Assembly: GCA_944393685.1 (NCBI GenBank)
Contig: CALYAW010000003.1
Location: 46,133-110,132, forward strand
Direction of reading: 5' to 3'
Length of the DNA: 64,000 nucleotides
Source of the DNA: an uncultured Alphaproteobacteria bacterium
GTDB lineage: Bacteria > Pseudomonadota > Alphaproteobacteria > RF32 > CAG-239
In this document: positions 1 to 64,000 of the stretch, piece by piece
Layout of the letters: every line of letters starts with the position of its first letter
Position numbering within the stretch: position 1 is the first letter of the stretch
Made by a program: the position numbers and the translations under genes
The notes under the pieces: generated by a model
The model's database searches: none
The model's input: only the letters and a program-made list of their open reading frames with translations
Told to the model about the DNA's origin: nothing

Positions 1-2052
1 CTTTCTTTGTATGCTTTGTATTTTGCTTTTATGAAGACTTCTTATTCTTTTAATTTTTGGTATGTCTTAAATAATCATTTTGCGAAACTTGCAGATATTG
101 AAAAAATGGGATTACATAAAGGAATTTTGTTGGTTTTGGGAAGATTTCAGGATTATATCTTGGGCGTAACAAAACCTGCAAATATTTTGTGTATTGGCGA
201 AACTGGGTGCGGAAAAACATCGTCTGTCGCAATTCCCTCAATTTTACGTTCCGATAATGTGAGCGTTTTGGCTGTTGATAATGCCGGAACTTTAGCCAGG
301 CACACCAGTGGTCACAGAGCTGAAATCGGTAAAGTTTTTTATTTTAATTGGGATTTGGCTGATGATATTGATAAAGGAATTTTTTATCCTAAGTGGAATC
401 CTTTATGTATTGCTCAATTGCCCCCAAAGGGAAAAAAACGTGACGATTATCTTAAAAAAATTGCTTCTTGTTTGATTGCTGCCGATGAGGAGCATGAAGA
501 AGGAAATTATTGGTATTGGTTGAGTGAAAATGTTATGAACACAATGCTTGCTTTTTTGGTGGCAAAAATTTCGCAAGCTATGGCAAATGATTATTTCTTG
601 GATAAAATTTTGGAAAAACATTCTCTTAAAAAAGAAGAAAAAGAGGTCTTGCTTAGCTATTATTTAATGATGCCAGATGAGCTTACCCATGATATTGTCA
701 ATAAGTTGAAAAAATCTCCAATAATCAATGCCGAAGATTATATCCCTATCGGAAGCTGGGATGGTATTCCCGATTGTTGGAAAGGAAAAGATTTGTGTCT
801 GGCAATGTTGACCGATTGGTTGTTGCAAAATTATTTAGTTGCCAAGGACAAGGATAACCGTAATGATTGGCGAGTTTGGTTGGAAAAATTGATCGTTGAA
901 GCCGGTGTATTTAATTACGGAAGTAATATTATTCATGGAATTGAACAATTTTTGTATTTGTCTAAGCAACAGCGACAAATTGTTTTTGTTTGTATGGTGA
1001 GGCCATTAAAAAGTTTTATTAATCAGCTTGTCAGAGAAAAAACAAGTGTTAACGATTTTAATGTTGCGGATTTTCATGGTATTAAAAACAAGGAAACAGG
1101 TAAAATTGAGCCTGTGACGGTTTATGTGGTTGCAAATACGCGCAGCTCCAAATTCGTTAGCAGAATATTCATGGAATTGATGCTGGAACAGGGTGTTGTG
1201 GAGGGGAAAGCAAAAGGCGCATTTCCTTTGTTGGTGGTTCTTGATGATGTTGGTCAGATGCTTAAAGTGACAACACTGCCTGCTGCCGTCGCAAAAGGTG
1301 CTGCTATGAGGACATCGTTTTTGTTGTTGTGTAATAGTCTTAATAGTGTCGAAAATATGTATACTAAAGAAACATTGGAAGAATTGGTTTGTAATTCAAA
1401 TTATAAGATTATTATGGCTGATGATAATAAAAAAATGAGTAGACAGTTGAAAAAACTGGCAATTTTTGCCACAAGGTCTGTGCAGATTTCTTTGGATAAA
1501 AGAAGATCTTTGAGATCTCGTCGTGTTTATGCCGATGCTAATTATTTTCACCGTTTGGCTAAGGATTTTGAAACAAATCATAATCTGCGTATTAAGACAC
1601 GCGATTATCAGGTGGTTTTAGTTGAAGGTTATTATAATCGTCCAATTTTGGCTCGTAATATTCATTATATCAAAGATGATAAGTTTAAGGAAAAGGCAAT
1701 AAAAGAGGCTTGTTATGCCTTAAATGAGCAAGTTATTGCAAATCGAAATATTCAAGATGCCGGAACTCCCTCAATAGATGAAGTGCTTGCTGATATTGAT
1801 TTGGGTATAGATGATGAAATAGAATTAAAACAGTTTATGAATATGGCTTATGACGATGTTAAAAGCAAGATGCCTTCAGAAACAGATGTTAACAGCGTGA
1901 TTGCTAATGATATTTCTGAAAAATGGCATGGAGAGATTGAGCAAAATGGTAAGCAAAAAATATCGTCGCCACATGATGAATGGTGGTTAGGCGAAAAAGC
2001 TTTTGGTATTGGAAATCCTTCCAATACACAAAATCCATTTGCTAAAAAATAG
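1..2052 (+). CDS. Type IV secretion coupling protein-like P-loop NTPase (VirD4/TraG/TrwB family), 5'-truncated at the window edge
   Basis: The reading frame is open to position 1, so the TTG at 7 is not a real start. A Walker A motif GETGCGKTS is followed by VAIPSIL..VLAVDNAG..NPL, and later by a hydrophobic LLVVLDDVGQM (Walker-B-like) segment. This order of motifs is typical of T4SS coupling proteins. The N-terminal membrane domain would lie upstream of the window. Confidence 0.5.
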   Translation, partial: LSLYALYFAFMKTSYSFNFWYVLNNHFAKLADIEKMGLHKGILLVLGRFQDYILGVTKPANILCIGETGCGKTSSVAIPSILRSDNVSVLAVDNAGTLARHTSGHRAEIGKVFYFNWDLADDIDKGIFYPKWNPLCIAQLPPKGKKRDDYLKKIASCLIAADEEHEEGNYWYWLSENVMNTMLAFLVAKISQAMANDYFLDKILEKHSLKKEEKEVLLSYYLMMPDELTHDIVNKLKKSPIINAEDYIPIGSWDGIPDCWKGKDLCLAMLTDWLLQNYLVAKDKDNRNDWRVWLEKLIVEAGVFNYGSNIIHGIEQFLYLSKQQRQIVFVCMVRPLKSFINQLVREKTSVNDFNVADFHGIKNKETGKIEPVTVYVVANTRSSKFVSRIFMELMLEQGVVEGKAKGAFPLLVVLDDVGQMLKVTTLPAAVAKGAAMRTSFLLLCNSLNSVENMYTKETLEELVCNSNYKIIMADDNKKMSRQLKKLAIFATRSVQISLDKRRSLRSRRVYADANYFHRLAKDFETNHNLRIKTRDYQVVLVEGYYNRPILARNIHYIKDDKFKEKAIKEACYALNEQVIANRNIQDAGTPSIDEVLADIDLGIDDEIELKQFMNMAYDDVKSKMPSETDVNSVIANDISEKWHGEIEQNGKQKISSPHDEWWLGEKAFGIGNPSNTQNPFAKK

Positions 2053-2115
2053 CTGTTAAAACAAAAAGTTTCTGCTATATATTAAAAATATTGTCACAAT
2101 AGAATCGGAATAATT

Positions 2116-3432
2116 ATGGAAGAAACTCTCTTTTCAGCAAAAATTAAGCGTCCGTTGGCAGATCGACTGCGTCCAAAGACACTGGATGAGGTTGTTGGAC
2201 AAGATCATGTCGTGGGAGATAATGCTCCATTGGGACGAATGATTAAAAGCGGCAAAATATCTTCTTTCATTTTGTGGGGGCCTCCGGGATGCGGAAAAAC
2301 AACCATTGCGCGTTTGATAGCCGAAAATACAAAACTTTATTTTGAGCAGATTTCTGCAGTGTTTTCCGGTGTGGCTGACTTGAAACGCGTGTTTCAGTAT
2401 GCTCAAGATAGACGAGCTCACCAAGGGCAGGGAACATTGCTCTTTGTTGATGAAATTCATCGGTTTAATAAATCTCAGCAAGATGGTTTTTTGCCCTATG
2501 TCGAAGACGGAACAATTATTTTGGTGGGAGCAACAACTGAGAATCCTTCGTTTGAGCTTAATGCCGCTTTGTTATCTCGATGTCAGGTTTTTGTTTTAAA
2601 TAGGTTGAGTATTGATAATTTTGAGGAATTATTACTTCGTGCAGAAAAAGAAGAAGGACGTAAACTGCCGGTCGATGATGAGGCACGAATGTTTATGAAA
2701 GAAACCGCAGACGGTGATGGAAGATATATTCTTAATCTGGCTGAAAGTGTGTGGAATTACGCGCAAAACGGTGAAATTTTTGATAAAGAAAATATTGTTA
2801 AGATTATTCGTTCAAGAGCACCAATTTATGATAAAGGGCGTGATGGACATTATAATCTGATTTCTGCCGTTCATAAATCTTTACGTGGTTCCGATGTCGA
2901 CGCCGCTCTTTATTGGGTGGCCAGAATGCTGGAATCGGGAGAAGATCCTAAATATTTGTTGAGGCGGATGACGCGTTTTGCGGTGGAAGATGTTTCTTTG
3001 GCTGATCCCAATGCCGTGACGCAGGCGATTGCTTGCTGGGAAACGTATGATAGATTGGGATCGCCAGAGGGTGATTTGGCAATTATGCAGTTGGCGGCCT
3101 ATTTGGCAACAGCTCCAAAATCAGTTGGTGTTTATAAAGCCATGTATGCGGCAAGAGACTTGGCTAGGAGAACTGGTTCTTTGATGCCGCCGAAAAATAT
3201 TTTAAATGCACCGACAAAACTGATGAAACAACTCGGGTATAGTGATGGTTATGAATATGATCCGGATTGTGAGGATGGATTTTCGGGTGCTAATTATTTT
3301 CCGGATGGGATGTCTAGGGTTAAATTGTATCATCCTGTTGACAGAGGATTTGAAAGAGAAATTAAAAAACGGGTGGATTATTTTGATAAATTGCGTATAG
3401 AAAAACAAAAAGCCAAAGGAATAAAAAAGTGA
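2116..3432 (+). CDS. rarA: Replication-associated recombination protein A (AAA+ ATPase RarA/MgsA)
   Basis: Walker A motif GPPGCGKTT, an AAA+ box, a MgsA C-terminal helical domain, and a length of 438 aa. Confidence 0.9.
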   Translation: MEETLFSAKIKRPLADRLRPKTLDEVVGQDHVVGDNAPLGRMIKSGKISSFILWGPPGCGKTTIARLIAENTKLYFEQISAVFSGVADLKRVFQYAQDRRAHQGQGTLLFVDEIHRFNKSQQDGFLPYVEDGTIILVGATTENPSFELNAALLSRCQVFVLNRLSIDNFEELLLRAEKEEGRKLPVDDEARMFMKETADGDGRYILNLAESVWNYAQNGEIFDKENIVKIIRSRAPIYDKGRDGHYNLISAVHKSLRGSDVDAALYWVARMLESGEDPKYLLRRMTRFAVEDVSLADPNAVTQAIACWETYDRLGSPEGDLAIMQLAAYLATAPKSVGVYKAMYAARDLARRTGSLMPPKNILNAPTKLMKQLGYSDGYEYDPDCEDGFSGANYFPDGMSRVKLYHPVDRGFEREIKKRVDYFDKLRIEKQKAKGIKK

Positions 3433-3788
3433 TAAATTTGTTGAGTGTCTTTATCGGCGGTGGGGTAGGCTCAGTGTTGCGGCATATGGTTTGCTTGTGT
3501 GTAGGAAGCCATTGGGCAGTTTTCTTTGTGAATATTTTAGGAGCATTGTTTATTGGGGCTGCTTATGAATTTTTTGCTCTTAAAATTGATTTTCGACCGG
3601 AGTTGCGCAGTTTTATTATGACCGGACTGCTTGGAGGTTTTACAACTTTTTCTACATATATGCTTGATTTTGGAATGTTGTTGAACGGCCAAAAAACAGG
3701 AGAAGGGATATTGTATTTGTTTGCTTCATTGATTGTGGGATTGGTCTTTTTATTTGCCGGAATGAAAATTATACGTTTGTGTTTTTAG
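3429..3788 (+). CDS. crcB: Fluoride ion channel CrcB/FluC
   Basis: A 119-aa four-helix membrane protein with the conserved GGFTTFSTY motif. It overlaps the rarA stop by 4 nt. Confidence 0.85.
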   Translation: MINLLSVFIGGGVGSVLRHMVCLCVGSHWAVFFVNILGALFIGAAYEFFALKIDFRPELRSFIMTGLLGGFTTFSTYMLDFGMLLNGQKTGEGILYLFASLIVGLVFLFAGMKIIRLCF

Positions 3789-3803
3789 GACGAAAGAAAT
3801 ATT

Positions 3804-4736
3804 ATGGCGGGTGTAGAGTATATAAAAGTTAAAAAAATCGATGAGGGAATGCGTCTGAATCGTTGGTTCTTGAAATATTATCCCGGCCTTGGATTGGGGC
3901 GCTTGAACAAACTCTTGCGTACAAAACAAATTAAAGTTGATGGCTTACGAGCTGAAGCCGGATTGAAATTATCCTCGGGACAAGAAATCAGAGTGCCACC
4001 ACTTGAAAAGGAGGCTCTTGAGGGAAAAGAAAATAATGTTGTTTCGGAGCGAGATGCCGCTTTTATTCGTTCAGCGGTTATTTATAAAGATAAAAATATT
4101 ATTGTTTTGAATAAACCTTCCGGAATTGCCGTGCAAGGAGGAACGAATACTGTTCGTCATATCGACGGAATGCTTGATGCTTTGAGATTTGATTATGATG
4201 AAGCTCCGCGATTGGTTCATCGAATAGATAAAGATACCAGCGGAGTTTTGGTTTTGGCAAGAAATCGTAAAAATGCGGAGATTTTAACAAAAGCTTTTCG
4301 TGAGCGTGATTTGCACAAAACTTATTTGGCTTTGGTTAACGGATGCCCCAAGCAAAAATACGGGCAGGTTAAAAACAGAATTGACAAGCAGGATGATAAA
4401 ATGGTCGTTTCTTCGGATGGAAAGGCGGCGTTGACCGATTATCGCATCATTGATAGTGTGGGAAATAAGTTTGCATTGGTTGAGGCTAGACCTTTGACCG
4501 GAAGAACGCATCAAATTCGGGTGCATATGGAGTGTTTGGGATGTCCGATTGTCGGGGATGATAAATATTTTGGACGTTTGAAACAAAAAATCGATGGAAT
4601 CGGCAATAAACTGTATTTGCATGCTTATAAAATAGATTTATCGGAAATATATAATAAAAAGATGGAAATTTGTGCACCGCTTCCGAAACATTTTTTGACG
4701 GCCATGAATGCATTGGGATTAACATTGGAGAATTGA
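3804..4736 (+). CDS. 23S rRNA pseudouridine synthase, RluA/RluC family (S4 domain plus catalytic HRIDKDTSG motif)
   Basis: An N-terminal S4-like RNA-binding region, the catalytic Asp motif HRIDKDTSGVLVLA, and RTHQIRVH. Confidence 0.85.
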   Translation: MAGVEYIKVKKIDEGMRLNRWFLKYYPGLGLGRLNKLLRTKQIKVDGLRAEAGLKLSSGQEIRVPPLEKEALEGKENNVVSERDAAFIRSAVIYKDKNIIVLNKPSGIAVQGGTNTVRHIDGMLDALRFDYDEAPRLVHRIDKDTSGVLVLARNRKNAEILTKAFRERDLHKTYLALVNGCPKQKYGQVKNRIDKQDDKMVVSSDGKAALTDYRIIDSVGNKFALVEARPLTGRTHQIRVHMECLGCPIVGDDKYFGRLKQKIDGIGNKLYLHAYKIDLSEIYNKKMEICAPLPKHFLTAMNALGLTLEN

Positions 4737-4739
4737 CAT

Positions 4740-6839
4740 ATGAGATTTATCAAAATTTTGTCTTCAATAATTTTTAGTTTATTGATTATTTTGGCAATAG
4801 GAGCTTATTTGGCGGTTCGGCATTTTGATTTGAACCAATATAAATCATATGTGGAAGACATGGTGCGTCGCGAAACGGGACGACAGCTGAAAATCAATGG
4901 AGATGCCGCGGTTGCGATTTCGTTGGTTCCGACTATCGTGATTAATGATGTCGAGTTGTCTAATGCTGATTGGGCTGATATGCCGCAAATGTTTAAAATT
5001 AAACAAATAGAGGTTAAATTTGCATTGCTTCCGTTGCTTAAAAAACAGGTTGTGATTGATAAAATTTTGCTTAGCGAACCACAAATTTATCTGCAAAAAA
5101 AATCTGACGGTATAACTAATTGGGAATTTGGAGCGTCGCAAACGGCTCAATCTCTCAAAGCAAATACGGATGATAAGGCGAAAAGATATGCAGGGAATTC
5201 TCAAACGGCGTTATTGGCAGGTTTTGCCGCTCGCAACGTGTTGATCGAAAACGGTGTTGTTCAATACGTAGATGAGAAAAGTACTCAAACTGTTGAAATT
5301 AAAAGCCTAATGTTTAGTATTCCGAGTATTAATGAGAATATAGGGATAGATTTTGAAATTGTTTATAACGGTGAGCCAATAGAAGGAAAAGCAACTCTTG
5401 GTTCAATTACGACTTTTATGCAAAAAGATGTTCCTTTTCCCGTTATAATGGATGTAGATGCTTATAAAATTGATGCTTCTGTGAGTGGAAGTATTATTGG
5501 TTTGTTAACTGATACTCCGGTGTATGCTTTTGAAACTAATATTTATAATCCCGCCAGTAATTTTAATGCTCCTGAAATTTCTTTGCAGTCGAGAATTGAC
5601 GGAGATATTAATGGTCTCAAAGCGGATGTAAAAGTTTTAAATGTGGCAGAAAATCTTATTATGGGAAGTTTGGAAGCTAAATGGAATTCTCAAGTGCCTT
5701 GGATAAAAGCTAATTTGAGGAGTGACAAATTTGATATTGAGAGTCTTAGTGTCAAATCTTCTCCGTTGGCATTTGAAATTCCGTCGTTTGTTGCCGAGGC
5801 TCAGGCTTTGTCTTTGCCAAATGAGACAATACCTTATCAAGAATTAAAGAAAATTAACGCCGATGTTATTCTTGATATTAAAAAATTGGTCGTTAATCCT
5901 AGCTTACAAGCGGATAATGTTTTGGCAACCATAAAACTTAATAACGGTCTTTTGCAAGTAAATCCGATTGAATTTGTTGCTGGCGGAGGTAGTTTGTTTG
6001 GAAAACTTACAATTGATGCCGGAAAGCAAACAATGAAAATGGATATTAATGGAAAAGATATGAAATTGCAAAGTTTGCATTCTGAATTTGCGGTTAGTGA
6101 CGGAAAAGATTTTGGTGTCTTGGATGGTGGTAATTTAGATGTTTATATAACGGCCTTTTCTTCCGGTTCAACTTATCAGCAAATATTGTCTAATTTAGAC
6201 GGTAGTATGGTAGGAATTGTTGGAAAGTCAAAATTACAGACGGGAGCTTTGAAGTTTTTGAAAGGTAATATTCTAACACAGCTGTTGGATGTCCTTAAAG
6301 TAGATTCTTCCAAAGCCAATAAGTTAGATTTGACTTGTGCGGTAGTTCGGACGGATATAACCAAAGGGAAAGCTGTTTTTCCACGCGGTATTGCTTTTGA
6401 CTCAAAACAAATTACAATCGTGAGTGATGGGCAAATTAATTTGCTAAATGATAAACTTAACTTCACAATTGAGCCGTCAATGAATAAATTGGCCAGCGGA
6501 AATGTTACGCAGGCTTTGGCTTCTTTTGTGAAAGTTAGCGGAACGCTTGATAATCCTAAAATCGGTCTTGATAATAAAGAAGCTGTTAAAACTCTTATCG
6601 GAGTGGCTGCTACCGGTGGCGTTTCTTATTTGGGTTCTCAAGTTTTTTTGAATGGAGACGGAAGTCCTTGCTATACAGCTTTGCAGGGAACTGCTTATGC
6701 TTCTCGCTTTCCCAAACCAAGCGGACTTAAGGCAACAACTCAGGATGCCGTCGGAGAAACGCAAAAACAACTTGAAAAAGGTTTTAAGGATATAAAAAAT
6801 ACCGCTAAAGATATTCTAAAGTCTTTTAAATTGAAATAG
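4740..6839 (+). CDS. AsmA-family outer-membrane assembly protein
   Basis: An N-terminal signal-anchor helix followed by a long beta-rich, Asn/Gly-rich periplasmic domain. The 699-aa length and N-terminal region are typical of the AsmA family. Confidence 0.6.
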   Translation: MRFIKILSSIIFSLLIILAIGAYLAVRHFDLNQYKSYVEDMVRRETGRQLKINGDAAVAISLVPTIVINDVELSNADWADMPQMFKIKQIEVKFALLPLLKKQVVIDKILLSEPQIYLQKKSDGITNWEFGASQTAQSLKANTDDKAKRYAGNSQTALLAGFAARNVLIENGVVQYVDEKSTQTVEIKSLMFSIPSINENIGIDFEIVYNGEPIEGKATLGSITTFMQKDVPFPVIMDVDAYKIDASVSGSIIGLLTDTPVYAFETNIYNPASNFNAPEISLQSRIDGDINGLKADVKVLNVAENLIMGSLEAKWNSQVPWIKANLRSDKFDIESLSVKSSPLAFEIPSFVAEAQALSLPNETIPYQELKKINADVILDIKKLVVNPSLQADNVLATIKLNNGLLQVNPIEFVAGGGSLFGKLTIDAGKQTMKMDINGKDMKLQSLHSEFAVSDGKDFGVLDGGNLDVYITAFSSGSTYQQILSNLDGSMVGIVGKSKLQTGALKFLKGNILTQLLDVLKVDSSKANKLDLTCAVVRTDITKGKAVFPRGIAFDSKQITIVSDGQINLLNDKLNFTIEPSMNKLASGNVTQALASFVKVSGTLDNPKIGLDNKEAVKTLIGVAATGGVSYLGSQVFLNGDGSPCYTALQGTAYASRFPKPSGLKATTQDAVGETQKQLEKGFKDIKNTAKDILKSFKLK

Positions 6840-6847
6840 GAGGGATA

Positions 6848-7345
6848 ATGTCTGTGAAATTGGAACAAGCAGCTGCCGAGATTAAAAAATATCGTTCAGA
6901 AATTATTGATAAGTTAATGAAATATGCGGCAACTGACATGTTGCTTTTTTGGGGAACAGACAAAGACTTGATTCTTCGTCAGGAAGAAGTTTGGGGGCCT
7001 TTGCTACAATGGGCTTCAAAAGAATTTGGCGAAAAATTTGAGAAAACTCACGGATTAGAGGTTAGCGAAGAAAATCAAAAATCAGGTTACCGATTGAAGG
7101 CTTTTTTAGATGGTCTCAGCGATAAAGAATTAGCTGCTTATTATTTGGCCGCATTGAATATGAGGTCTGTTTTATTGGCCGCTGCTTTAATTAAAGGACG
7201 TATTAACGCTGAGCAAGCTTATAAAGCTGCTTATTTGGAGCAGCTTTTTCAGGAAGAAGTTTGGGGTGAAGATTTGGAATCAAAAGCTAAACTTGCAGAA
7301 CGTAAAAAAGAATTAGAAGATATTGAGAACTTTTTAGAAAAATGA
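6848..7345 (+). CDS. ATP12-family F1-ATPase assembly chaperone-like protein
   Basis: A 165-aa protein with helical EEVWG(E)D motifs repeated at both ends. The family resemblance is recalled, not computed. Confidence 0.4.
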   Translation: MSVKLEQAAAEIKKYRSEIIDKLMKYAATDMLLFWGTDKDLILRQEEVWGPLLQWASKEFGEKFEKTHGLEVSEENQKSGYRLKAFLDGLSDKELAAYYLAALNMRSVLLAAALIKGRINAEQAYKAAYLEQLFQEEVWGEDLESKAKLAERKKELEDIENFLEK

Positions 7346-7629
7346 AAGAAGTTTATATAAAAATTAAAGGACGCGTTCAGGGAATCGGCTATCGGCGTTT
7401 TGCTGTTTCTGAGGCTCGGCACATCGGTGGCATTTCGGGTTGGGTGCATAATGCTGCGGATGGTAGTGTTGAAATTTTAATGCGCGGTGAAGAAGAAAAT
7501 ATTGATGCAATGATTTTAGCTTGTCGCAAGGGTCCCCTTTTGGCCAGAGTGGACAGTATTGATTTTGTCGTCGGACGTATAAGTAGTTTTTTGCCTCCAA
7601 TAGAAGATGGCGTTTTTAAACGGGTTTAA
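7342..7629 (+). CDS. acyP: Acylphosphatase
   Basis: A 95-aa protein carrying the VQGVGYR-type signature (VQGIGYRRF) and GWVHNAADGSVEI. Confidence 0.8.
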   Translation: MKEVYIKIKGRVQGIGYRRFAVSEARHIGGISGWVHNAADGSVEILMRGEEENIDAMILACRKGPLLARVDSIDFVVGRISSFLPPIEDGVFKRV

Positions 7630-7729
7630 ATTTCATATTGTCTAATATCTTTAGTAGTGTCTATTCCAAAGGTCTATTGTATTTGAAATACCAGAATATA
7701 CATAAGAAAGGTGATTTAACCAAAGGAGT

Positions 7730-8059
7730 ATGTCAATGCTGGTTGCCAAAACAAAAGAAAATCTGAAAGAATGTCAATGTCGTCATTGTCCATCTTATAC
7801 ATTGGGGTGTAAAATTAAAAATTATCCTGTTAATGCTTTGAAAATGTTTGATGATTTGGATAGGGTCGAGCATTTTGAGGGAATGTTTTGCGCTTTTGAA
7901 AAAAGCCATTGTATTGAAGAGGAACGAGGGTGTTTGTGTGAAACATGTCCTGTTTATGCCAAGTATGATTTGGTAAGAGATGAATATTGTATGAAAACGG
8001 GTGGAAAAATATCTCGCGGATGTGTTGTCGGTTTTGATGAAACCGTTGTACAACACTAG
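7730..8059 (+). CDS. Cysteine-rich small protein (11 Cys in 109 aa), function unknown
   Basis: Motifs CQCRHCPSY..GC and CLCETCPVY..C..C. It is likely metal-binding or DUF2769-like. Confidence 0.4.
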   Translation: MSMLVAKTKENLKECQCRHCPSYTLGCKIKNYPVNALKMFDDLDRVEHFEGMFCAFEKSHCIEEERGCLCETCPVYAKYDLVRDEYCMKTGGKISRGCVVGFDETVVQH

Positions 8060-8065
8060 ATCGGG

Positions 8066-8569
8066 TTGCAAGTAATGCAGGCGGAAATAGATAATAAATT
8101 GGTGCCAAATTCTATTGTGCAGGCTTATAAGCAGGCATATCAAAATGCCGAAAAAGCCGGTACACCGGATGGTAGAATTCAGGCATATGCCAAGGTTATC
8201 GAGTTTTGCGCAAATACGAGTTCTTGCCGCTGGAATCCTAATATAAAGCGCAATGTTTTGTTATATTGGGCTCATAATAATATCGCACAAGCATTAAAAG
8301 AAAAAAATCAACCGTTGGAAGCTCTGAAATATTGGCAAAAAGCGGTTTATTTAGCCGGTGATAATCGGCAAAAAATAAATATTTGGGAACGAATGTTAGA
8401 AACATGGGGTAATGCTCCGGTCAGTGTTACGCAACGCTGTGAAGAGATTATCAGACTCAGCAACCTTCTATCGGAAGCTTATATGAGGGAAGGATTGCTA
8501 AATGAAGTTGCTCGTCTTGAGAGGTTAAAAGAAAAAGTTGTTAATCTGGTAAAAAAGGCCGAGAATTAA
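8066..8569 (+). CDS. Hypothetical helical protein
   Basis: A 167-aa ORF lying 6 nt downstream of the Cys-rich gene with coding-like composition. No motif was recognised. Confidence 0.4.
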   Translation: MQVMQAEIDNKLVPNSIVQAYKQAYQNAEKAGTPDGRIQAYAKVIEFCANTSSCRWNPNIKRNVLLYWAHNNIAQALKEKNQPLEALKYWQKAVYLAGDNRQKINIWERMLETWGNAPVSVTQRCEEIIRLSNLLSEAYMREGLLNEVARLERLKEKVVNLVKKAEN

Positions 8570-9978
8570 TCTCGACCTTTTGGGTTTTGACATAAAATAT
8601 CATATTCTTCTTTTTTATGTTTGAGCATTTGGGCATTGCTTCCTTCAAGCGGAGCAAATTTGCGTGCAATTGTATATTGCGGAAGTTGTGCTCGGATTTC
8701 AGCAATGGGGAGAGTCCATGCTTGAGGGCGAATGCGAATCCTTTTTTCTTGTCCGGCAGAAACTTTGGAGCTAATTTCGCCGCTGAGAGCATCTTCAAAT
8801 GTACACTGTTTTAATTTGATGACGTTTAAGCTGCCGGGAATCAAAAATTCAATTTCTTCACCAGAGTTTATGTAGTTTCTTATTTCAAAAATGGCATCAT
8901 CTCCTTGCCATTCAACGATTGAGCCGGCAAAAAGCCAATCTCCGAGTGTTCGGGTGTATTCATAATTTTGGCTTATATTGGTTAATTTTCCGTCGTGAAA
9001 ACCTAAGCAATAACCACGGTTTTGCAATGTGTCTAGTTCACTCATATAATGTTGATAATTCCATTCTTGTGGGTTTTTGTACCAATCATCAATAGCTTGA
9101 CGATATACTCTGGCAACCGTTGCTGCGTAGTATTCTGTTTTGTTGCGACCTTCAACTTTAAGAGAATCCATTCCAATGGAAAGCAAATCATCTAACCTTG
9201 GCATCATGCACATATCTTTGGAGTTTAGAATATAACCGCCATGTTCATCTTCAACAACTTCAAAATATTCTCCCGGACGAAATTCTTCTTCTAGCAAAAA
9301 TTCGAAAGAGTCTTTATTATGTTCGTCAATAGTAAGCTCTTTGATTGTTCCGTCTTTGAGGCGTAAATGTAATTTATAATGCCACCGACAACAGTGAGCA
9401 CATTTTCCTTGGTTTGCGCTGCGGTCTGCCAAATAGTTGGAAATCAAACAACGTCCGGAATATGACATACACATTGCCCCATGCATAAAGCATTCCAACA
9501 AAATATCAGGACATTTTTGGCGTATTTCTTTCATCTCTTCAAAACTGACTTCTCGTCCGAGAACACAGAGTTTGGCACCTTGATTCTGCCAAAATTTTAC
9601 AGCTTGATAAGAACAGATGTTGGCTTGGGTGGAGACAAACAAGTTAAGTTCAGGGGCATGATCTCGTACGTATTGAAAAACACCGGGATCCGCAATTAAA
9701 ACACCGTCTGGTCTCAGTTGACGGAGAGTATCAAGAAAAGTGGGAAGTTTTTCAACATCGCGATTATGCATAAATAAATTGAGTGTTAAGTATATTTTTT
9801 TGTTATTTTGGTGTACAAATTCAATTCCTTCACTGAGTTCTTCCATGGTAAATTTGCTTTGTGCTCGAAGACACATGTCGGGAGTGCCGGCATATACGGC
9901 ATCAGCCCCGTAAAGGATGGCCGTTTTTAGTTTTACTAATGAACCGGCAGGAAGGAGAAGTTCGGCTTTTTTGAGCAT
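8566..9978 (-). CDS. Peptidase U32 family protein (PrtC/UbiU/TrhP-like)
   Basis: The N-terminus MLKKAELLLPAGS..AILYGADAVY is characteristic of U32. A Cys cluster and C-terminal U32 extension are present. Length is 470 aa. Confidence 0.8.
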   Translation of the reverse strand: MLKKAELLLPAGSLVKLKTAILYGADAVYAGTPDMCLRAQSKFTMEELSEGIEFVHQNNKKIYLTLNLFMHNRDVEKLPTFLDTLRQLRPDGVLIADPGVFQYVRDHAPELNLFVSTQANICSYQAVKFWQNQGAKLCVLGREVSFEEMKEIRQKCPDILLECFMHGAMCMSYSGRCLISNYLADRSANQGKCAHCCRWHYKLHLRLKDGTIKELTIDEHNKDSFEFLLEEEFRPGEYFEVVEDEHGGYILNSKDMCMMPRLDDLLSIGMDSLKVEGRNKTEYYAATVARVYRQAIDDWYKNPQEWNYQHYMSELDTLQNRGYCLGFHDGKLTNISQNYEYTRTLGDWLFAGSIVEWQGDDAIFEIRNYINSGEEIEFLIPGSLNVIKLKQCTFEDALSGEISSKVSAGQEKRIRIRPQAWTLPIAEIRAQLPQYTIARKFAPLEGSNAQMLKHKKEEYDILCQNPKGRD

Positions 9979-9982
9979 GGTG

Positions 9983-10756
9983 TTATTCCTTGATAGTAAT
10001 TTTGGATGCGTAGGCTTCTAAGCGACCAAGTGGTGTGTCATTGATCCGGATGCGTGCAATGAATGGTTTTCCATCTTGTTCCATAAGCCAGAAATAAATA
10101 GGCCGTTCGGAACTTATTTGCATGAGCATGTCGTCATCGTCGTTTTTGAGTTTGTCTATATACATAGAACATTTGACGGCCAATCCCCAGTATGGAGAGC
10201 CTTCAAGCAAGGGGAGTTCTTCTTTGCCTTCGTCCTTAAAAATAACGTCAAAACGACGTTTCCCATCGAAAACCTCCATCTTTGAATCACAAAAACGAAC
10301 GTTGTTATATTGGCGGGCTAGTTCGGCAAAAACAGTTTGAAAATCTGTTGTGCCGGCATTTTCGTCATCAGCTGCTATTAAGACTTTTTTCTTACGGCCG
10401 TTTTTGCTGCTTAGGCGATATAGAAGTGTTCCTTTGTCATCATAGACAAGTTCTTTACTGCGTTTGTTAAAACGAGTTTGCGAATTATAGTGATAACTTC
10501 CGGTTTGAAGAGATTCTCCAAAAATTTTGCCGGATGTTTCATAAGCAGCTTTGAACGGATAAAGAGTATCAAAAAGACCGAAAGTTTTTACGGCGGAGTT
10601 TATTTGGAAATTTTTACTATCAAGTGTGTATGAAAAACGTGTCCTGCTGGCATCAAAAGGCCCAATCTCTACATTAAAATCATGGATAACGGAAAAAGCT
10701 TTTGCGGGAAGAGCAAAAAAGAAACTTATCAGTAAGAATAGTCCGAGTTTTTTCAT
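9983..10756 (-). CDS. Secreted hypothetical protein (signal peptide)
   Basis: An N-terminal signal peptide MKKLGLFLLISFFFALPAKA. It is possibly DUF3108-like. Confidence 0.45.
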   Translation of the reverse strand: MKKLGLFLLISFFFALPAKAFSVIHDFNVEIGPFDASRTRFSYTLDSKNFQINSAVKTFGLFDTLYPFKAAYETSGKIFGESLQTGSYHYNSQTRFNKRSKELVYDDKGTLLYRLSSKNGRKKKVLIAADDENAGTTDFQTVFAELARQYNNVRFCDSKMEVFDGKRRFDVIFKDEGKEELPLLEGSPYWGLAVKCSMYIDKLKNDDDDMLMQISSERPIYFWLMEQDGKPFIARIRINDTPLGRLEAYASKITIKE

Positions 10757-10847
10757 GGGTTTTTATTCTTTCTTTAAACTTTTGGCATATAGTGATAACA
10801 ATTTTGCATAACATAACATAAAAATTTATAATTTAAAGGGTTTAATC

Positions 10848-11768
10848 ATGTCTGAAAAAATTAAAAAAGTTTTGGTTCTGATTGGTGGTTTGTCCGCAGA
10901 AAGAGATGTTAGCCTGAGTTCTGGACAAGATATTGTCAGTGCCCTAAAATCAAAAGGTTATAAGGTCGTTGCTCATGATTTTACGGATGTGTGGAAATTA
11001 ATTGATACCATCAGAGAGGAAAAACCAGATGTTATTTTTAACGGTCTTTACGGCAATTGGGGAGAAGATGGCGAAATACAAGGAATGTTGGATTTAATGC
11101 AAATTCCTTATACACACTCAGGATTGAAAGCTTCTGCCATAGGTATGGATAAATACATTACCAAAATGGTTGCAAAAAGTTGTGGAATTCGTGTCGCTCC
11201 AAGTCAAAAGATGAAAGCTCGTGATTTTTTGGCGAATGGAACGGTGATTCCGATGCCTTATGTTGTTAAACCGGTTTGTGATGGTTCAAGTGTCGGGGTG
11301 TTTATTGTTAACACTCAGGAAGACTTACTAAAGGTTAAATATAAAAATTTGGATCGTGAAGTATTGATTGAAAAGTATATTCCAGGGCAAGAATTGACTG
11401 TTATGTGCTTGGAAGATAAAGCCTATGTTGTCACCGAGCTCAAAGCCGGAAATGAATTTTATGATTATCAAGCTAAATATACCAATGGTGTTACGCAACA
11501 TGTTCTTCCGGCTGAGGTTCCTTATGAAATTTCTGAAATTTGCAAAGCATATGCTGAAAAATTACATCAACGTCTCGGGTGCAATACTGTTTCAAGAGTT
11601 GATTTGCGCTATAATCCCGAAGACGGGGTTGTTTTACTCGAGATTAACACAAATCCCGGAATGACAGCGCTTTCTTTGGTGCCGGAACAAGCAAAATATG
11701 CAGGCATTTCTTATGAAGATTTGTGTGCTAAATTGGTTGAAAACGCTTCTTGCAGAAAAATCATCTAA
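10848..11768 (+). CDS. ddl: D-alanine--D-alanine ligase
   Basis: Characteristic LIGGLSAERDVSLSSG N-terminus, an ATP-grasp domain, and the C-terminal EINTNPGMT motif. Confidence 0.9.
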   Translation: MSEKIKKVLVLIGGLSAERDVSLSSGQDIVSALKSKGYKVVAHDFTDVWKLIDTIREEKPDVIFNGLYGNWGEDGEIQGMLDLMQIPYTHSGLKASAIGMDKYITKMVAKSCGIRVAPSQKMKARDFLANGTVIPMPYVVKPVCDGSSVGVFIVNTQEDLLKVKYKNLDREVLIEKYIPGQELTVMCLEDKAYVVTELKAGNEFYDYQAKYTNGVTQHVLPAEVPYEISEICKAYAEKLHQRLGCNTVSRVDLRYNPEDGVVLLEINTNPGMTALSLVPEQAKYAGISYEDLCAKLVENASCRKII

Positions 11769-12694
11769 ATAACTTAGTCAAGGTGACGATGATTAGCTTA
11801 CATGATATAAAAGAGAATTCTGTAATTGTGATTGCCGGCCCTACTGCTTCCGGAAAATCAGCATTGGCTCTTGAGATTGCAAAACAGTACGGTGGGGAAA
11901 TTGTTAATGCTGATTCAATGCAGGTTTATCAAGGAACGTCGATACTTTCTGCAGCCCCTGGCGTAGAAGACAAAAGTAAGGTTTTACATCATTTGTATGA
12001 AATATATCCTCCCTCAGTTAACGGAACGGTTGTTGATTGGTTAGATAGAGCCGTTGCTGTTATTCGGGATGTTTGGAAAAGAGGTAAACTACCTATTGTA
12101 GTGGGTGGTACGGGGATGTATATTGATAACTTGATTAACGGTACAACTCCAATTCCCGAACCTTTGCCGGAAATCAGGGAAAAGGTTTTGCAAATTTTAG
12201 CAAGCGGCGGGCAACAAAAGTTATATGAGTGTTTGAAAGTCAGCGATCCTGCAGGGGCAGAAATGCTTAACCCTAATGATACAACTCGGGTGCGTCGCGC
12301 TTTAGAGATTTTTTTGCAGACGGGAATATCTATTAAAGATTGGTATAAAAAACCTTTATTGAAAAAAATGCCGGAAGCTGTTTTTGAAGTTGTTAAAATT
12401 ATTCCTTCTGCGGAAGAGCTTGATGACAGATGCTATCGACGTTTTGATTTGATGATGCAAAAAGGCGCTCTTGAAGAAGTTCGTTATCTTCAGTCACTTA
12501 ATTTAGACAAAAACATGCCTGCCATGAAAATGCTCGGAGTGCCGGAATTGCTCTCTTATCTGCAGGGTGAGACGACTCTTCCCGAAGCCGTTGAAGCTGC
12601 TAAGTTGCATACTCGCCAATATGCTAAACGTCAACGTACATGGTTTCGCAATAAGCTGAGAGCGCGATATATATTTGATAAGTGTTTTATATAG
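11750..12694 (+). CDS. miaA: tRNA dimethylallyltransferase MiaA
   Basis: P-loop GPTASGKS and ADSMQVYQG. The true start is probably the ATG at 11789 (MISLHD...), which leaves only a small overlap with ddl. Confidence 0.9.
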   Translation: MQKNHLNNLVKVTMISLHDIKENSVIVIAGPTASGKSALALEIAKQYGGEIVNADSMQVYQGTSILSAAPGVEDKSKVLHHLYEIYPPSVNGTVVDWLDRAVAVIRDVWKRGKLPIVVGGTGMYIDNLINGTTPIPEPLPEIREKVLQILASGGQQKLYECLKVSDPAGAEMLNPNDTTRVRRALEIFLQTGISIKDWYKKPLLKKMPEAVFEVVKIIPSAEELDDRCYRRFDLMMQKGALEEVRYLQSLNLDKNMPAMKMLGVPELLSYLQGETTLPEAVEAAKLHTRQYAKRQRTWFRNKLRARYIFDKCFI

Positions 12695-12756
12695 CTTATT
12701 GACAAAAAATGTCAAAATAAGTATTATTTTCTTATCATATTTATGAGAGAGGAACT

Positions 12757-13605
12757 ATGGCAAATTGGAAAGAAAAAATGGACGCCCGCTATGGTAAGAA
12801 TACAGAGCAAGAGTTGCCATATTGGGATGGTACGATGCTTCCCGAGCGTAAAGAAGAATTGGCAGCAAGAGGGTATGAATTTATTGATCGTTCACTTGCA
12901 TTGCTTTGGGTAAAAGGGTATCGTGTCGTAAAAAGTAGTGCTTTTACACCAAAAGGAATTTATGATCGGGATCATGTAGAGCCTGTTGAGGGAAAGCCTG
13001 CTGCTGATAATCTTTTTTTTGAACAAAACTTTGATCCCGTAGAGTTTATGTCTATTTACAATAAGTATGGTCGTTATGAAAACAATTTTCCGGTTTATTT
13101 TGATGGAACGGCTGAATCTTATAGTGCTTATGCTCAAAAAAGTGATATTTTTGTATTGGAAGAAATTGCAACGAATAAGCCGGTTGGTTTTGCTTCTTTT
13201 CAATTGATAAATGCAGGTACTTCTGAGGCAAAAGAAATGGAAGCTGAGGGGATTTTTGTTAAAAATAAATTGGTTTATAATGATACAATAGCAATATCGT
13301 CCGCTTTGCAAGGTAAAGGATTGGGAAAAATATTCTCTGATGTTTTAGATGCTTATTACGTTCAGAATTTTGGTGTCGATGCTGATTATGCTCTTTGTAC
13401 CGGAGCTATTAATACTAATGATCATAATGATTTAGCTAAGGGGTTTCATGGTGATAAGCGTGGATACGGAAACTGGGTTGAAAATACGGGGTTGCTGAAA
13501 AAATGGATTGCTCGTTGGAAACAAGATAATATTGAAAAAAAAGGACCAAATATTAAACCTGCTTTTATGAAAAATTCTTATTTAAATCCTCCTCGTCGTG
13601 GATAA
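12757..13605 (+). CDS. Hypothetical protein with a C-terminal GNAT-like acetyltransferase motif
   Basis: LQGKGLGKIF resembles GNAT motif A (Q/R-x-x-G-x-G/A). The N-terminal roughly 150 aa are unassigned. Confidence 0.4.
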   Translation: MANWKEKMDARYGKNTEQELPYWDGTMLPERKEELAARGYEFIDRSLALLWVKGYRVVKSSAFTPKGIYDRDHVEPVEGKPAADNLFFEQNFDPVEFMSIYNKYGRYENNFPVYFDGTAESYSAYAQKSDIFVLEEIATNKPVGFASFQLINAGTSEAKEMEAEGIFVKNKLVYNDTIAISSALQGKGLGKIFSDVLDAYYVQNFGVDADYALCTGAINTNDHNDLAKGFHGDKRGYGNWVENTGLLKKWIARWKQDNIEKKGPNIKPAFMKNSYLNPPRRG

Positions 13606-13618
13606 TTTTAAGACATAA

Positions 13619-14782
<1,164 letters not shown>

Positions 14783-14919
14783 AGCCGTTCGCTTGCTCGC
14801 TGATAAATGATAATAAACGGCGGCATCCTTATTACATAATGTAAAATTGATGTCGTCGTTTTTTGTTTTTTTCGGGTTAACAGATGAAGCGGTCTTGAGT
14901 TTTTGAAGGTTTTTATTTT

Positions 14920-15798
14920 ATGAAGCGGCGCAGAAGTTTATTCTTACATTTAAGCCATATCAGATTACTAGCCAAAAAATTTGCGCTGGTATTTTTGTTT
15001 TTATTTGCTTTTGTGTTGATGCTGATTAATAAGACAGATACAATTTTAATAGAAAAAACCTCTAATGTGGCAACAGACGTAATTTCGCCGATAATCGAAG
15101 TCTTTGCTATTCCCGCAAAGCTGATTGCTAACGGGTATGATTATTTTAGAGATTTGAAGCAAATACATGCCGATAATATGCGCTTGAAAGAAGAAAACCG
15201 TAAGCTCAATCTGCTTTATGATAAATTTAAATCACTTGAAATTGAAAATCGTTTGTTAGCAGATTTGTTAAACTATGTAACTCCCCCAAAATCAGATTTT
15301 ATCACGGCGAGGGTTATTGCTGAGGAAGATGACGCTTTTTCTCATTCTATGATTGCTTATATCGGAGATAAAATCGTTAAAAAAGGGCAAATTGCCATGT
15401 CTGACAGAGGTGTGGTTGGTCGGGTTCATCGTGTCGGTCGTGCATATGCCAGAGTGTTGTTAATTACAGATATTAACTCGAAGATCCCAGTGATGATTGA
15501 GAGTTCCAGAATTCGAGGGATCTTGGCCGGAGATAATACTTCTTTGCCAAAGTTGGTGTTTACACCGCTTGATGCAGTTATTAATATCGGTGATAGAGTT
15601 GTTACTTCCGGTGTTGCAGGTGTGTTTCCTGCTGGATTGCCAATCGGAAGAGTGGTTAGTGTTAATAAAAATGAAATTATTGTTAAGCCTTTCGGAGCTT
15701 TGGAACAGCTTGAATATATCAGATTGGTTGATTATGGTTTGGAAGGCTTATTGCAAAATGAAAATAAAATGATGAATGATGAGGCCGCCAATGAGTGA
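14920..15798 (+). CDS. mreC: Rod shape-determining protein MreC
   Basis: Sits downstream of mreB. It has an N-terminal membrane anchor, a coiled coil, and beta-rich C-terminal domains with G-rich motifs. Confidence 0.8.
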   Translation: MKRRRSLFLHLSHIRLLAKKFALVFLFLFAFVLMLINKTDTILIEKTSNVATDVISPIIEVFAIPAKLIANGYDYFRDLKQIHADNMRLKEENRKLNLLYDKFKSLEIENRLLADLLNYVTPPKSDFITARVIAEEDDAFSHSMIAYIGDKIVKKGQIAMSDRGVVGRVHRVGRAYARVLLITDINSKIPVMIESSRIRGILAGDNTSLPKLVFTPLDAVINIGDRVVTSGVAGVFPAGLPIGRVVSVNKNEIIVKPFGALEQLEYIRLVDYGLEGLLQNENKMMNDEAANE

Positions 15799-16309
15799 AG
15801 ATATTGATGAAAATATCAATTCGTTGTTTCAGCGGATGCTTCCTTTGTTATCATCGTTTTTTTTGGTTTTGTTGTCTTATTTGCCTCTTAATTTTATGTT
15901 TTTGAATGTTATTCATCCGGCTATTACTCTAGTTTGTGCTTATTTTTGGTTGGTGCATCGTCCTGATTTGTTTAATTTGTGGTCTGTTTGCTTATTAGGT
16001 ATTTTTGATAATGTTATCAGTGCCGCTCCAATGGGGTCTAATATTTTTGCAATGTTGGTACTGTTTGTTTTGACCAATGCAGCTTCTAAGTTCTTAACTG
16101 CTAAGCCTTTTGTTGTTTTATGGTATGGGTTTATGGCTTTGTCTTTAGGAACCATTTTGTTGCGTTGGTTGATTGTGTCGGTTTACTATAGTCAGTTTTT
16201 GCCGTTGGATGGAATGTTTTTCAGTTACCTAATTACAGTATTTTGCTATCCATTTATTGCTTTATTTTTGGCTTTTGTGCAAAATAATTTGATTCAGGAT
16301 GATGAATAA
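15776..16309 (+). CDS. mreD: Rod shape-determining protein MreD
   Basis: A 177-aa polytopic membrane protein lying between mreC and mrdA. Confidence 0.7.
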   Translation: MMRPPMSEDIDENINSLFQRMLPLLSSFFLVLLSYLPLNFMFLNVIHPAITLVCAYFWLVHRPDLFNLWSVCLLGIFDNVISAAPMGSNIFAMLVLFVLTNAASKFLTAKPFVVLWYGFMALSLGTILLRWLIVSVYYSQFLPLDGMFFSYLITVFCYPFIALFLAFVQNNLIQDDE

Positions 16310-18132
16310 TGAATCGCGATAATGATAAAGGAAAAGTATTGATAGGGCGCTCGTTGATTTTGGCAGCGGGGCAGATATTTTTGCTCTTGATTATTATTGC
16401 TCGTTTGTACTATTTGCAGGTTTATCAGGCAGATAAATATAAGACCTTGTCTGATGAAAATAGAATTTCAACTCGCTTATTGGTGCCTCCTCGTGGCGTT
16501 ATTTATGACAGGCATGGTGAAATGTTGGCGACAAACAGACAAAATTTTCAGGCGATGATTGTGGCTGAGCAAACAACAAATGTCCAAGAAACATTGGATG
16601 CTTTTAAAAAAATTATGCCTTTGTCTGAAGCTGAGGAAGATAGAATTAAAAAAGATTTGAAAAAAAATCGTAGCTTTGTTCCTATTAAAATTAAAGATAA
16701 TCTTGATTGGGAAGAAGTTTCAAAAATTCAACTCAATGCTCCCGATCTTCCGGGCATTATTATTGATGAAGGATTGAGCCGTTATTATCCTTTGGGCGAG
16801 AAAACAGCTCATGTTATCGGCTATGTTTCTTCTGTTTCGGAGCAAGATATTAGAAAAGAAGATGATCCGTTGCTGGAGGTGCCAGGTTTTAAAATTGGTA
16901 AAGCCGGGATTGAAAAACTCCATGAAAAAAAATTAAGGGGTAAAGGCGGTAACCTAAAATTGGAAGTCAATGCCTATGGAAGGGTTATGAAGGAAATTGA
17001 ACGAATTGATGGCGTTCCGGGGAATAGGTTGGATTTAAGTATTGATGCCAGATTGCAAACCAAAGCTTATGATTTGTTTGGAGAAGAAGCGGGAGCGGCC
17101 GTTTTGATTGATGTTTACAGCGGTGAAATTTTGGCTTTTGTTTCAACGCCTGCTTATGATCCAAATTTGATAACACAAGGCGTAAGCGCCAAAGAGTGGG
17201 CTGAACTTAATCAAAATGAGTATAAGCCTTTGATGAATAAAGTGTTATCCGGACAATATTCTCCAGGATCAACTTTCAAAATGGTGGTTGCTTTGGCAGC
17301 TCTTGAAAGCGGTGCGATTACTCCGCAGACTCGTTCTTTTTGTGCGGGAAAAATGTTTTTAGGAAATCATGCTTTTCATTGTTGGAAAAAAGAGGGGCAT
17401 GGTTATCTTGATGTTGTACAGGCTTTACAACACTCTTGTGATATTTTCTTTTATGAGACAGCTCAAAAAGTAGGTATCAATAAAATTGCAGAGATGGCAA
17501 AGCGTTTTGGCTTAGGACAAAAAATAAATATCGGTTTGGAGAATGAAAAAGAAGGCTTAATCCCCGATACAGAATGGAAGCGTAAACGCTTTGGTGAGCC
17601 ATGGCAGCTTGGAGAGTCTTTGATTTCGGGTATTGGGCAAGGTTATATTTTAACCACACCAATACAGCTGGTTACTATGACTGCTAGAATTGCAAACGGT
17701 GGATATAATATTGTTCCTACTTTTGAAAAAAGAAGTGAGAAACCAAAACTTCAAAGAATGAATATCAGTGCCAATAACATTGCTCTGGTAAAGGAAGGAA
17801 TGTTTGATGTTGTAAATGTTCCGGGTGGTACAGCGTTAGGGGCAAGATTCGATTTTAATGGTCTGAAAATGGCCGGTAAAACAGGAACTACACAGGTGCG
17901 TCGAATTACTATGAAAGAGCGCCAAAGCGGAATTGTACGTCAAGAGGATTTGCCGTGGAAATATCGTAATCATGCTTTGTTTGTCGGGTATGCTCCTCAT
18001 GATAATCCTCGCTATGCCGTTGCTGTTTTGGTAGAACATGGGCGAAGCGGGTCTGCCGTAGCCGCACCAATCGGCGGAAAATTATTGTTGGAAGCCTTAA
18101 AACTTGATGCAAGTCCAAAACCGGTGGAGTAA
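16309..18132 (+). CDS. mrdA: Penicillin-binding protein 2 (peptidoglycan D,D-transpeptidase MrdA)
   Basis: A PBP dimerisation domain and a transpeptidase domain with STFK, SCD and KTGT motifs. Its position follows mreBCD. Confidence 0.9.
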   Translation: MNRDNDKGKVLIGRSLILAAGQIFLLLIIIARLYYLQVYQADKYKTLSDENRISTRLLVPPRGVIYDRHGEMLATNRQNFQAMIVAEQTTNVQETLDAFKKIMPLSEAEEDRIKKDLKKNRSFVPIKIKDNLDWEEVSKIQLNAPDLPGIIIDEGLSRYYPLGEKTAHVIGYVSSVSEQDIRKEDDPLLEVPGFKIGKAGIEKLHEKKLRGKGGNLKLEVNAYGRVMKEIERIDGVPGNRLDLSIDARLQTKAYDLFGEEAGAAVLIDVYSGEILAFVSTPAYDPNLITQGVSAKEWAELNQNEYKPLMNKVLSGQYSPGSTFKMVVALAALESGAITPQTRSFCAGKMFLGNHAFHCWKKEGHGYLDVVQALQHSCDIFFYETAQKVGINKIAEMAKRFGLGQKINIGLENEKEGLIPDTEWKRKRFGEPWQLGESLISGIGQGYILTTPIQLVTMTARIANGGYNIVPTFEKRSEKPKLQRMNISANNIALVKEGMFDVVNVPGGTALGARFDFNGLKMAGKTGTTQVRRITMKERQSGIVRQEDLPWKYRNHALFVGYAPHDNPRYAVAVLVEHGRSGSAVAAPIGGKLLLEALKLDASPKPVE

Positions 18133-18134
18133 AA

Positions 18135-19274
18135 ATGTATAAATTTTATGAGACAAGTTTTAAAAGTCAGTCTTTAACCTTGAAGGAAAAATTTCAAGGT
18201 TTGAGTTTTGCTTATTTGATGTTTATTTTTATTCTTGCTGCTATCGGTGTGACGATGCTGTATTCCGCCGCAAATGGTCACTGGCAGCCCTGGGCTTTGA
18301 ATCAGTTGCTTCGTTTTGGCATCGGGTTGGGAGTGATGCTGACTTTGGCTATGATAGATGTAAAATATTTTATGCGTTTTGCTTATGTTTTTTATTTTGC
18401 GGTTTTGATTCTTCTGGTTATTGTTGAAGTGAGCGGGCATGTCGGAATGGGTGCTCAGCGTTGGATTAATCTTGGATTTATGAAATTGCAGCCTTCCGAG
18501 CTGATGAAAATTGCTTTGGTTTTGGCCTTAGCTCGTTATTTTCATACGACACCATTGCAGAATATTGAAACAATGAGAGGTCTTGTTACTCCTTTGTTAA
18601 TGGTTTTAATTCCGGCAATGTTGGTGATGACGCAACCAGATCTTGGAACGGCATTGATGCTTTTATTTTCTGCAGGAGCAATGTTTTTTGCTGTTGGCGT
18701 TCAGCTATGGAAGTTTGGAATCGTCTTGTTGGGCGTGATAGTTTCTATGCCAATTGCTTGGAATCTTTTACATGATTATCAGCAGAATCGTGTGTTGACC
18801 TTTTTGGATCCGGAGCGAGATCCTCTTGGCGCCGGATATCATATCATTCAGTCAAAAATTGCTTTAGGTTCTGGCGGGGTGTTTGGTAAAGGTTTTTTGA
18901 AAGGAACGCAAAGCCATCTTAACTTTTTACCAGAGAAACATACTGATTTTATTTTTACGATGTTGTCAGAAGAATTTGGAATGATAGGCGCGATTTTTGT
19001 TGTTTTGATTAATATTTTAATTTTAGCCTATAGCTATGCTTTTGCTTTGCGTACAACAAGCTATTTCGGAAAACTGGCCGCCGTTGGTTTGTCTACAAAT
19101 TTCTTTTTGTATGTAATGATAAATATGGCTATGGTGTTAGGGCTTATTCCGGTCGTGGGGATTCCATTGCCTTTGATTTCTTATGGTGGAACTGTTATTA
19201 TCTCCGTTATGGCCGGTTTTGGTATTATCTTGTCGGTTAATATTAATCGTAATATTAATATCGGCAAAGATTAA
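18135..19274 (+). CDS. rodA: Peptidoglycan glycosyltransferase RodA (SEDS family)
   Basis: An FtsW/RodA/SpoVE polytopic protein with PLPLISYGG near the C-terminus. It lies immediately after mrdA. Confidence 0.9.
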   Translation: MYKFYETSFKSQSLTLKEKFQGLSFAYLMFIFILAAIGVTMLYSAANGHWQPWALNQLLRFGIGLGVMLTLAMIDVKYFMRFAYVFYFAVLILLVIVEVSGHVGMGAQRWINLGFMKLQPSELMKIALVLALARYFHTTPLQNIETMRGLVTPLLMVLIPAMLVMTQPDLGTALMLLFSAGAMFFAVGVQLWKFGIVLLGVIVSMPIAWNLLHDYQQNRVLTFLDPERDPLGAGYHIIQSKIALGSGGVFGKGFLKGTQSHLNFLPEKHTDFIFTMLSEEFGMIGAIFVVLINILILAYSYAFALRTTSYFGKLAAVGLSTNFFLYVMINMAMVLGLIPVVGIPLPLISYGGTVIISVMAGFGIILSVNINRNINIGKD

Positions 19275-19279
19275 GTCTT

Positions 19280-19672
19280 CTATGTATTTAAATGCCAAAT
19301 CTCAAAGTTTAAGTACCAGGCAAAAAGAATCCATAATAAATAAGGGGTGAGAAGTGCTGCTGCGATTTTTGAGGTCTTTTTGAAAATGATGATGGTATAA
19401 AAAACTGTAACAATCAAAAGACTTAAAATGATGAGTGCTCCGCCAATGGATGTCATTTTGAAAAATATTTGCGGCCACAAAAAATTAAGAAGAAGTTGGG
19501 TGCTAAAAAAAACAATACCTAGAGGGCGTTGGATTTTTGGTGTCTTTCTCAGATAAATAATTAGAGATATTGCTATCATTAGATAAAGCAAAGGCCAAAT
19601 AATTTGGAATACCATAGGCGGTGGAGTTAGTACCGGCTTGGTTAAATTATAATACCATTCTGGGTTTTGCAT
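19280..19672 (-). CDS. tspO: TspO/MBR family tryptophan-rich sensory protein (short, 130 aa)
   Basis: Contains WY..L.KP..TPP..VF..IWP.LY. Confidence 0.6.
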   Translation of the reverse strand: MQNPEWYYNLTKPVLTPPPMVFQIIWPLLYLMIAISLIIYLRKTPKIQRPLGIVFFSTQLLLNFLWPQIFFKMTSIGGALIILSLLIVTVFYTIIIFKKTSKIAAALLTPYLLWILFAWYLNFEIWHLNT

Positions 19673-19754
19673 GTTGTCTCCTTTTTTTGTGGTAATTTCC
19701 TAAAAAGGTGATTATAATATATCACATATATTACCTTTTTAAAGGAGAGTTATT

Positions 19755-19937
19755 ATGGAATATACGGAGATTGATGTTACGGTTGAAAGTCTCAAGGCTC
19801 AGCATGCGGAGCTTGATGCTGAAATCAGAGAGGAAGAAAGTCATATTTGGAAGAATATGATTAGGATTGAACAACTTAAGAAAGAAAAACTCCGCAAAAA
19901 AGATGAACTTCTCAGAAAACTCATACAGATTAATTAG
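19755..19937 (+). CDS. DUF465 (YdcH-like) family small protein
   Basis: A 60-aa coiled-coil protein with the pattern typical of the alphaproteobacterial DUF465 family. Confidence 0.5.
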   Translation: MEYTEIDVTVESLKAQHAELDAEIREEESHIWKNMIRIEQLKKEKLRKKDELLRKLIQIN

Positions 19938-19948
19938 ATGCTTATTCT

Positions 19949-19984
19949 AAACCCTCCGCCTGATTGACGGAGGGTTTTGTTTTA
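19949..19984. terminator. Bidirectional rho-independent terminator between convergent genes
   Basis: The hairpin aaaccctccg cctgattga cggagggttt is flanked by T tracts on both strands. Confidence 0.6.
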
Positions 19985-21241
19985 TTTGTGTGCAACAAAT
20001 GGAACTTTGGGGGAGGTGGCATTCAAAAGACGCTGCACATATCTTCCCTGATAGAGGTTTATTCCCAGAGCATTCCCAACCTCAATGGCCGATGGATCAT
20101 CAATACGGCATAGAATCATTTTAGCGCGCTCCGCTTTGTTAACATAATCCATAAAATGTTTATCTTCATTGATGACATCCATAAATGTCGGATGCCAGAT
20201 AATTTTCATGAGATCACAGTTGAGATTGGTTCTGTTAAGATATTTGAGCTTGTCAACAGAAATTCCGTCAATGCAGATTTTATAGCCTCGTGCTTGCGCA
20301 AAGGTTTTGGCCAAAACAAAAGATTTTATATCACTGAAAATATCAGCTAATTGCAATTCAAGAATGATGCTGGGACGCATTGAGGCGCTGATTCCTTCAT
20401 CGAAAGCTAAAAATTCATCGGATAAAATGGTTGATACATTAATATTGATGCTAAAATTGCCAATAAGAGAGCCGTCATCATGACGATTAATTGTTTCAAG
20501 AACCCTTTTATCCAGAGTCTCGCTTAAAGATAGGAAAAGCCACGGATTGGAAACCAAATCAACATCAGGTAAAAGCATTTCTCTTAAATCGGGAATTGAG
20601 ACATAAACTTCCTCAAAAACACGCAAAGGCGCAGATTTTCCTATAACTGCGCATATGGCTTGCCTGCGTATAAAGCTGGAAAAATCCGCTACTGAAAGAA
20701 TTTTTTGAACACGGGCTAAAATGTCTGGAGTAAATGGTTTTTTTTGTTTTCCTTGAGAAGATGAGCCTATTGTATTCATAACAAAAGGCGTGCTTTTTTT
20801 TACTTGCAGTTTAACCTGATTTTGTTGGTGACTTAATCTACTTACTAAATGATAAAACTCTTTCTTGTCTCCAACCATATTGTAAAATTTGATGAACCCA
20901 ATAGCTTCCAAATTGTCGGAGTTTTTTAATAGTATATCATCATGAAACATAAAACGAATTTTGACAAGACAAGATAAAATTTCATCCTTGATACGGCGAT
21001 TATATATGACGATTACATCTTCATTGGCAAACCAAAAATAACGAGCCATTGCTTTTGAAACAAATGCTGCAAATGTATCCGCCAACTCTTGGCGATGAGA
21101 ATCGCGGATATTTTTATTTTCGAGCTTGGATACACTGATGTAGATAGCATCATATTCATTAATGCTGTCGTCAAGTCGTCGTAAATATTCTGCTACGGCA
21201 ATGTCGGTTCGAAGAGAACGTGTTTCAGTTTTATTGTCCAT
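19982..21241 (-). CDS. Hypothetical protein, paralog A; C-terminal half resembles a degenerate EAL (c-di-GMP phosphodiesterase-like) domain
   Basis: The C-terminal segments KICIDGIS..LKYLNRTNLNCDLMKI and MILCRIDDPSAIEVGNALGINLYQG parallel the EAL motifs lalDDFGtG...dilKiD and vvAEGVEt..LGcd.aQG. No EAL catalytic motif is recognisable. It is homologous along its whole length to the adjacent gene. Confidence 0.55.
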   Translation of the reverse strand: MDNKTETRSLRTDIAVAEYLRRLDDSINEYDAIYISVSKLENKNIRDSHRQELADTFAAFVSKAMARYFWFANEDVIVIYNRRIKDEILSCLVKIRFMFHDDILLKNSDNLEAIGFIKFYNMVGDKKEFYHLVSRLSHQQNQVKLQVKKSTPFVMNTIGSSSQGKQKKPFTPDILARVQKILSVADFSSFIRRQAICAVIGKSAPLRVFEEVYVSIPDLREMLLPDVDLVSNPWLFLSLSETLDKRVLETINRHDDGSLIGNFSININVSTILSDEFLAFDEGISASMRPSIILELQLADIFSDIKSFVLAKTFAQARGYKICIDGISVDKLKYLNRTNLNCDLMKIIWHPTFMDVINEDKHFMDYVNKAERAKMILCRIDDPSAIEVGNALGINLYQGRYVQRLLNATSPKVPFVAHK

Positions 21242-22523
21242 CAGTTTGTCCTAGTATTTTTTCTAAAATTTCAGGGTAACGGCATTGACGACGGTTTACA
21301 CCGGTAATAAGACGGCGACGTTTAAGGCACTCTGTCGCAGAACAATGTTGTGCATCCGGACAGTGTGAGCGAATGAGCGCTGTTTCCAAGGTATCCATAT
21401 AAGGACCTTGAAAATTGCGGATGCCATATGAAATTCCCCAGCGTAACGCCTTTTCATCTGTACATTTTGCAAGAATAATACGATTACTGCCAAAGCGATT
21501 GATGATGTCATGGAGTTCTTGATTGTTGGTGTCAAATTCCATCATGGGATTCCAGAAAATCTTTATTAAATCTGGTTCTAGTCTGTTTATATCTATTAAA
21601 GAGAGTGTTTCGGGAATTAACCCGTCTATTAAAATTTGATGGCCTTGTTTGTGTAATTTTTCTTTGGCTTCAAAATAACTCTCCAGTTTGTTAAAAATAT
21701 CCATCATTTGCACTTCTGCAATTATTTGCGGATGATTGACAGGGCCGTCGGTTAGGAATGTGTCAAATTCCGGAGTAAATATTGAAGATAAATGCATATT
21801 TAAGCTGATGCATTGAGGCCAATTTTTTATGTCTGCTGCTTGAAAAGATGCTATCGTTTTTTTATCAAGAGCTTGTGTCAGATATAAAAACAACCATTTA
21901 TTGGCGGTGATATCCATATTCTTATCATATTGCGCGCTGAGATCTTTGACCGCTACAAAAAATTCTTGAAACATGACGCGAAATTGGTTGGCGTTTTCAA
22001 GACGGATAATACTTTGATGCTTAATTAATTCCGGAACATTTATAGCATCAAGGTGAGCAAGTACGCCTTCCATTTGTGAGGCTTCTATCGGGTATTTGAG
22101 GTTTGAAAAATCAGGAAGGCTCGCATTATTTAGCTGCTCTTGTATGTATTCGTACAATGTATAAAAATCATTCGGGAAATTGTATAAATGCGCAAATTCT
22201 GAAATATTGGCATTGAACAAAATAGGGTCAGAAGCCAGACCTTTGCGCAATTTATCCACCGCATTAGAAACAATGTTCTCGGTAATATTTTTGCCCAAAA
22301 TAACAAAGTCACCGCTGTTTAGAATATACATCATTCCCTCTGCTGCGCCAACCAAATCATCAAATAGCTTGGCAATAATTTTGATGAATGAGGGATGGCG
22401 ATTTTTGGGCTTGAGTTTGGACAGACTTACGTATAGCGCTGAATAGGCGGAGTGGCTGCGAGCAATCCGGTCTAGCGTATCGAGCAGGTTTTTTTCGGCA
22501 ACAAATCTGTTGGCTTGTGACAT
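21231..22523 (-). CDS. Hypothetical protein, paralog B (degenerate EAL-like C-terminus plus Cys-rich tail)
   Basis: It aligns with paralog A, for example YSALYVSLSKLKPKN against YDAIYISVSKLENKN and ILIDGLIPETLSLIDINRLEPDLIKI against ICIDGISVDKLKYLNRTNLNCDLMKI. I place the start at the ATG at 22523 (MSQANRF) by alignment with the paralog. The longer ORF reaching 22724 would overlap the divergent ferredoxin start. Confidence 0.55.
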   Translation of the reverse strand: MSQANRFVAEKNLLDTLDRIARSHSAYSALYVSLSKLKPKNRHPSFIKIIAKLFDDLVGAAEGMMYILNSGDFVILGKNITENIVSNAVDKLRKGLASDPILFNANISEFAHLYNFPNDFYTLYEYIQEQLNNASLPDFSNLKYPIEASQMEGVLAHLDAINVPELIKHQSIIRLENANQFRVMFQEFFVAVKDLSAQYDKNMDITANKWLFLYLTQALDKKTIASFQAADIKNWPQCISLNMHLSSIFTPEFDTFLTDGPVNHPQIIAEVQMMDIFNKLESYFEAKEKLHKQGHQILIDGLIPETLSLIDINRLEPDLIKIFWNPMMEFDTNNQELHDIINRFGSNRIILAKCTDEKALRWGISYGIRNFQGPYMDTLETALIRSHCPDAQHCSATECLKRRRLITGVNRRQCRYPEILEKILGQTDGQ

Positions 22524-22638
22524 CTGATCCTCATGATTGACATTTTGCTTTCTATCATAATCCCGCTTTGTATTTATATCAAGAAAATTACCATTGTTTT
22601 CCTCGCTAAAAATAAGTTTTAATTTTTGACTATTTCTG

Positions 22639-22667
22639 TTGCGTTTTGGGGAGCTTGTCGATATAAT
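22639..22667 (+). promoter_or_regulatory. Candidate sigma70-type promoter of the hydrogenase operon
   Basis: TTGCGT, a 17-nt spacer, then TATAAT. A GGAGG ribosome-binding site lies 7 nt upstream of the ATG at 22699. Confidence 0.35.
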
Positions 22668-22698
22668 TTTTGTAAATATTTTTTGAGTTGGAGGAAAA

Positions 22699-22968
22699 AT
22701 GGCTTCGACAATAAAAGTTTGCATGGGTAGCTCATGTTTTGCTCGCGGAAATTCTAAAAATCTTCAGGTGATACAGAGCTTTTTGGAAAGTCACAATCTC
22801 AATGCCGAGGTCGAACTTACGGGGCTGCGTTGTTGTGATTGTTGTTCTAAGGGGCCAAATATTACGATTGACGGAACAGAATATAACAATGTGGAAAGCG
22901 GAATGCTCTATGATATATTAGAGAAGCATTTTTTGAAAACCGGTTCTGAGGATAAAAACAATGTCTAA
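22699..22968 (+). CDS. Thioredoxin-like [2Fe-2S] ferredoxin (NuoE/HndA-like)
   Basis: An 89-aa protein with CMGSSC ... CCDCC (C-x4-C ... C-x3-C). It is the first gene of the operon. Confidence 0.6.
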   Translation: MASTIKVCMGSSCFARGNSKNLQVIQSFLESHNLNAEVELTGLRCCDCCSKGPNITIDGTEYNNVESGMLYDILEKHFLKTGSEDKNNV

Positions 22969-24742
22969 TCGTGATTTTCCGTTATATACCGTCAAAAATG
23001 ATTGTCAGGATTGTTATAAATGTGTGCGCAGGTGTCCTGTTAAGGCAATTAAAATTGAGGATAATTCGGCGATGATTGTGCCGGAATTATGTATTGCCTG
23101 TGGTATTTGTTATGAAGTGTGTCCTGCTAAGGCTAAACAGCCTCGAAATGACTTGTCTCGCGCCAAATATTTGGTTTCCTCTAATCGAGAAATATATGTA
23201 TCTTTGGCGCCATCTTGGGTAACGGAATTTCCTCAATATACTAAAGAACAAATTGTTGCCGCAATCAGACGGCTTGGTATTAAAGGGGTGAGTGAAACTG
23301 CTCTCGGTGCTCAGGAAGTGACAGCCTCAACGGTGGAGCTGTTAAAAGATTGTGTGAATAAAAAAGAGAATCGGCTGCTGATTTCAACTGCTTGTCCAGC
23401 TGTCGTCGAATATATTGAAAAGTATTTACCGGAATTGACGCCTTGTTTGACGCCGTTGGCTTCTCCTTTATTGGCTCATTGCAGAATTTTAAAAGAAACT
23501 TTCGGGCAAAATATAGAAACGATTTTTATAGGTCCTTGTATCGCTAAAAAATTTGAAGCAGACAGACATCCTGAATTATTGTCTTTAGCTTTGAGTTTTG
23601 AAGATTTGCGCCAATGGTTGAAAGATGAAAATATTAATCCCTCAGAGTTGACGCCAGGTGTTTTCGATGTGTTTTCTCCCTCGGTTGCCAAAGAAGGTTG
23701 TGCTTATCCGATTGAGGGAGGAATGATTGAGACTATTAAACCGCATAATCTATCGGCAGATGTTTATATGGCCCAAATTACCGGAATTTATAGCCTACAG
23801 GAGGAGTTATCTCATATCGATGCCGAACATTTGACCAAACCTACTTTCTTGGAATGTTTGGCTTGTTATGGCGGCTGTGTGTCAGGTCCTTGTACTTCAA
23901 ATAATGGATCTGGATTACAAAAACGTATGGATGTATTAAAAAATTCATGTTTTGATGAAGCTGCTACTCGTACCCCTCAATATAATATTAAGCAAAATTA
24001 TACGGCGCAAAAGGTCGGCGGACTAAACAAAAATTTTGAAGAAAGCGACATACGAAAAGTACTGACCAAAATTGGCAAGTATAGTATTGAAGATGAGCTT
24101 AACTGTGGCGGATGTGGCTATAATACTTGTCGTAATTTTGCTTGCGCTTTGTTGGAAGGAAAAGCTGAACCTGAAATGTGTGTTTCTCATATGAAGCACC
24201 AAGCTCAGCGTAAGGCAAATGCGCTGATTCGTTGTATCCCGTCTCCTATAGTGATTGTTGATGCTAAGCTCAATATTATGGAATATAATGATCAGTTTCG
24301 AGATACTTTTTGGAATGAAGAAGAACATGCCGATATCTATGATTATAATAATTTATATGGTGCTAATCTTCGTGATTTTGTCAGCTTTACCAATTTGTTT
24401 TCGGCTTCTTTGGAGTTGGAGCAGGATATTCATAAAGAGCATGTTCGTCATGAAGACAAAATGTTTGATGTCGTAGTCTTTAATATTGATAAAAAACAAA
24501 GTGTCGGTGGAATTATTGAAGATGTGACCAATGCTGAAATGCATAAAGAAAAAATTGCTGAAAAAGCCAGAGAAGTTATTCATAAAAATTTGGCAACGGT
24601 GCAGCAAATTGCGTGTACACTTGGTGAGCATATGGCTGAAACGGAGGTTTTGCTGCGTTCAATTGCCAAAGATTATGCCACTACGGATAGGGAAAACGAG
24701 GGGATTAAAATTCGTACCAATTCTACCGAAAGGAAATTTTAA
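22961..24742 (+). CDS. Putative sensory [FeFe]-hydrogenase (HydS-like): 2x[4Fe-4S] ferredoxin domain, H-cluster domain, extra Cys4 motif and C-terminal PAS domain
   Basis: N-terminal CxxCxxCxxxCP repeats. H-domain motifs L2 (GPCIAKKFE) and L3 (ECLACYGGCVSGP) are present. L1 reads TACP rather than the canonical TSCCP. Then comes a CGGCGYNTCRNFAC cluster and a PAS-like C-terminus. The gene overlaps the upstream ferredoxin by 8 nt. Confidence 0.65.
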   Translation: MSNRDFPLYTVKNDCQDCYKCVRRCPVKAIKIEDNSAMIVPELCIACGICYEVCPAKAKQPRNDLSRAKYLVSSNREIYVSLAPSWVTEFPQYTKEQIVAAIRRLGIKGVSETALGAQEVTASTVELLKDCVNKKENRLLISTACPAVVEYIEKYLPELTPCLTPLASPLLAHCRILKETFGQNIETIFIGPCIAKKFEADRHPELLSLALSFEDLRQWLKDENINPSELTPGVFDVFSPSVAKEGCAYPIEGGMIETIKPHNLSADVYMAQITGIYSLQEELSHIDAEHLTKPTFLECLACYGGCVSGPCTSNNGSGLQKRMDVLKNSCFDEAATRTPQYNIKQNYTAQKVGGLNKNFEESDIRKVLTKIGKYSIEDELNCGGCGYNTCRNFACALLEGKAEPEMCVSHMKHQAQRKANALIRCIPSPIVIVDAKLNIMEYNDQFRDTFWNEEEHADIYDYNNLYGANLRDFVSFTNLFSASLELEQDIHKEHVRHEDKMFDVVVFNIDKKQSVGGIIEDVTNAEMHKEKIAEKAREVIHKNLATVQQIACTLGEHMAETEVLLRSIAKDYATTDRENEGIKIRTNSTERKF

Positions 24743-24745
24743 TCA

Positions 24746-25921
24746 ATGAGCGATTCTTTATTTATTGAAATTGGCTCTGCTCAGCAACAAAAAAATGGCG
24801 AAGATTGTTTCGGTGATACGGTCTATTCAAAAAAAATTCCCGAAGAAAGACGTATTATTTCTATCTTGTCCGATGGTCTTGGCTCCGGTGTTAAAGCTAA
24901 TATTTTATCTTCAATGACCACGCGGATGGCAATGAAATTTGTAGAAAGCAATATGGAGCTGATGCATTCATCGGAAGTAATGATGGACGCATTACCCGTT
25001 TGTCAAATTCGAAAAATAAGTTATGCAACATTTTCGGTAGTGGATACGCAGCTAGACGGAAAAACCCGCATTTTTGAAATGGACAATCCTCCGTTTATGT
25101 TTATTCGAGATAATAAAGCTGTTAACGTGCGGTATAGAGAAATATATTCCGAAAAGTGGAAAGACAGAACTATTAATATATCACAACTGACCAATCAAGA
25201 AGAAGATCGTATTATTTTAATGTCAGATGGTGTTACTCAGGCGGGAATCGGAAACAAAAATTATCCGCTGGGGTGGCAACGTCAAGGTTGTTTGGATTTT
25301 GTTTTGGAAAAAATTCGTAAGAATCCAACTATTTCTGCAAGTGATTTGGCAAATGCAATTGTTCAAGAAGCCATAAGTAAAGAGCTTAATCATAAGGCCG
25401 GAGACGATATAAGTTGTGTCGTTCTGTATTTTCGAAAGCCAAGAAAATTATTGGTTTTGACTGGACCTCCGTTTGATGAAAAACGAGATGCCGAGTTTGC
25501 GGAATTGGTGTCAAGTTATGATGGTAAAACAGCTATTTGCGGAGGAACAACCGCTAATATTATTGAGCGCGAATTGTGCCTAAAGTGTGAAATAGATAAA
25601 ACATCATTTGATGAGAAAATTCCGATGTGCTCTATTATGGATGGTATAGATTTGGTCACGGAAGGAATTTTAACCTTGACGGAAGTGTATCGTATGTTAA
25701 AAGAAGGCATAGATACCAATAAAAATAACGGAGCTACTCGGTTGGCAAAGTTGCTGTTGGACAGCGATAAGATTGATTTTGTGGTCGGTACTAAAATCAA
25801 TATTGCTCACCAAGATCCTAATTTGCCTATGGAGCTGGAGATAAGACGTAATATCGTCAAAAAAATCTTTAGAATTCTGCAGGATAAATATCTGAAGGAA
25901 ATTAGTGTTAAATACATATAG
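24746..25921 (+). CDS. PP2C-family serine/threonine phosphatase (SpoIIE/RsbU-like) with a roughly 150-aa C-terminal extension of unknown fold
   Basis: An N-terminal PP2C-like core (ILSDGLGSGVKANILSSMTT..., MSDGVTQ, GDDISCVVL) followed by an unassigned C-terminal region. It lies 4 nt after the hydS-like gene. Confidence 0.6.
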   Translation: MSDSLFIEIGSAQQQKNGEDCFGDTVYSKKIPEERRIISILSDGLGSGVKANILSSMTTRMAMKFVESNMELMHSSEVMMDALPVCQIRKISYATFSVVDTQLDGKTRIFEMDNPPFMFIRDNKAVNVRYREIYSEKWKDRTINISQLTNQEEDRIILMSDGVTQAGIGNKNYPLGWQRQGCLDFVLEKIRKNPTISASDLANAIVQEAISKELNHKAGDDISCVVLYFRKPRKLLVLTGPPFDEKRDAEFAELVSSYDGKTAICGGTTANIIERELCLKCEIDKTSFDEKIPMCSIMDGIDLVTEGILTLTEVYRMLKEGIDTNKNNGATRLAKLLLDSDKIDFVVGTKINIAHQDPNLPMELEIRRNIVKKIFRILQDKYLKEISVKYI

Positions 25922-25938
25922 AGAAGGACCTTTAAACA

Positions 25939-26208
25939 ATGGCAAATAAAGTAAAAGTCAGAATCTGCGTCGGCACTTCCTGTTTTGTGATGGGAGCTGC
26001 TCAAATCCAGTCGTTGGAATTTAATGCTCCCGCCGATATTGCCGAGCAAATAGAAATTGTTGAAGAACGTTGCATGAATTTGTGTAAGGATGTCAAAACA
26101 AAATACAATAACGGACCGTTTGTTTTTGTTAATGATGAATTGGTTGAAGAAGCTACCTATGAAAAAGTCGTGAATAAAATTCGCGAAGAAATTAAAAAAA
26201 GCTGTTAA
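25939..26208 (+). CDS. Thioredoxin-like [2Fe-2S] ferredoxin (second copy)
   Basis: An 89-aa protein with CVGTSC ... CMNLC (C-x4-C ... C-x3-C). Confidence 0.6.
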   Translation: MANKVKVRICVGTSCFVMGAAQIQSLEFNAPADIAEQIEIVEERCMNLCKDVKTKYNNGPFVFVNDELVEEATYEKVVNKIREEIKKSC

Positions 26209-26237
26209 TAATAGATAATAAAAAGAGTTTGAAGTAA

Positions 26238-27698
26238 ATGTTGATACCTAAGAATAACGCAAACTTAATGCGTACAAAAATTTTGATTAAATTAGCAGAA
26301 AGTTATTTGCAAGATAAATTTGCACAAGCTGACAGAATTCCTTTGGAACTGCGTCCAAAAGACATGCAGTCTAGTCGGTGTTGCATATATAAAGACAGAG
26401 CCGTTTTGAAGTATCGCTGTATGGCTGGGTTGGGGCATTGTCCTGAAGAAGAACAAGATGAGTTAATAACTTTGAAAGAGTATGGCGAGCAGGCTTTAGA
26501 GAGAAAAGAAGCTCCTAAAAATAAACTGTCGGTGATAGATATTGCTTGTTCGGCTTGTGTTAAGTCTCAATATGTTATTACGGATGTTTGTCGGGGTTGT
26601 TTTGCTCAGCCCTGCCGTTTGAACTGTCCAAAAGAAGCTATTTCAATTATTAAAGGGCGCGCTCATATTGATCCTGACAAATGTGTTAATTGCGGTAAGT
26701 GTTTTGAAGTTTGTCCTTATCATTCGGTAGTTAAAATTCCTGTTCCTTGTGAAGAAGCTTGTCCGGTGGGCGCTATTACAAAAGATGAATCGGGCAAAGA
26801 ACATATTGATACCGAAAAATGTATTTCTTGCGGAAAATGTTTGGCTTCTTGTCCGTTCGGTGCTATCGTCGAGCGGTCGCAAATGATTGATGTTATGCGT
26901 GAGATTAAAGAGACCGATAAACATGTGGTCGCAATGTTGGCTCCGGCAATTTCCGGACAATTTCCTGGTTCCCTTAACGCGTTGGTTGGCGCATTGAAAA
27001 AGTTTGGTTTTTCAGATGTGATTGAGGTTGCTGTCGGTGCTGATATTACCACGCAGAAAGAAGCGGCAGAATTTGTTGAGAGAATGGAAGATGGAAAGCC
27101 TTTTATGACGACTTCTTGTTGTCCTGCTTATTTTCGGGCTGCTCAGGTGCACATTCCGGAGATTAAACCGTTTGTTTCTGATACAAAAACGCCAATGTAT
27201 TATACTGCTGAATTGGTTAAAAAAGAAGCTCCTGATTGTGTGGCTGTTTTTGTCGGTCCATGTTTGGCAAAAAGAGCTGAGGCAGAATGGGATCCAAATG
27301 TTGATTATGTCCTAACTTTTGAAGAATTGGGGGCAATGTTGGTTGCCGCTGGTATTAATGTTGATGAATGTGAAGAAATTCCATTTAATAAAATTTCTCA
27401 TGTCCAAGGAAGACAGTTTCCGGTTACGGGCGGTGTTGCTGGAGCTGTGGCTAGTTTGGTCGGAGATAAGTTTGATATTCGTCCTGAGAAGATTGATGGT
27501 TTGACCAAGGAAAATATTAAACTCTTAAAGCGCTACGCAACCAAAGGTGGTGAAAACAACATGTTGGAAGTGATGTGTTGTGAGGGAGGCTGTGTTTCCG
27601 GTCCGGGATGTATCGCTCTGTCTAAGAAAGCCGCTCGAGCCGTTGATGCATATGCTCAAACCGGCGAGGTGCTTAAAGAAGATACTAAAATAGGTTAG
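26238..27698 (+). CDS. hydA: [FeFe]-hydrogenase catalytic subunit (HydA) with N-terminal Fe-S cluster domains
   Basis: Canonical H-cluster motifs: L1 TSCCP, L2 GPCLAKRAE, L3 EVMCCEGGCVSGPG. Upstream are two CxxCxxCxxxCP ferredoxin motifs and additional Cys clusters. Confidence 0.85.
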   Translation: MLIPKNNANLMRTKILIKLAESYLQDKFAQADRIPLELRPKDMQSSRCCIYKDRAVLKYRCMAGLGHCPEEEQDELITLKEYGEQALERKEAPKNKLSVIDIACSACVKSQYVITDVCRGCFAQPCRLNCPKEAISIIKGRAHIDPDKCVNCGKCFEVCPYHSVVKIPVPCEEACPVGAITKDESGKEHIDTEKCISCGKCLASCPFGAIVERSQMIDVMREIKETDKHVVAMLAPAISGQFPGSLNALVGALKKFGFSDVIEVAVGADITTQKEAAEFVERMEDGKPFMTTSCCPAYFRAAQVHIPEIKPFVSDTKTPMYYTAELVKKEAPDCVAVFVGPCLAKRAEAEWDPNVDYVLTFEELGAMLVAAGINVDECEEIPFNKISHVQGRQFPVTGGVAGAVASLVGDKFDIRPEKIDGLTKENIKLLKRYATKGGENNMLEVMCCEGGCVSGPGCIALSKKAARAVDAYAQTGEVLKEDTKIG

Positions 27699-27702
27699 AG
27701 TT

Positions 27703-27735
27703 TAAGGCCGCAATTTAAAATTGCGGCCTTATTGT
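27703..27735 (+). terminator. Rho-independent terminator ending the hydrogenase operon
   Basis: aaggccgcaatttaaaattgcggcctt followed by attgttt. Confidence 0.6.
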
Positions 27736-27785
27736 TTAAGAAGTTACAGATAAATCACAATAACTTTATTTTAAATGAAAGTTTA

Positions 27786-28787
27786 TTAATAGTTTTTTGT
27801 TGAGTATGTTTTCCAAACCTTCTTCATCAGTGTAGAAAAAGCGTAGTTTTTGAAGTCTTTGGGTGATATGAATTTTCCTTTAGAGAAGTTTGTTGTTGTC
27901 AGTGTATAGATTTTTAATGTTAATTTGAAATGGGTAAAAGTATGGGAGATGTTTAAGCCTGTATCTATGGCATTTTCAAATAAGCATTTTTCGTCCCATG
28001 GAAATTCCCATAGGCCTGATAATAATCCTTTTTCTCTGCGTTTTTCAATCAAAATTTGGCCAATATTGTTTGTTATAATGTAAACATTTCCGCATTTTTC
28101 TTTTTTGTTAATTTTGGGGCGGAGGGGAATGAGGTCTATATCGGTTTGACCGAAAGATTGGCACTTCTTATTCCATGGACAGATTAGACATTGTGGATTT
28201 TGGGGAGTACAAATAAGAGCGCCAAAATCCATGATGGCTGAGGCATAATCGGCAGGGTGTTGCTGTGAGGTTAGGTTTTCTGCAAGTTCGCGTATTTGCT
28301 GCTTGAGAGTATTTATTGGGGAGGTTAGGTGGTATAATCTACAAATAACGCGAATTACATTGCCGTCAATTACGGTTTCCGCTTGATTGAAGCCTAGAGC
28401 TAAAATGCTGGCTGCGGTATAAGGGCCAATTCCTTTTAGGTTCAGAATTTCTTCTTTGGTTTGCGGGATAATACCTTTGTATTCTTTTACTATTTTTTGA
28501 ACTGATGAGTGCAATGATCGGGCTCTGGAATAATAGCCTAAACCTTCCCAATATTGATAAATCTCATCTATATTGGCTGCGGCTAAATCAAAAATAGTCG
28601 GAAAACGTTTTATAAATCTCTCAAAATATGGAATTACGGTTGCTACCGTTGTTTGTTGAAGCATGACCTCTGATATGAGTACAATATATGGGTTCGGGTG
28701 TGCTCCGCCTTTGACCCGCCAGGGAAGATTTCGGCCGTTGCTTTGGTACCATTCAAGGAGAGAGGTTGTTAAAGAGTAATCTGTCAT
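27786..28787 (-). CDS. mutY: A/G-specific adenine DNA glycosylase MutY
   Basis: An HhH-GPD domain (LPWR...VLISEVMLQQT), a 4Fe-4S Cys cluster, and a C-terminal NUDIX-like domain. Confidence 0.9.
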   Translation of the reverse strand: MTDYSLTTSLLEWYQSNGRNLPWRVKGGAHPNPYIVLISEVMLQQTTVATVIPYFERFIKRFPTIFDLAAANIDEIYQYWEGLGYYSRARSLHSSVQKIVKEYKGIIPQTKEEILNLKGIGPYTAASILALGFNQAETVIDGNVIRVICRLYHLTSPINTLKQQIRELAENLTSQQHPADYASAIMDFGALICTPQNPQCLICPWNKKCQSFGQTDIDLIPLRPKINKKEKCGNVYIITNNIGQILIEKRREKGLLSGLWEFPWDEKCLFENAIDTGLNISHTFTHFKLTLKIYTLTTTNFSKGKFISPKDFKNYAFSTLMKKVWKTYSTKNY

Positions 28788-28820
28788 GAAATAAACTAAA
28801 TAAGTTGTTGTTTGTTTTTC

Positions 28821-28862
28821 ACCATACTAAAAAAGACCCTAATGGGTCTTTTTTAGTATGGT
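28821..28862 (-). terminator. Perfect 19-bp inverted repeat (42-nt palindrome) immediately downstream of tRNA-Leu; bidirectional terminator
   Basis: accatactaaaaaagaccc taat gggtcttttttagtatggt. The outer arm overlaps the ACCA 3' end of the tRNA. Confidence 0.6.
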
Positions 28863-28944
28863 GCCCTGGAGAAGACTCGAACTTCCACTGGCTGAGCCAA
28901 CATGCACCTGAAGCATGCGCGTCTACCAATTCCGCCACCAGGGC
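28859..28944 (-). tRNA. tRNA-Leu (anticodon CAG), long variable arm, CCA encoded
   Basis: The reverse complement reads GCCCTGGTGGCGGAATTGGTAGACGC..CATGC TTCAGGT GCATG..long variable arm..GGTTCGAGTCTTCTCCAGGGCACCA. Confidence 0.85.
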
Positions 28945-29008
28945 ATTGGGATTAATTCCTTAGAAATTAACTATTGCAGTGAAACTTTGTATACCTTGTT
29001 TTTTGAGG

Positions 29009-29836
29009 TTAGTCAAGAAACTTATTTAAATATCCGTATGAATCCAAAAGCAATAGTCCACCCAATATAACACGGTATATTACAAAGGGTAAAAATGTCG
29101 ATTTTTTGAGCCACCACATGACAATGTATATGGCGATAATCGAAGCTCCGAAAGAATATGTGATGCCGTCTATCGCCTGAATAATTTCGGTTAGATTATT
29201 GTCTTGGTACATTTCAAAAGCAACTAATGATGCAGCGGCAATAATGGCGGGAATAGATAACAACATTGAGAATTTTGCGGCTTCTCTGCGTTCCATACCC
29301 AAAAAACGTGCCATGGTAACGGTTGCTCCAGAACGGCTCGTGCCAGGTATCAAAGCCAAACATTGAGCACAGCCTATCAGAATGGCATCCAAAGCAGTCA
29401 GATGATCTATTTTGCGGATGGTCATGCCTATTTTGTCTGCAATGAATAGTAATATTCCATAACCTAATATAGTCCAACCAATCAAGTGGGAACTACGTAA
29501 CCAATCCATGCCAATGTTTTTTAAAATGAAGCCAACTATTACAATTGGAATTGTACCAACGGCAATCAACCAAAAAAGGCGCGCTCCCGCAAATTTAAAT
29601 GTGGGAATAAAATAAGTTTTACACAATCCTTTTATAATTTGCCATATATCTTCTGAAAAATATATCATAACAGCAAGAATGGAACCGACATGAACAGCTA
29701 CATCAAGTGCTAATCCTTGATCAGGAAAAGAGGTATATTTTGCAAATAAAATTAAATGTCCGGATGAACTCACCGGCAAAAATTCCGTAATTCCCTGCAA
29801 AACAGAAAGCCAAAAAATTTGTAATGTATTGGTCAC
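29009..29836 (-). CDS. uppP: Undecaprenyl-diphosphatase UppP (BacA)
   Basis: QGITEFLPVSSSGHL and SRSG motifs, polytopic, 275 aa. Confidence 0.9.
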   Translation of the reverse strand: MTNTLQIFWLSVLQGITEFLPVSSSGHLILFAKYTSFPDQGLALDVAVHVGSILAVMIYFSEDIWQIIKGLCKTYFIPTFKFAGARLFWLIAVGTIPIVIVGFILKNIGMDWLRSSHLIGWTILGYGILLFIADKIGMTIRKIDHLTALDAILIGCAQCLALIPGTSRSGATVTMARFLGMERREAAKFSMLLSIPAIIAAASLVAFEMYQDNNLTEIIQAIDGITYSFGASIIAIYIVMWWLKKSTFLPFVIYRVILGGLLLLDSYGYLNKFLD

Positions 29837-29840
29837 GATA

Positions 29841-30269
29841 TTATATTCTTTCCGGAGCTAAACCTAAAGCGGTACATATTCTTTTTTTGAGTGCCAGAGG
29901 AGAGATTGGTTTGACCAAATATTCTTGTATCCCTAAATCTTTAGCATCAAGGACAGTCCTTTCTTTGGTGTCAACCGTTATCATTATAATCGGTGTCATT
30001 CCACCGTTTTCGTTGTGTCCGCCGTTGCGTAGCTCTTTTGCTAAGTCAAGACCATTTTGTTTAGGCATTTGTTGATCTAATAAAATAACGTCTATCTTAA
30101 AACTACGGAGTAATTCCAGCGCTTCTTCGGTTGTGCTTGCTTCTTTTGTATTTTTTATGCCTATTTGATACAAAGCGGTTTTGATAAATGTTCGTGAAAA
30201 TTTATCATCATCCACAATTAAGCAAACTATCGAATCCCAAACAATCTGTTTATGTGTGTTTTCTGTCAT
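29841..30269 (-). CDS. Single-domain response regulator (CheY-like receiver)
   Basis: A 142-aa protein with LIVDDD, DVILLDQQMP and a conserved Lys. No output domain. Confidence 0.75.
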   Translation of the reverse strand: MTENTHKQIVWDSIVCLIVDDDKFSRTFIKTALYQIGIKNTKEASTTEEALELLRSFKIDVILLDQQMPKQNGLDLAKELRNGGHNENGGMTPIIMITVDTKERTVLDAKDLGIQEYLVKPISPLALKKRICTALGLAPERI

Positions 30270-30317
30270 GCCAAACCTCGCTTTAAAGGCTATTTGCTTC
30301 CATACTACATTATTCGT

Positions 30318-31154
30318 TTATAAAGTAAAACAAAAATCGTGGTTATTGTTTATATTTAAGAGAGATGCCGGTCGAAATTTTATCCCATTTAGGGATGCTC
30401 CCCAGTGTAAGTGCGGACCCGTGGCTCTTCCTGTCTGACCGACAAGGCCGATAATAGTTCCTTGCTTTATTTCATCACCACGATTAACGTGGATTTCTTT
30501 AAGATGAGCATATATGGTGTGTAAACCATATCCGTGGTCAATTACGACTACGTTGCCAGAATAAAATAAGTCAGGTGCCGCTAAAACGACTATGCCATCT
30601 GATGATGCTTTTATTGGAGTTCCTTCTTTGGCCGCAATATCCGTTCCGGCATGCGGGTTCCTTTTGATATCATTCATTATTCGTTGTCCGCCGAACTTTC
30701 CGCTGATACGCCCTTCCACAGGTTGGATAAAACCTTTTTTCCAATACGGAGTTGGTTCTTTGGTCGCTAAAGCGGCTCGTAATAATTTTTGTTCCAACTC
30801 AATGTCTCGCATGTCAGAATCTGAGGGAGTGACTTTGCGCGGAGGAACTCCTTTTATGTTTTGGATATCCCAGTTTCCGTATGCAATATCTAATTTGTGT
30901 GATGCCGATGAAGTATTATTTTGTATAAATGTAATTTCGGAATTAAGATTTTCATCCCGTCCAAGCGCCAAAAGAAAGATGCCGTCTTTGTCACTTAGAA
31001 TTTTATTATCGGTATTGAAAATTATTTGTGTTTCGGGAGTAGTTTTGCCGACAAGGATTTCTCCTTGGCGAGCCTCTCCGCAAAGTTGAGATGCTTGAGC
31101 TGAGGTACCAAATAAAATTATGCTAAAAATTAAAGAGATCTTTTTGAAGGGCAT
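30318..31154 (-). CDS. M23 family metallopeptidase (secreted)
   Basis: A signal peptide plus HAGTDIAA ... GxHLH-type motifs (GLHTIYAHL, GPHLHW). Confidence 0.8.
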   Translation of the reverse strand: MPFKKISLIFSIILFGTSAQASQLCGEARQGEILVGKTTPETQIIFNTDNKILSDKDGIFLLALGRDENLNSEITFIQNNTSSASHKLDIAYGNWDIQNIKGVPPRKVTPSDSDMRDIELEQKLLRAALATKEPTPYWKKGFIQPVEGRISGKFGGQRIMNDIKRNPHAGTDIAAKEGTPIKASSDGIVVLAAPDLFYSGNVVVIDHGYGLHTIYAHLKEIHVNRGDEIKQGTIIGLVGQTGRATGPHLHWGASLNGIKFRPASLLNINNNHDFCFTL

Positions 31155-32475
31155 TTCTTTTTTCCGATTTGAGGTTGTGTTTTTTTGAAACGGAGGATGT
31201 TTTTGAATTGGAACTAACAGGAAGGCTGCCGTCGTAAAAATGTATTTTCAGATGCTCTGTCTTTTGTGCTTGCGACAGATTGTAGATCGTTTGATCATTA
31301 CTGTCTTTTATCCACGCAAATCCTCGTTTCAAAACTGCTTCTACCGAAACAGATTCTAATCTTAATAAAAGATTATTTAAATTTTCTTGATTTTTTTCAA
31401 AAATATTTTTGACATAATAGGGTTTTAGTCCTGAAAGTTTTAGGTGGTTATGTTTGTCATTCAGGAGATTTTTAAAAGCTATTTTTAAGCGTTCTATTCT
31501 ATCATCAAGTTTCTGTGTGGCATCAGATAAAATTTGTTCTAGATTGGGAATCCCGCGCGCGAGCCCCTGCAATATATTTTTCTTTTCCATGATGTAGCGT
31601 GCGCATGAGTTGAGCAGACGAGCATGTAGAGCTTGTGTTTGAGCCATGAGTTCTGTTCGGACAGGGACCGCAAACTCCGCGGCTCCCGTAGGGGTAGGGG
31701 CTCGTTTGTCGGCGACATAGTCAATCAGCATGGTATCCGTTTCATGTCCGACAGCAGAGATAATAGGAATATCAGAGGCGTAAACAGCGCGGATAACGAC
31801 TTCTTCATTAAAACACCATAAATCTTCCAAACTTCCGCCTCCGCGAGCGACAATTAATACGTCCGGTTTGACGGCAAGTTGGTTAAAACCCTTAATGGCT
31901 TCGGCTATTTTTATTTCCGCTCCGGCTCCTTGTACCGGTGTCGGCCAGATTAAAATGTGGCTCGGAAAACGGTCTCTTACACGGTGAATAATATCTCGGA
32001 TTACCGCTCCGCTGGCTGATGTGACAACACCTATTGTACGCGGTAAAAAAGGAATGGCTTTTTTGTGCGCCGCATCAAACAACCCCTCTGCTGCAAATTG
32101 TTTTTTGCGTTCTTCCAAAAGTTTTAGTAAGGCTCCCGTACCGGCTATTTCCATGGCTTCTATTATTATCTGATAGGAGGATTTTCCCGGAAATGTTGTT
32201 ATCTTCCCCGTGACTATAACTTCAAGACCATCTTCCGGTTTGAGAGGGAGGGAAGAGGCTGTTCCTCGCCAAATGACAGCGGAAAGAACGGCATTTTCAT
32301 CTTTAAGAGATAAATACCAATGTCCGGAATCCGCCCGCTTGGCTCCAAAAATTTCTCCTTTGATGCGTACTTTATTGAAAGTCGTTTCTACACAACGTTT
32401 TATTTCCGCCGATATTTCACTTACTGAAAATTCGGGTATTTGATTTTGCTGTATGAGCTCCAACATGTCTTGCAT
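31123..32475 (-). CDS. xseA: Exodeoxyribonuclease VII large subunit
   Basis: An N-terminal OB fold (VRIKGEI...LKDENAVL), a central catalytic region, and a C-terminal coiled coil. Confidence 0.9.
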   Translation of the reverse strand: MQDMLELIQQNQIPEFSVSEISAEIKRCVETTFNKVRIKGEIFGAKRADSGHWYLSLKDENAVLSAVIWRGTASSLPLKPEDGLEVIVTGKITTFPGKSSYQIIIEAMEIAGTGALLKLLEERKKQFAAEGLFDAAHKKAIPFLPRTIGVVTSASGAVIRDIIHRVRDRFPSHILIWPTPVQGAGAEIKIAEAIKGFNQLAVKPDVLIVARGGGSLEDLWCFNEEVVIRAVYASDIPIISAVGHETDTMLIDYVADKRAPTPTGAAEFAVPVRTELMAQTQALHARLLNSCARYIMEKKNILQGLARGIPNLEQILSDATQKLDDRIERLKIAFKNLLNDKHNHLKLSGLKPYYVKNIFEKNQENLNNLLLRLESVSVEAVLKRGFAWIKDSNDQTIYNLSQAQKTEHLKIHFYDGSLPVSSNSKTSSVSKKHNLKSEKRNALQKDLFNF

Positions 32476-33383
32476 CAGCTTATGTCCAGCAAACTGCGGC
32501 TATATTCCGCAGCGTTAAAAACATTGAGGTCTTCTATGCTTTCTCCGACCCCAACATAGAGTATCGGAAGTTTGGTTTCTTCCGCAACAGCAACTAAAAT
32601 GCCTCCTTTGGAACTGCCATCTAGTTTGTTGATAATCAGGCCGTTAATGTTGAGTGCCGTATTGAACGTTTTTACTTGGTCTAACGCATTTTGTCCCGAG
32701 GTAGCATCCAAGCAAAGCCAAATATGCTGCGGTGCTTCGGGAATGACTTTTTTGATGACGCGTACTATCTTTTTTAATTCGTCCATCAGATCGGTTTTGT
32801 TTTGTAAACGTCCGGCCGTATCAATAAGTACAATGTCATCTCGATGCTTGAGAGCTTCAGTTAAGCCTTCAAAACATAAACTTGCGGCATCGCATCTTGG
32901 GGCGCCGGAATACACGCGTATCTTGCTACGTTCACCCCATATTTTAAGTTGTTCTACAGCCGCAGCGCGGAAAGTATCGCCGGCTATACAGGATATTTGC
33001 CGATCTTTGTATTTTGCCGCCAGTTTTCCAATGGTTGTGGTCTTGCCGGCGCCGTTTACTCCAATCAGCAAAATTACTTCGGGATGGTTGGTATCCAGAT
33101 GTATTTCTTTTTGGCAGGGGGACAGGATTTTTTCAATCTCTTCTGCCAGGAATCGGCGGATAAGTTTTTCATCTATGTTTTTTTCAAATCTACGGGTAGA
33201 AAACTCTTTAATAATTTTTGCGCTTGCGTTTACTCCCATATCTGTGGAAATTAAAACATCTTCCAATTCTTCCAGATTTTCTAAAGAAAGTTTTTGAGAA
33301 AAAAGTATTTCACTTAATCCGGAACTGATTTTGGCTGAGGATTTTTTTAATCCCAAACCCAATCGTTGAAACCAGTTATTCAT
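32475..33383 (-). CDS. ftsY: Signal recognition particle receptor FtsY (short NG-domain form)
   Basis: GVNGAGKTTTIGKLA, a DTAGR motif and an SRP GTPase domain. Length is 302 aa. Confidence 0.9.
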   Translation of the reverse strand: MNNWFQRLGLGLKKSSAKISSGLSEILFSQKLSLENLEELEDVLISTDMGVNASAKIIKEFSTRRFEKNIDEKLIRRFLAEEIEKILSPCQKEIHLDTNHPEVILLIGVNGAGKTTTIGKLAAKYKDRQISCIAGDTFRAAAVEQLKIWGERSKIRVYSGAPRCDAASLCFEGLTEALKHRDDIVLIDTAGRLQNKTDLMDELKKIVRVIKKVIPEAPQHIWLCLDATSGQNALDQVKTFNTALNINGLIINKLDGSSKGGILVAVAEETKLPILYVGVGESIEDLNVFNAAEYSRSLLDIS

Positions 33384-34419
33384 CTATACACTCTCCTTGT
33401 TCTCTTAAAATGCGGGCTCGTTCGCGGCGTATCTTTACCGGTACTTGTGGCATTAAGGCGGCCGGAGTTCCAGGACGTTCGGAGTATGGAAAAACATGCA
33501 ATTTACTTATGCCTGCTTGATGTACTAATTTAACTGTGTTTTGGAATTGTTCGTCTGTTTCGGTCGGAAAACCACAAATGAAATCTGAACCAAAAGTTGC
33601 TTCGCTTCTAGCCTCTCTTATGCGTTGACATAAGTTGATTACATCTTCACGGGTATGACGACGTTTCATGCGTTTGAGAATCATATTATCGCCCGATTGT
33701 GTCGAAAAATGAAAGTGCGGATGAATGTTATGATATTTTTGTACCAATCCAATAAATTCTTCATCTATTGCAGCTGGGTCAAGCGAACCAAATTGTAAAG
33801 ACGGTAATTCCGGAACTTGCTCTAAAATGTGTCGTACCAGTTGGCTGAAAGAGGGTTTGTAAGAGCATGCATCTACGCCTGTCAGGCATATTTCTTTGAA
33901 ACCTTCTTTCAAAAGTTTTTGAATCTGACAAATGATTTCTTCTTCCGGAACGGAACGATTGGAGCCTCTTGCAAAAGGAACAATGCAGTATGTACATCGA
34001 TGATTACAACCTTGTTGAATTTGCACAAAGGCTCGGTGTCTGCCTTCAAAACCCGTGATTAAATATTTATCGTAGTCGTCATAATCAAAGATATTGCCAA
34101 CGATTGTTTTTTCCGTTAGGGGGAGGGTTAGGTATTTTTCTATTTCTGTTTTTTCTTTGTTGCCAAGGACAAGGTCAACTTCGTCCATTTGTGCAAATTT
34201 TTGAGGAGAAACTTGTGCCGCACAACCGGTTACGACAATTTTGGCTGAAGGATGTTCTCTGCGTAATTTGCGAATTGTTTGGCGACATTGTCGTTCGGCT
34301 TCTCCCGTAACGGCACATGTGTTGATGATAATTAAATCATCAATACCTGCTAATTTTTCTTTGAGCACTTCAGATTCATAACTGTTGATACGGCAACCTA
34401 AGGTAATAACTTTGACCAT
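33376..34419 (-). CDS. mtaB: Radical-SAM methylthiotransferase, MtaB-like (347 aa; no obvious TRAM domain)
   Basis: An N-terminal MTTase domain (VITLGCRINSYESE) and a radical SAM CxxxCxxC motif (CNHRCTYC). The ORF ends 8 nt inside ftsY. Confidence 0.7.
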   Translation of the reverse strand: MVKVITLGCRINSYESEVLKEKLAGIDDLIIINTCAVTGEAERQCRQTIRKLRREHPSAKIVVTGCAAQVSPQKFAQMDEVDLVLGNKEKTEIEKYLTLPLTEKTIVGNIFDYDDYDKYLITGFEGRHRAFVQIQQGCNHRCTYCIVPFARGSNRSVPEEEIICQIQKLLKEGFKEICLTGVDACSYKPSFSQLVRHILEQVPELPSLQFGSLDPAAIDEEFIGLVQKYHNIHPHFHFSTQSGDNMILKRMKRRHTREDVINLCQRIREARSEATFGSDFICGFPTETDEQFQNTVKLVHQAGISKLHVFPYSERPGTPAALMPQVPVKIRRERARILREQGECIDE

Positions 34420-34428
34420 GGCAATCCT

Positions 34429-34575
34429 TTACCAAGGATAGCCTTGAATACAGCGTTGCGGTGTTCTTTCGCAGTCGACAGGGCTCTCATATTGAGCATG
34501 GCGCTCCGGCGTGAACTCTCCGACAGTGCAGGCGGATAGTAAGAAAAGAACAAAAAAGGCGATTGTAAATTTCAT
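34429..34575 (-). CDS. Small lipoprotein (48 aa)
   Basis: MKFTIAFFVLFLLSAC lipobox. It lies immediately downstream of the membrane-protein gene. Confidence 0.35.
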   Translation of the reverse strand: MKFTIAFFVLFLLSACTVGEFTPERHAQYESPVDCERTPQRCIQGYPW

Positions 34576-34577
34576 GT

Positions 34578-34973
34578 TCAGAATCCAAAAAAACGCGCTG
34601 CGGTCATTATAACCGAGCTCCAGAGAATAAAAAGAAGAAATAAAATACCGGCTTTTGCCAAAAAACTCAGCCAAATACTCTTATCATAATTGGATGCGCT
34701 TCTCCATACTCCCAAAGTGATATTCCATGAGTAGGCGGCAAATATCAAGAGGCTTGAAACATACCACAACGTCCAGAATATACTCAGCTTTGATGAATAT
34801 ATAGGGTGAAAATGATACATAAAAAAGTTATAGATACTTCCGCTTGGAATGTGTGCAGAAAGAAGTTTTTCAAACAATTTTACTGCTAATTTGATAGTAA
34901 TCAATCCGAGTACGCCAAACTTCCAAAAAGTGGCAGCAAGCGAAAACTCTCCTTTAAAAAGTTTCGATAACAT
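34578..34973 (-). CDS. Hypothetical integral membrane protein
   Basis: A 131-aa protein with four predicted transmembrane helices. Confidence 0.4.
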   Translation of the reverse strand: MLSKLFKGEFSLAATFWKFGVLGLITIKLAVKLFEKLLSAHIPSGSIYNFFMYHFHPIYSSKLSIFWTLWYVSSLLIFAAYSWNITLGVWRSASNYDKSIWLSFLAKAGILFLLFILWSSVIMTAARFFGF

Positions 34974-35068
34974 AGTTTCCTCTTATCTGAATATTGGACT
35001 GTATCGTTTCTTGTTTTTTAGAAGTGTGGCTCTTTTTTGTAAATTTAGCAAGAAAAAAAGCACTCTTC

Positions 35069-36451
35069 CTAACAATTGGATACATTTACGGCTAATCCGC
35101 CAAGAGAGGTTTCTTTGTATTTATTATTCATGTCATAGCCGGTGCGATACATGGTCTTTATAACACTGTCAAGACTAACAAAATGCTCGCCGTCTCCGCG
35201 CATGGCAAGTCTGGCAGCATTGACCGCTTTGACCGCTCCCATGGCATTGCGTTCAATGCATGGCACTTGCACTAATCCATTTACCGGATCACAGGTCAAA
35301 CCAAGGTTGTGCTCCATGGCAATTTCTGCGGCGTCTTCTATTTGATTGGGGGTTCCTCCCATGGCTGCAGCAAGACCGGCAGCGGCCATGGAACAGGCAA
35401 CACCTATTTCTCCCTGACATCCAACTTCTGCTCCGGATATGGAGGCGTTGGTGCGGTATAGACTGCAAATTGCCGATGCCGTAGTTAAAAACTTGATAAT
35501 TCCTTCTTCTACGGCGTAGGGGGATTTGGCAGATGCAAAACGTTCATAATAGCGGATTACTGCAGGCATCACACCGGCTGATCCCATGGTGGGAGCGGTG
35601 ACAATTTGCCCGCCGGCCGCATTTTCTTCTGCAACGGCAAAACCCCAAAGATTTATCCAGTCTATTATCATAAGCGGATCCATATCGTTACTTAAAAATT
35701 TTTCTTCCAGCCTCGTGAAAATTTCAGACGCGCGGCGTTTAATGCCAAGCCCTCCTGGCAAGATACCTCGGGCATGCATTCCTCGTTCAAGGGAGGCTTG
35801 CATAACTCTATGAATCTTTAGTATTCCGTCTCGGACCTCTTTCTCACTTTTGAGTGAAACTTCATTTTGCATGATGATATTGGATATGTCTAATTGATAT
35901 TTTTGGCATTCTTCCAGTAGCTCTTTGCATGTGTCAAATTGATGAGGTACGTTGTAGGGTTCTCTTTCAATACGTTTGGATATTTCATCTCGGCGTGCTA
36001 TTGTTCCGCCGCCGACCGAAAAATAAACTTCCTCCAGCAATAAATTTCCTTTGGAATCATAAGCCGAAAATTTCATTCCATTGGAATGTTCTGGCAGAAA
36101 TGTTTCTTTAGCAAAAACAATGTCTTTGGATAAAATAAACGGAATGGCTCTTTCTTGCCCAAGATGCAATATATTGTCTCTTTCGACTGCAACCACATAA
36201 GGCTTCTCGGGATCAATAGCTTCCGCTTCCAAACCCATAAGACCATATACAATTGCTTTGACCGTTCCATGGCCGAAGCCCGTCAATGCAAGTGAACCAT
36301 ATAGAGTGACTTCTACATGTTCAACAGAGGAAAACTTTTGCTCCGATTTTAGATTGTCCAAATATCTTTTGGCTGCTCGCATCGGTCCAACCGTATGCGA
36401 ACTCGAAGGGCCTACGCCGATAGAGAAAATTTCAAAAAAACTGTAATACAT
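35069..36451 (-). CDS. sdaA: L-serine dehydratase, iron-sulfur-dependent, single chain
   Basis: An N-terminal beta-type domain (FSIGVGPSSSHTVGPMRAA) and a C-terminal alpha domain. Length is 460 aa. Confidence 0.9.
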   Translation of the reverse strand: MYYSFFEIFSIGVGPSSSHTVGPMRAAKRYLDNLKSEQKFSSVEHVEVTLYGSLALTGFGHGTVKAIVYGLMGLEAEAIDPEKPYVVAVERDNILHLGQERAIPFILSKDIVFAKETFLPEHSNGMKFSAYDSKGNLLLEEVYFSVGGGTIARRDEISKRIEREPYNVPHQFDTCKELLEECQKYQLDISNIIMQNEVSLKSEKEVRDGILKIHRVMQASLERGMHARGILPGGLGIKRRASEIFTRLEEKFLSNDMDPLMIIDWINLWGFAVAEENAAGGQIVTAPTMGSAGVMPAVIRYYERFASAKSPYAVEEGIIKFLTTASAICSLYRTNASISGAEVGCQGEIGVACSMAAAGLAAAMGGTPNQIEDAAEIAMEHNLGLTCDPVNGLVQVPCIERNAMGAVKAVNAARLAMRGDGEHFVSLDSVIKTMYRTGYDMNNKYKETSLGGLAVNVSNC

Positions 36452-36452
36452 T

Positions 36453-38159
36453 TTATAAATATGTCCTGATTTCTTTATATGGTTTAATACCTAAGTCTTG
36501 TAAAGTTTTTGCAATATATGCGCTCAGATCGTTCCAAGCAGTCCAACGATCAATAAATTCTTTGGCTCGCTGTGGTGATTTGGAAAGCTGAATTTCTATT
36601 GTTTCTTGAAGGAGTTTATGCATAACTTCATCCATTTTGGCAAAATTTATTTCTAACTTTTGCTCAGAATTAAAGTTGATAGCTTTGTGTTCCAATAAAA
36701 AGTTAAAATGAATTAAATCTCCCATGCGATGTGGCTGAATCAGCTGAGGTTTACTTTTTAAAAGCATACGTACTATCCAGGTCGTGTATATTTCTTTTAA
36801 GGTTTGGTCACTAATTACTCCGGATTTTACGTATTCAGGCATGAAAGTAATGGAAATTACATCCGCTTTGTTTTCCTCAATAATGTGGTTATATATTCCC
36901 AACGCATTTTGGTAACTACTGTTGGGACCGAGTGAATGTCCGTTTTCGTGACCAATAACAAAAATATGCTCCGCTTCAGGGTTATAATAAGGATGAAGCG
37001 TTTCTGAGACCAGTGCGTGTAACATCTTGTGTGTGCGTTCAGTATCTATGTTTTGTCGAACCTGACGATGATACACATTACGGCGACCGCCGCCTAACTT
37101 TATGGAAAGTTTATCGTTGTTGGGCAAATTTTGTGCGGTGGTGATGCCCCCGCGGCATTGAGCATAATCTCCTTGTAACGTAGCCAAGTCAACGTCTACC
37201 ATGGTTTGTTTTAATTCATTGTCTGCTATATCTTGTTTGTATTTGTCTGCATAGGGCATCAGTTTCGCCAAATTTTTCATTTGTTCTTTAAATGTGAGCA
37301 GTAATTTGGTTCCTTGCGCATTAACAATACCAACTCGAACCCCCAGCGTGTCTTTGGGTGTGACTTCTATACCGGCTTCAGACAGCATTTTAACAAGGTG
37401 CGGATTATCATAGACAGTTGGGGTCATTTCGTCATCATAGTTTTCCCTACTTAATGTGAATTCAAGAGGTGTATCTTGTAAAACAGCCCAGTGTTTATCT
37501 GCCAGTTGATCCATGTCTTCATTATTTTGGAGAAGCGCTTGCACTTGCCAACCCAAATAATCATTGAACGCAGCGTTGGTTGAATAGTGTGCGGCTAATT
37601 CTAACTCGTTTGCTACTTTGCTAAAAATAGGAGCAAAATATTCCGTATAGTCGATTGCTTTTAGTTCTTTGCCGAAACGGCGAACCATGGTGCGTGCAGA
37701 AAGAATTTTGCTAACTTCTTCTGTTTTGCCTTGTTCAAGCATTTGTTCCAAAATCTTGTGGAATTCTTCAACGTCTAAATCTGTGGGATAAAAGTTGCGA
37801 CCTTTGAAAATATGTACACCTTTAAAAATTTCAATCGGTTCGGAATCTATGCCGTTTAAACCGGCAACTCCGTTAAATGAATTAAATAAGCGTAAGGCTT
37901 TGGCTGCATGAGTGTTTGATACTGCTGCTTCTAATTCGGCTTTTAATGTTAGGTTTAGGGGATGATCTTGTTCAAGAGCAACTTCATTCATCATTTTGGC
38001 GGCGCGAACCAGATAATAAAGTGCTTTTTTGTCTCCTTCAGACAGTGCACGATATCCTTCAAAATTTTGATCTATCATGTTGAAGGTTTGTATTTTATCC
38101 GCAAAAATAGCATCAAGTTCATTTTCTGGTATTGCTATTTCATACCCTTTAATCTTCAT
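36453..38159 (-). CDS. Cytoplasmic gluzincin-type zinc metallopeptidase (HExxH...E), DPP III/M49-like
   Basis: HENGH with a Glu 20 residues downstream in IIEENKAD (thermolysin-like spacing). No signal peptide. Length is 568 aa. Confidence 0.4.
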   Translation of the reverse strand: MKIKGYEIAIPENELDAIFADKIQTFNMIDQNFEGYRALSEGDKKALYYLVRAAKMMNEVALEQDHPLNLTLKAELEAAVSNTHAAKALRLFNSFNGVAGLNGIDSEPIEIFKGVHIFKGRNFYPTDLDVEEFHKILEQMLEQGKTEEVSKILSARTMVRRFGKELKAIDYTEYFAPIFSKVANELELAAHYSTNAAFNDYLGWQVQALLQNNEDMDQLADKHWAVLQDTPLEFTLSRENYDDEMTPTVYDNPHLVKMLSEAGIEVTPKDTLGVRVGIVNAQGTKLLLTFKEQMKNLAKLMPYADKYKQDIADNELKQTMVDVDLATLQGDYAQCRGGITTAQNLPNNDKLSIKLGGGRRNVYHRQVRQNIDTERTHKMLHALVSETLHPYYNPEAEHIFVIGHENGHSLGPNSSYQNALGIYNHIIEENKADVISITFMPEYVKSGVISDQTLKEIYTTWIVRMLLKSKPQLIQPHRMGDLIHFNFLLEHKAINFNSEQKLEINFAKMDEVMHKLLQETIEIQLSKSPQRAKEFIDRWTAWNDLSAYIAKTLQDLGIKPYKEIRTYL

Positions 38160-39708
38160 TATTTATCTCCACAGTTCTGAATCTGTATATTTTCATTTTA
38201 TCTGACCAATAAGTCGGGCTTAGGCCGGCTTTGATTTTAAGATTTGTTAGAAATTCTTTTTTATTGGGAAGCTGTTTCCAGACAGAGGGAAGAAAAAGTC
38301 CTTGTCTGTCGCCGTCTCTTATAACCAGACCATCAATTTCCGGTTTGATTTGTGACAGTAATTCCTCTTCGTTTTGGCATCTGATGCGTTCATATCCCGT
38401 TAACAGAGAAATATTGAAATCCGTATCTTTTAGCTCTTCTGCGCTTAAAGGAGAAAAACGGCTGTCTTTTAATGCGGCTTGGAAAGCATTGTCGGCTATA
38501 TCCAAAGCAATGGCTCGGCTTGGCAGTAGAGAGCCAATGCAGCCGCGTAATTCTCCTTTACGGGTTAAAGTAACAAAAGAAGCTCCTTTGTTAAATAAAA
38601 CATCTGGATAATTATCTCGGTTTGGAGTGAATTGTTTGTTAACAACGGCATGTTCCAATGCTTGTTTAACAATATTTTGTAAATCAGTTTTATTGTGTTT
38701 GGCAAAAAAACGTAGGTTTTCGGTCTCTTGTTCTAGTGCCGAGAGTTTAGGCGTTTCGGATGGTTGGCGATTAAACATCCAAGCTGCGTAACCCACCACA
38801 CTGTTCATGTCACCGGTGATATTTCCGGAGTTGGTGATATCAAGAAGATGAGGTTTGAATCCGAGAGCTTTTGCCAAAAGCAAAGCTGCGTTTATACCAG
38901 TTGCACCACAGGAGCGATGTTCGTCAATGGCTTGGTTTTGTTCCACCATGCTTGCCGTTTCTTTATCAATTTCGGAAGCAGTATCATAATCAAGATAGTG
39001 CGATAAATCTGCTGATATGATAAGTAAAGAATCATTTTGTTCCAGATAGGGCTTTAAGGCTGTTGCTATCTTTTGCGGTGTAGTATTCCCATATAAAATG
39101 GGGATAATGCTGAATTTTTCAAGCGTCTTTTGTAAAAAAGGAAGCTGGACTTCAAGCGCATGCTCGTTTTTATGCGCTTTGTCATTTATTGCAAAATTTG
39201 GTTTTGATGCCAATTCTGCTGTAATTTTTTTGTTTACTTTGACCTCGCCTAACGGAGTTTTGAAATTTGCAGCAGAAGAAAGTGCTAGATTATTGAGAGG
39301 AACTCTATGCGAAGGACCTAGTAAAAAGACTTTTTTTATTTGCTTTTTAAAAGGTAAAATCTTTTGATAGGCGTGTGCCGCAACTTGGGCAGAATATAGA
39401 TAACCTGCATGAGGCACTATCAGAATATGAGGTCGTTTGTTTAAACTTGGAGGAACCATTGCAAGATAATTTTCAATATCTTGGTGAAGTTGGTATACGT
39501 CCGCGGGATAGAATAAACCTGCGACAGCTGCTTCCCTGCTAGGATTTATATCGTCATCTCTTAATGAATAGTCTACAATTACTTCATTGTTGGATGATGT
39601 ATATGCTTTGACAAAATAAATATTGAGGATAACGATGGCAATTATGATGACAGCAATAAATATATATTTTGGCAGATTAGCATAATCCATTTCAAATTTT
39701 TCAAACAT
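38149..39708 (-). CDS. Membrane-anchored fusion of MEMO1-family (AmmeMemoRadiSam system protein B) and AMMECR1 domains
   Basis: An N-terminal transmembrane helix. The MEMO1 region contains LFYPAD..HILIVPHAGYLYS. The C-terminal AMMECR1 region contains the LRGCIGSL motif. Confidence 0.7.
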   Translation of the reverse strand: MFEKFEMDYANLPKYIFIAVIIIAIVILNIYFVKAYTSSNNEVIVDYSLRDDDINPSREAAVAGLFYPADVYQLHQDIENYLAMVPPSLNKRPHILIVPHAGYLYSAQVAAHAYQKILPFKKQIKKVFLLGPSHRVPLNNLALSSAANFKTPLGEVKVNKKITAELASKPNFAINDKAHKNEHALEVQLPFLQKTLEKFSIIPILYGNTTPQKIATALKPYLEQNDSLLIISADLSHYLDYDTASEIDKETASMVEQNQAIDEHRSCGATGINAALLLAKALGFKPHLLDITNSGNITGDMNSVVGYAAWMFNRQPSETPKLSALEQETENLRFFAKHNKTDLQNIVKQALEHAVVNKQFTPNRDNYPDVLFNKGASFVTLTRKGELRGCIGSLLPSRAIALDIADNAFQAALKDSRFSPLSAEELKDTDFNISLLTGYERIRCQNEEELLSQIKPEIDGLVIRDGDRQGLFLPSVWKQLPNKKEFLTNLKIKAGLSPTYWSDKMKIYRFRTVEINNED

Positions 39709-39763
39709 AACAAGACCTCGAAAACAAAGATAGAATCGATAGTATCATTATTATATAAGGCTT

Positions 39764-40429
39764 TTAATTTTTTGCTAATAGATTATACAATTCGTCAAAG
39801 TCTTTGAACCAAGCAATATTAGAAGAATGAACGGAACTTTCATCAAATAAAGACGTATTGATTCGTATCGGCAGGACGTTGGCAGCCAGAGCGCAATCGC
39901 TGTCTTGATTGCTGTCTCCTACCATCCAGACATCTTGAGGATTAATTTCTTGCGGGGTAAGTAGACCGCGAAGAGTATAAAAAATATGTTCAGGATATGG
40001 TTTGTCTTTGGGGGCTTCGTGACCAGGGGTTATTCTTGAAAATAAGTCGGGTTTATATAATAAAGGTAATTCAATCTCTAGAAGTTGCGGGTCTTTATTG
40101 GTCATTATCATAAGTTCTACGCCATCTTCTTTAAGCGTTTTCAGTACTTTTTCCGCGTTTGGAAATGATCGTACCATGGACGGAATATGCTGCTTATATA
40201 TTTCTACATAACGGGCATATGCAGCTTGCCAATTATGACCAAATATGTTGGCAAAATTATCCCATAATGAGAGCTTGGGATTGCGTTTATCTTTTTGTTG
40301 TTCCCAATCTTTCATGCCATGTTCTTTTAAGACTTGGTTGACAGAAGATATAACTATATCTCCGTTATCTGAAAGTGTACCGTCCCAATCAAACAAAACA
40401 TATTTTACTTTGCTTTTATCTAAAAGCAT
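39764..40429 (-). CDS. HAD-superfamily hydrolase (phosphatase)
   Basis: Motif I VLFDWDGTLSD and downstream HAD motifs (MTNK, GDSNQD). Length is 221 aa. Confidence 0.75.
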   Translation of the reverse strand: MLLDKSKVKYVLFDWDGTLSDNGDIVISSVNQVLKEHGMKDWEQQKDKRNPKLSLWDNFANIFGHNWQAAYARYVEIYKQHIPSMVRSFPNAEKVLKTLKEDGVELMIMTNKDPQLLEIELPLLYKPDLFSRITPGHEAPKDKPYPEHIFYTLRGLLTPQEINPQDVWMVGDSNQDSDCALAANVLPIRINTSLFDESSVHSSNIAWFKDFDELYNLLAKN

Positions 40430-41710
40430 CTATTTTCCTTTGCCGATAACTTTTTTGCCACCGAGATAGGGCTGAAGTTTTACAGGAATATTTACGCTGC
40501 CGTCGGCGTTTTGATGATTTTCAATAAAAGGAACCAAAGCGCGTGGTGTGGCAATGCCGGTGTTGTTTAGGGTATGAACATATTTGACCTTGCCGTCGGC
40601 GTTGTCACGATAACGTAAATTGGTGCGGCGTGCTTGCCAGTCTGTGATATTGGAACATGAGTGCGTTTCTCTGTAGCAGTTTTGTGATGGAACCCATGCT
40701 TCCAAATCATATTGACGGTACTTTGGCGCTCCCATGTCGCCCGTGCAGATATCCAAAACTTGGTAAGGAAGTTCTAAATCTTGCAAAACTTCTTCAGAAA
40801 TGGCCAAAAGCTTTTGATGCCATTTTTCACTTTCGGCAATATCATTTTTGCATATCACAAATTGCTCGGTTTTCATAAATTGGTGGACACGAACCAAGCC
40901 TCTGGTGTCTTTTCCTGCCGCTCCGGCTTCGCGACGGAAGCATGGTGAAAAACCTGCATAGAGAATAGGTAATTCATTTTCTTGAAGTATTTCATCGGCA
41001 CGCAGTGAATTCAGTATTAATTCGGCTGTTCCGGAAAGGTAAAGATCATCTGCAGGCATGTAATATATTTCATCACGAGAAAACGGCAGATATCCTTGTC
41101 CGTATAAGGGTTTTTCTTTGGATAATGCAGGAACAGTAATAACGGTAAAACCATGATTGCGCAATTTGTCAAGAACCATCATATGTATGGCAAGTTCAAG
41201 CTGAGCTAAATCATTTTTAATCGCATATGTTCGTGAGCCTGATACTTTGGCTATTCTTTCCATTTCAGACCAATCGTTAAGTTCCATCAGCTCTATGTGA
41301 TCTCGCGGTGTAAAATCAAATTTACGCGGTTCTCCGACTTTGCGAATAACAACATTACCGCTTTCATCCGCTGCAACAGGACAATCAGGACTTGGATAAT
41401 TGGGCATTTTTAGCATTTGGAGCTCAAAGTCTGCTTCGATTTTGGAAAGCTCTTCCTGTTCTTTTTTTAATTCCTCTCCCAAAGCCTTGCTTTTGGCAAT
41501 GATATTAGGGCGTTCTTCCGCTGATGCAGATTTAATAGAATTGCTTAATTTGTTCTTTTCTTCCGCTAAGGCTTGGGAAGAAGTTTTGAGTTTGTTCATT
41601 TCAAGGTATGAGGAGATTAGACGATCAACATTCTCTGCAGCAAACCCTTTCTTTGCCAAGCTATCTTTTACGTATTGTTGATTATCAATGATAAATTTGA
41701 TGTCTAGCAT
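40430..41710 (-). CDS. serS: Seryl-tRNA synthetase
   Basis: An N-terminal coiled-coil arm and class II aaRS motifs (FRRE, GLVRVHQF). Length is 426 aa. Confidence 0.9.
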   Translation of the reverse strand: MLDIKFIIDNQQYVKDSLAKKGFAAENVDRLISSYLEMNKLKTSSQALAEEKNKLSNSIKSASAEERPNIIAKSKALGEELKKEQEELSKIEADFELQMLKMPNYPSPDCPVAADESGNVVIRKVGEPRKFDFTPRDHIELMELNDWSEMERIAKVSGSRTYAIKNDLAQLELAIHMMVLDKLRNHGFTVITVPALSKEKPLYGQGYLPFSRDEIYYMPADDLYLSGTAELILNSLRADEILQENELPILYAGFSPCFRREAGAAGKDTRGLVRVHQFMKTEQFVICKNDIAESEKWHQKLLAISEEVLQDLELPYQVLDICTGDMGAPKYRQYDLEAWVPSQNCYRETHSCSNITDWQARRTNLRYRDNADGKVKYVHTLNNTGIATPRALVPFIENHQNADGSVNIPVKLQPYLGGKKVIGKGK

Positions 41711-41804
41711 ATTCCTCGTCCTAAAAAATTATTGATTTAACCAGTTAAACAGAGTATCTATTATTGCAAATAAATTCAACAGAAAAATAAGGAAAATACC
41801 TAAT

Positions 41805-42821
41805 ATGTTCAAGGGAAAAACAATTCTGACAGGTGTTAAACCAACCGGGACGCCGCATTTGGGAAATTATTTGGGGGCTATTAAGCCTGCAATTGAGTTG
41901 GGAAAACAGGCTATATCTCAGGGTGGTAAACATTATATGTTTATTGCAGATTATCATGCAATAAACGCTGAAAAAAATCCTACCGTATTAAATCAAAAAA
42001 TGAAAGAAATCGCCTGTATCTATTTGGCTAGCGGTTTAAATCCTAACGAATCGATATTTTATAGGCAGTCGGATATTCCAGAAATTCCTGAAATTACAAC
42101 AATTTTATATGCGTATACACCTAAAGGTTTTATGAACAAGGCTCACGCTTATAAAGCAATGGTCGATAAAAACAGAGCGGTGAACAAACCCGATGATGAT
42201 GGTATTAATATGGGCCTCTACACGTATCCGACATTGATGGCTGCTGATATTTTGGCTTATGATACCGATGTGGTGCCGGTTGGAAAAGATCAGGTCCAGC
42301 ATGTAGAAATTGCTCGTGATATTGCCGGAGCGATTAACGCTCATTATGGCAAGGAACTTTTACGTTTGCCGGAATATTATGTTGAAGAAAATGTGGCGGT
42401 CGTACCCGGAGTTGATGGACGCAAAATGAGCAAATCCTACGGAAATGTTATTCCATTGTTTGAAGATGACAAAGCTATTAAAAAAGCAATTTTTTCTATC
42501 AAAACTGATTCAAGACCAATGGAAGAACCTAAAAATCCGGATGAAATATTGGTTTATGAAATATATAAATCAATTGCAAAACCTGAGCAGCTCAAAGAGA
42601 TGGGAGAGGGATTGCGTCAAGGTAAACTCGGTTACGGACATATTAAAAATATGTTGTTGGACGCGGTGATTGCCGAAGTCAGCCAAGCAAGAGAAAAATA
42701 TAATTATTATATGTCTCATTTTGCCGAGGTTGAAGAAATGCTTGAAGATGGGGCTGCTAAAGCTCGTCCGATTGCAAAGGCTACGCTTAAAAGACTTAAA
42801 GATGCCGTGTTTGGGAGATAA
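41805..42821 (+). CDS. trpS: Tryptophanyl-tRNA synthetase
   Basis: A class I HIGH-like motif (TGTPHLGNY), KMSKS, and a length of 338 aa. Confidence 0.9.
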   Translation: MFKGKTILTGVKPTGTPHLGNYLGAIKPAIELGKQAISQGGKHYMFIADYHAINAEKNPTVLNQKMKEIACIYLASGLNPNESIFYRQSDIPEIPEITTILYAYTPKGFMNKAHAYKAMVDKNRAVNKPDDDGINMGLYTYPTLMAADILAYDTDVVPVGKDQVQHVEIARDIAGAINAHYGKELLRLPEYYVEENVAVVPGVDGRKMSKSYGNVIPLFEDDKAIKKAIFSIKTDSRPMEEPKNPDEILVYEIYKSIAKPEQLKEMGEGLRQGKLGYGHIKNMLLDAVIAEVSQAREKYNYYMSHFAEVEEMLEDGAAKARPIAKATLKRLKDAVFGR

Positions 42822-42823
42822 AA

Positions 42824-43417
42824 TTGAGGAAACGCTTGCTGTGGAGTTTGATTGCATTAACCTGTGGTGTCTTAGGAACAGGTATCTGGTTTGCGTCTTC
42901 TGTTAATAGTTCATATGTTGTTCCTCCTCAAGAGATGCAATCGTGGCTCAAGAATATAGATATGAATGTTTGGGAAGCCAGCGATAAGTCTTTTTATGTT
43001 CAAGAAGCTATCGGATCTCAAGGAATTGTGTTGGAATATCCAAAACAGCTTAAAAATGATTTTTTACTTACATTTAATATAATGAGTTTGACTTCTGAAG
43101 CTGAAATACGTTTGGGTTTTGGCAAAAAAGGAAAAAAGTATGAAACGGAAGTGAAATTTTCTGATAGGTCAAACAAACTTAAATTTTATAAAAACAAAGT
43201 GTTGCTTTTAGAAAAAGATATTAAGCAAATCCAACCAGATATTTTTTATAACTTTGAATTGCGTCGTAAAAATAATATTTTTGTTTTTGCGATTGATGGC
43301 AATGAAGTGCTTAAAGCTGAAACTGATCATAATCCTGTCAGTATATCGTTGGATATTGTTGGATTTCCAGATAATCCCGCAGCGGTTGAGATTATGGATT
43401 GGATAATAAAAAATTAA
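42824..43417 (+). CDS. Hypothetical secreted or membrane-anchored protein
   Basis: An N-terminal hydrophobic segment and a length of 197 aa. No motif was recognised. Confidence 0.4.
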   Translation: MRKRLLWSLIALTCGVLGTGIWFASSVNSSYVVPPQEMQSWLKNIDMNVWEASDKSFYVQEAIGSQGIVLEYPKQLKNDFLLTFNIMSLTSEAEIRLGFGKKGKKYETEVKFSDRSNKLKFYKNKVLLLEKDIKQIQPDIFYNFELRRKNNIFVFAIDGNEVLKAETDHNPVSISLDIVGFPDNPAAVEIMDWIIKN

Positions 43418-43420
43418 AAT

Positions 43421-43448
43421 AAACCCGCTGATAAAGCGGGTTTATTTT
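43421..43448. terminator. Bidirectional rho-independent terminator
   Basis: aaacccgctgataaagcgggttt flanked by A and T runs. It sits between convergent genes. Confidence 0.6.
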
Positions 43449-43455
43449 CTTATTA

Positions 43456-44406
43456 TTATTTATTTTGGGAGACCATGGCAACGGCTTGATCAGAATATTC
43501 TTTAATCTTTTCAGCGCTGAAGCGTAAATCCCGATGCTCGCTTTCAGACAGGCGCGGGAAAATAACCTTATGTATTCCACGTTTACCAATAACGGTTGGC
43601 AGTGAAACACAAACATCATTAACTCCTTCAACTTCTTCATGATGGGATGAAACCGTCAGAATAGCATATTCATTATTGCTGATTGCTTGACAGATACGAC
43701 ATAAAGCTCCGGCTATGCCATAGTAAGTTGCTCCTTTGCCTTCAATAATTTGGTAAGCTGAATTACGGACGCAATCATCAATTTGAGCCTTAACTTCAGA
43801 TGTAAAAGGTTTGTTTACAACTCGGGCTAATTCTTCAATTTGTACGGAACCGGCATCTCCGTTAGACCAGACAAGAACTTCGCTGTCTCCGTGTTCTCCC
43901 AAAACATAAGCATGAATTGATTGCGGAGAAACTCCCAAATGATATCCAAGAAGAGTGCGAAAACGAGAGGTATCAAGCACTGTGCCGGAACCAATAACGC
44001 GTTCTTTTGGAAAACCGGAAAGTTTGATTGCTACTTCAGTCATAATATCTGCAGGGTTGGCAGTTATTAACAAAATAGTGTTAGGTGCGACCTTTGCAAT
44101 TTCGGGGATGATGCTTTCAAAAATTTTGACATTGCGCCCGAGTAAGTCAATTCGCGTTTCTCCCGGTTTTTGGTTGGCGCCTGCTGTTACGATGACAACA
44201 TCAGCTCCTTCCAAATCTTGGTAGGTTCCTGCTTTTATTTTGTTGGCATAAGCAAATGGCGCTGCATGCGCGATATCCATCGCTTCTGCTTGAGCTTTCT
44301 TTTCGTTGGCGTCAATTAAAACAACTTTTCTGGCAACCCCTCTCATTACCAAAGCAAAGGCTGTTGCGCTACCGACGGAGCCGGCTCCTATAATACCTAC
44401 TTTCAT
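43456..44406 (-). CDS. ldh: L-lactate dehydrogenase (LDH/MDH superfamily; Gln at the substrate-specificity position)
   Basis: GAGSVGS Rossmann motif. TAGANQKPGETR has Q where malate dehydrogenases have R. Catalytic GEHGDS is present. Confidence 0.75.
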   Translation of the reverse strand: MKVGIIGAGSVGSATAFALVMRGVARKVVLIDANEKKAQAEAMDIAHAAPFAYANKIKAGTYQDLEGADVVIVTAGANQKPGETRIDLLGRNVKIFESIIPEIAKVAPNTILLITANPADIMTEVAIKLSGFPKERVIGSGTVLDTSRFRTLLGYHLGVSPQSIHAYVLGEHGDSEVLVWSNGDAGSVQIEELARVVNKPFTSEVKAQIDDCVRNSAYQIIEGKGATYYGIAGALCRICQAISNNEYAILTVSSHHEEVEGVNDVCVSLPTVIGKRGIHKVIFPRLSESEHRDLRFSAEKIKEYSDQAVAMVSQNK

Positions 44407-44543
44407 CTTCGTTTTTAAATTTACTTATTAGCTCTTTTGGAACTTTTTGGTCGCCAATAAGCAAATTTAGCTCTCCTTTCATCTTTAACTAGTCTTATTT
44501 TTCGCAAATATATATAATAAATTTTTTACAAGAAGCAATAAGA

Positions 44544-44568
44544 AAGACCGCTTTTTAGGGCGGTCTTT
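44544..44568 (-). terminator. Candidate terminator hairpin downstream of the 44594-44941 gene
   Basis: aagaccgctttttagggcggtctt. Confidence 0.4.
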
Positions 44569-44593
44569 GGTAACAAAAATTTGCAAAATATTT

Positions 44594-44941
44594 CTATTCT
44601 ACGATGGTTTCATCTTGACCGGAAGTTGCTTCAGGATTGGTCTCAACTATATTTTCATCAACGCTTTCATCAACAGTTTCCGGTGCTGTTTCTTGTTTCT
44701 CTTGAGCTGCAATTTCTTCTGCAGTCGGTTCATGATCAACAACAATGATATCTTCTTCAGCAACAATGGCTCCATCGGCATTTTCTTCAACAGCGGATGC
44801 GGCGACGCTGTTTTCATCCACGGCAACTGCTTCTTCAACGGTTACAACTTCAGGCTCAGTTACAGAGGATGGTTTTTTTACCATTTGGCCGATGATGAGG
44901 AGGACTACAATCACCAAAACGACATAAAACACTTTTTTCAT
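44594..44941 (-). CDS. Membrane-anchored protein with an acidic low-complexity (E/V/A/D-rich) tail
   Basis: An N-terminal transmembrane helix is followed by roughly 80 aa of EEAVAVDEN/VEENADGAIVAEED-type repeats. Confidence 0.45.
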   Translation of the reverse strand: MKKVFYVVLVIVVLLIIGQMVKKPSSVTEPEVVTVEEAVAVDENSVAASAVEENADGAIVAEEDIIVVDHEPTAEEIAAQEKQETAPETVDESVDENIVETNPEATSGQDETIVE

Positions 44942-45011
44942 ATTAAAATCTCCCAGAGTTAAGAACTATATTAAACTTATGATTAGTCTGCTATTTTGTC
45001 AATGAAATTTC

Positions 45012-45806
45012 TTATCTGACTCCAAATCGATTGCCGGAACTGTAATGTTTGAGACACCAGTTATAAAATTTGAGACTTAATAGTAAAAAAATTATTATTC
45101 CGGTTGTCAGAATGCCAAAATCTCTCCATGTAAATTCTTTGATGATATTAACAGGATAAAGAGAAAGTAAGCCGGCAGGAATGACGGTTAAAAATAAGAT
45201 TTTGTACCAGCCGGTAAAAATAGAGGCGGGTTGACTGGCAAATGTAATCAGAGCCATAAAAATATTGTCTCCTAACCGCTGAGAATCGCTTATGATGAAT
45301 GCCAAGCATGACATAATCAGTCGGAATGAATATAATAAAACAAAGGCAAAAAATGAGCATAATAACATGAGCCCAAAACTTGTCCAATTTACATAGCCAG
45401 AAAGAAAATACATCAGAAAACCCGTGATATAATCTCCCCAGTTGGCAAAGGTCGATTCAGAAGTGGATATTAAAAATAAACTACTTTTAGGTGTTGTTAG
45501 AAAGTTGTCCAGATTGCCGTTTTCTATATATTCCGGTAGTAATTGGATACCTCTGGCGAAAAGAGCAAATGTGGCATAAGCGTTGTTTGTTACGGCAAAA
45601 AGAAGAGCCATTTCTCCAAAGTGCCAGCCATTGATGGAGCCTTTGTTTTCAAAAATTATCCACCACATAAATACAAAAGAGAGATTGTTGATGGTCATCA
45701 TGATTATATTTATCAATGCATCTGATTTGTTCAAAAAAGCGGTTTTGATGTTGCTTTTTTGAATAAACAAAAACAATTTGCACAAATTTATAAACTTAGC
45801 CGCCAT
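45012..45806 (-). CDS. ABC-2 family transporter permease
   Basis: A six-transmembrane permease. It is the last gene of the ATPase-permease-permease operon. Confidence 0.65.
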   Translation of the reverse strand: MAAKFINLCKLFLFIQKSNIKTAFLNKSDALINIIMMTINNLSFVFMWWIIFENKGSINGWHFGEMALLFAVTNNAYATFALFARGIQLLPEYIENGNLDNFLTTPKSSLFLISTSESTFANWGDYITGFLMYFLSGYVNWTSFGLMLLCSFFAFVLLYSFRLIMSCLAFIISDSQRLGDNIFMALITFASQPASIFTGWYKILFLTVIPAGLLSLYPVNIIKEFTWRDFGILTTGIIIFLLLSLKFYNWCLKHYSSGNRFGVR

Positions 45807-46572
45807 AAACGTTAATCCTTTTGGTTAGCTTTTTGTACGTCAGAACGATGAAGAAACCCATGAGAACAACCCAAAAGGTGTTTAAAAGAAAAGCTTCCAT
45901 TAAGTTTGTCCATGAAAAGTCATAAACCAGTTTGATTGTTAAATAGTAAAAGGAGTAAAAAGGTGTCCATTTGGCGATGTCTATGAACCAATCCGGATAT
46001 ATGCTTAAAGGAAAAATAGCGCCTCCAAGAATAAACGCCAATCGCTCAATCGCCATGCCAAGAGTGCGGATGCTGGCTAACCAGAGACCGCATAGACCAA
46101 CGGCAGTATACATCAAAACATTGATACATGATGAAATAAAACATATGGTGAAAATTATTGGAAATTGCCAGATTTCAAAGGGTGGGTTGCCGGTTAACAA
46201 CAAAGTGATAACAACTCCGAATCCCCCCATGACGGCAAAAGATACACTCATATTGCCGAGGGCTTCCGTATAACGCATGAGAAAAAATGAGATCGGTTTA
46301 TTAATATAATAAGCCATGGTTCCGGATTGGATGTCATCAAATAAAATTCTATCAATTTTGGGGTTGGAAAGTATAATCATTTCGGCAAAGAGAAGATACC
46401 ATATGAATACCCGATTGAGTCCTTCTTCCGTGCTTTCTGTCGAGATAGTCTCCCAAAGGCGATTGTATATAAAGATAAGAATGAACAGAAAAAACAGCAT
46501 CCCAGATAAATTAGCTTTTTTATTCCAGGCTTGCTTGAAAGAAATCAGAAAAAGAGAAGTATACTTATTCAC
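45796..46572 (-). CDS. ABC-2 family transporter permease
   Basis: A polytopic membrane protein that overlaps its neighbours by 8-11 nt. Confidence 0.65.
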   Translation of the reverse strand: MNKYTSLFLISFKQAWNKKANLSGMLFFLFILIFIYNRLWETISTESTEEGLNRVFIWYLLFAEMIILSNPKIDRILFDDIQSGTMAYYINKPISFFLMRYTEALGNMSVSFAVMGGFGVVITLLLTGNPPFEIWQFPIIFTICFISSCINVLMYTAVGLCGLWLASIRTLGMAIERLAFILGGAIFPLSIYPDWFIDIAKWTPFYSFYYLTIKLVYDFSWTNLMEAFLLNTFWVVLMGFFIVLTYKKLTKRINVYGG

Positions 46573-47494
46573 GATTGTATATCTCCTTGATGATTTCTTC
46601 CATAGGTGGGTTTTCGATTGTCATGTCAGTGACATGGTATTTTTGCACTAATTCGTCAATGGCTTGTTTGGCTGGTTTTTCTTTGGTGTTGACAACAGTT
46701 CGTATCTTTTCACCGCCTTCGGTTGTTACTTCAATGTATTTTTTGTTCAAGTAAGAATCGCGCAATGCAGAAATAGAATCGTCAAAGATAATTTTTCCTT
46801 TGTTAATCACAATAACACGTTCACAGACTTTTTCCATGTCGTCGGTATCATGCGAAGTCAGAAGAAGCGTGGTTTCTTCTTCAAAAGCTTGTTTTTTGAT
46901 TAAATTACGTATGACTTCTTTGGCTGTGACATCTAAACCTATTGTCGGCTCATCTAAAAACAGAATCTGTGGTTTGTGCAACAAGGATGCTACAATTTCG
47001 CAGCGCATGCGTTGCCCTAAAGATAATGAGCGAGTGGGATGTTCTAGCAAGTCACGGATTTCAAATAATTTTACTAATTTCGACAGCCGTCGTTTGAACG
47101 GAATTTCATCTAAATCGTATATTTTTCCCATTAAGGCGAAACTATCTTGAACAGGTAAATTGTACCATAATTGCGACCGCTGTCCAAAAACCGTACCGAT
47201 GGTATAGGCCAGTTTTTTGCGGTTGTCCCAAGGAACCAATCCGTTGACTAATGCGTTTCCTGAAGATGGATACAGAATTGATGAAAGCATCTTGATGGTT
47301 GTGGATTTTCCGGCTCCGTTGGGACCGATAAAAGCGACTCTTTCTCCTTTTTTGATGTTGAAAGAAATTTTATCGACGGCCGTTATGGTTTTATATTCAG
47401 GAGCAAAAAAGTTTTTTAATCCATTGTTTTTCTTGATTAGCTTGAATTTTTTTGTGAGATGCTTAACTTCAATTATGTTGTTCATTTTATCCAC
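46565..47494 (-). CDS. ABC transporter ATP-binding protein
   Basis: Walker A GPNGAGKST, signature LSLGQRMR and Walker B ILFLDEP. Confidence 0.85.
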   Translation of the reverse strand: MDKMNNIIEVKHLTKKFKLIKKNNGLKNFFAPEYKTITAVDKISFNIKKGERVAFIGPNGAGKSTTIKMLSSILYPSSGNALVNGLVPWDNRKKLAYTIGTVFGQRSQLWYNLPVQDSFALMGKIYDLDEIPFKRRLSKLVKLFEIRDLLEHPTRSLSLGQRMRCEIVASLLHKPQILFLDEPTIGLDVTAKEVIRNLIKKQAFEEETTLLLTSHDTDDMEKVCERVIVINKGKIIFDDSISALRDSYLNKKYIEVTTEGGEKIRTVVNTKEKPAKQAIDELVQKYHVTDMTIENPPMEEIIKEIYNRE

Positions 47495-47668
47495 CTTTTA
47501 ATCTGCCCTAGAGTATAAGTTTTTTGCGCCTTAAAGCAAGTTTTATTTGGAAGAAATGTGTGTTTTTTTAAAATAATGCTTGTCAAACAGGATAAAGTTG
47601 TGCTAACAAGTCAATCACGGGTCGGGTTGATCCGATTAATTTGTTTTAATTTTTTTGAGGTTTATCAT

Positions 47669-47902
47669 ATGACTGATACAGCAAACCGCGTTAAGAAAAT
47701 CGTTGCAGAGCATCTTGGCGTAGAAGAATCTAAAGTTACTGAAAGCGCCAGCTTCATCGATGATTTGGGCGCTGATAGCTTGGATACAGTAGAATTGGTT
47801 ATGGCTTTTGAGGAAGAATTCGGTTGCGAAATTCCTGATGAGGCTGCTGAAAAAATTCTTACAGTAAAAGATGCTATCGATTATCTTTCTAAGAATGCTT
47901 AA
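47669..47902 (+). CDS. acpP: Acyl carrier protein
   Basis: A 77-aa protein with the DSLD phosphopantetheine-attachment motif ([19 protein letters not shown]). The start is the ATG at 47669 within the longer listed ORF. Confidence 0.95.
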
Positions 47903-47925
47903 GTCTGTATGACTTTGGAAATATT

Positions 47926-47965
47926 ATGAAACTCGCTCATGTCATATAAGCGAGTTTCATTGTTA
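47926..47965 (+). terminator. Rho-independent terminator after acpP
   Basis: atgaaactcgct...agcgagtttcat followed by tgtt. Confidence 0.5.
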
Positions 47966-47993
47966 TAAAGATTTAACAATTGAGGAAACTTTC

Positions 47994-49265
47994 ATGAGAA
48001 GAGTTGTTGTAACCGGTATGGGTATTGTTTCTCCTCTCGGCCGCGGTGTCGAGCACAACTGGAAAAGCCTGTTGGAGGGAAAATCAGGAATTAGAAAAAT
48101 TGAGAATATTGATTTAAAAGATATTCCGGTTACTATTGCCGGTCAGGTGCCTTGGGGGGAAGGTGATCATGAATTCAATCCGGATACTGTTTTGGCTCCG
48201 AAAGACCAAAAAAAGAATGATAAATTTATTCTTTATGGTCTGGCTGCCGGTGGGGATGCTCTTGAAGATGCCGGATGGAATCCTGAAAATGTTACGGAAG
48301 ATGAAAAATATCGTGCCGGTGTGATGATGGGATCTGGTATCGGTGGTTTACAGACAATTTATGATAATTCTATTTCTTTTAATGAAAGCGGAATGAAACG
48401 TATTTCTCCGTTCTTTATTCCGTCTTGCTTGATTAATCTGATTTCAGGAAATCTATCTATTAAATATGGTTTAAAAGGCCCTAATCACGCTTGTGTAACA
48501 GCTTGTTCTACAGGAACGCATGCTATCGGTGATGCCGCGGCAATGATTGCTCGCGGAGATGCAGACCTAATGGTGGCCGGTGGCGCCGAATCTGCCGTTA
48601 ATGTACTGGGATTGTCCGGTTTTGCCAGAATGAAAGCTGTTACTTCAGATTTTAATGATGCTCCCGAAAAGGCCTCTCGCCCATGGGATAAGGCTCGCAG
48701 CGGGTTTGTTATGGGAGAAGGTGCCGGTGCGTTGGTTTTGGAAGAATATGAACATGCCCAAAAGCGTGGTGCTAAAATTTATGCCGAAGTTGTTGGTTAT
48801 GGAATGAGCGGAGATGCTTATCATATCACGGCTCCTTCCGGTGATGGGGCGTATCGTGCCATGAAAATGGCCGTAGAACATGCGGCTGAACATGGTGTTG
48901 AGCTTTCTGACATCGGCTATATAAATGCTCACGGAACCTCTACTCCGGCAGGTGATGTCGGTGAAGCTATGGCTGTCAAGCGTTTGTTTGGAGATGAAGG
49001 AATTAAACACGTTTCAATGTCTTCTACTAAATCGGCTGTCGGACATTTGCTCGGTGCGGCAGGTGCTGTTGAAGCCGTTTATTCAATTATGGCTTTGCAA
49101 ACGCAAACGTGTCCTCCGACCTTGAATTTGGAGAATCCAGAAGAGGAACTGGCTGATTTTGACTTGGTGCCCTTGAAGCCTAAAAAACGAGAGATTAAAG
49201 CGGCCATGTCAAATTCATTTGGTTTTGGCGGAACAAATTCGTCCGTTGTTTTCAAAAAAATATAA
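47994..49265 (+). CDS. fabF: 3-oxoacyl-[ACP] synthase II
   Basis: Active-site Cys in ACSTG, His/His motifs, and a length of 423 aa. It lies directly downstream of acpP. Confidence 0.95.
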   Translation: MRRVVVTGMGIVSPLGRGVEHNWKSLLEGKSGIRKIENIDLKDIPVTIAGQVPWGEGDHEFNPDTVLAPKDQKKNDKFILYGLAAGGDALEDAGWNPENVTEDEKYRAGVMMGSGIGGLQTIYDNSISFNESGMKRISPFFIPSCLINLISGNLSIKYGLKGPNHACVTACSTGTHAIGDAAAMIARGDADLMVAGGAESAVNVLGLSGFARMKAVTSDFNDAPEKASRPWDKARSGFVMGEGAGALVLEEYEHAQKRGAKIYAEVVGYGMSGDAYHITAPSGDGAYRAMKMAVEHAAEHGVELSDIGYINAHGTSTPAGDVGEAMAVKRLFGDEGIKHVSMSSTKSAVGHLLGAAGAVEAVYSIMALQTQTCPPTLNLENPEEELADFDLVPLKPKKREIKAAMSNSFGFGGTNSSVVFKKI

Positions 49266-49274
49266 TTTATTGGG

Positions 49275-49316
49275 ACTCCCTTCAAAGTATTATTCTTTGG
49301 AGGGAGTTTTGTGTTT
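49275..49316 (+). terminator. Rho-independent terminator after fabF
   Basis: actcccttcaaag...ctttggagggagtttt. Confidence 0.5.
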
Positions 49317-49327
49317 GCGAGACCTGT

Positions 49328-50281
49328 ATGAAAAAACTTATTTTCTTATTTATTTTGTCGGTTGTCGTTGTTGTTGCCAAGGTGAAAAATTGGGTTTATG
49401 AACCCGGAAACCTTCAAAATCCCGTGCGTATGGTTGTTAGCAGAGGAAGCTCTGTTGTTGGAATATCAAATCAGCTCGAAAATTTCGGAGTAATAGATAA
49501 ACCATGGTTGTTTCGTTTGGCTGCGCGTTATTATCGTTTGGATACTTCTTTAAAAGCCGGCGAATATGAGTTTTTGCCTCGAGTTTCAATGTTTCAAGTG
49601 ATTGAAAAAATGGTGCGCGGGGATATTGTATATCATAAAATTACTTTGCCCGAAGGTCTCACGACAAAGCAAATGCTCGAAATCATAAGGGCAGATGATG
49701 ATTTACGTGGTGAAATTACTCTTAATCCCAAAGAAGGAGAGCTTTTACCTGAAACATACAGTTTTGTGTATGGAGATACTAAAGACAGCATTATTAAGCA
49801 AGCCGAAGATGCCATGAAAAAGGCTCTTGAAGAGACTTGGAATACTCGAAGTGAAAACTTACCAGTAAAAAGTAGAAAGGAGTTATTGGTTCTTGCTTCA
49901 ATTGTTGAAAAAGAAACTGGTATTGCTCAAGAGCGCGGTTTGGTTGCATCAGTTTTTGTCAATCGTTTGCGTAAAGGTATGAGATTACAGACAGATCCGA
50001 CGGTTATTTATGCTCTGACAGAAGGAAAGGCTGAGCTTGATAGATCTTTAACCAGAAAAGATTTGGATATTGATAGTCCTTATAATACATACAAATATTA
50101 CGGTTTACCACCTCATCCTATTTGTAATCCGGGAAAAGATGCTCTTAATGCTACCGCAAATCCTGAGACGAGCGATTATCTTTATTTTGTTGCAAGCGGA
50201 GACGGAGGGCATAATTTTGCTAAATCTTTAAATGAGCATAATAAAAATGTCAGTATTTGGAAAAAAAAGAAAAAGCGTTAA
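49328..50281 (+). CDS. mltG: Endolytic murein transglycosylase MltG (YceG)
   Basis: An N-terminal transmembrane anchor plus a YceG-like domain. Genomic context fabF-mltG. Confidence 0.85.
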   Translation: MKKLIFLFILSVVVVVAKVKNWVYEPGNLQNPVRMVVSRGSSVVGISNQLENFGVIDKPWLFRLAARYYRLDTSLKAGEYEFLPRVSMFQVIEKMVRGDIVYHKITLPEGLTTKQMLEIIRADDDLRGEITLNPKEGELLPETYSFVYGDTKDSIIKQAEDAMKKALEETWNTRSENLPVKSRKELLVLASIVEKETGIAQERGLVASVFVNRLRKGMRLQTDPTVIYALTEGKAELDRSLTRKDLDIDSPYNTYKYYGLPPHPICNPGKDALNATANPETSDYLYFVASGDGGHNFAKSLNEHNKNVSIWKKKKKR

Positions 50282-50586
50282 TTTTTTCACTTGTCTTCAA
50301 ATGAAAGATTTTGTACGTTGTTTATAGAAAGATAATTCTTTAGATATAGATATGCTCTAACTTAAAGTCTAACTTAATTTTTTTTGATTATGAAACTTTT
50401 AGCAAGACTGGCCTACTTGGTTCAGCTTTTCGGTTATCTTGGGATGCGAACAGTTATTACGCCTCCGGAAATTTATCGTCGTGATTTGGCTCAACGTCGC
50501 GAAAGAGTCTATCGTAGCAAAAAAGCTCGACAACTTAAAAAACAGCCTCAGCGCAGAGGTGTGAGAGGAAAATAATATAACATTTC

Positions 50587-50832
50587 TTGATTATGGAACG
50601 CAAAGAGGTATTGGATAAATTGCTGCCGATTGTTCGTCGAACCTCACGTGGCAAAATTCAAGAGATTCATGAGGAGGATAATTTCAGAGATGTTCTCGGA
50701 TTTGACAGTCTTGATATGACAATTATTGCTATTCGTTGTGAGACTGTATTTGGTATCAGTTTTAATGGAGAGGAGCAAAGTTTTTACACTGTTGAACAGT
50801 TAGTTGACTTTATTCTGGGATATTATGATTAA
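50587..50832 (+). CDS. Second acyl carrier protein-like small protein
   Basis: An 81-aa protein in which LGFDSLDMTIIAI carries the DSL phosphopantetheinylation-type motif in a four-helix ACP-like context. Confidence 0.55.
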   Translation: MIMERKEVLDKLLPIVRRTSRGKIQEIHEEDNFRDVLGFDSLDMTIIAIRCETVFGISFNGEEQSFYTVEQLVDFILGYYD

Positions 50833-50836
50833 CCAT

Positions 50837-50877
50837 AAAGAGCATCTTTTTTCTGTTAAAAGATGCTCTTTTTTATT
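50837..50877. terminator. Bidirectional rho-independent terminator
   Basis: aaagagcatctttt ttctgtt aaaagatgctcttt followed by ttttatt. Confidence 0.55.
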
Positions 50878-51373
50878 AGGCTTGCCCGACTGTTTCCAGC
50901 ATCATTGGGTAAAGGGCCTGCTTGGGTTCCATCCCTTTTGTCAGTACAACCTTAAAAATAGGATACATTCTTTCACATTCTTTGATTGCGATATCTATAA
51001 TTTGCGATAACTTGCTTTCGAATCCATCTTCGTCTTGATGCATGAAAATAGAATGCTTAAAAACGGGTGTGTGTTGTTCTGTCCAATACGAAAAATGTCC
51101 AACCCAGAGTTCTTCATTGATTAGAGCTAAAAGTTCAAAAATTTTACTACGATTTTCTATCTTGTTATCAATATCCATCAAGCATGAAATATGCAGACAT
51201 TGCATATTGGCTTCCCAAGCAAAGAAAAGCAGCATATTGCACCATTTTCCCTGAACTTCAACTACAACTTCATTAGAATTGCGGCGTTCAAGTTCAAAAG
51301 ATTTTGATAAAAATATATTTTCGACAGTGTCAATCGGGTTTGATTGCGGGGCTAATTTCTGTGCCGTTTGCAT
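50876..51373 (-). CDS. Hypothetical cytoplasmic protein (possibly YbjN-like)
   Basis: A 165-aa ORF with coding-like composition. No firm motif was recognised. Confidence 0.35.
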   Translation of the reverse strand: MQTAQKLAPQSNPIDTVENIFLSKSFELERRNSNEVVVEVQGKWCNMLLFFAWEANMQCLHISCLMDIDNKIENRSKIFELLALINEELWVGHFSYWTEQHTPVFKHSIFMHQDEDGFESKLSQIIDIAIKECERMYPIFKVVLTKGMEPKQALYPMMLETVGQA

Positions 51374-51474
51374 TTCGTTACTCCGAAGCTATGGTTGTTG
51401 CTTTGATGAAAACAGCATAACAACGGCGAGTCGGTAAATGCAATCGTGCGAGTCGAGTTTTCCACTTAATTCAC

Positions 51475-51564
51475 AGATGTGGATAAAATTTATTTTGTAA
51501 TGCTTATATAAAACAATGTGTTAGCTAAAAAAAATTTTTTTTGCCTTTTTAGATGTGGATATAA
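51475..51564 (+). promoter_or_regulatory. Direct repeat of AGATGTGGATA containing DnaA-box-like motifs, in the AT-rich intergenic region upstream of lgt
   Basis: TGTGGATAA at 51478-51486 is the reverse complement of the consensus DnaA box TTATCCACA. TGTGGATAT at 51554-51562 is a one-mismatch copy. The shared 11-mer recurs 76 bp apart. Confidence 0.35.
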
Positions 51565-51615
51565 TTTTTTTTGTTAATATAGTGTTAGTAAATTTGTTTT
51601 GAAGCAGAGGAAAAA

Positions 51616-52413
51616 ATGATAGGACTAGAATTTCCAGATATTTCACCGATTATCTTTTCTATAGGGCCTTTGTCAATACGCTGGTATTCTATGGCTTATT
51701 TGATAGGCATTTTATTCGGCTGGCTGATGATTAATCGTAATGTTGAAAAATATCAGCTTGGGTTGGAGCGGGCGCAAGTAGAAGATTTTATATTTTATAT
51801 CACTTTCGGTATTATTATCGGAGGAAGGTTGGGGTACGCGATTTTTTACGGTGGCAGCTCAATGTGGTTAAAACCTTGGCATTTGTTAGAAATATGGAAA
51901 GGCGGTATGTCTTTTCATGGCGGGGTTGCCGGAGTTATTTTGGCAACTTGGCTTTATTCTCGCAAAATCAAGTATAGTTTTTTAGGATTAACAGATTTAG
52001 TTGTATTATATGCGCCGCTTGGTATTTTTTTAGGACGGTTGGCAAATTTTGCCAATGATGAATTATGGGGACGTGTTACGACTGTGCCATGGGCAATACG
52101 CTTTCCATCCGGTGGATATGAACCAAGACATCCTTCTCAATTGTATGAGGCTTTTTTTGAAGGACTGCTGATGTTTATTGTCTTAAATTGGTTGTGGAGA
52201 TATTCGCGTATTCGTAATGCTAAAGGTATGGTTTCGGCATTATTTGTGGTTTGTTACGGATGTTTTAGAATCGCAATGGAGCAGTTTCGCGAGCCGGATG
52301 CGCAACTTGGATTTTTCTTTGGTGGTGTTACGATGGGACAGATGTTATCTGTGCCTTTAATTGTTGTAGGGCTGTTGGTTATTTGGAGAGTATGGCCTAA
52401 ATCCGCCGCTTAG
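51616..52413 (+). CDS. lgt: Prolipoprotein diacylglyceryl transferase
   Basis: Lgt signature regions (YGLxYxxG-like IRWYSMAYLIGI, GGRLGYAIFY, FHGG) and a length of 265 aa. Confidence 0.9.
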   Translation: MIGLEFPDISPIIFSIGPLSIRWYSMAYLIGILFGWLMINRNVEKYQLGLERAQVEDFIFYITFGIIIGGRLGYAIFYGGSSMWLKPWHLLEIWKGGMSFHGGVAGVILATWLYSRKIKYSFLGLTDLVVLYAPLGIFLGRLANFANDELWGRVTTVPWAIRFPSGGYEPRHPSQLYEAFFEGLLMFIVLNWLWRYSRIRNAKGMVSALFVVCYGCFRIAMEQFREPDAQLGFFFGGVTMGQMLSVPLIVVGLLVIWRVWPKSAA

Positions 52414-53579
52414 GCTTTAGATGTAACATTATGGCTGAAACTGCGTGTCTTTTGTAAAGTTTTTCGAGCTCGGACGAGAACTTCAAAAGCACTTAAGTCT
52501 TGACGTTTCTTTTCGGAAACAGCTCCCGAGATGGTTAATTTCAGAGCTTTTTTGTGAGGGGAATATTCAAATAGAGCTGATGCAATAGATCGGCGTATGG
52601 TCTCTATTCGTTCAAAGGTTTCGTTTCTATCCAGATTTTTATAGATAATTACAAATTCGTCGTTGCTGTAGCGATAGATTATTTCTTCTTTTTCGTGTTC
52701 AAGTATTTTTGATGTAATAAGTTTTATGAGTGTGTTTTGGGTTGTTTTACCAAAATTGTCTGCCAGTTTGTCATAATCATCAATGCTAACAATACCAAAG
52801 CTGTATTTGACGGGAAGTTTTTTGACGTGAATGATAAAAGAATTTCGACTGTATAAGCCAGTAAGAGGATCATGATATGTTTCAATATAGATATTTTGGG
52901 TTATTGAGAGAAGTAAACAAATGATTGCTCCGAGGAAAAAAACTGTTAGTCCGGATGGAGTAGATGAGTAATAAAGTCCACAACTGCAAAACAAACCGAT
53001 AAAAAAAGCGTTATAATTCCAGATGTCTCCGTGGCGGACGGCATTTGTAAATGTGAAGCAAGAAAAAATGAAAAACAGGCAAAAAGATAGCGGATTAAAG
53101 CTACTTTCTGCAGCTTGATTAATTATATTTAGTATGATGTCGGCGCGACTTAGGTGTTCAGCTAGAGCAAATTCTGCAAAAAAAGCTAACAAGAGATATA
53201 AAGTATTTTTGGAAAAAAATCGGTGATTGGGCCAAAAGTAAAAAAATAGTAGGTTTAGGGGTAGAAAAATGCTTAAATTTTGATAAGCTGCTGTTGCGAC
53301 ATATGTTTCTGTACCAATCTTTTTGAGTAAGTTAATTAAGACATAAGATACAACAATACTTAACAGTATAAAAAGAGACTTGTTTAGATTAAAGTAAAGT
53401 AAAATGATTGTACATAAAAAGCTCAGGATATAGAAAAATATGTGCATTCCAACAGAGGTTTCATTTTCAAACGGAGCGCCAAGGTAAAACCACAACAACG
53501 CAAAGCCAAAGAATGCGGCCGGTATTAACATATTTGCAATCAGCGGAATTATTTTTTCTGCGAAAGCCAGTTTTTGCAT
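52410..53579 (-). CDS. Membrane-bound GGDEF-domain protein with a degenerate active site (SNDEF)
   Basis: About 230 aa of polytopic N-terminus, then DPLTGLYSRNSF ... SIDDYDKLADNFG ... YRYSNDEFVII. The GG(D/E)EF position reads SNDEF. Confidence 0.65.
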   Translation of the reverse strand: MQKLAFAEKIIPLIANMLIPAAFFGFALLWFYLGAPFENETSVGMHIFFYILSFLCTIILLYFNLNKSLFILLSIVVSYVLINLLKKIGTETYVATAAYQNLSIFLPLNLLFFYFWPNHRFFSKNTLYLLLAFFAEFALAEHLSRADIILNIINQAAESSFNPLSFCLFFIFSCFTFTNAVRHGDIWNYNAFFIGLFCSCGLYYSSTPSGLTVFFLGAIICLLLSITQNIYIETYHDPLTGLYSRNSFIIHVKKLPVKYSFGIVSIDDYDKLADNFGKTTQNTLIKLITSKILEHEKEEIIYRYSNDEFVIIYKNLDRNETFERIETIRRSIASALFEYSPHKKALKLTISGAVSEKKRQDLSAFEVLVRARKTLQKTRSFSHNVTSKA

Positions 53580-53634
53580 TATTTAATTTGCCTCATATTT
53601 ATACTAAAACGATAGTCAGTATAGTAAGGAATAG

Positions 53635-54720
53635 TTAAATTTTATTTACACATTTCAATATGGAGCTGTCTCCGTATGAATAAAAACGGTAACCTTTGTC
53701 AATAGCGTGACGATATGCATCTTGCATTCGCTCTATGCCGGCAACAGCACAGACCAACATAAATAATGTAGATTTTGGTAAGTGAAAATTAGTTATCAGC
53801 ATATCTATCATTTTGAATTTATATCCTGGTGTGATAAAAATATTTGTCTCGTCTGCAAAGGGGTGTAAAATTCCCTGATTGTCGGTTGCGGTTTCAAGCA
53901 AACGTAAAGAAGTTGTTCCAACGGCGATGATGCGTTTACCTTCTTTTTTGGCGCTATTGATGATGTCTACTGTGTCTTGAGTGATGATCCCGTATTCAGC
54001 ATGCATCTTATGATTAGCGGTATCTTCTGTTTTGACAGGAAGAAATGTTCCTGCGCCGACATGGAGGGTTAAAAACACTTCTTGAACCCCTTTATCTCTC
54101 AGCTTTTGTAAAACATCATCCGTAAAATGAAGACCTGCCGTAGGTGCTGCGACTGCTCCTTCGTGTTTGGCATAAATGGTTTGATAATTTTCTTTATCAT
54201 TGAATCGATGCCATAGGGAATTGGGTTGTGGGCGTTCACGTTTGATATAAGGCGGAAGGGGCATGAATCCAAATTGTTCGAGCTTATGTCCGAGCTCCGA
54301 TGGGGTGCAATTGAAAGAAATAAGGACGCCGTCTTCGGCATTCTTTTCTATTACTATAGCTGCAAAGTCGGATTGTTCTGCCGAGATGGTATCCGTATAA
54401 AATTTGATTACATCGTTTGGTTTTAGACGTTTGGAATTTTTAATGAAAGCCTGCCATTGAATACCGTCAATCGGGTGATAGAGCGTTACTTCTACCAAAG
54501 CCTCTCCTCGTGCGCCATAAAGACGGGCCGGGATAACTTTGGTATCGTTGAAAACCAAAACATCTCCTTCATTTAATAAGTTCGGTAAATCATAAAAATG
54601 GCGGTCACAAATCTTTCCTTCTTCAGAAAGATCCAAAAGTTTGGATGTATCGCGTGGATGTACCGGTTCAGAAGCGATGTGGTCTTTGGGTAAGTCAAAG
54701 TCAAAAATGTCTACTTTCAT
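53635..54720 (-). CDS. queA: S-adenosylmethionine:tRNA ribosyltransferase-isomerase
   Basis: N-terminus FDFDLP..IA..P, a conserved QueA core, and a length of 361 aa. Confidence 0.9.
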   Translation of the reverse strand: MKVDIFDFDLPKDHIASEPVHPRDTSKLLDLSEEGKICDRHFYDLPNLLNEGDVLVFNDTKVIPARLYGARGEALVEVTLYHPIDGIQWQAFIKNSKRLKPNDVIKFYTDTISAEQSDFAAIVIEKNAEDGVLISFNCTPSELGHKLEQFGFMPLPPYIKRERPQPNSLWHRFNDKENYQTIYAKHEGAVAAPTAGLHFTDDVLQKLRDKGVQEVFLTLHVGAGTFLPVKTEDTANHKMHAEYGIITQDTVDIINSAKKEGKRIIAVGTTSLRLLETATDNQGILHPFADETNIFITPGYKFKMIDMLITNFHLPKSTLFMLVCAVAGIERMQDAYRHAIDKGYRFYSYGDSSILKCVNKI

Positions 54721-54847
54721 GCTTGATTCCTTTATTCCATTTGGGCTTGCTTATAGTATAAATCCATTATGAAAACAAGAAGAAATTTTTGAGTCGTTTT
54801 TAAAATTTTTACATAAGAAAAGGCACCCCGAAGGGTACCTTGTTTTA

Positions 54848-54873
54848 TTGGTGCGCTAGGACGGAATCGTACC
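54848..54873 (-). repeat. Partial direct repeat of the tRNA-Leu(TAA) 3' end (24/26 nt identical to 56088-56113); att-like site
   Basis: ttggtgcgctaggAcggaatcgTacc here against ttggtgcgctaggCcggaatcgAacc at the tRNA 3' end. Confidence 0.6.
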
Positions 54874-55033
54874 AAAACCTTTCAAATCCCTTGAAATGGT
54901 TGGGTTTGCTTAAAACTTAAAAACAAATTTTTACAAATGCTATACACTTTGCAATACACTTTTCGCATATTTTTCATTTTAAACCGAAAAAACTAAAAAA
55001 TACACGCTTTTTTGCTTAAAATTGGTAAAATTT

Positions 55034-55471
55034 TCACAAATTATCTGTGCTTGGAGTACCAATATTTTTATGATCTTCATTTTGGGTATCTTGGATTAAT
55101 AAGAAAAATAAGCGAAGATTAAGCATTAATGTTACAAAAGCAAATAAAATACCAAATAAATGAGATATATCATCCTGACTATTCATAAAAATATATCCTA
55201 AAAAAGCACTTAAGGGAATCGCAATAAGAATTTCTCCAGATTTTCCGACGTCATGCAATCGTCTAACTGTTATAGCTAATGCGGGAAGAAAAATTAACAC
55301 TCTAAAAATAATATGAAATTTTGAATTATCACCTAACAGTATTATCATTAAAAAACAAATTATGAAATTAACTAATGCAAAAGACCAAAATTCTACACGA
55401 GATGACTTTCCTGAGAAATCATCATATTTTTGTAAACAATTGATATAATTATGAAATAAATTTAAACTCAT
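55034..55471 (-). CDS. DUF805 (YhaH-like) inner-membrane protein
   Basis: SRVEFWSF ... RRLHDVGKSG is the hallmark of DUF805. Three to four transmembrane helices. Confidence 0.6.
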   Translation of the reverse strand: MSLNLFHNYINCLQKYDDFSGKSSRVEFWSFALVNFIICFLMIILLGDNSKFHIIFRVLIFLPALAITVRRLHDVGKSGEILIAIPLSAFLGYIFMNSQDDISHLFGILFAFVTLMLNLRLFFLLIQDTQNEDHKNIGTPSTDNL

Positions 55472-56088
55472 TTTTCCCTCAAAATATTATGTAAAAACAC
55501 TAACACTATATCAAAAAAATACAATCTATAAATATTACTTTGCGTAAAAAGTCTTGCACTTCGTATTCTTCTTTCTACTATTTCAGTATATTAGAAGTCA
55601 AATGATATATATAAAACATTTTGGCGTTTGTACAAAAGTCGGACTTAATGACACCAATATCACTAAGTTTGTTTTTTTCAATATCTAAAACCGATACAGA
55701 AAAGAGATAGTATAATCAAATTATTTTATATAATTTCCTTTTATATAAAAATATCTTGATTGTTTTTGCTGTATTTGATTAAATATTCCCAAAATAGAAA
55801 GGGCTTCAAAGTAATTTTGTGTATGAAGAGAGATAATTTTGTATCTTCTCTTGTTATTAACTCTTGGTAACTCCACTCTATAATAGAAAGTTTTGTTTCG
55901 CAACTGTAAATAGATTTTAGTTGCCATACAGTTTGCCATACAATTTTCAGACATTTTGCTCACACAAAAGTTGTTTATTGTAAAGCAAAAATGTAAGTAC
56001 TTGTTTTTGAAAGATTTAAAAAAATTAAAGAGCCTAACTTTTCAGCCATAGCTCTTAATCTAAGTGCTTGATTTACAAGCAAAATAAA

Positions 56089-56175
56089 TGGTGCGCTAGG
56101 CCGGAATCGAACCGGCACGGGATTGCTCCCAACAGATTTTAAGTCTGCAGCGTCTACCTGTTCCGCCACAAGCGC
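56089..56175 (-). tRNA. tRNA-Leu (anticodon TAA), long variable arm, CCA encoded
   Basis: The reverse complement reads GCGCTTGTGGCGGAACAGGTAGACGC..GCAGA CTTAAAA TCTGT..variable arm..GGTTCGATTCCGGCCTAGCGCACCA. Confidence 0.85.
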
Positions 56176-56362
56176 AAAACCTTTCTCGTTTATACAAATC
56201 TTTTTTTCTAATTGCAAGAACAAAATATCAAAAATTTGCTTTGCAAGGGACAAAAATAAATGTTGTCTGTTTGATAAAAGTATGCTCTCTATATTATTGT
56301 TATAACATTGCTTGATTTTGCGGCAGTTGACTGCGTCACGGCAAAATAAAGCCTAACTTTTT

Positions 56363-57085
56363 ATGAAGGATAAAATTATGAAAAGTATTAATATTTCTTG
56401 GCGGACATATCTTTTGCCTAATATTCACAGCGAAGGATGGCGCTTTATCGGAATTTTTGCGGCAGTAACTGCGTTACTGGCAATTATTGCCGAGCCTTTA
56501 GGATGGATCGGATTGGTCTTGACTGTGTGGTGTTATTACTTCTTTCGGGATCCCGAAAGAGTGACGCCTGTAATTGATAATGTTGTGGTTTCTCCCGCAG
56601 ATGGAACCGTTCAGATGATTGCAAAAGTTAAGGCTCCTGAAGAGCTTAAGATGGGAAACAAAGAATTTACTCGGGTCAGCATTTTTATGAGTGTGTTTAA
56701 TGTGCATGTTAATCGTGCTCCGGCAGAGGGAAAAATTACTCAGTCTGTTTATGTGCCAGGAAAGTTTTTTAATGCAACCCTTGATAAGGCAAGTAAGGAT
56801 AATGAACGACAATTGTTGGCTATGAAGACAAAAAACGGCAAAGATATTTGTTTTGTTCAAATTGCCGGTTTGGTGGCTCGACGCATCATTTGTGATGCTA
56901 TGCCCGGGCAAGAATATAAAGCAGGAGAACGCTTTGGAATGATCCGTTTCGGATCTCGGTTGGATGTGTATTTGCCGGAAGGTGTTGAACCGCAAGTTGT
57001 ATTGGGACAGACAATGGTCGCAGGCGAAAGTATAATCGCTAATTTGGATAGCAAAGCTCCTGCTGTTCAAGGGGTGGTTCGCTAA
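56363..57085 (+). CDS. psd: Phosphatidylserine decarboxylase proenzyme
   Basis: An N-terminal membrane segment, a conserved core, and a C-terminal FGSR..DVYLP region with a GS-type self-cleavage site. Adjacent to pssA. Confidence 0.85.
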   Translation: MKDKIMKSINISWRTYLLPNIHSEGWRFIGIFAAVTALLAIIAEPLGWIGLVLTVWCYYFFRDPERVTPVIDNVVVSPADGTVQMIAKVKAPEELKMGNKEFTRVSIFMSVFNVHVNRAPAEGKITQSVYVPGKFFNATLDKASKDNERQLLAMKTKNGKDICFVQIAGLVARRIICDAMPGQEYKAGERFGMIRFGSRLDVYLPEGVEPQVVLGQTMVAGESIIANLDSKAPAVQGVVR

Positions 57086-57876
57086 TGGAAAGAATTAATC
57101 AAAAACTGCAATTGTCGAAACAAAAGTTAACTTCTTTGCCGTTTCGTAAAATTGCTCCGAATATTGTTACTATGTTGGCCTTGTGTGCCGGTGTTACCTC
57201 TATTCGTTATTCTATTCAAGCAGATTGGGTCAAGGCTGTTATTTGTGTCTTTATAGCTGCTTTTTTTGATTTGTTGGATGGGCGGGTGGCTAGAATGCTC
57301 AAAGGTTCGACAAAATTCGGCGCGGAACTTGATTCTTTGTCTGATTGTGTTAGTTTCGGAGTTGCTCCGGCAATTATGATTTATCAATGGACAATGTTCG
57401 ATTTGCCTAAATTCGGCTGGTTCTTTTGTTTGTTGTTATCAATCGGTATGGCTATGCGTTTGGCAAGATTTAATACCATGCTTGAGGATGAACCACAGCC
57501 TGAATATTGGCAGAACTTTTTTGTCGGCGTTCCGGCTCCGGCTGCGGCGGCATTAGTGATGATGCCAATTATGATTTCGTTTGATTTTCCTGAACTGAAT
57601 TGGTTGTTGCGCTCTAATGCTTTTTGCGCTGTTTTGTTGGTGGTCGTTACTTTTTTGATGGTGAGTAGAATTCCTACAATCTCTACTAAAAAAATGAAAG
57701 TGCCGACTTATATGTTTATGCCTTTGATGCTTATTGTCGCTTTGTTCGCATCCTTTATTATTACTCAGCCCTGGTTGACTTTGGGTATTATGGTTGCTTT
57801 GTATGCAATTTCAATTCCTATAGGGGTTGTGATTTTTGCTCATCAAAAAAAGGCATTTGATGCAAAAAATAAATAA
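57085..57876 (+). CDS. pssA: CDP-diacylglycerol--serine O-phosphatidyltransferase
   Basis: The CDP-alcohol phosphatidyltransferase motif DLLDGRVAR..G..LDSLSD and a polytopic topology. Confidence 0.9.
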   Translation: MERINQKLQLSKQKLTSLPFRKIAPNIVTMLALCAGVTSIRYSIQADWVKAVICVFIAAFFDLLDGRVARMLKGSTKFGAELDSLSDCVSFGVAPAIMIYQWTMFDLPKFGWFFCLLLSIGMAMRLARFNTMLEDEPQPEYWQNFFVGVPAPAAAALVMMPIMISFDFPELNWLLRSNAFCAVLLVVVTFLMVSRIPTISTKKMKVPTYMFMPLMLIVALFASFIITQPWLTLGIMVALYAISIPIGVVIFAHQKKAFDAKNK

Positions 57877-57908
57877 TTATGAATCCGGATGTTGCCATCC
57901 GGATTTTT

Positions 57909-59363
57909 TTAACTTCCGGTACGTGGCTGTTGTGTCGCTCGTAAAGAGAATATTGCCAGACGTTCATTTCTACGTTGCGCGCTAATGTTGTCTCTATGAT
58001 TGAAAACATTAAGACCTCGTTGGCCGAGGCTGGCATTTTCTAAGACGGTGATAAATTGTTGATATGGGTAATTGCTTAAAGAATTAGCATTTTTCTTAGT
58101 GATGACAGCCATATGATGACCATTTTCAAGATCGGGCAGAGACTGTTTATTATGGTGTTCATCGTAAACGGCAAAATCTTCAGGAAGATTTAGTGCAATA
58201 ACATAGTTGCGATTGTCCGGCATGATGGTTATTCGAGCTGGTGCGCTTGTATCAGGGCGGTATTTTGTTTGCTCATAAAGCTCCGGATTGAACATTTTTA
58301 TGAAAGGCTCTTTTCGCATTTTATCATTTGCAAAACTGCTCATAAAATGAGCTCCGGAATATTTACTTTCTTTTTGTATGGGAAGAAAAGCATGGCTGAT
58401 GACAAACATGTTGGCAAGAGCTTCTTGGGTTGTTTTTGCATCATAAAGTTGTGATGCCACATGTGAAAAGGCGTTTATCCAACGATGAACGTGAGCACCT
58501 CCTGCGCAATAGTCAAGAAATGTTATGTTGCAGTTCTTTTTGAAGGTTTCCGAATCAAACGCTTGCCCCTCAATGACATGATTATGTTTATCAAGACGGA
58601 TATCTTGCCCTATAAAATGTAAGAGATGTTGTTTGACAAATTTCATGTCAACATCTTCAAAATGGTTTTCAGGATTACGTATGGTTGTTAATGAAAGCGC
58701 GAATTTTTCTCCGCGGGGTTGCTCTATGGGAAAATGAGCCATATAAACATCAACCTGACTGCCAAATACTTGTTTGTTGTCAAGAGTGTCATTTAGAAAT
58801 TTGGTGCTCCAATTTTGGAGTTCTTCTTGTGTGCCGTTAATATGAAAAGGCATTGAGATTATTAAATTTTTGCGTTGTGGGTTAATATATATATTTTCAC
58901 TGATAAATTCGGCATTGGATAATTTGTCGGTGTTGTTTATTTTCCAAAAAAGGTAGTCACAGTGTTCTTTGAAAACATATTTGCTGCCTTTTATTCTACC
59001 TGAGCAATCTGCTGAATATTTGGCCGCGGCTTGGTATAGTTTTATTAAGTCTGGGTCGCAGGCTTGTGCTGATGTGAGCTTGTCCAATGCTTTTTGTGCA
59101 TCTCGTATATAGCCGCTAAGCTGGAGTGAAAAAGTTAGCAAATTTTTTTCATCTGCAAATTGACTTGTTCCGGAAACCGGTTTTTGGCCTGAATTGATTA
59201 AAAAACGATTAATTGCTTTTTCAAAAAGGCAAATACGTTTGTTGCGGATAATATTTTCAATGCTGTTTTTGCTGAAATCTTCTTTTTCTTGTTCAAGTGG
59301 TTTGTTTAACACATTGTGAATAAAAGCGTTGCGAATGGCTGCGGCCAACGGATTATTGTTCAT
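57909..59363 (-). CDS. Large hypothetical soluble protein (484 aa) with no recognisable motif
   Basis: A long ORF with coding-like composition, no signal peptide, and a polar/basic C-terminus. Confidence 0.45.
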   Translation of the reverse strand: MNNNPLAAAIRNAFIHNVLNKPLEQEKEDFSKNSIENIIRNKRICLFEKAINRFLINSGQKPVSGTSQFADEKNLLTFSLQLSGYIRDAQKALDKLTSAQACDPDLIKLYQAAAKYSADCSGRIKGSKYVFKEHCDYLFWKINNTDKLSNAEFISENIYINPQRKNLIISMPFHINGTQEELQNWSTKFLNDTLDNKQVFGSQVDVYMAHFPIEQPRGEKFALSLTTIRNPENHFEDVDMKFVKQHLLHFIGQDIRLDKHNHVIEGQAFDSETFKKNCNITFLDYCAGGAHVHRWINAFSHVASQLYDAKTTQEALANMFVISHAFLPIQKESKYSGAHFMSSFANDKMRKEPFIKMFNPELYEQTKYRPDTSAPARITIMPDNRNYVIALNLPEDFAVYDEHHNKQSLPDLENGHHMAVITKKNANSLSNYPYQQFITVLENASLGQRGLNVFNHRDNISAQRRNERLAIFSLRATQQPRTGS

Positions 59364-59439
59364 AGTTCTATCGTTTCTGTTTGCATAAAATTACGGATTC
59401 GTTATTATTAATAATCTTGTTCTAACCTAAAAATGGAGA

Positions 59440-60135
59440 TTGGTGTTGTCACTTTTTGATAATAAATGTTACAAAAGCAAGGGCGAAACTCAAAAATTGG
59501 TGATTTTTATTCATGGTTATAATGGCTCGCCGGAGGCAATTGACTATGCAGTTCAATGGCTTAGAGAAAAATTGGTGAATTGTATTTTGGTCGTGCCGAG
59601 AGCTCCATATAAGTGTGAAAAAAATGCGGATAATTTACAATGGCTCAGTTTTTATAAACAAGATCCTGATGTCCGTTTTAGAAATCCGGAAACTTCGATA
59701 GAAGAAATATTTGATATTTTTAATCGGCTTGGTGATGATTTTGCCGAGGTTGCAAAAAAAATGAATCTTTTTATTGATGAACAGCAAAATAAATTTGCTA
59801 TTGATGACGCTCACACATATATTTTGGGCTTTTCGCAAGGAGCTATGATTGCGATTTATACCTCGTTAACCAGAAAAAACAAACTTGCCGGATGTGTCGG
59901 TGTTGCTGGAATTGTTCCCGGTAAAGATCGTTTAAAACATGAAATTGTTTCAAAACCAAAATTCTTATTGTTGCACGGGAAAGATGACGTGACCGTACAG
60001 TATAAGACTTTGCCACATACTTTGTCTTGGTTGGCTGAGCAGAAACTTGAGTTCGAAAATTTTGAATTTGAGGCGTTGGCCCATCAGATGAATGAAGCTG
60101 AAATGCAAAAAGCCGCAGAATTTATTAACTCTTGA
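59440..60135 (+). CDS. Alpha/beta hydrolase, phospholipase/carboxylesterase family
   Basis: Nucleophile elbow GFSQGA, an LLLHGKDD motif carrying the Asp, and a C-terminal His. Length is 231 aa. Confidence 0.75.
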
Positions 60136-62104
60136 GATAGAGCTGTTCCAGTTCCTTTATTTTGTCTCTGTAGACCATGGCTGTTTCAAATTCAAGATTG
60201 GCAGCGGCCTCTTGCATGAGTTTTTTATATTCTCTCAGCTTCTTATCAATATCTTTGATCTTTTCTGCTTCTTGGGGTTTAGTTTCAATATAATCTTTGG
60301 CCGTCATTTCACTTAGAGTGTTTGATATTTTTTTCTTGATTGTTTGAGGGGTGATGCCGTGTTCCGTGTTATATTTTAGTTGTTTTTGGCGGCGACGGTT
60401 GGTTTCCTCCATGGCGGCTTTGATGGAGCCCGTTATTTTGTCTGCATAAAGTATAACGCGTCCTTCGGCATTCCTGGCGGCACGGCCAATGGTCTGAATA
60501 AGCGAGCGCTCTGAGCGCAAAAATCCTTCTTTGTCTGCATCCAAAATCGCAACCAACGCGCATTCCGGAATATCTAATCCTTCTCGAAGAAGGTTGATAC
60601 CTACTAAAACATCAAAGATTCCTAAACGTAAATCACGTATAATCTCAATACGTTCTAGCGTGTCTATATCAGAGTGGAGATAGCGAACTTTGATGCCATT
60701 CTCATGTAGGTAACCAGTTAAATCTTCGGCCATTTTTTTTGTTAATGTGGTTACTAACACTCGGTTTCCAGCAGAACTAACTTTACGACACTCGTTCATC
60801 AAATCGTCAATTTGATTTTCTACAGGGCGAATCAGACAGAGAGGATCCGTTAAGCCCGTAGGGCGAATAATCTGTTCCGTAAATGTATGTCCACTTTGTT
60901 CAAGTTCCCACTCTCCAGGTGTTGCTGAAACAAATATTGTTTGGCCCCTCATAGAATCCCATTCCGAAAATTTGAGTGGACGATTATCTACACAAGAAGG
61001 CAAGCGAAAACCATACTCGGCCAAGGTCGATTTTCGGTTAAAATCTCCTCGATACATGCCTCCAATTTGTGGTACGGAAACATGGCTTTCATCAATGAAT
61101 ATCAAAGCATCGGGAGGTAAATATTCAAATAATGTTGGAGGCGGTTCTCCTGCTTTGCGGCCGGTTAAATAACGGGAATAATTTTCAATTCCTTTACAGT
61201 TTCCGGTCGCTTCCAGCATTTCTAAGTCAAAACGCGTGCGTTGCTCTATTCGTTGAGCTTCCAATAGTTTATTTTGGGAGATGAATTCTTCGCAACGTTC
61301 TTTTAGCTCTTTGCGGATATTGACGATTGCCTGAGAAATTGCTGGGCGAGGCGTGACATAGTGATTGGCAGGATAAATGGTGATTTTATCAAGGGTTGCT
61401 GTCTTCTTTCCGGTGAGAGAGTCAAATTCGGAAATGCTTTCAATCTCGTCACCAAAAAAAGATAATCGCCATGCTCGGTCTTCGTAGTGTGCCGGAAAAA
61501 TATCTATAATGTCTCCTTGTACTCGAAATGTTGAACGTACAAAATTCATTTGATTTCGCTCATATTGCAACTCTGCAAGACGCTTGTATATCTCTTTGGG
61601 ATTTATTTCTTGTCCGACAGAAAGCGGAAGGGTCATGGATGCATAAGATTCAACATCGCCTAGGCCATATATACATGATACGGAGGCTACAATAATAACA
61701 TCTCGGCTTTCAAGAATATTACGTGTTGCGGCATTGCGCATGCGGTCAATTTGCTCGTTTAGGGCTGAGTCTTTTTCTATATATGTGTCTGTTTTAGGAA
61801 CATAGGCTTCCGGTTGGTAATAATCGTAATAAGAAACAAAGTATTCAACATGGTTGTGGGGAAAAAATTCTTTCATTTCGCTGTATAATTGCGCGGCTAA
61901 AATTTTGTTGGGTGCCATAATTAAGGCGGGGCGATTGCATTGTTCAATTATTTTGGCCATGGTATAGGTTTTTCCGCTGCCTGTAACTCCAAGTAGTACT
62001 TGATTTTTTAGACCGTCTTTTAGACCTTGGCAAAGTTCAGAAATCGCTTGTGGCTGATCTCCGGCTGGTTGAAACGGACTTTCGAGTTGAAACAATGTGG
62101 CCAT
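60125..62104 (-). CDS. uvrB: Excinuclease ABC subunit B
   Basis: Walker A GVTGSGKT, helicase motifs, a C-terminal UVR coiled-coil domain, and a length of 659 aa. Confidence 0.95.
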
Positions 62105-63984
62105 TATTCTTCTTTGGGATTGCTGTTTTGTGTCAAAGATTCGTAGTAACTGCGTGAAATTTGACTAAAATTCTTAACGTCATTGACGATGCTGCGAATT
62201 TCTTTGAGATTAATTTTGTCTTTTTCAAGATGGTTGGTCAGAATGTTAAACGCTCCTCTGTATGGCGTATTCTTAAAATACGGCATAAACTTATTGCGCA
62301 GACGAACCAAAACAGTCTCCTTGCCGGCTTGCTTGAGGGTGGTTGCCCAATCAAGTATATAATTGATTTGCTCTAATGAAAGCTTTTGGCCAGGGGTTGG
62401 CTCTTCTACCAAATATTTGATTGTATCCGAGGCTTCGGCCCATTTTTGTGAATTCCAATAAATTTGGAATTTAAATAATAAGGCGTTCTTTCCGTAATCA
62501 TCTTTTAGAAGTTCAAGAGCGGCATCACTTTCTTCCAGCGCGGCGAGAGCTCTGGCTCGGATAACACGGCGAGGAGCGGTGGTCTCTTCCTTTAGGCCTT
62601 TTGAATCCGTATTATCCAATATTTGTATGGCTGCTGAAGGTTGTTCGTTGTATAGATTAATAATTGCTAAGCGCGCTCCTACTCTTGCTGTTTCTTCTGG
62701 TGTTAATTGATAATCTTTGAGCAAACTGTTCAGGAGTATAGAGGCGCGGGATAATAAATCTATTGCAAAAAGACGATCTGCCAGACGCTGTATGATGGCT
62801 GTTTCTTTAGTGCTGAGCTTGCTCAACCATTTGAAATCCTGATAAAGAGCCAGAGCTTTTATTGGTGAAAGTTTTGCATCTGCTTGGTGATTAAGGTAGA
62901 TGCTTTCAAAAATAGATAACATCTTTTTGAGAAGTTGCTCGTCTTGTTCTGCTGTGGCTATTTGACGGGCTTCATTGAGAGAATTAATTGCTTTATAGTA
63001 ATCATTATCTTTTATATAAAGATCCGATAATTTGTTGAGCAGTTGGTATTTGAATTCCGGCGTGTTCCATGCAAAACGAAGCCTTTCAAGCTCCGATATG
63101 GTATCTTGTAAAGACATAAGATTAAGACGTTCGCTAAGGACGGCATTTTCGTATCTGGAAAGTGCTGAAAAACGTGTGTTGGGGTTGTTAATTAAACGGC
63201 GGTATTCTTTTATGGCGTTGCGAGGATATCCTTGAAGCTCTAATTTCTTTCCTGTTAAATATATAATTTGCGGTAATAAGTCTTTGACGCGGTTGGGAAC
63301 AGAGTTGAGAATATCAATGAAGTTTTGTGCTGAAAGATCATCCCCGGTATTGAGAGCATTCTCGGCAGCTTTGATTGCTATGAGATCTTTTATTTCCTGC
63401 GGATAATCTTTTATTAATGAAATGTGAGAAAATATTATTCCGTTATTTTCATCTTTTTGTTCAAACGTGCTACGAGACAAAGTTCTCCAGAAAATACCTT
63501 CATCCGTTTCGGGAAGACTGCCTTTGGAAAAATCTTCGGCAGCTTCGTGATAACGGCGTGCTAAAAAGTTGGCAATGCCTTTAAGAGAATGAAAATCATC
63601 TGTTTGAGCTTCCGGTAATTCTGCTTTTTCTATTTGATTAAGAATATATAGGGCATTGGTTCCGAGACCATAGTATACGTAATAACGAGCCAATTCTACT
63701 CGTAATTTGTTTTTTTGTGATTGCGGCGCATTGAGAATGTCTTTTTTATATTGATCTAAGACATCATTGAATTTCATGTTTAATAAACGCTGCGGTATTT
63801 GTAAATTAAATGCTGATGTTACCTCTGCGTTGTCTTTTCTATGTTGCTGACGTTTGAGAGAATCCAAATTGCTTGTGATGTTAAGACCGTGTCCTTGGGC
63901 TCGAAGTGTTAGACCTGCGTTGCCACGGCTTAATATAATATCCGGAGACTTGATTACAAAGGCAAGACCCTGAGCCGTCTGCAA
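62104..63984 (-). CDS. Hypothetical helical-repeat (TPR-like) protein; the N-terminus may extend beyond the window
   Basis: A 626-aa ORF rich in predicted helices, with Leu/Ala periodicity and YY..LG-type repeats. The ATG at 63984 is near the window edge. Confidence 0.4.
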
Positions 63985-64000
63985 AATGTCAAACTCAGGA

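Follow-up and report, generated by a model that had tools for sequence, protein, structure and literature searches.

Two adjacent genes in the 64,000-nucleotide stretch of DNA from a gut alphaproteobacterium that we analysed (the window) encode paralogous proteins, A and B, each of which joins a degenerate GGDEF-like domain to a variant EAL-like domain. Domains of these two kinds normally synthesise and degrade c-di-GMP, a bacterial signal. We propose, with a probability of roughly 0.45, that A and B form a heteromeric receptor, a sensor-less GGDEF-EAL module that would bind a nucleotide, perhaps c-di-GMP, without hydrolysing it. Both have the GGDEF-EAL architecture of LapD, FimX and CsrD but carry no extra sensor domain.

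Results

A and B are full-length paralogs encoded in one operon

Gene A occupies positions 19982..21241 of the minus strand (419 aa), and gene B positions 21231..22523 of the same strand. The two proteins align over their full length with 29% identity across 393 aligned residues (E = 1e-39), bearing out the tandem paralogy proposed in an earlier reading of the DNA that used the sequence only (the sequence-only reading). The size of A and the start of B given there also stand, and B is 430 aa rather than 431 aa long. The B frame stays open as far as 22724, which would give a protein of 497 aa. We rejected this longer form, and the start at 22523 is the likelier one, because B orthologs are 425-430 aa long, a GAGGA ribosome-binding site precedes the ATG at 22523, and the longer ORF would take in the conserved promoter.

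B and A make up a two-gene operon, with B as the first gene, and three features of the DNA support this. First, the ATG of A, as read off the sequence, lies inside the end of B, giving an overlap of 11 nt at which translation of the two genes would be coupled. Second, a promoter-like site upstream of B (22554..22582, minus strand; TTGATA, 17 nt, TATGAT) agrees with the consensus at 10 of 12 positions and is the best in the region. A conserved block, TTAG(G/C)AAAA..GTAATTT, precedes this site, whose core positions are invariant in a 15-locus alignment. Third, a G+C-rich hairpin of 12 bp directly follows the stop codon of A (19949..19977, minus strand), with a minimum free energy of -21.1 kcal/mol and a z-score of -6.9; none of 200 shuffled sequences folded equally well. 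Its T-run is weak (UUUAGAAU), so that it is absent from a terminator scan. The hairpin is likely the terminator of the B-A operon, and possibly bidirectional, serving the convergent DUF465 gene too.

The order B then A recurs in all 80 related gut-clade genomes, and three distant pairs likewise place a B-like gene upstream and an A-like gene downstream. Family members encoded by a single gene occur in Azospirillum, with one homolog in A. brasilense, in a Stellaceae MAG and at one further locus, L088. Altogether the family comprises 1,749 clusters at 50% identity, and its named members all belong to the Alphaproteobacteria. The literature that we searched contained no characterised member and no binding or activity results for any member, nor any work on the family or on a link between an EAL protein and a hydrogenase. 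That A and B assemble into a heteromer is predicted from gene order and the overlap; the pairing would most likely occur through the EAL domains.

The EAL-like domains carry an altered pocket

The EAL-like domains span residues ~170-408 of A (20018..20734, minus strand) and ~145-384 of B (21372..22091, minus strand), the latter placed by Pfam PF00563, by profile alignments with RbdA and PdeL and by motif positions. The Pfam EAL family (PF00563) matches A with 21.9 bits (E = 1.3e-4) and B with 29.1 bits (E = 8.1e-7; 285-442 in the numbering of the 497-aa ORF), both under the gathering threshold of 31.3 bits, and Pfam detects no further domain in either protein. Many A/B orthologs have a precomputed PF00563 match and the Azospirillum homologs have no Pfam match whatever; the family is mostly missed by domain databases. 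Sequence searches against solved structures, run with B and with profiles of both proteins, returned EAL domains only marginally (E 0.006-0.1), and their matches to STN1, cytochrome b562 fusions and a cysteine desulfurase were spurious. It was fold comparison that settled the domains. The C-terminal domain has the modified TIM barrel of the EAL superfamily, with eight strands in canonical order (the structure of A being an AlphaFold model with a pLDDT of 79.9), and its top structural matches are to EAL domains that bind c-di-GMP and not to YdiV.

The sequence-only reading had pointed to EAL-like motifs in both C-terminal regions, and had suggested that fold and catalytic residues be checked. 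The motifs are present in both translations, as CIDGISVDKLKYLNRTNLNCDLMKI and AIEVGNALGINLYQG in A and as LIDGLI...LIKIF and NFQGP in B, whose EAL-like domain carries the series FQEFFVA, NMHLS, IAEVQ, LIDGLI, LIKIFW, LAKCTD and NFQGP. The check confirmed the EAL fold, put the Pfam score below threshold and allowed us to score the catalytic residues. In alignments with RbdA and PdeL, the Q, the E of EAL, the N, the E, the first D of DDFG, the K and the QG correspond residue for residue. With hhalign, the C-terminal profile of the family did not align with E. coli PdeH, and it aligned with E. coli PdeL at low probability, yet in the expected register.

Upon counting residues over 147 diverse family representatives, we found that the conserved positions, in the numbering of A, are Q194 (98%), E211 (99%), N266 (100%), E295 (99%), D325 (99%), K346 (99%), and Q398 and G399 (both 100%), with F/Y213 at 95%. 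Three replacements are specific to the family: S215 (80%) takes the place of the Arg in EALxR, G326 (88%) that of the second Asp in DDFG, and R379 (88%) that of the first Glu in EGVE, which becomes R-C-D. The second E of ExxE gives way to a variable residue and the Asp of KxD to a hydrophobic one. Loop 6, canonically DFG(T/A)GYSS, is not conserved (IDGISVDKL in A, IDGLIPETL in B, D-G-[LVI]-[TSN] as the family consensus), and further invariant acidic residues, D300, D343 and D244, lie close to the pocket motifs. The earlier statement that neither protein has a recognisable EAL motif has to be amended, as the Glu is invariant (E211 in FEEVYVS of A, and FQEFFVA of B) and the motif persists in an altered form, E-x-[FY]-x-S. 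Both the alignments and the family frequencies agree with that reading that part of the catalytic set is lost. Judged by these frequencies, the pocket is a strictly conserved variant and not the product of simple decay.

Thirteen EAL residues required for activity have been summarised, and domains of Römling class III, in which catalytic residues are missing and loop 6 is degenerate, are predicted to be inactive (PMC11537037). The complete class I set of active EAL phosphodiesterases is not found in A or B. Since one metal site is kept and the residues for the second metal and the general base are lost, binding of a guanine nucleotide messenger without hydrolysis appears most likely. In this pocket, E211, N266, E295 and D325 would form one complete metal site, accompanied by the catalytic-site K346 and two Gln, while the changes to G326 and R379 would remove second-metal ligands and the general-base Glu, and the change to S215 the phosphate-binding Arg.

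Two features of the pocket weigh against a receptor. In canonical domains the EALxR Arg contacts c-di-GMP, and its replacement by Ser in 80% of the representatives could abolish c-di-GMP binding. Moreover, one strictly kept metal site together with the Lys would be equally expected of an enzyme that is still active. A and B might accordingly be hydrolases with a non-canonical site, in which one metal, Arg379 and Lys346 do the work of the lost general-base Glu and second metal, and the substrate is c-di-GMP, pGpG or another phosphodiester. In line with this, the metal site is complete, K346 and Q398 are invariant, the conserved replacements at 379, 326 and 215 do not look like random decay, and D300, D343 and D244 are near at hand. 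We nonetheless judge hydrolysis quite improbable: the nearest structural matches are non-catalytic receptors, and the features of A and B are those of class III. EAL enzymes, furthermore, depend on an intact loop 6 and are inactivated by mutation of the equivalents of D296 or E352 (RocR numbering).

A different possibility is that A and B bind no nucleotide and work independently of any ligand, as scaffolds or anti-activators in the manner of YdiV/STM1697, BvgR and CsrD, their folds serving as protein- or RNA-binding surfaces. Such a role would fit the loss of the EALxR Arg, of the second Asp in DDFG and of the first Glu in EGVE, the degenerate loop 6, and a sampled stretch of DNA free of GGDEF-motif proteins: the window and related loci totalling 1.47 Mb, which sample each genome in small and redundant part, contain no ORF with this motif, and a search of the window and all loci for GG[DE]EF, DDFG and EGVE yielded chance matches only. 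A faint match to CsrD (NCBIfam NF008281) points the same way, but it is confined to A and its 11.5 bits (E = 0.063) stand against a cut-off of 663 bits, so that neither protein belongs to that family. Domains of the YdiV/BvgR type have lost nearly all pocket residues, with 12 of the 13 absent from BvgR (PMC11537037), whereas Q, E, N, E, D, K and Q are kept at 98-100% in 147 divergent members. Because such conservation is hard to explain otherwise, we favour a bound ligand or metal. This, together with top structural matches that are c-di-GMP-binding domains instead of YdiV, makes a pure scaffold unlikely.

The N-terminal halves adopt a degenerate GGDEF fold

The N-terminal halves, left unassigned in the sequence-only reading, are degenerate GGDEF-fold domains. 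They span residues ~12-149 of A (20795..21208, minus strand) and ~8-134 of B (22122..22502, minus strand), and start within about the first 10 residues of either protein. Fold comparison returned GGDEF-type domains for all 35 of the best matches, and the core has the beta-alpha-beta-beta-alpha-beta order of nucleotidyl cyclases. Pfam, applied to the N-domains of 19 family members, gave no recurrent family.

At the GG(D/E)EF hairpin, B has NSGDF (residues 69-73) and A has ANEDV (residues 72-76), in a register inferred from secondary structure. The first strand, DxDxFK in active enzymes, reads SLSKL in B and SVSKL in A, with Ser at the positions of the Asp residues, and we saw no RxxD inhibitory site upstream of the hairpin in either protein. 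A and B therefore lack the features of an active diguanylate cyclase (GG(D/E)EF, metal-binding Asp and, optionally, RxxD). Both have the tandem arrangement of a degenerate GGDEF and an EAL domain.

B ends in a conserved four-cysteine tail

Beyond its EAL-like domain, B carries a tail that A lacks (21282..21362, minus strand). Its cysteines, C388, C394, C399 and C414 (CPDAQHCSATECLKRRRLITGVNRRQC), are spaced as C388-x5-C394-x4-C399-x14-C414 within an Arg/Lys-rich stretch (CLKRRRL...RRQC). The Cys-rich tail had been recognised before; we find all four cysteines kept in 16 of 16 aligned B orthologs, and among 39 distant B-like cluster representatives 27 keep them too. The tail of B has no Pfam family match and no detectable homolog, and ten such tails compared with Pfam gave a single chance CCCH match and nothing else. 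The tail is likely to hold Zn or an Fe-S cluster and would thereby supply the pair with a second input, either metal or redox.

The hydrogenase neighbourhood is inherited within one lineage

The operon that diverges from B-A encodes, in order, a thioredoxin-like [2Fe-2S] ferredoxin, a HydS-type sensory [FeFe] hydrogenase, a PP2C/SpoIIE phosphatase, a second ferredoxin and HydA. Its first ATG (22699) is separated from that of B (22523) by 175 bp, as the sequence-only reading had estimated. In this position the same reading saw a hint of a regulatory tie to the H2-sensing operon, and A and B might indeed be its dedicated regulator, for example by switching the 175-bp region in response to c-di-GMP or redox state. 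An [FeFe] hydrogenase gene of some kind adjoins B-A in 62 of the 80 related gut-clade genomes, or ~65 when three truncated contigs are counted. This adjacency holds down to 53% identity of the A protein, and it survives gain and loss of the HydS-PP2C module and of an intervening kinase gene. The Cys tail, in addition, could sense the redox state.

Several observations argue against such a tie. HydS itself adjoins B-A in only 28 of the 80 genomes. At distant homologs, a hydrogenase neighbour was found at none of the seven loci examined, in a family of 1,749 cluster representatives; the neighbours there are cob genes, hldE, two-component genes and motA/ompA-like genes. All related loci without an adjacent hydrogenase form one clade, so that a single loss accounts for the exceptions and the adjacency reflects few independent events. 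Neither A nor B has a recognisable DNA-binding domain.

The spacer does not read as a shared control region either. On the hydrogenase side, a second promoter-like site (22639..22667, plus strand; TTGCGT, 17 nt, TATAAT) has ATTATA and GCAA blocks, as read on the opposite strand, that are invariant in the 15-locus alignment; its -35 element is weak (3/6), so that it is absent from the consensus promoter scan. We rejected a shared operator: the alignment shows no conspicuous shared palindrome, and its conserved blocks are accounted for by two separate sigma-70-like promoters and an A-rich block that belongs to the promoter of B. The promoter block of B is also kept, in a similar layout, at loci where a hybrid kinase gene (35) or rodA (13) lies upstream. 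In this genome the B-A operon has its own promoter, arranged divergently to the promoter of the HydS operon.

Taken together, the adjacency looks like vertically inherited synteny with one clade-level loss. Co-occurrence with hydS, which the sequence-only reading had proposed to check, was followed here as gene adjacency at these loci. The HydS neighbourhood is lineage-specific and does not define the A/B family; a hydrogenase-specific role for A and B is unsupported, and we hold a dedicated hydrogenase regulator to be very doubtful. For the study of hydrogen metabolism, the outcome is mainly cautionary.

Discussion

In the model that we favour, A and B would be the two subunits of a single signalling module in the cytoplasm; in each, neither domain has its canonical catalytic set. 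c-di-GMP is the obvious candidate ligand, and the signal would be passed on through contacts between proteins, the mode known from LapD, FimX and trigger-type EAL proteins. Against c-di-GMP count the lack of GGDEF-motif ORFs in the sampled DNA and the lack of a c-di-GMP riboswitch in the window, where an Rfam scan gave two tRNAs only.

A bolder version, to which we give the least credence, would make A and B an unrecognised class of heteromeric second-messenger sensors. Here the variant pocket (E-x-[FY]-x-S, D-G, R-C-D) would bind its nucleotide through a single metal, the tail of B would hold a redox-active Fe-S cluster, and in gut Rhodospirillales the two proteins would link the expression or activity of the neighbouring [FeFe] hydrogenases to redox or H2 status; alternatively, the variant pocket might catalyse a new reaction.

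Degenerate GGDEF-EAL proteins are an already known type of c-di-GMP effector. What distinguishes this subfamily is its size, its being mostly missed by domain databases, a pocket conserved in a specific altered form and not decayed, and its frequent occurrence as an ordered pair of paralogs, one of them with a four-cysteine tail without known relative. Should binding be confirmed, c-di-GMP inventories of Alphaproteobacteria, Azospirillum included, would gain a sizeable set of uncounted receptors, and c-di-GMP signalling possibly a metal or redox input.

Comparison with known systems

The GGDEF-EAL module of LapD (Pseudomonas fluorescens; PDB 3pjt, 3pjx) shares only 14% identity with A/B. The transmembrane helices, periplasmic domain and HAMP/S-helix of LapD have no counterpart in A and B. 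Where LapD has lost its metal ligands, the A/B family retains E, N, E, D and K and, unlike LapD, it occurs as tandem paralogs of which one bears a four-Cys tail. FimX (Pseudomonas aeruginosa, Xanthomonas citri; PDB 4foj, 7lkq, 3hva) is 9-10% identical to A/B. Its input comes from N-terminal REC and PAS domains, which A and B lack; FimX itself has no Cys tail, and its pocket residues differ from those of the A/B family.

Canonical EAL phosphodiesterases (RocR, TBD1265, PdeL/YahA and RbdA; PF00563) have the same fold and motif order as A/B. By contrast, the A/B family replaces EALxR by E-x-[FY]-x-S, DDFG by DG and EGVE by R-C-D, and its loop 6 is degenerate. Among the non-canonical relatives, CsrD contains transmembrane and HAMP-like regions, and a GGDEF domain is lacking in YdiV and BvgR. 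In YdiV/STM1697, BvgR and CsrD the pocket is almost wholly lost, whereas the A/B family conserves most of it.

Two paralogous genes with one apparent promoter and terminator

The minus strand of the window carries two open reading frames in head-to-tail arrangement. The downstream gene, A (19982-21241), encodes 419 amino acids; the longest frame of the upstream gene, B (21231-22724), encodes 497 and corresponds to the public gene call P0121, whose start at 22724 overlaps the opposite-strand ferredoxin gene. Because B orthologs measure 425-430 amino acids, a ribosome-binding site (GAGGA) precedes the ATG at 22523, and the 497-aa extension (22524-22724) contains a conserved promoter, B most likely starts at 22523 and yields a 430-aa product, essentially where the sequence-only reading had placed it; the same features disfavor the start at 22724. 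The proposed paralogy is confirmed by an alignment over 393 residues (29% identity, E 1e-39). The ATG of A lies within the last codons of B (11-nt overlap), and a 12-bp hairpin directly follows the A stop codon (19949-19977; -21.1 kcal/mol, z -6.9). Together, promoter, B, A and hairpin look like a single two-gene transcription unit. A convergent DUF465 gene on the plus strand (19755-19937; 60 amino acids, Pfam E 4e-10, good ribosome-binding site) shares the hairpin, which may terminate both directions. Also downstream of A are a TspO/MBR gene on A's strand and a convergent mreB-mreC-(mreD)-pbp2-rodA cluster. The pair's nearest relatives belong to uncultured gut Alphaproteobacteria, labelled "Alphaproteobacteria bacterium", "uncultured Azospirillum sp." or "Candidatus Scatocola" and placed by NCBI in Rhodospirillales.

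A conserved, altered EAL-like pocket

Profile alignments of the EAL-like C-terminal domain to RbdA and E. coli PdeL, read together with the order of strands in the model, place the family's invariant residues on canonical EAL motifs. In protein A, the kept residues are Q194 (YQP), E211 (E of EAL), N266 (NxS), E295 (first E of ExxE), D325 (first D of DDFG), K346 (KxD) and Q398-G399 (QG), with 98-100% conservation among 147 diverse family members. Replaced are the R of EALxR (S215), the L of EAL (F or Y at position 213), the second D of DDFG (G326) and the first E of EGVE (R379), and these replacements are themselves conserved in the same set (80%, 95%, 88% and 88%, respectively). Loop 6 is degenerate. 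Measured against a published catalogue of the residues that EAL activity requires, and in Römling's classification (PMC11537037), the domain falls in class III and is predicted inactive. The earlier reading recognised no EAL catalytic motif in either protein; the motif is altered rather than absent, and its Glu (E211 in A) is kept. The domain is probably non-catalytic; a variant hydrolase is one of the main rival explanations. Unlike in BvgR and YdiV, in the A/B family one metal site is intact and most contacts to the substrate are retained. A receptor role is plausible; a ligand-independent scaffold is a second main rival.

The N-terminal half, formerly unassigned, is a GGDEF-like domain. In a register inferred from secondary structure, the usual GG(D/E)EF hairpin carries NSGDF in protein B and ANEDV in protein A, and serine occupies the metal-binding aspartate positions of the first strand. 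Cyclase activity is not expected.

An ordered pair and a four-cysteine tail

B lies directly upstream of A in all 80 related genomes (one per species). Of five distant metagenomic loci, three carry such a pair too, and in each the A-like gene is the downstream one. An old pairing with fixed order and coupled translation suggests that A and B may form a heteromer. The cysteine-rich tail noted earlier on B is real: C388-x5-C394-x4-C399-x14-C414, within Arg/Lys-rich sequence, is present in 16/16 aligned gut-clade B orthologs and 27/39 distant B-like representatives, and sits on the upstream gene in one of the three distant pairs. It matched no Pfam family, and a PDB sequence search with B returned no relatives of it. 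The obvious candidate for its role is a metal or Fe-S site.

The neighboring hydrogenase genes

The divergent operon upstream of B encodes a thioredoxin-like [2Fe-2S] ferredoxin, a HydS-type sensory [FeFe] hydrogenase, a PP2C/SpoIIE phosphatase, a second ferredoxin and HydA. The phosphatase (24746-25921, plus strand) carries a C-terminal extension of ~160 amino acids with no Pfam match, and has no evident substrate among the neighboring genes.

The HydS operon adjoins the pair in 28 of the 80 genomes and a HydA gene alone in 34; three contigs are cut off with hydrogenase fragments visible, in 13 genomes the gene upstream of B, at 80-100 bp, is rodA, and two have neither. In the tree of A proteins, one clade takes in every locus without hydrogenase. 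This pattern looks like an ancestral adjacency with a single loss, so that these counts hold few independent observations. Hydrogenase genes are missing from all seven distant homolog loci, which have as neighbors cobalamin genes, hldE, two-component systems, a metallophosphatase, RNase D or motA/ompA-like genes. At two of the distant loci, both metagenome-assembled genomes (MAGs), two-component genes flank single homologs. On the A-ortholog tree, the HydS-PP2C-ferredoxin module comes and goes several times, and a HydA gene stays beside B; HydA identity to the window's protein is 59-66% in HydA-only loci versus 76-93% in HydS-containing loci, and the former may be a different paralog.

At 35 of the 80 loci, a hybrid histidine kinase absent from the window separates B from the hydrogenase gene; it shares B's orientation and lies directly upstream of B, 49-129 bp away (for example L029 6376-8562 and L018 5574-7634, both plus). 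It comprises 686-728 amino acids, with an SBP_bac_3 periplasmic solute-binding sensor domain, HisKA, HATPase_c and a C-terminal receiver.

The start codons of B and the ferredoxin-HydS operon are 175 bp apart, as first estimated, and the conserved blocks between them are two separate promoters: TTGCGT-17-TATAAT facing the hydrogenase genes and TTGATA-17-TATGAT, preceded by an A-rich block, facing B. The B promoter layout is retained when a kinase or rodA is the upstream gene. Just upstream of the B -35 element (22590-22620, minus strand), the conserved block TTAG(G/C)(N)AGGAAAA...GTAATTT has an equivalent in 15 loci; where the kinase gene is present, its C-terminal codons (…LLAKK stop) have a similar sequence. 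The block may represent an UP-like element, an operator or what is left of a deleted kinase gene. The third main rival, a hydrogenase-specific regulator, draws on the inherited adjacency, which is all that favors the suspected regulatory tie to the H2-sensing operon; the separate promoters, the lack of a recognisable DNA-binding domain in A or B and the hydrogenase-free distant loci speak against it, leaving the connection weak.

A large family of degenerate GGDEF-EAL proteins

An exhaustive profile search of 50% identity clusters recovered 1,749 representatives with E-values no higher than 1e-3, of which 728 were no higher than 1e-30. Nearly all measure 400-465 amino acids, with matches spanning both domains, and they divide into A-like and B-like groups. 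Every named member is alphaproteobacterial; members occur in a Stellaceae MAG, in other MAGs and on Azospirillum chromids, whose copies bear the annotation "hypothetical protein" and gave no Pfam domain. The single member in Azospirillum lipoferum (WP_044552904.1, likewise a hypothetical protein) lies on plasmid AZO_p3 of strain 4B (locus L082, 8067-9792); after it come MotA/TolQ/ExbB-family and OmpA-family genes, with an F0F1 ATP synthase operon beyond them. Literature searches turned up no characterised member.

The initial observation is confirmed, and the N-domain assignment, pocket pattern, family size and gene order are added to it; its interpretation holds in part: the EAL-like C-terminal domain is probably non-catalytic and plausibly a receptor, and the link to hydrogenase is weak. 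At somewhat less than even odds (about 0.45), we favor a heteromeric nucleotide receptor, in which A and B together would receive the nucleotide and B would add a metal or redox input. Within the known type of degenerate GGDEF-EAL effectors, the pair represents a well-defined new variant, set apart by its conserved altered pocket, its paired paralogs and its novel four-cysteine tail.

Follow-up and report, generated by a model that had tools for sequence, protein, structure and literature searches.

An hfs-type [FeFe] hydrogenase operon with a putative H2 sensor in an uncultured gut alphaproteobacterium

Two [FeFe] hydrogenases, one of sensory type and one of a catalytic class, are encoded on either side of a Ser/Thr phosphatase gene in a 64,000-nucleotide stretch of alphaproteobacterial DNA (the window), raising the question of what one compact operon does with both enzymes and how it came to reside among typical housekeeping genes. 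We consider it probable (roughly 0.78) that this is an hfs-type hydrogenase operon, inherited vertically since ancient times, in which HydS would sense H2 and act on a PP2C phosphatase while HydB serves as the working enzyme.

Operon layout and boundaries

The locus comprises the following features:

22639..22667, + strand: candidate sigma-70-type promoter, TTGCGT-17-TATAAT, read from the sequence, 31 nt 5' of the fdx1 ATG
22699..22968, + strand: fdx1, 89-aa thioredoxin-like [2Fe-2S] ferredoxin in the hfsA position (PF01257, 33.8 bits)
22961..24742, + strand: hydS, 593-aa predicted sensory-type [FeFe] hydrogenase with group C / M2f architecture, HydDB C3-like
24746..25921, + strand: PP2C/SpoIIE-family Ser/Thr phosphatase, 391 aa, in the hfsC position
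25939..26208, + strand: fdx2, second 89-aa thioredoxin-like [2Fe-2S] ferredoxin (PF01257, 25.4 bits), consistently paired with the group B gene
26238..27698, + strand: hydB, [FeFe] hydrogenase of group B ('colonic-type'; monomeric and ferredoxin-linked), 486 aa, in the hfsD position
27703..27741, + strand: intrinsic terminator with a 13-bp G+C-containing stem, a 3-nt loop and a T-rich tail

The five co-directional open reading frames are tightly spaced, as a sequence-only reading had described: fdx1 and hydS overlap by 8 nt (ATGTCTAA), and gaps of 3, 17 and 29 nt follow hydS, PP2C and fdx2, respectively. GGAGG, GAGGA or AAGGA precedes four of the five starts, and hydB has only a weak AAGAG. 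The arrangement is that of a single, presumably co-transcribed operon. The single promoter proposed for it stays a candidate, as the site is present with a perfect -10 element, but its -35 element matches the consensus at only three of six positions and so falls below the listing rule of the promoter scan; promoter-like sites across the region total what chance would produce. The proposed terminator is clear-cut, with a stem spanning 27703-27731 that begins 5 nt past the hydB stop codon and folds at -20.9 kcal/mol (z = -5.4; 0 of 200 shuffles equally stable). Since it lies between the convergent hydB and mutY genes, it may serve both directions. At the other edge, an upstream 497-aa open reading frame overlaps fdx1; its true start is almost certainly at 22523, yielding a 430-aa product and therefore a 175-bp divergent intergenic region.

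Two hydrogenases, a phosphatase and two ferredoxins

Profile searches matched the expected families in all five proteins. HydS opens with two [4Fe-4S] motifs (two Fer4 matches) and continues through the H-domain (Fe_hyd_lg_C, E 3.9e-47) into a C-terminal Cys4 cluster (PF04060; C382, C385, C390 and C407), with all cluster cysteines invariant in the orthologue alignment. By the active-site criteria that separate sensory from prototypical [FeFe] hydrogenases (PMC10055695), the informative residues are A144, G191 and L300, which occupy the CpI positions C299, M353 and M497 and are kept in 74, 78 and 72 of 80 HydS orthologues, respectively. A PAS region (approximately residues 418-525) and a conserved helical segment (approximately residues 525-575) complete the protein. 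In the window's own HydS the PAS match is below Pfam thresholds (E about 0.07); the domain is recognized in 17 of 28 orthologues, and a HydS family profile matched PAS domains in the PDB at E 2e-4. We therefore take the PAS domain to be real but diverged, visible only with family profiles, and the ferredoxin domain, H-domain, extra Cys4 motif and PAS initially ascribed to HydS are all accounted for. Because it combines a sensory active site with the C-terminal Cys4 cluster and PAS, HydS matches, as far as sequence can tell, group C / HydDB C3 ("phosphatase-linked"). The pairing of a Cys4 cluster with PAS is the group C / M2f architecture (PMC13104023), and the literature still terms the sensory role of group C putative (PMC8924675, PMC13104023).

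The 391-aa protein encoded next scores 39.7 bits against SpoIIE/PP2C (cut-off 25), its catalytic, metal-binding Asp residues are invariant, and its nearest PDB relatives are SpoIIE and RsbX, confirming its identity as a PP2C phosphatase. The PP2C domain (residues 1-230) is fused to a conserved Rossmann/MGS-like alpha/beta domain (residues 234-391). The earlier observation that the operon lacks a kinase, STAS or anti-sigma partner extends to the whole 64-kb window, and no such partner recurs beside the cassette across 80 genomes.

Both small proteins are 2Fe-2S ferredoxins, as had been proposed, exceeding the PF01257 Pfam cut-off of 24.8 bits and displaying a Cys-x4-Cys...Cys-x3-Cys pattern (Cys8-x4-Cys13...Cys45-x3-Cys49 in fdx1; Cys10-x4-Cys15...Cys45-x3-Cys49 in fdx2). 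Their positions recur: an fdx1 homologue lies immediately 5' of hydS at 61 of 75 judgeable loci, and fdx2 lies between PP2C and the group B gene at 32 of the 33 loci with group B downstream.

HydB combines Fer4 motifs with Fe_hyd_lg_C (E 5.5e-59), and its catalytic residues, Cys294 of the TSCCP motif and Met446, are kept in 41/41 orthologues. The label of canonical HydA first given to this enzyme has to be replaced, since it belongs to group B and not group A (533 bits against TIGR04105, FeFe_hydrog_B1, cut-off 450, covering model positions 3-459 of 462). In gut bacteria, enzymes of this group actively produce H2 in a ferredoxin-dependent manner (PMC12578642). The gene and domain assignments thus support an operon of an H2-sensor-type hydrogenase, a PP2C phosphatase and a catalytic hydrogenase.

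How these parts may work together can be outlined. HydB would most likely vent reduced-ferredoxin electrons from fermentation as H2, with fdx2 probably its dedicated electron partner. HydS would be a slow sensory hydrogenase, with alanine in place of the proton-relay cysteine at the H-cluster where it would bind H2. TmHydS and TamHydS, for their part, show very low, irreversible activity. A redox signal could pass from the H-cluster through the C-terminal [4Fe-4S] cluster to the PAS and helical output region, with fdx1, translationally coupled to hydS, probably resetting or poising the sensor. The output would be the adjacent SpoIIE-type PP2C, catalytically intact by sequence, whose activity HydS would modulate and which would dephosphorylate a phospho-Ser/Thr target encoded away from the operon. 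Ambient H2 would in this way tune hydrogenase activity, fermentative redox genes or both.

Host lineage, inheritance and alternative readings

The host is an uncultured anaerobic alphaproteobacterium of the gut and a close relative of 'Azospirillum sp. CAG:260' / Candidatus Scatocola. Its housekeeping proteins cluster at an identity of at least 90% with entries named Alphaproteobacteria, Azospirillum sp. CAG:260 and Ca. Scatocola, and ATP12, DUF465 and MreBCD-PBP2-RodA confirm the backbone noted previously. Window genes for LDH, AmmeMemoRadiSam, U32/TrhP and serine dehydratase point to an anaerobe. As hydEFG is absent from the 64-kb window, the capacity to mature these enzymes is deduced from a related MAG; HydEFG, PFO and a 'type A' (group B) [FeFe] hydrogenase have been published for CAG:260 and CAG:239 (PMC4967309). 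Hydrogenases are not new to this lineage, its group B enzyme and maturases having been reported in 2016 (PMC4967309).

Nor is the cassette rare, as mention of HydS, PP2C and HydA linkage in Firmicutes and Thermotogae had implied. It occurs in Melainabacteria, Spirochaetota, Bacteroidota, Planctomycetota, Lentisphaerota, Desulfovibrio and Opitutia, and is already catalogued as HydDB C3 'phosphatase-linked' plus B 'colonic-type' (PMC5037454) and as hfsABCD (PMC5707799, PMC11837493). PP2C adjoins hydS at 72 of 75 judgeable loci; a group B gene lies downstream at 33 of 56, and fdx2 plus group B at 32 of 56. In other lineages Rex is found upstream at 25 loci and AdhE adjacent at 10, which fits the genetics of T. 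saccharolyticum, where adhE expression and ethanol yield both rise once hfsA or hfsB is deleted, an effect that requires hfsC and hfsD (PMC5707799, PMC11837493). Lineage clades are congruent among the HydS, PP2C and HydB trees (neighbour-joining, without support values).

The sequence-only reading had offered two origins, lateral acquisition or an anaerobic alphaproteobacterial lineage with an H2-responsive circuit, and the evidence favors the latter. A recent import from Firmicutes or another gut anaerobe would suit the patchy distribution of the cassette across phyla and the finding that the nearest non-clade relatives belong to other phyla and share only 44-49% identity; some placements do look like transfers, with a Desulfovibrio copy (L037) falling inside the Gastranaerophilales clade and an 'Alphaproteobacteria' copy (L026) grouping with UMGS1001. 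However, with GC of 0.37-0.42 and GC3 of 0.31-0.39 the operon genes cannot be told apart from the flanks, neither edge of the operon is marked by an integrase, transposase, repeat or tRNA boundary, and the organism as a whole looks anaerobic. Across the clade the same operon is represented by well over a hundred protein clusters from gut MAGs (65-91% HydS identity). Relatives as distant as 68% in HydS retain it along with the EAL-like genes upstream, and in all three gene trees the clade forms a private, long-stemmed branch. A recent import is therefore quite improbable: the operon was acquired anciently and then inherited vertically within the clade.

Two further readings concern function. 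The five proteins could form one multi-subunit catalytic complex (the 'Hfs hydrogenase' view) in which HydS and HydB both turn over H2, the ferredoxins wire one to the other, the phosphatase is an accessory and nothing is sensed. That the five genes are tightly coupled in translation and strictly co-occur agrees with such a complex, as does the drop in hydrogenase activity and H2 production when the whole hfs operon is deleted in Thermoanaerobacterium. Yet deletion of hfsB singly raises hydrogenase activity, and hfsD alone, re-expressed in the whole-operon deletion, reproduces the hfsB single-deletion phenotype (all PMC5707799, PMC11837493). HydS, moreover, has neither the proton-relay Cys nor the two conserved Met on which fast turnover by prototypical enzymes depends (PMC10055695), it bears a PAS signalling domain, and some HydS-PP2C modules adjoin bifurcating-type hydrogenases instead of group B, leaving a complex unlikely. 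It is more doubtful still that in this clade HydS-PP2C signals into an effector pathway of c-di-GMP type, by way of the two degenerate EAL-domain proteins encoded divergently, instead of to a partner-switching or transcription-factor target. The 175-bp divergent promoter region is common to the operon and the EAL-like genes, these genes stay beside the operon in loci L006 and L007 and are missing in all other phyla, and the window encodes a GGDEF protein; but the link is one of adjacency, the EAL matches are below the Pfam cut-off with catalytic motifs missing, dozens of lineages have the cassette without such genes, and in L007 another gene intervenes.

Comparison with known systems

HydB is of the same class, by NCBIfam model, as the gut group B hydrogenases (Bacteroides enzymes, CpIII; PMC12578642), sharing with them the catalytic Cys and Met, an extra N-terminal Fe-S domain and the lack of a C-terminal small-subunit-like domain. 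Unlike hydB, the Bacteroides genes are discussed without a sensor module (PMC12578642). HydB also shares its gut alphaproteobacterial lineage with the CAG:260 'type A' enzyme, one of those listed for Azospirillum sp. CAG:239/260 and Acetobacter sp. CAG:977; that 2016 report, concerned with how eukaryotes arose, treats only the hydrogenase and makes no mention of sensor, phosphatase or the two ferredoxins (PMC4967309).

The operon PP2C has the PPM fold and invariant metal-binding aspartates of SpoIIE, RsbU and RsbP, but differs in its own C-terminal Rossmann/MGS-like domain, in having no adjacent STAS substrate or anti-sigma kinase across the 80 genomes and in its proposed regulator, a hydrogenase.

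HydS resembles TmHydS (Thermotoga maritima), RaHydS (Ruminococcus albus) and HydDB C3 (PMC5037454, PMC10055695, PMC13104023) in its two N-terminal [4Fe-4S] clusters, Ala at CpI C299, a small residue at M353, PAS after a C-terminal Cys4 cluster, and a Ser/Thr phosphatase encoded next to it. At CpI M497 it has Leu where TmHydS has Ser, its PAS is strongly diverged, and its partner hydrogenase is of group B, in contrast to the bifurcating type beside HydS in other lineages.

The closest counterpart is the hfsABCD operon of T. saccharolyticum / T. thermosaccharolyticum (Shaw 2009; PMC5707799; PMC11837493), which, judging from published descriptions, has the same gene order and kinds of protein: a small first gene, the PAS-containing [FeFe] hydrogenase HfsB, the serine phosphatase HfsC and, as counterpart of HydB, the ferredoxin-linked group B hydrogenase HfsD (PMC8924675). 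The regulatory scheme proposed for the window operon draws on the genetics of hfs. The window operon differs in having no Rex or adhE nearby, in its extra fdx2 between phosphatase and catalytic hydrogenase, in a first gene that clearly encodes a 2Fe-2S ferredoxin, whereas HfsA is described as poorly alignable with known proteins, and in its host, a mesophilic gut alphaproteobacterium as opposed to a thermophilic Firmicute.

The five-gene operon and its products

The hydrogenase operon proposed in the sequence-only reading is real, as ORF and domain searches confirmed all five of its genes as co-directional + strand ORFs lying exactly where that reading had placed them.

Features of the operon, in window coordinates
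22639-22667, candidate promoter, TTGCGT-17-TATAAT, -10 perfect and -35 weak
22699-22968, + strand, fdx1, ORF for the first ferredoxin
22961-24742, + strand, hydS, ORF for the sensory-type hydrogenase
24746-25921, + strand, PP2C gene, ORF for the phosphatase
25445-25921, second domain of PP2C, residues 234-391, about 160 aa
25939-26208, + strand, fdx2, ORF for the second ferredoxin
26238-27698, + strand, second hydrogenase gene (hydB), ORF

The junctions are, in order, an 8-nt overlap and gaps of 3, 17 and 29 nt, the hydS stop lying 3 nt from the PP2C start, and Shine-Dalgarno sequences are good at four of the five starts and weak at hydB. A 13-bp hairpin with a T-rich tail starts 5 nt past the last stop and folds at -20.9 kcal/mol (z = -5.4), with no equally stable structure among 200 shuffles. 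The terminator proposed earlier is thus upheld by its fold statistics, while the promoter proposed with it is a candidate only, its -35 being weak; the site total of a promoter scan equalled the shuffle expectation, so the scan adds no support beyond the hand-read TATAAT. Judged from this layout, the five genes are probably co-transcribed.

Upstream, a 497-aa ORF apparently overlaps fdx1; a better start at Met 22523 (430 aa), with which one public gene call agrees, leaves a 175-bp divergent intergenic region before the operon. The strongest promoter-like site of this region lies on the - strand (22582-22554, 10 of 12 matches), ahead of the 430-aa gene. That gene belongs to an EAL-like pair (19982-22523, - strand) of tandem paralogues of 419 and 430 aa (Met 22523) that are ~27% identical, each with an N-terminal ~215 aa without assignment and, at the C-terminal end, a degenerate half resembling EAL; their EAL scores in Pfam, 21.9 and 29.7 bits, fall under the cut-off of 31.3. 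Among the related loci, only those of the alphaproteobacteria L006 and L007 keep the pair beside the operon.

The 593-aa HydS combines two N-terminal Fer4 motifs (residues 12-58), an H-domain (PF02906, E 3.9e-47) and a C-terminal Cys4 motif (PF04060, E 1.8e-9, residues 380-408). Its H-cluster ligands C145, C193, C302 and C306 are invariant in 80 orthologues, all 12 accessory-cluster cysteines (N-terminal [4Fe-4S] plus C-terminal Cys4) are invariant, and so are all 16 cluster-binding cysteines in a 28-sequence family alignment. Sensory enzymes, in the active-site numbering of the reference hydrogenase CpI, do not have Cys at C299, carry a small residue (Gly, Ser or Thr) at M353 and do not conserve M497 (PMC10055695). 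The equivalent residues of HydS are A144 (Ala in 74/80 orthologues), G191 (Gly in 78/80) and L300 (Leu in 72/80).

What sets group C apart from group D is a PAS domain after the C-terminal cluster (PMC13104023). The window protein itself scored below the Pfam threshold for PAS (E ~0.07), with PAS_9 aligned over its full length at residues 427-523, and the assignment was settled via orthologues and a family profile: PAS_8 (PF13188) is matched by 17 of the 28 HydS orthologues (best E 8.7e-8), and the C-terminal family profile matches the PDB PAS domains of Aer2, DcuS and CitA (E 2e-4 to 1e-2) as well as those of DosP, YtvA and WalK. HydS is predicted from these matches to carry a PAS domain, and its architecture is that of group C / M2f because it contains N-terminal clusters, an H-domain, a C-terminal cluster and PAS (PMC13104023). 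Since HydDB defines C3 as "phosphatase-linked", with an adjacent Ser/Thr phosphatase gene (PMC5037454), HydS and its adjoining phosphatase appear by their features to match this subgroup. The HMM matches, the A144/G191/L300 pocket, the Cys4 motif and the predicted PAS support, at the level of sequence, the earlier proposal of a hydrogenase of H2-sensing type. After the PAS, at the C-terminal end, residues ~525-575 (window 24533-24685) form a highly conserved helical segment with the consensus KAxEVIxKNLxTVQxIAxLLGENAAETExxLNSI (A551, L554, G555 and L565 invariant); it has no Pfam or PDB match and is likely an output or dimerisation element.

The last gene had been described as a canonical HydA, a label that does not hold, as its 486-aa product passes the group B model TIGR04105 (533.3 bits, cut-off 450, model positions 3-459 of 462) and scores far under the cut-offs of the group A models (158 vs 406). 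The TSCCP cysteine C294 and the L3 methionine M446 are kept in 41/41 orthologues; N-terminal Cys clusters at 48-68 and 104-130 are accompanied by two Fer4 motifs; and the protein ends 34 residues beyond the last H-cluster cysteine (C452), with no C-terminal small-subunit-like domain. HydB is classed by these matches as a group B [FeFe] hydrogenase with a predicted catalytic-type pocket. The annotation of two 2Fe-2S ferredoxins was borne out, as both 89-aa proteins pass the Pfam cut-off (PF01257, 24.8 bits), fdx1 at 33.8 bits and fdx2 marginally at 25.4 bits, and both have the four Cys ligands, spaced C-x4-C...C-x3-C.

The phosphatase and its second domain

The 391-aa PP2C scores 39.7 bits against PF07228 (SpoIIE; cut-off 25), finds its closest PDB match in SpoIIE (E 3e-16) and has invariant metal-binding residues D24, D43, D161, D220 and D221, in agreement with the original PP2C annotation. 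With an AF2 model of pLDDT 88.6, it is a predicted SpoIIE-type PPM phosphatase with the PPM fold.

Residues 234-391 have no Pfam family, no PDB sequence match and no close solved structure. Their conservation equals that of the catalytic domain, with the invariant motifs TGPP, CGGTTA, DLVTEGILT and AHQDPxLP, and they are fused to the phosphatase in 73/73 near-full-length orthologues recovered. The fold is a generic three-layer alpha/beta arrangement, Rossmann/MGS-like, and assignment of the domain as STAS or kinase was ruled out; it may act as a ligand sensor or docking surface. A more elaborate and rather unlikely proposal is that the domain is an undescribed ligand-binding or docking module for the HydS signal or for a second input (nucleotide, redox cofactor), so that the cassette would work as a switch with two inputs, complete in itself, and would dephosphorylate HydB, HydS or a ferredoxin and not a classical STAS partner. 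If true, a PPM phosphatase would here be wired in a new way, and hundreds of anaerobe species would conserve the arrangement. The questions of the C-terminal domain and of the substrate concern the whole cassette family and not the window specifically, and this conserved domain without prior characterisation is one of three points of modest wider value, beside the spread of the five-gene form and its Rex and AdhE neighbours.

Distribution, neighbours and descent of the cassette

The full-length HydS architecture was found in 755 clusters at the 50% identity level (E<=1e-30), and at least 547 GTDB species genomes encode it. Among the best 80 genome loci, with denominators counting the judgeable cases, the same two-domain PP2C gene directly follows hydS in 72/75, an fdx1 homologue precedes hydS in 61/75, and a group B hydrogenase lies downstream in 33/56, with fdx2 in between in 32 of those 33. 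Cassette loci occur in Melainabacteria/Gastranaerophilales, Spirochaetota, Bacteroidota, Planctomycetota, Lentisphaerota, Desulfovibrio, Opitutia and others, and at least 10 phyla of gut, rumen and sediment anaerobes conserve the five-gene form, with its two dedicated 2Fe-2S ferredoxins, as a unit. In 13 further loci HydS-PP2C stands next to a NuoE-like gene and hydrogenase genes of greater length (bifurcating type), and a Labilibaculum MAG carries a tandem hydS-PP2C-fdx-hydS-PP2C arrangement (L045:7971-14345) whose second HydS is 31% identical to the query.

Clustering of 2768 flanking ORFs from the 80 loci yielded Rex, AdhE, NuoE-like and sigma-54 activator families as neighbours. The redox repressor Rex flanks the hydS-PP2C cassette in 25/80 loci from several phyla, bifunctional AdhE in 10 and a sigma-54 activator in ~12 (examples of Rex and AdhE flanks are L084:2857-3567 and L017:4366-7020). 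Neither Rex nor AdhE lies near the operon in the window, and the notion that the sigma-54 activator is tied to the alphaproteobacterial clade was dropped, its representative having no match in L007 or the window. The recurrence of Rex and AdhE as neighbours favours the idea of a cassette that links H2 level with the redox balance of fermentation. Among the clustered neighbours neither a kinase nor a STAS family recurred, and no STAS, HATPase, anti-sigma or other kinase was found in the 64-kb window, which extends the earlier remark that the operon has no such partner; a scan of all window ORFs >=110 aa likewise found no hydE, hydF or hydG.

An identical HydS, with the same genes around it, was found on 12 independent metagenome contigs, and relatives of 65-91% identity fall into >100 protein clusters labelled, for instance, "MAG: Alphaproteobacteria bacterium" or "MAG: Azospirillum sp.". 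SerS, MreB and FabF of the window share 90%-identity clusters with proteins named Azospirillum sp. CAG:260, Candidatus Scatocola faecipullorum (Ca. Scatocola being placed by NCBI taxonomy in Alphaproteobacteria, Rhodospirillales) and Alphaproteobacteria bacterium. The alphaproteobacterial-type backbone noted at the outset was recovered as ATP12, DUF465, MreBCD-PBP2-RodA and VirD4, alongside the anaerobe-flavoured L-LDH, AmmeMemoRadiSam fusion, U32/TrhP and serine dehydratase. At the edge of the window (7-2052) is the VirD4-like protein, a coupling protein of type IV secretion, and the 165-aa ATP12-like ORF (6848-7345) matches only the C-terminal part of its Pfam model. The - strand stretch 36453-39708 holds the fused AmmeMemoRadiSam system A+B protein (519 aa), followed by a 568-aa ORF with no Pfam or NCBIfam match; a 484-aa ORF at 57909-59363 is also without assignment. 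G+C falls to 0.26 at 55001-56000, against a window mean of ~0.38, just upstream of tRNA-Leu(taa) (56089-56175) and beside a DUF805 gene.

Lateral acquisition and an anaerobic lineage had been offered as alternative explanations of this setting. A recent horizontal transfer of the operon is contradicted by a base composition that matches the flanks, the suggested GC comparison having found no deviation in GC or GC3, by operon boundaries with no mobile-element signature and by conservation of the operon in the clade; the part that stands is an old acquisition in an anaerobic lineage. In neighbour-joining trees of HydS, PP2C and HydB, built without support values, the window groups with L006 and L007 on a stem that is long and private to them, and all three trees show identical major lineage clades; the deeper position, again without support values, is near the PVC group for HydS and PP2C and beside Gastranaerophilales for HydB. 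On this picture, an anaerobic lineage of gut alphaproteobacteria acquired the operon long ago and has since passed it on vertically. A full five-gene cassette is also present in L026, a 6101-bp locus from a MAG labelled Alphaproteobacteria (GC 0.50), whose genes group with UMGS1001 and Gastranaerophilales-type sequences apart from the window's clade, which points to an independent acquisition or else to a fault of binning or labelling.

Proposed signalling and relation to known systems

The best-supported reading, and one whose first part has a good basis in sequence and homology, is a mechanism of H2 sensor, phosphatase and HydB. HydB, with fdx2, would pass electrons from reduced ferredoxin to H2, as gut group B enzymes dispose of such electrons (PMC12578642); HydS, with the translationally coupled fdx1, would report H2 and redox level via its C-terminal cluster and PAS; and PP2C would convert the HydS signal into dephosphorylation of some target. 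We infer the HydS-to-PP2C coupling, and likewise the PP2C target. Most gut H2 production is now attributed to group B enzymes, and an understanding of this sensor module could show how that production is controlled.

The view of the operon as a purely catalytic multi-subunit complex is contradicted by the sensory-type pocket of HydS, by its PAS and by the genetics of hfsB in the Thermoanaerobacterium hfsABCD operon. Signalling from HydS-PP2C to the clade-specific, divergent EAL-like pair, which adjoins the operon in the opposite direction, is an unlikely alternative suggested by adjacency alone; the catalytic motifs are missing, with EAL, DDFG and EGVE absent from both proteins, and the cassette is present elsewhere without EAL-like genes. 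The sensor, phosphatase and HydB mechanism also differs from SpoIIE/RsbU partner-switching modules, in which a STAS substrate and an anti-sigma kinase lie nearby; as none is present in the window or recurs by the cassette, SpoIIE-type partner switching locally lacks one defining feature.

The group B enzyme of the host lineage ("type A" there), HydE/F/G and PFO were described by Degli Esposti et al. 2016 (PMC4967309), so that its catalytic hydrogenase is already in the literature; the sensor and phosphatase are not mentioned there. An alphaproteobacterial host has some bearing on debates over the ancestry of eukaryotic [FeFe] hydrogenases, a point raised in the same 2016 paper (PMC4967309). 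Among the closest known systems is hfsABCD, which shares with the window the order of a small HfsA, a PAS hydrogenase HfsB, a serine phosphatase HfsC and a ferredoxin-linked group B HfsD (PMC11837493, PMC8924675), the likeness to T. saccharolyticum HfsA-D (ACU11594-ACU11597) being judged by published descriptions. Firmicute loci (L060, L070, L077 and L080) also contain hydS-PP2C. By analogy, the Rex/AdhE-flanked cassette appears to match hfs genetics, in which adhE expression and ethanol yield go up when hfsA or hfsB is lost, provided that hfsC and hfsD are there (PMC5707799), its cross-phylum flanks being a genomic echo of the Thermoanaerobacterium hfsB-adhE regulatory link. The operon in the window is a standard cassette of catalogued kind (hfs / group C3 plus group B), differing from hfsABCD by one extra gene, fdx2.

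Follow-up and report, generated by a model that had tools for sequence, protein, structure and literature searches.

Introduction

Group C [FeFe] hydrogenases are thought to decide, in gut and rumen fermenters, whether H2 is released or electrons are diverted to ethanol or lactate, and we know of no member for which H2 signal transduction has been demonstrated directly. HydDB describes its C3 type as "phosphatase-linked" and group B as "colonic-type" (PMC5037454), and definitions of the M2f and M2e subclasses, together with a Cx2Cx4Cx16C motif, have been published (PMC8163306). Among the closest described proteins, TmHydS of Thermotoga maritima is of low activity and carries A131, G177, Y223, and S267 (PMC10055695), the last of which has been proposed to raise the potential of [4Fe-4S]H. 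Its A131 occupies the position of the proton-relay Cys299 of CpI from C. pasteurianum, where Ala is the commonest residue, occurring in ~43% of sensory [FeFe] hydrogenases (PMC10055695). H2 turnover persists in TmHydS, and the A131C exchange lowers its activity instead of raising it (PMC10055695), so Ala at the C299 position is, by itself, no proof of a sensor. At the level of whole gene clusters, the Ruminococcus albus cluster that includes HydS responds to H2 level (PMC6776011), and the phenotype of hfsB deletion in Thermoanaerobacterium suggests that HfsB acts as a regulator (PMC5707799, PMC11837493).

Here we describe a hydS locus from an uncultured gut alphaproteobacterium, found in a 64-kb stretch of DNA that was analysed as a whole and is referred to below as the window. 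The hydS ORF most likely encodes a group C (M2f, HydS/HfsB-type) putative H2-sensing [FeFe] hydrogenase, which would act as the sensor of a five-gene operon. From uncultured gut Alphaproteobacteria, the locus adds a clean, compact example in which a sensor, a phosphatase, and a group B hydrogenase are combined. The example is an ordinary one, because such systems have already been described: published accounts of the family already include the Cys-to-Ala change, the extra cluster, the PAS domain, and the phosphatase linkage, and current understanding is unchanged.

Results

Organization of the hydS Operon

Five genes, fdxA, hydS, a SpoIIE/PP2C phosphatase gene, fdxB, and the group B hydrogenase gene hydB, follow one another as an operon with gaps of -8 to +29 nt (Table 1). 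A GGAGGA ribosome-binding site belongs to fdxA, whose last 8 nt, stop included, are shared with the start of hydS, and the phosphatase gene begins 3 nt past the hydS stop. In the candidate promoter the -10 hexamer is perfect and the -35 element matches at 3/6 positions, which is why the consensus scan missed it; the sites returned by the promoter scan were no more numerous than in shuffled sequence. At the other end, the terminator-like hairpin is the predicted mark of the operon's end.

Table 1. Features of the hydS operon, with nucleotide positions in the window and residue numbers of the encoded proteins.
Feature	Position	Strand	Basis
Candidate operon promoter: -10 TATAAT, with TTGCGT 17 nt upstream; ~30 nt before fdxA	22662..22667	+	Read by eye; weak
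fdxA, 89-aa thioredoxin-like [2Fe-2S] ferredoxin, HfsA-like	22699..22968	+	Pfam PF01257, E 3.6e-8
hydS, putative sensory [FeFe] hydrogenase, group C/M2f architecture	22961..24742	+	ATG start, 593 aa
N-terminal 2x[4Fe-4S] ferredoxin domain, residues 12-58	22994..23134	+	Pfam Fer4 families
H-domain, residues 77-310	23189..23890	+	PF02906, E 3.9e-47
Motif L1, S-T-A-C-P, residues 142-146	23384..23398	+	Alignments to solved hydrogenases
Motif L2, G-P-C-I-A-K-K-F-E, residues 191-199	23531..23557	+	Alignments
Motif L3, E-C-L-A-C-Y-G-G-C-V-S-G-P, residues 298-310	23852..23890	+	Alignments
C-terminal accessory [4Fe-4S] motif, C382-x2-C385-x4-C390-x16-C407	24104..24181	+	PF04060, E 1.8e-9
PAS domain, ~residues 425-523, with invariant D521-V-T523 at its end	24233..24529	+	Fold search; Pfam matches of relatives
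C-terminal helix, ~50 residues (524-573), presumed output/dimerisation helix	24530..24679	+	DSSP on AF2 models
Phosphatase, SpoIIE/PP2C-family Ser/Thr, 391 aa, HfsC-like	24746..25921	+	PF07228, E 6.4e-10
fdxB, second 89-aa thioredoxin-like [2Fe-2S] ferredoxin	25939..26208	+	PF01257, E 1.4e-5
hydB, 486-aa group B [FeFe] hydrogenase, HfsD/R. albus HydA2-like	26238..27698	+	TIGR04105
Intrinsic-terminator-like hairpin, 13-bp stem and T-rich tail, 5 nt after the hydB stop	27703..27731	+	

HydB scores 533.3 bits against the NCBIfam model TIGR04105 (cut-off 450), and its catalytic motifs are TSCCP, GPC, and EVMCCEGGC. The first-pass annotation had placed a canonical TSCCP HydA downstream of hydS; the TSCCP motif and the distance of three genes were read correctly, but the enzyme belongs to group B (TIGR04105) and is not a prototypical group A hydrogenase. 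The phosphatase lacks an N-terminal regulatory domain of its own. Its PP2C domain spans ~residues 30–228, and residues 228–391 form an uncharacterised conserved domain that has no significant Pfam or PDB sequence match and is found in 865 cluster representatives, always fused to PP2C in the same manner. A tblastn search of the 64-kb window returned no homologues of the R. albus Ser/Thr kinase, of Rex, or of adhE.

The ferredoxin-HydS-phosphatase core recurs in 77/80 of the closest related species. Among the 80 closest related loci, hydS is immediately followed by the phosphatase gene in 77 and preceded by a ferredoxin gene in most; adhE or Rex is linked in 12–13, and a homologue of the R. albus kinase in none (0/80). 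The complete five-gene set also occurs in MAGs of Alphaproteobacteria and Gastranaerophilales, and the fdxA-hydS-phosphatase trio is also found without a neighbouring group B enzyme.

The H-Cluster Ligands Are Kept and the Second Sphere Is Altered

Conservation was assessed in a set of 81 sequences, made up of the query and its 80 closest species-level relatives from several phyla. The two N-terminal [4Fe-4S] motifs consist of Cys 15, 18, 21, and 25 and Cys 44, 47, 50, and 54, all 8 of which are invariant in this alignment. The AF2 model of the H-domain has a pLDDT of ~90, and its Foldseek matches are CpI, DdH, HydABC, and CbA5H, with E values down to 5.6e-16. Within the protein, STACPAV occupies residues 142–148, PCIAKKFE residues 192–199, CYGGCVSGP residues 302–310, and CGGCGYNTCRNFAC residues 382–395. 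All four Cys ligands of the H-cluster are kept, C145, C193, C302, and C306 aligning with C300, C355, C499, and C503 of CpI, and their presence in 81/81 sequences bears out the initial reading that L2, L3, and the ligands are intact.

The change in L1 lies next to the first of these ligands. HMMER aligns the HydS segment "listACPav" with "mftsCCPsw" of HydA1 (8a6t) and with "mftsACPgwv" of the C299A variant of CpI (6gly), and therefore Ala144 stands at the position of the proton-relay Cys299 of CpI. The segment is homologous to L1, and the proposal that TACP replaces TSCCP there holds. Because Ala144 is kept in 121/121 close homologues and in 80/81 sequences of the species-level set, its presence is not due to chance.

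Further differences surround the cluster. By alignment, G191 corresponds to M353 of CpI, Y249 to F417, and L300 to M497; G191 and Y249, like the ligand Cys, are found in 81/81 sequences and L300 in 80/81. K196 of L2 corresponds to K358 of CpI, and neither K196 nor Y249, which both lie around the [2Fe] site, varies across phyla. The equivalents of E279, E282, and R286 are S, E, and D, which vary across the family, the S319 position is occupied by Thr, and none of the acidic or basic residues of the group A proton pathway is conserved in the HydS family alignment. Judged by the features of group A (an L1 TSCCP with its proton-relay Cys, M353, M497, and the E279/E282/R286/S319 pathway), HydS falls outside that group. 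The locus also defines a clade in which the second sphere of the H-cluster is a fixed Ala/Gly/Tyr/Leu set. As a marker of sensors, Gly at the M353 position was considered and rejected, since GPC occurs as well in HydB (group B) and in HydA2 of R. albus, which were aligned together with the window and R. albus HydS proteins.

HydS Carries a C-Terminal Cluster, a PAS Domain, and a Long Helix

The ligands of the accessory cluster, C382, C385, C390, and C407, are invariant in all 81 sequences, and the Cx2Cx4Cx16C motif that they form is also present in R. albus HydS. The extra cluster that had been anticipated is thus present, with one correction: its fourth ligand is C407 rather than C395, the last Cys of CGGCGYNTCRNFAC (in "NFAC"), a candidate that we rejected because this position is mostly Lys in relatives.

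Beyond the cluster, the C-terminal region carries a genuine PAS domain that is barely detectable in the query sequence itself. The query's own Pfam match has an E value of about 0.07, which does not reach the curated threshold; in relatives, the same region matches PAS_8/PAS_9 in 23/24 cases (best E 1.8e-9), and a profile of the HydS family matches the PAS domain of Aer2 (E 3e-4). The AlphaFold model of residues 405–593 has a pLDDT of 85.6, and its top 50 fold matches in the PDB are PAS domains only, in agreement with the PAS-like domain put forward in the first-pass annotation. A heme-binding PAS domain, considered in view of the best fold matches (Aer2, FixL, and DosP), was rejected because the PAS core has no conserved His. 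The best-conserved motif of the whole C-terminal region lies in the helix that follows, NLATVQQIAxxLGEHMAETE, which is also present in R. albus HydS. The PAS and helix region also contains a conserved pair of Cys residues, C425 and C552.

Taken together, the loss of the proton-relay Cys, the extra cluster, the PAS domain, the adjoining phosphatase, and the co-operonic hydrogenase are consistent with the sensor-type pattern that had been suggested for this protein, and at the level of sequence HydS has all that would be expected of a putative sensory hydrogenase of the HydS type. Through its linkage to a Ser/Thr phosphatase gene, hydS fits the C3 type of HydDB.

Discussion

A Putative Route from H2 to the Phosphatase

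We infer low turnover, high H2 affinity, and H2 sensing for the window HydS by analogy with TmHydS and TamHydS. As suggested by these two proteins, by R. albus, and by Thermoanaerobacterium genetics, the H-cluster of HydS would bind and slowly oxidise H2. [quoted passage not shown] Where adhE and Rex are linked to the cluster, as in some relatives, the phosphatase may also govern whether fermentation yields H2/acetate or ethanol, and the small [2Fe-2S] ferredoxins are probably dedicated electron partners. The C-terminal cluster of the group D protein TamHydS is not reduced by H2 (PMC13104023), which argues against the simplest redox-relay model.

A more specific proposal, which we regard as speculative and rather unlikely, is that the C-terminal module of HydS (PAS, DVT, helix, and Cys425/Cys552) and the stand-alone PP2C phosphatase with its extra domain constitute a split signalling device, which may control the group B hydrogenase or a ferredoxin directly, by way of phospho-Ser. 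Because the window lacks both the kinase gene and Rex, its output would differ from the kinase/Rex route proposed for R. albus. If true, a split device with post-translational control would mean that gut bacteria regulate hydrogenases in a new way.

Alternative Functions of HydS

HydS could instead be catalytic, as one subunit of an "Hfs" hydrogenase in which HydS, the two ferredoxins, and HydB make up a single H2-evolving complex and the PAS domain and the phosphatase serve only for fine-tuning. Indeed, the first description of hfsABCD presented it as the principal hydrogenase of T. saccharolyticum (PMC11837493), and both TmHydS and TamHydS keep measurable H2 turnover (PMC10055695, PMC8163306). 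In the window, hydS is tightly, and probably translationally, coupled with the two ferredoxin genes and the group B hydrogenase gene, and its product has an intact H-cluster site together with standard N-terminal electron-transfer clusters. We nevertheless consider such a complex unlikely: the canonical proton pathway is missing from HydS, the fdxA-hydS-phosphatase trio exists without an adjacent group B enzyme, and an hfsB-only deletion raises hydrogenase activity while hfsD alone suffices for the phenotype (PMC5707799, PMC11837493).

The dedicated [2Fe-2S] ferredoxin genes that flank hydS would also be compatible with a protein that senses the redox state of the ferredoxin pool or of NAD(H) rather than H2, its H-cluster being vestigial or only equilibrating with H2. 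Such a role would also accommodate the C425/C552 pair conserved in the PAS domain and helix, the linkage of Rex to the cluster in some relatives, and the extra C-terminal cluster, which in TamHydS is unresponsive to H2 (PMC13104023). It is very unlikely, however, given that the R. albus cluster responds to H2 level (PMC6776011) and that the four H-cluster ligands, K196, and Y249 are strictly conserved across phyla, which argues for a functional, H2-reactive site. The same invariance of the ligand Cys (81/81) makes it hardly credible that HydS is a degenerate pseudo-enzyme that has lost H-cluster binding and acquired an unrelated function. The second-sphere residues C299, M353, and M497 of group A are all replaced in HydS, and no HydEFG maturase genes are present among the ORFs annotated in the window; yet these replacements are conserved and typical of the family, as in the spectroscopically active TmHydS (PMC10055695), and maturase genes need not adjoin a hydrogenase gene.

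Comparison with Known Systems

Viewed as a group C putative H2 sensor, the window HydS has counterparts at several levels. TamHydS of Thermoanaerobacter mathranii (group D/M2e) shares the N-terminal clusters, the Cx2Cx4Cx16C motif, the lack of a C299 equivalent, and Leu at the M497 position (PMC8163306). Group D proteins, in contrast, have no PAS domain and typically carry Ser/Thr at the M353 position; because it has a PAS domain and Gly at that position, the window HydS does not belong to group D. Thermoanaerobacter HydS, which had been put forward as a comparator, is a group D protein without PAS (PMC8163306). The group C/M2f enzyme TmHydS, which has been characterised biochemically, shares the accessory clusters and a PAS domain (PMC10055695, PMC8163306), and in its second sphere, matching residues by published numbering rather than by alignment, A131, G177, and Y223 correspond to A144, G191, and Y249. 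It differs at the M497 position, at which, again by published residue numbers, TmHydS has S267 and the window clade has Leu (80/81).

At the level of the operon, the hfsABCD genes of Thermoanaerobacterium saccharolyticum and T. thermosaccharolyticum, which we compare here by their published description, likewise encode a small FeS protein and a Ser phosphatase together with two hydrogenases, one containing a PAS domain and the other linked to ferredoxin, whereas the window operon has an extra, second ferredoxin gene. The cluster of R. albus 7 on plasmid pRUMAL01 has the order Rex, adhE, kinase, fdx, fdx, HydS, SpoIIE phosphatase, HydA2, and the window operon is collinear with its hydS-phosphatase-hydA2 part. 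The window proteins are full-length homologues of their counterparts in that cluster, and the types of neighbouring genes are alike: HydB is 37% identical to HydA2 over its full length, the phosphatase is collinear with the R. albus SpoIIE phosphatase from end to end, and fdxA is homologous to both of the cluster's ferredoxins. HydS itself is 32% identical to R. albus 7 HydS (WP_013483411.1; query residues 12–568, E 3e-87). The two are collinear throughout and share the 2x[4Fe-4S] domain, GPC at L2, the Cx2Cx4Cx16C motif, the PAS domain, and a VQxIAxxLGExxAET helix. They part at L1 and at the M497 position, R. albus HydS having SSCCHS, with both Cys kept, and Ser, and the window HydS having STACP and Leu. 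The gene order differs as well, in that Rex, adhE, the kinase, and both ferredoxin genes lie upstream in R. albus, while the window is without the first three and has fdxB between the phosphatase gene and hydB.

A more distant parallel concerns the coupling of the PAS domain to the phosphatase. Bacillus subtilis RsbP contains a PAS domain, a coiled coil, and a PP2C domain within one polypeptide, and the window proteins would resemble it in coupling a PAS domain, by way of a helical linker, to a PP2C phosphatase of the SpoIIE/RsbU family. In the window, by contrast, these elements are distributed over two separate polypeptides, the input domain is a hydrogenase, the phosphatase has an extra, uncharacterised C-terminal domain, and partners of the RsbV/RsbW type were not identified. 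By this analogy, the RsbP arrangement would be split in the window between the PAS-DVT-helix module of HydS and the stand-alone PP2C.

Active site of HydS

The open reading frame hydS is real and encodes a 593-residue putative H2-sensing [FeFe] hydrogenase, in which the motif segments picked out by the first-pass annotation map to residues 142–148, 192–199, 302–310, and 382–395. In HMMER alignments to solved structures, its "listACPav" segment pairs with "mftsCCPsw" of T. kivui HydA1 (8a6t) and with "mftsACPgwv" of an engineered C299A variant (6gly) of CpI, the C. pasteurianum reference enzyme. In a PDB search with the HydS H-domain, 6gly outranks wild-type CpI because the two share an Ala in the H-cluster motif L1. 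The L1 register is unchanged in a four-way alignment of HydS, the window's group B hydrogenase HydB (TSCCP), R. albus HydA2 (SSCCP), and R. albus HydS. Since both approaches agree, TACP is homologous to L1, and the earlier reading of L1 as STACP, with Ala144 at the CpI C299 position, holds. Alignment to CpI also places HydS C145, C193, C302, and C306 at the ligands C300, C355, C499, and C503, and G191, K196, Y249, and L300 at M353, K358, F417, and M497, respectively. The CpI proton-pathway residues E279, E282, R286, and S319 correspond to S123, E126, D130, and T164.

We assessed conservation in a close set of 120 homologues (65–91% identity) and in a wider set of 81 sequences (44–81% identity) comprising HydS and its best relatives from 80 species-representative genomes of Alphaproteobacteria, Gastranaerophilales/Melainabacteria, Lentisphaerae/Victivallales, Planctomycetes, Desulfovibrio, and Geobacter-type MAGs. 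Its nearest relatives come from uncultured gut and rumen Alphaproteobacteria MAGs. Ala144 and the four ligand cysteines are invariant in the close set. In the wider set, G191, Y249, and every ligand Cys occur in 81/81 sequences, confirming that the H-cluster ligands are kept, while A144 and L300 each occur in 80. The E279, E282, and R286 equivalents are not conserved; that of S319 is Thr or Ser in 76 of the 81. Judged from these alignments, HydS and its relatives form one coherent family that keeps the H-cluster site intact and lacks the group A proton pathway.

C-terminal cluster and PAS domain

An additional cluster had also been proposed, and it is present in the C-terminal part of the protein (PF04060). 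Its conserved cysteines are C382, C385, C390, and C407, exactly the Cx2Cx4Cx16C spacing reported in M2e and M2f enzymes (PMC8163306). The fourth ligand is thus C407 and not C395, the final Cys of the segment first reported, CGGCGYNTCRNFAC, which is ruled out because most relatives carry Lys or Arg there.

At default thresholds Pfam finds no PAS domain in HydS, whose own score against PAS_8, PAS_9, and PAS reaches only E about 0.07. The homologous region of 23 of 24 diverse family members nevertheless matches PAS families (best E 1.8e-9), and a profile of the family picks up the PAS domain of Aer2 among PDB entries (E 3e-4). In the AlphaFold model of the full-length protein, which has an overall pLDDT of 70.8 and about 90 within the H-domain, residues 430–521 adopt a beta2-alpha-beta3 PAS topology, and one long helix follows. 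Residues 405–593, modeled on an 82-sequence alignment, reach pLDDT 85.6 with a core above 90, and their top 50 Foldseek matches in the PDB, including Aer2, YF1, FixL, DosP, LOV, PYP, and NifL, are all PAS domains (probability 1.00). The PAS domain first proposed is therefore present. Neither sequence nor fold search retrieved a HydS-type structure from the PDB. A heme-binding PAS is unlikely, as its core holds no conserved His. The domain is closed by an invariant D521-V-T523, which we take to be the DIT-like motif of PAS/coiled-coil linkers, and the helix of about 50 residues that follows contains NLATVQQIAxxLGEHMAETE, the most strongly conserved motif in the C-terminal region. Separately, 71 of 81 sequences have both Cys425 and Cys552, a possible redox or metal site.

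Operon and genomic setting

The five genes from fdxA to hydB form a compact same-strand operon. The predicted downstream TSCCP hydrogenase is there, but it belongs to group B (533 bits against NCBIfam TIGR04105, cut-off 450).

Features of the operon, of HydS (Pfam domains and Cys pair), and of the surrounding window
Feature	Position	Strand	Description
fdxA	22699-22968	+	Trx-like 2Fe-2S ferredoxin; 8-nt overlap with hydS start
hydS	22961-24742	+	putative sensory hydrogenase
2x[4Fe-4S] ferredoxin domain	HydS residues 12-58		
H-domain PF02906	HydS residues 77-310		[FeFe] hydrogenase; E 3.9e-47
FeS domain PF04060	HydS residues 380-408		small
Cys425	24233-24235		end of PAS N-cap helix
Cys552	24614-24616		C-terminal helix, QQIACTLGEHM
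phosphatase	24746-25921	+	SpoIIE/PP2C family
Phosphatase C-terminal domain	25427-25918		residues 228-391
fdxB	25939-26208	+	second Trx-like 2Fe-2S ferredoxin
hydB	26238-27698	+	group B hydrogenase
Terminator	27703-27731		13-bp stem, after hydB
EAL-like protein	19982-21241	-	419 aa
EAL-like protein	21231-22724	-	497 aa
GGDEF protein	52410-53579	-	diguanylate cyclase domain
Coupling protein-like	7-2052	+	window edge; type IV secretion (T4SS-DNA_transf, E 4.8e-21)
ORFs with no Pfam match at E<=1e-5	12757-13605, 36453-38159, 57909-59363		282, 568, 484 aa

The phosphatase gene, 3 nt 3' of hydS, lies directly 3' of hydS in 77 of 80 related loci; its product lacks an N-terminal regulatory domain. The full five-gene order recurs in Alphaproteobacteria and Gastranaerophilales genomes, while in Victivallales, Planctomycetes, and Deltaproteobacteria fdxA-hydS-phosphatase is followed by a different hydrogenase a few kb away, or by none within the locus.

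The phosphatase also carries a conserved C-terminal domain (motifs GPP..D, CGGTTA, DLVTEG, and AHQDP) that has no counterpart in Pfam, NCBIfam, or the sequences of the PDB. At E<=1e-3 it is found in 865 50%-cluster representatives; in the best 150 of them it is C-terminal, mostly in 380–400-residue proteins, and this placement points to a fixed "PP2C plus X" architecture.

Divergent from the operon lies a tandem pair of genes whose products match EAL domains too weakly to pass the Pfam threshold and have unannotated N-terminal regions. The longest-ORF start of the proximal one overlaps that of fdxA, so the gene probably begins further downstream. Together with the GGDEF protein, these degenerate EAL proteins suggest c-di-GMP signaling genes in the region. 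The coupling protein-like ORF may be a remnant of a conjugative element or mark its border. Elsewhere, the window holds ordinary chromosomal genes (MreB, RodA, Ddl, MiaA, MutY, UvrB, SerS, and FabF, among others); GC content is 38%.

Proposed function

By its sequence, HydS combines an H2-reactive site that lacks a fast proton relay with standard N-terminal electron-transfer clusters, the additional C-terminal cluster, and a PAS domain joined to a signaling helix. H2 binding and slow oxidation would change the state of HydS, its PAS domain and helix would modulate the phosphatase, and the phosphatase would in turn control hydB expression or activity, and adhE where linked. Two published results on related enzymes qualify this scheme: the C-terminal cluster of TamHydS (T. 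mathranii) is not reduced by H2 (PMC13104023), and the A131C variant of TmHydS (T. maritima, group C/M2f) gains no activity (PMC10055695). Overall, the original observation is confirmed and its sensory interpretation is supported. HydS is a new example of a well-described kind, of modest significance that lies mainly in its taxonomic setting; the side features of note are chiefly the phosphatase C-terminal domain, and the Cys425/Cys552 pair.

Comparison with known systems

Ala is the commonest residue at the C299 position of sensory enzymes (about 43%), and the second-sphere positions of TmHydS are A131, G177, Y223, and S267 (PMC10055695). The Thermoanaerobacter HydS initially suggested for comparison, TamHydS, belongs to group D (M2e): it lacks a PAS domain, and its M353 position is occupied by Ser (PMC8163306), which places HydS in group C rather than group D. 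In HydDB, subgroup C3 is the "phosphatase-linked" type and group B the "colonic-type" (PMC5037454), and adjacent C3 and B genes are reported in Vallitalea (PMC6163223). The Thermoanaerobacterium hfsABCD operon follows the same logic as ours, and the effects of deleting hfsB are regulatory, not catalytic (PMC5707799, PMC11837493).

The published Ruminococcus albus 7 cluster was recovered by a protein search of a plasmid collection; it sits on pRUMAL01 and runs Rex, adhE, phosphotransferase, fdx, fdx, HydS, SpoIIE phosphatase, HydA2. Its proposed role is H2 sensing and the regulation of both the ferredoxin-dependent hydrogenase and ethanol production (PMC6776011, PMC5707799). No related locus has a homologue of its "phosphotransferase" kinase. 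Its adhE/Rex arrangement resembles that of 12–13 of the 80 loci, where adhE and/or Rex lie directly upstream of fdxA-hydS (L014-L018, L025, L026, L036, L059, and others), whereas no kinase, Rex, or adhE was found in our window. R. albus HydS (L081:6977-8653) differs from HydS in keeping the Cys-Cys pair, with His for the L1 Pro (SSCCHS), and in having Ser at the M497 position. HydB and R. albus HydA2 (L081:9832-11268) both keep TSCCP/SSCCP and Met at the M497 position, and the L2 motif of each is GPC, which puts Gly at the M353 position, so Gly there is not sensor-specific. Each window protein is homologous to its R. albus counterpart over the full length (HydS 32%; HydA2/HydB 37%; phosphatase 31%, its C-terminal domain included), and the R. 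albus proteins share the NLATVQQIAxxLGEHMAETE helix motif of HydS and the "PP2C plus X" architecture of the phosphatase.
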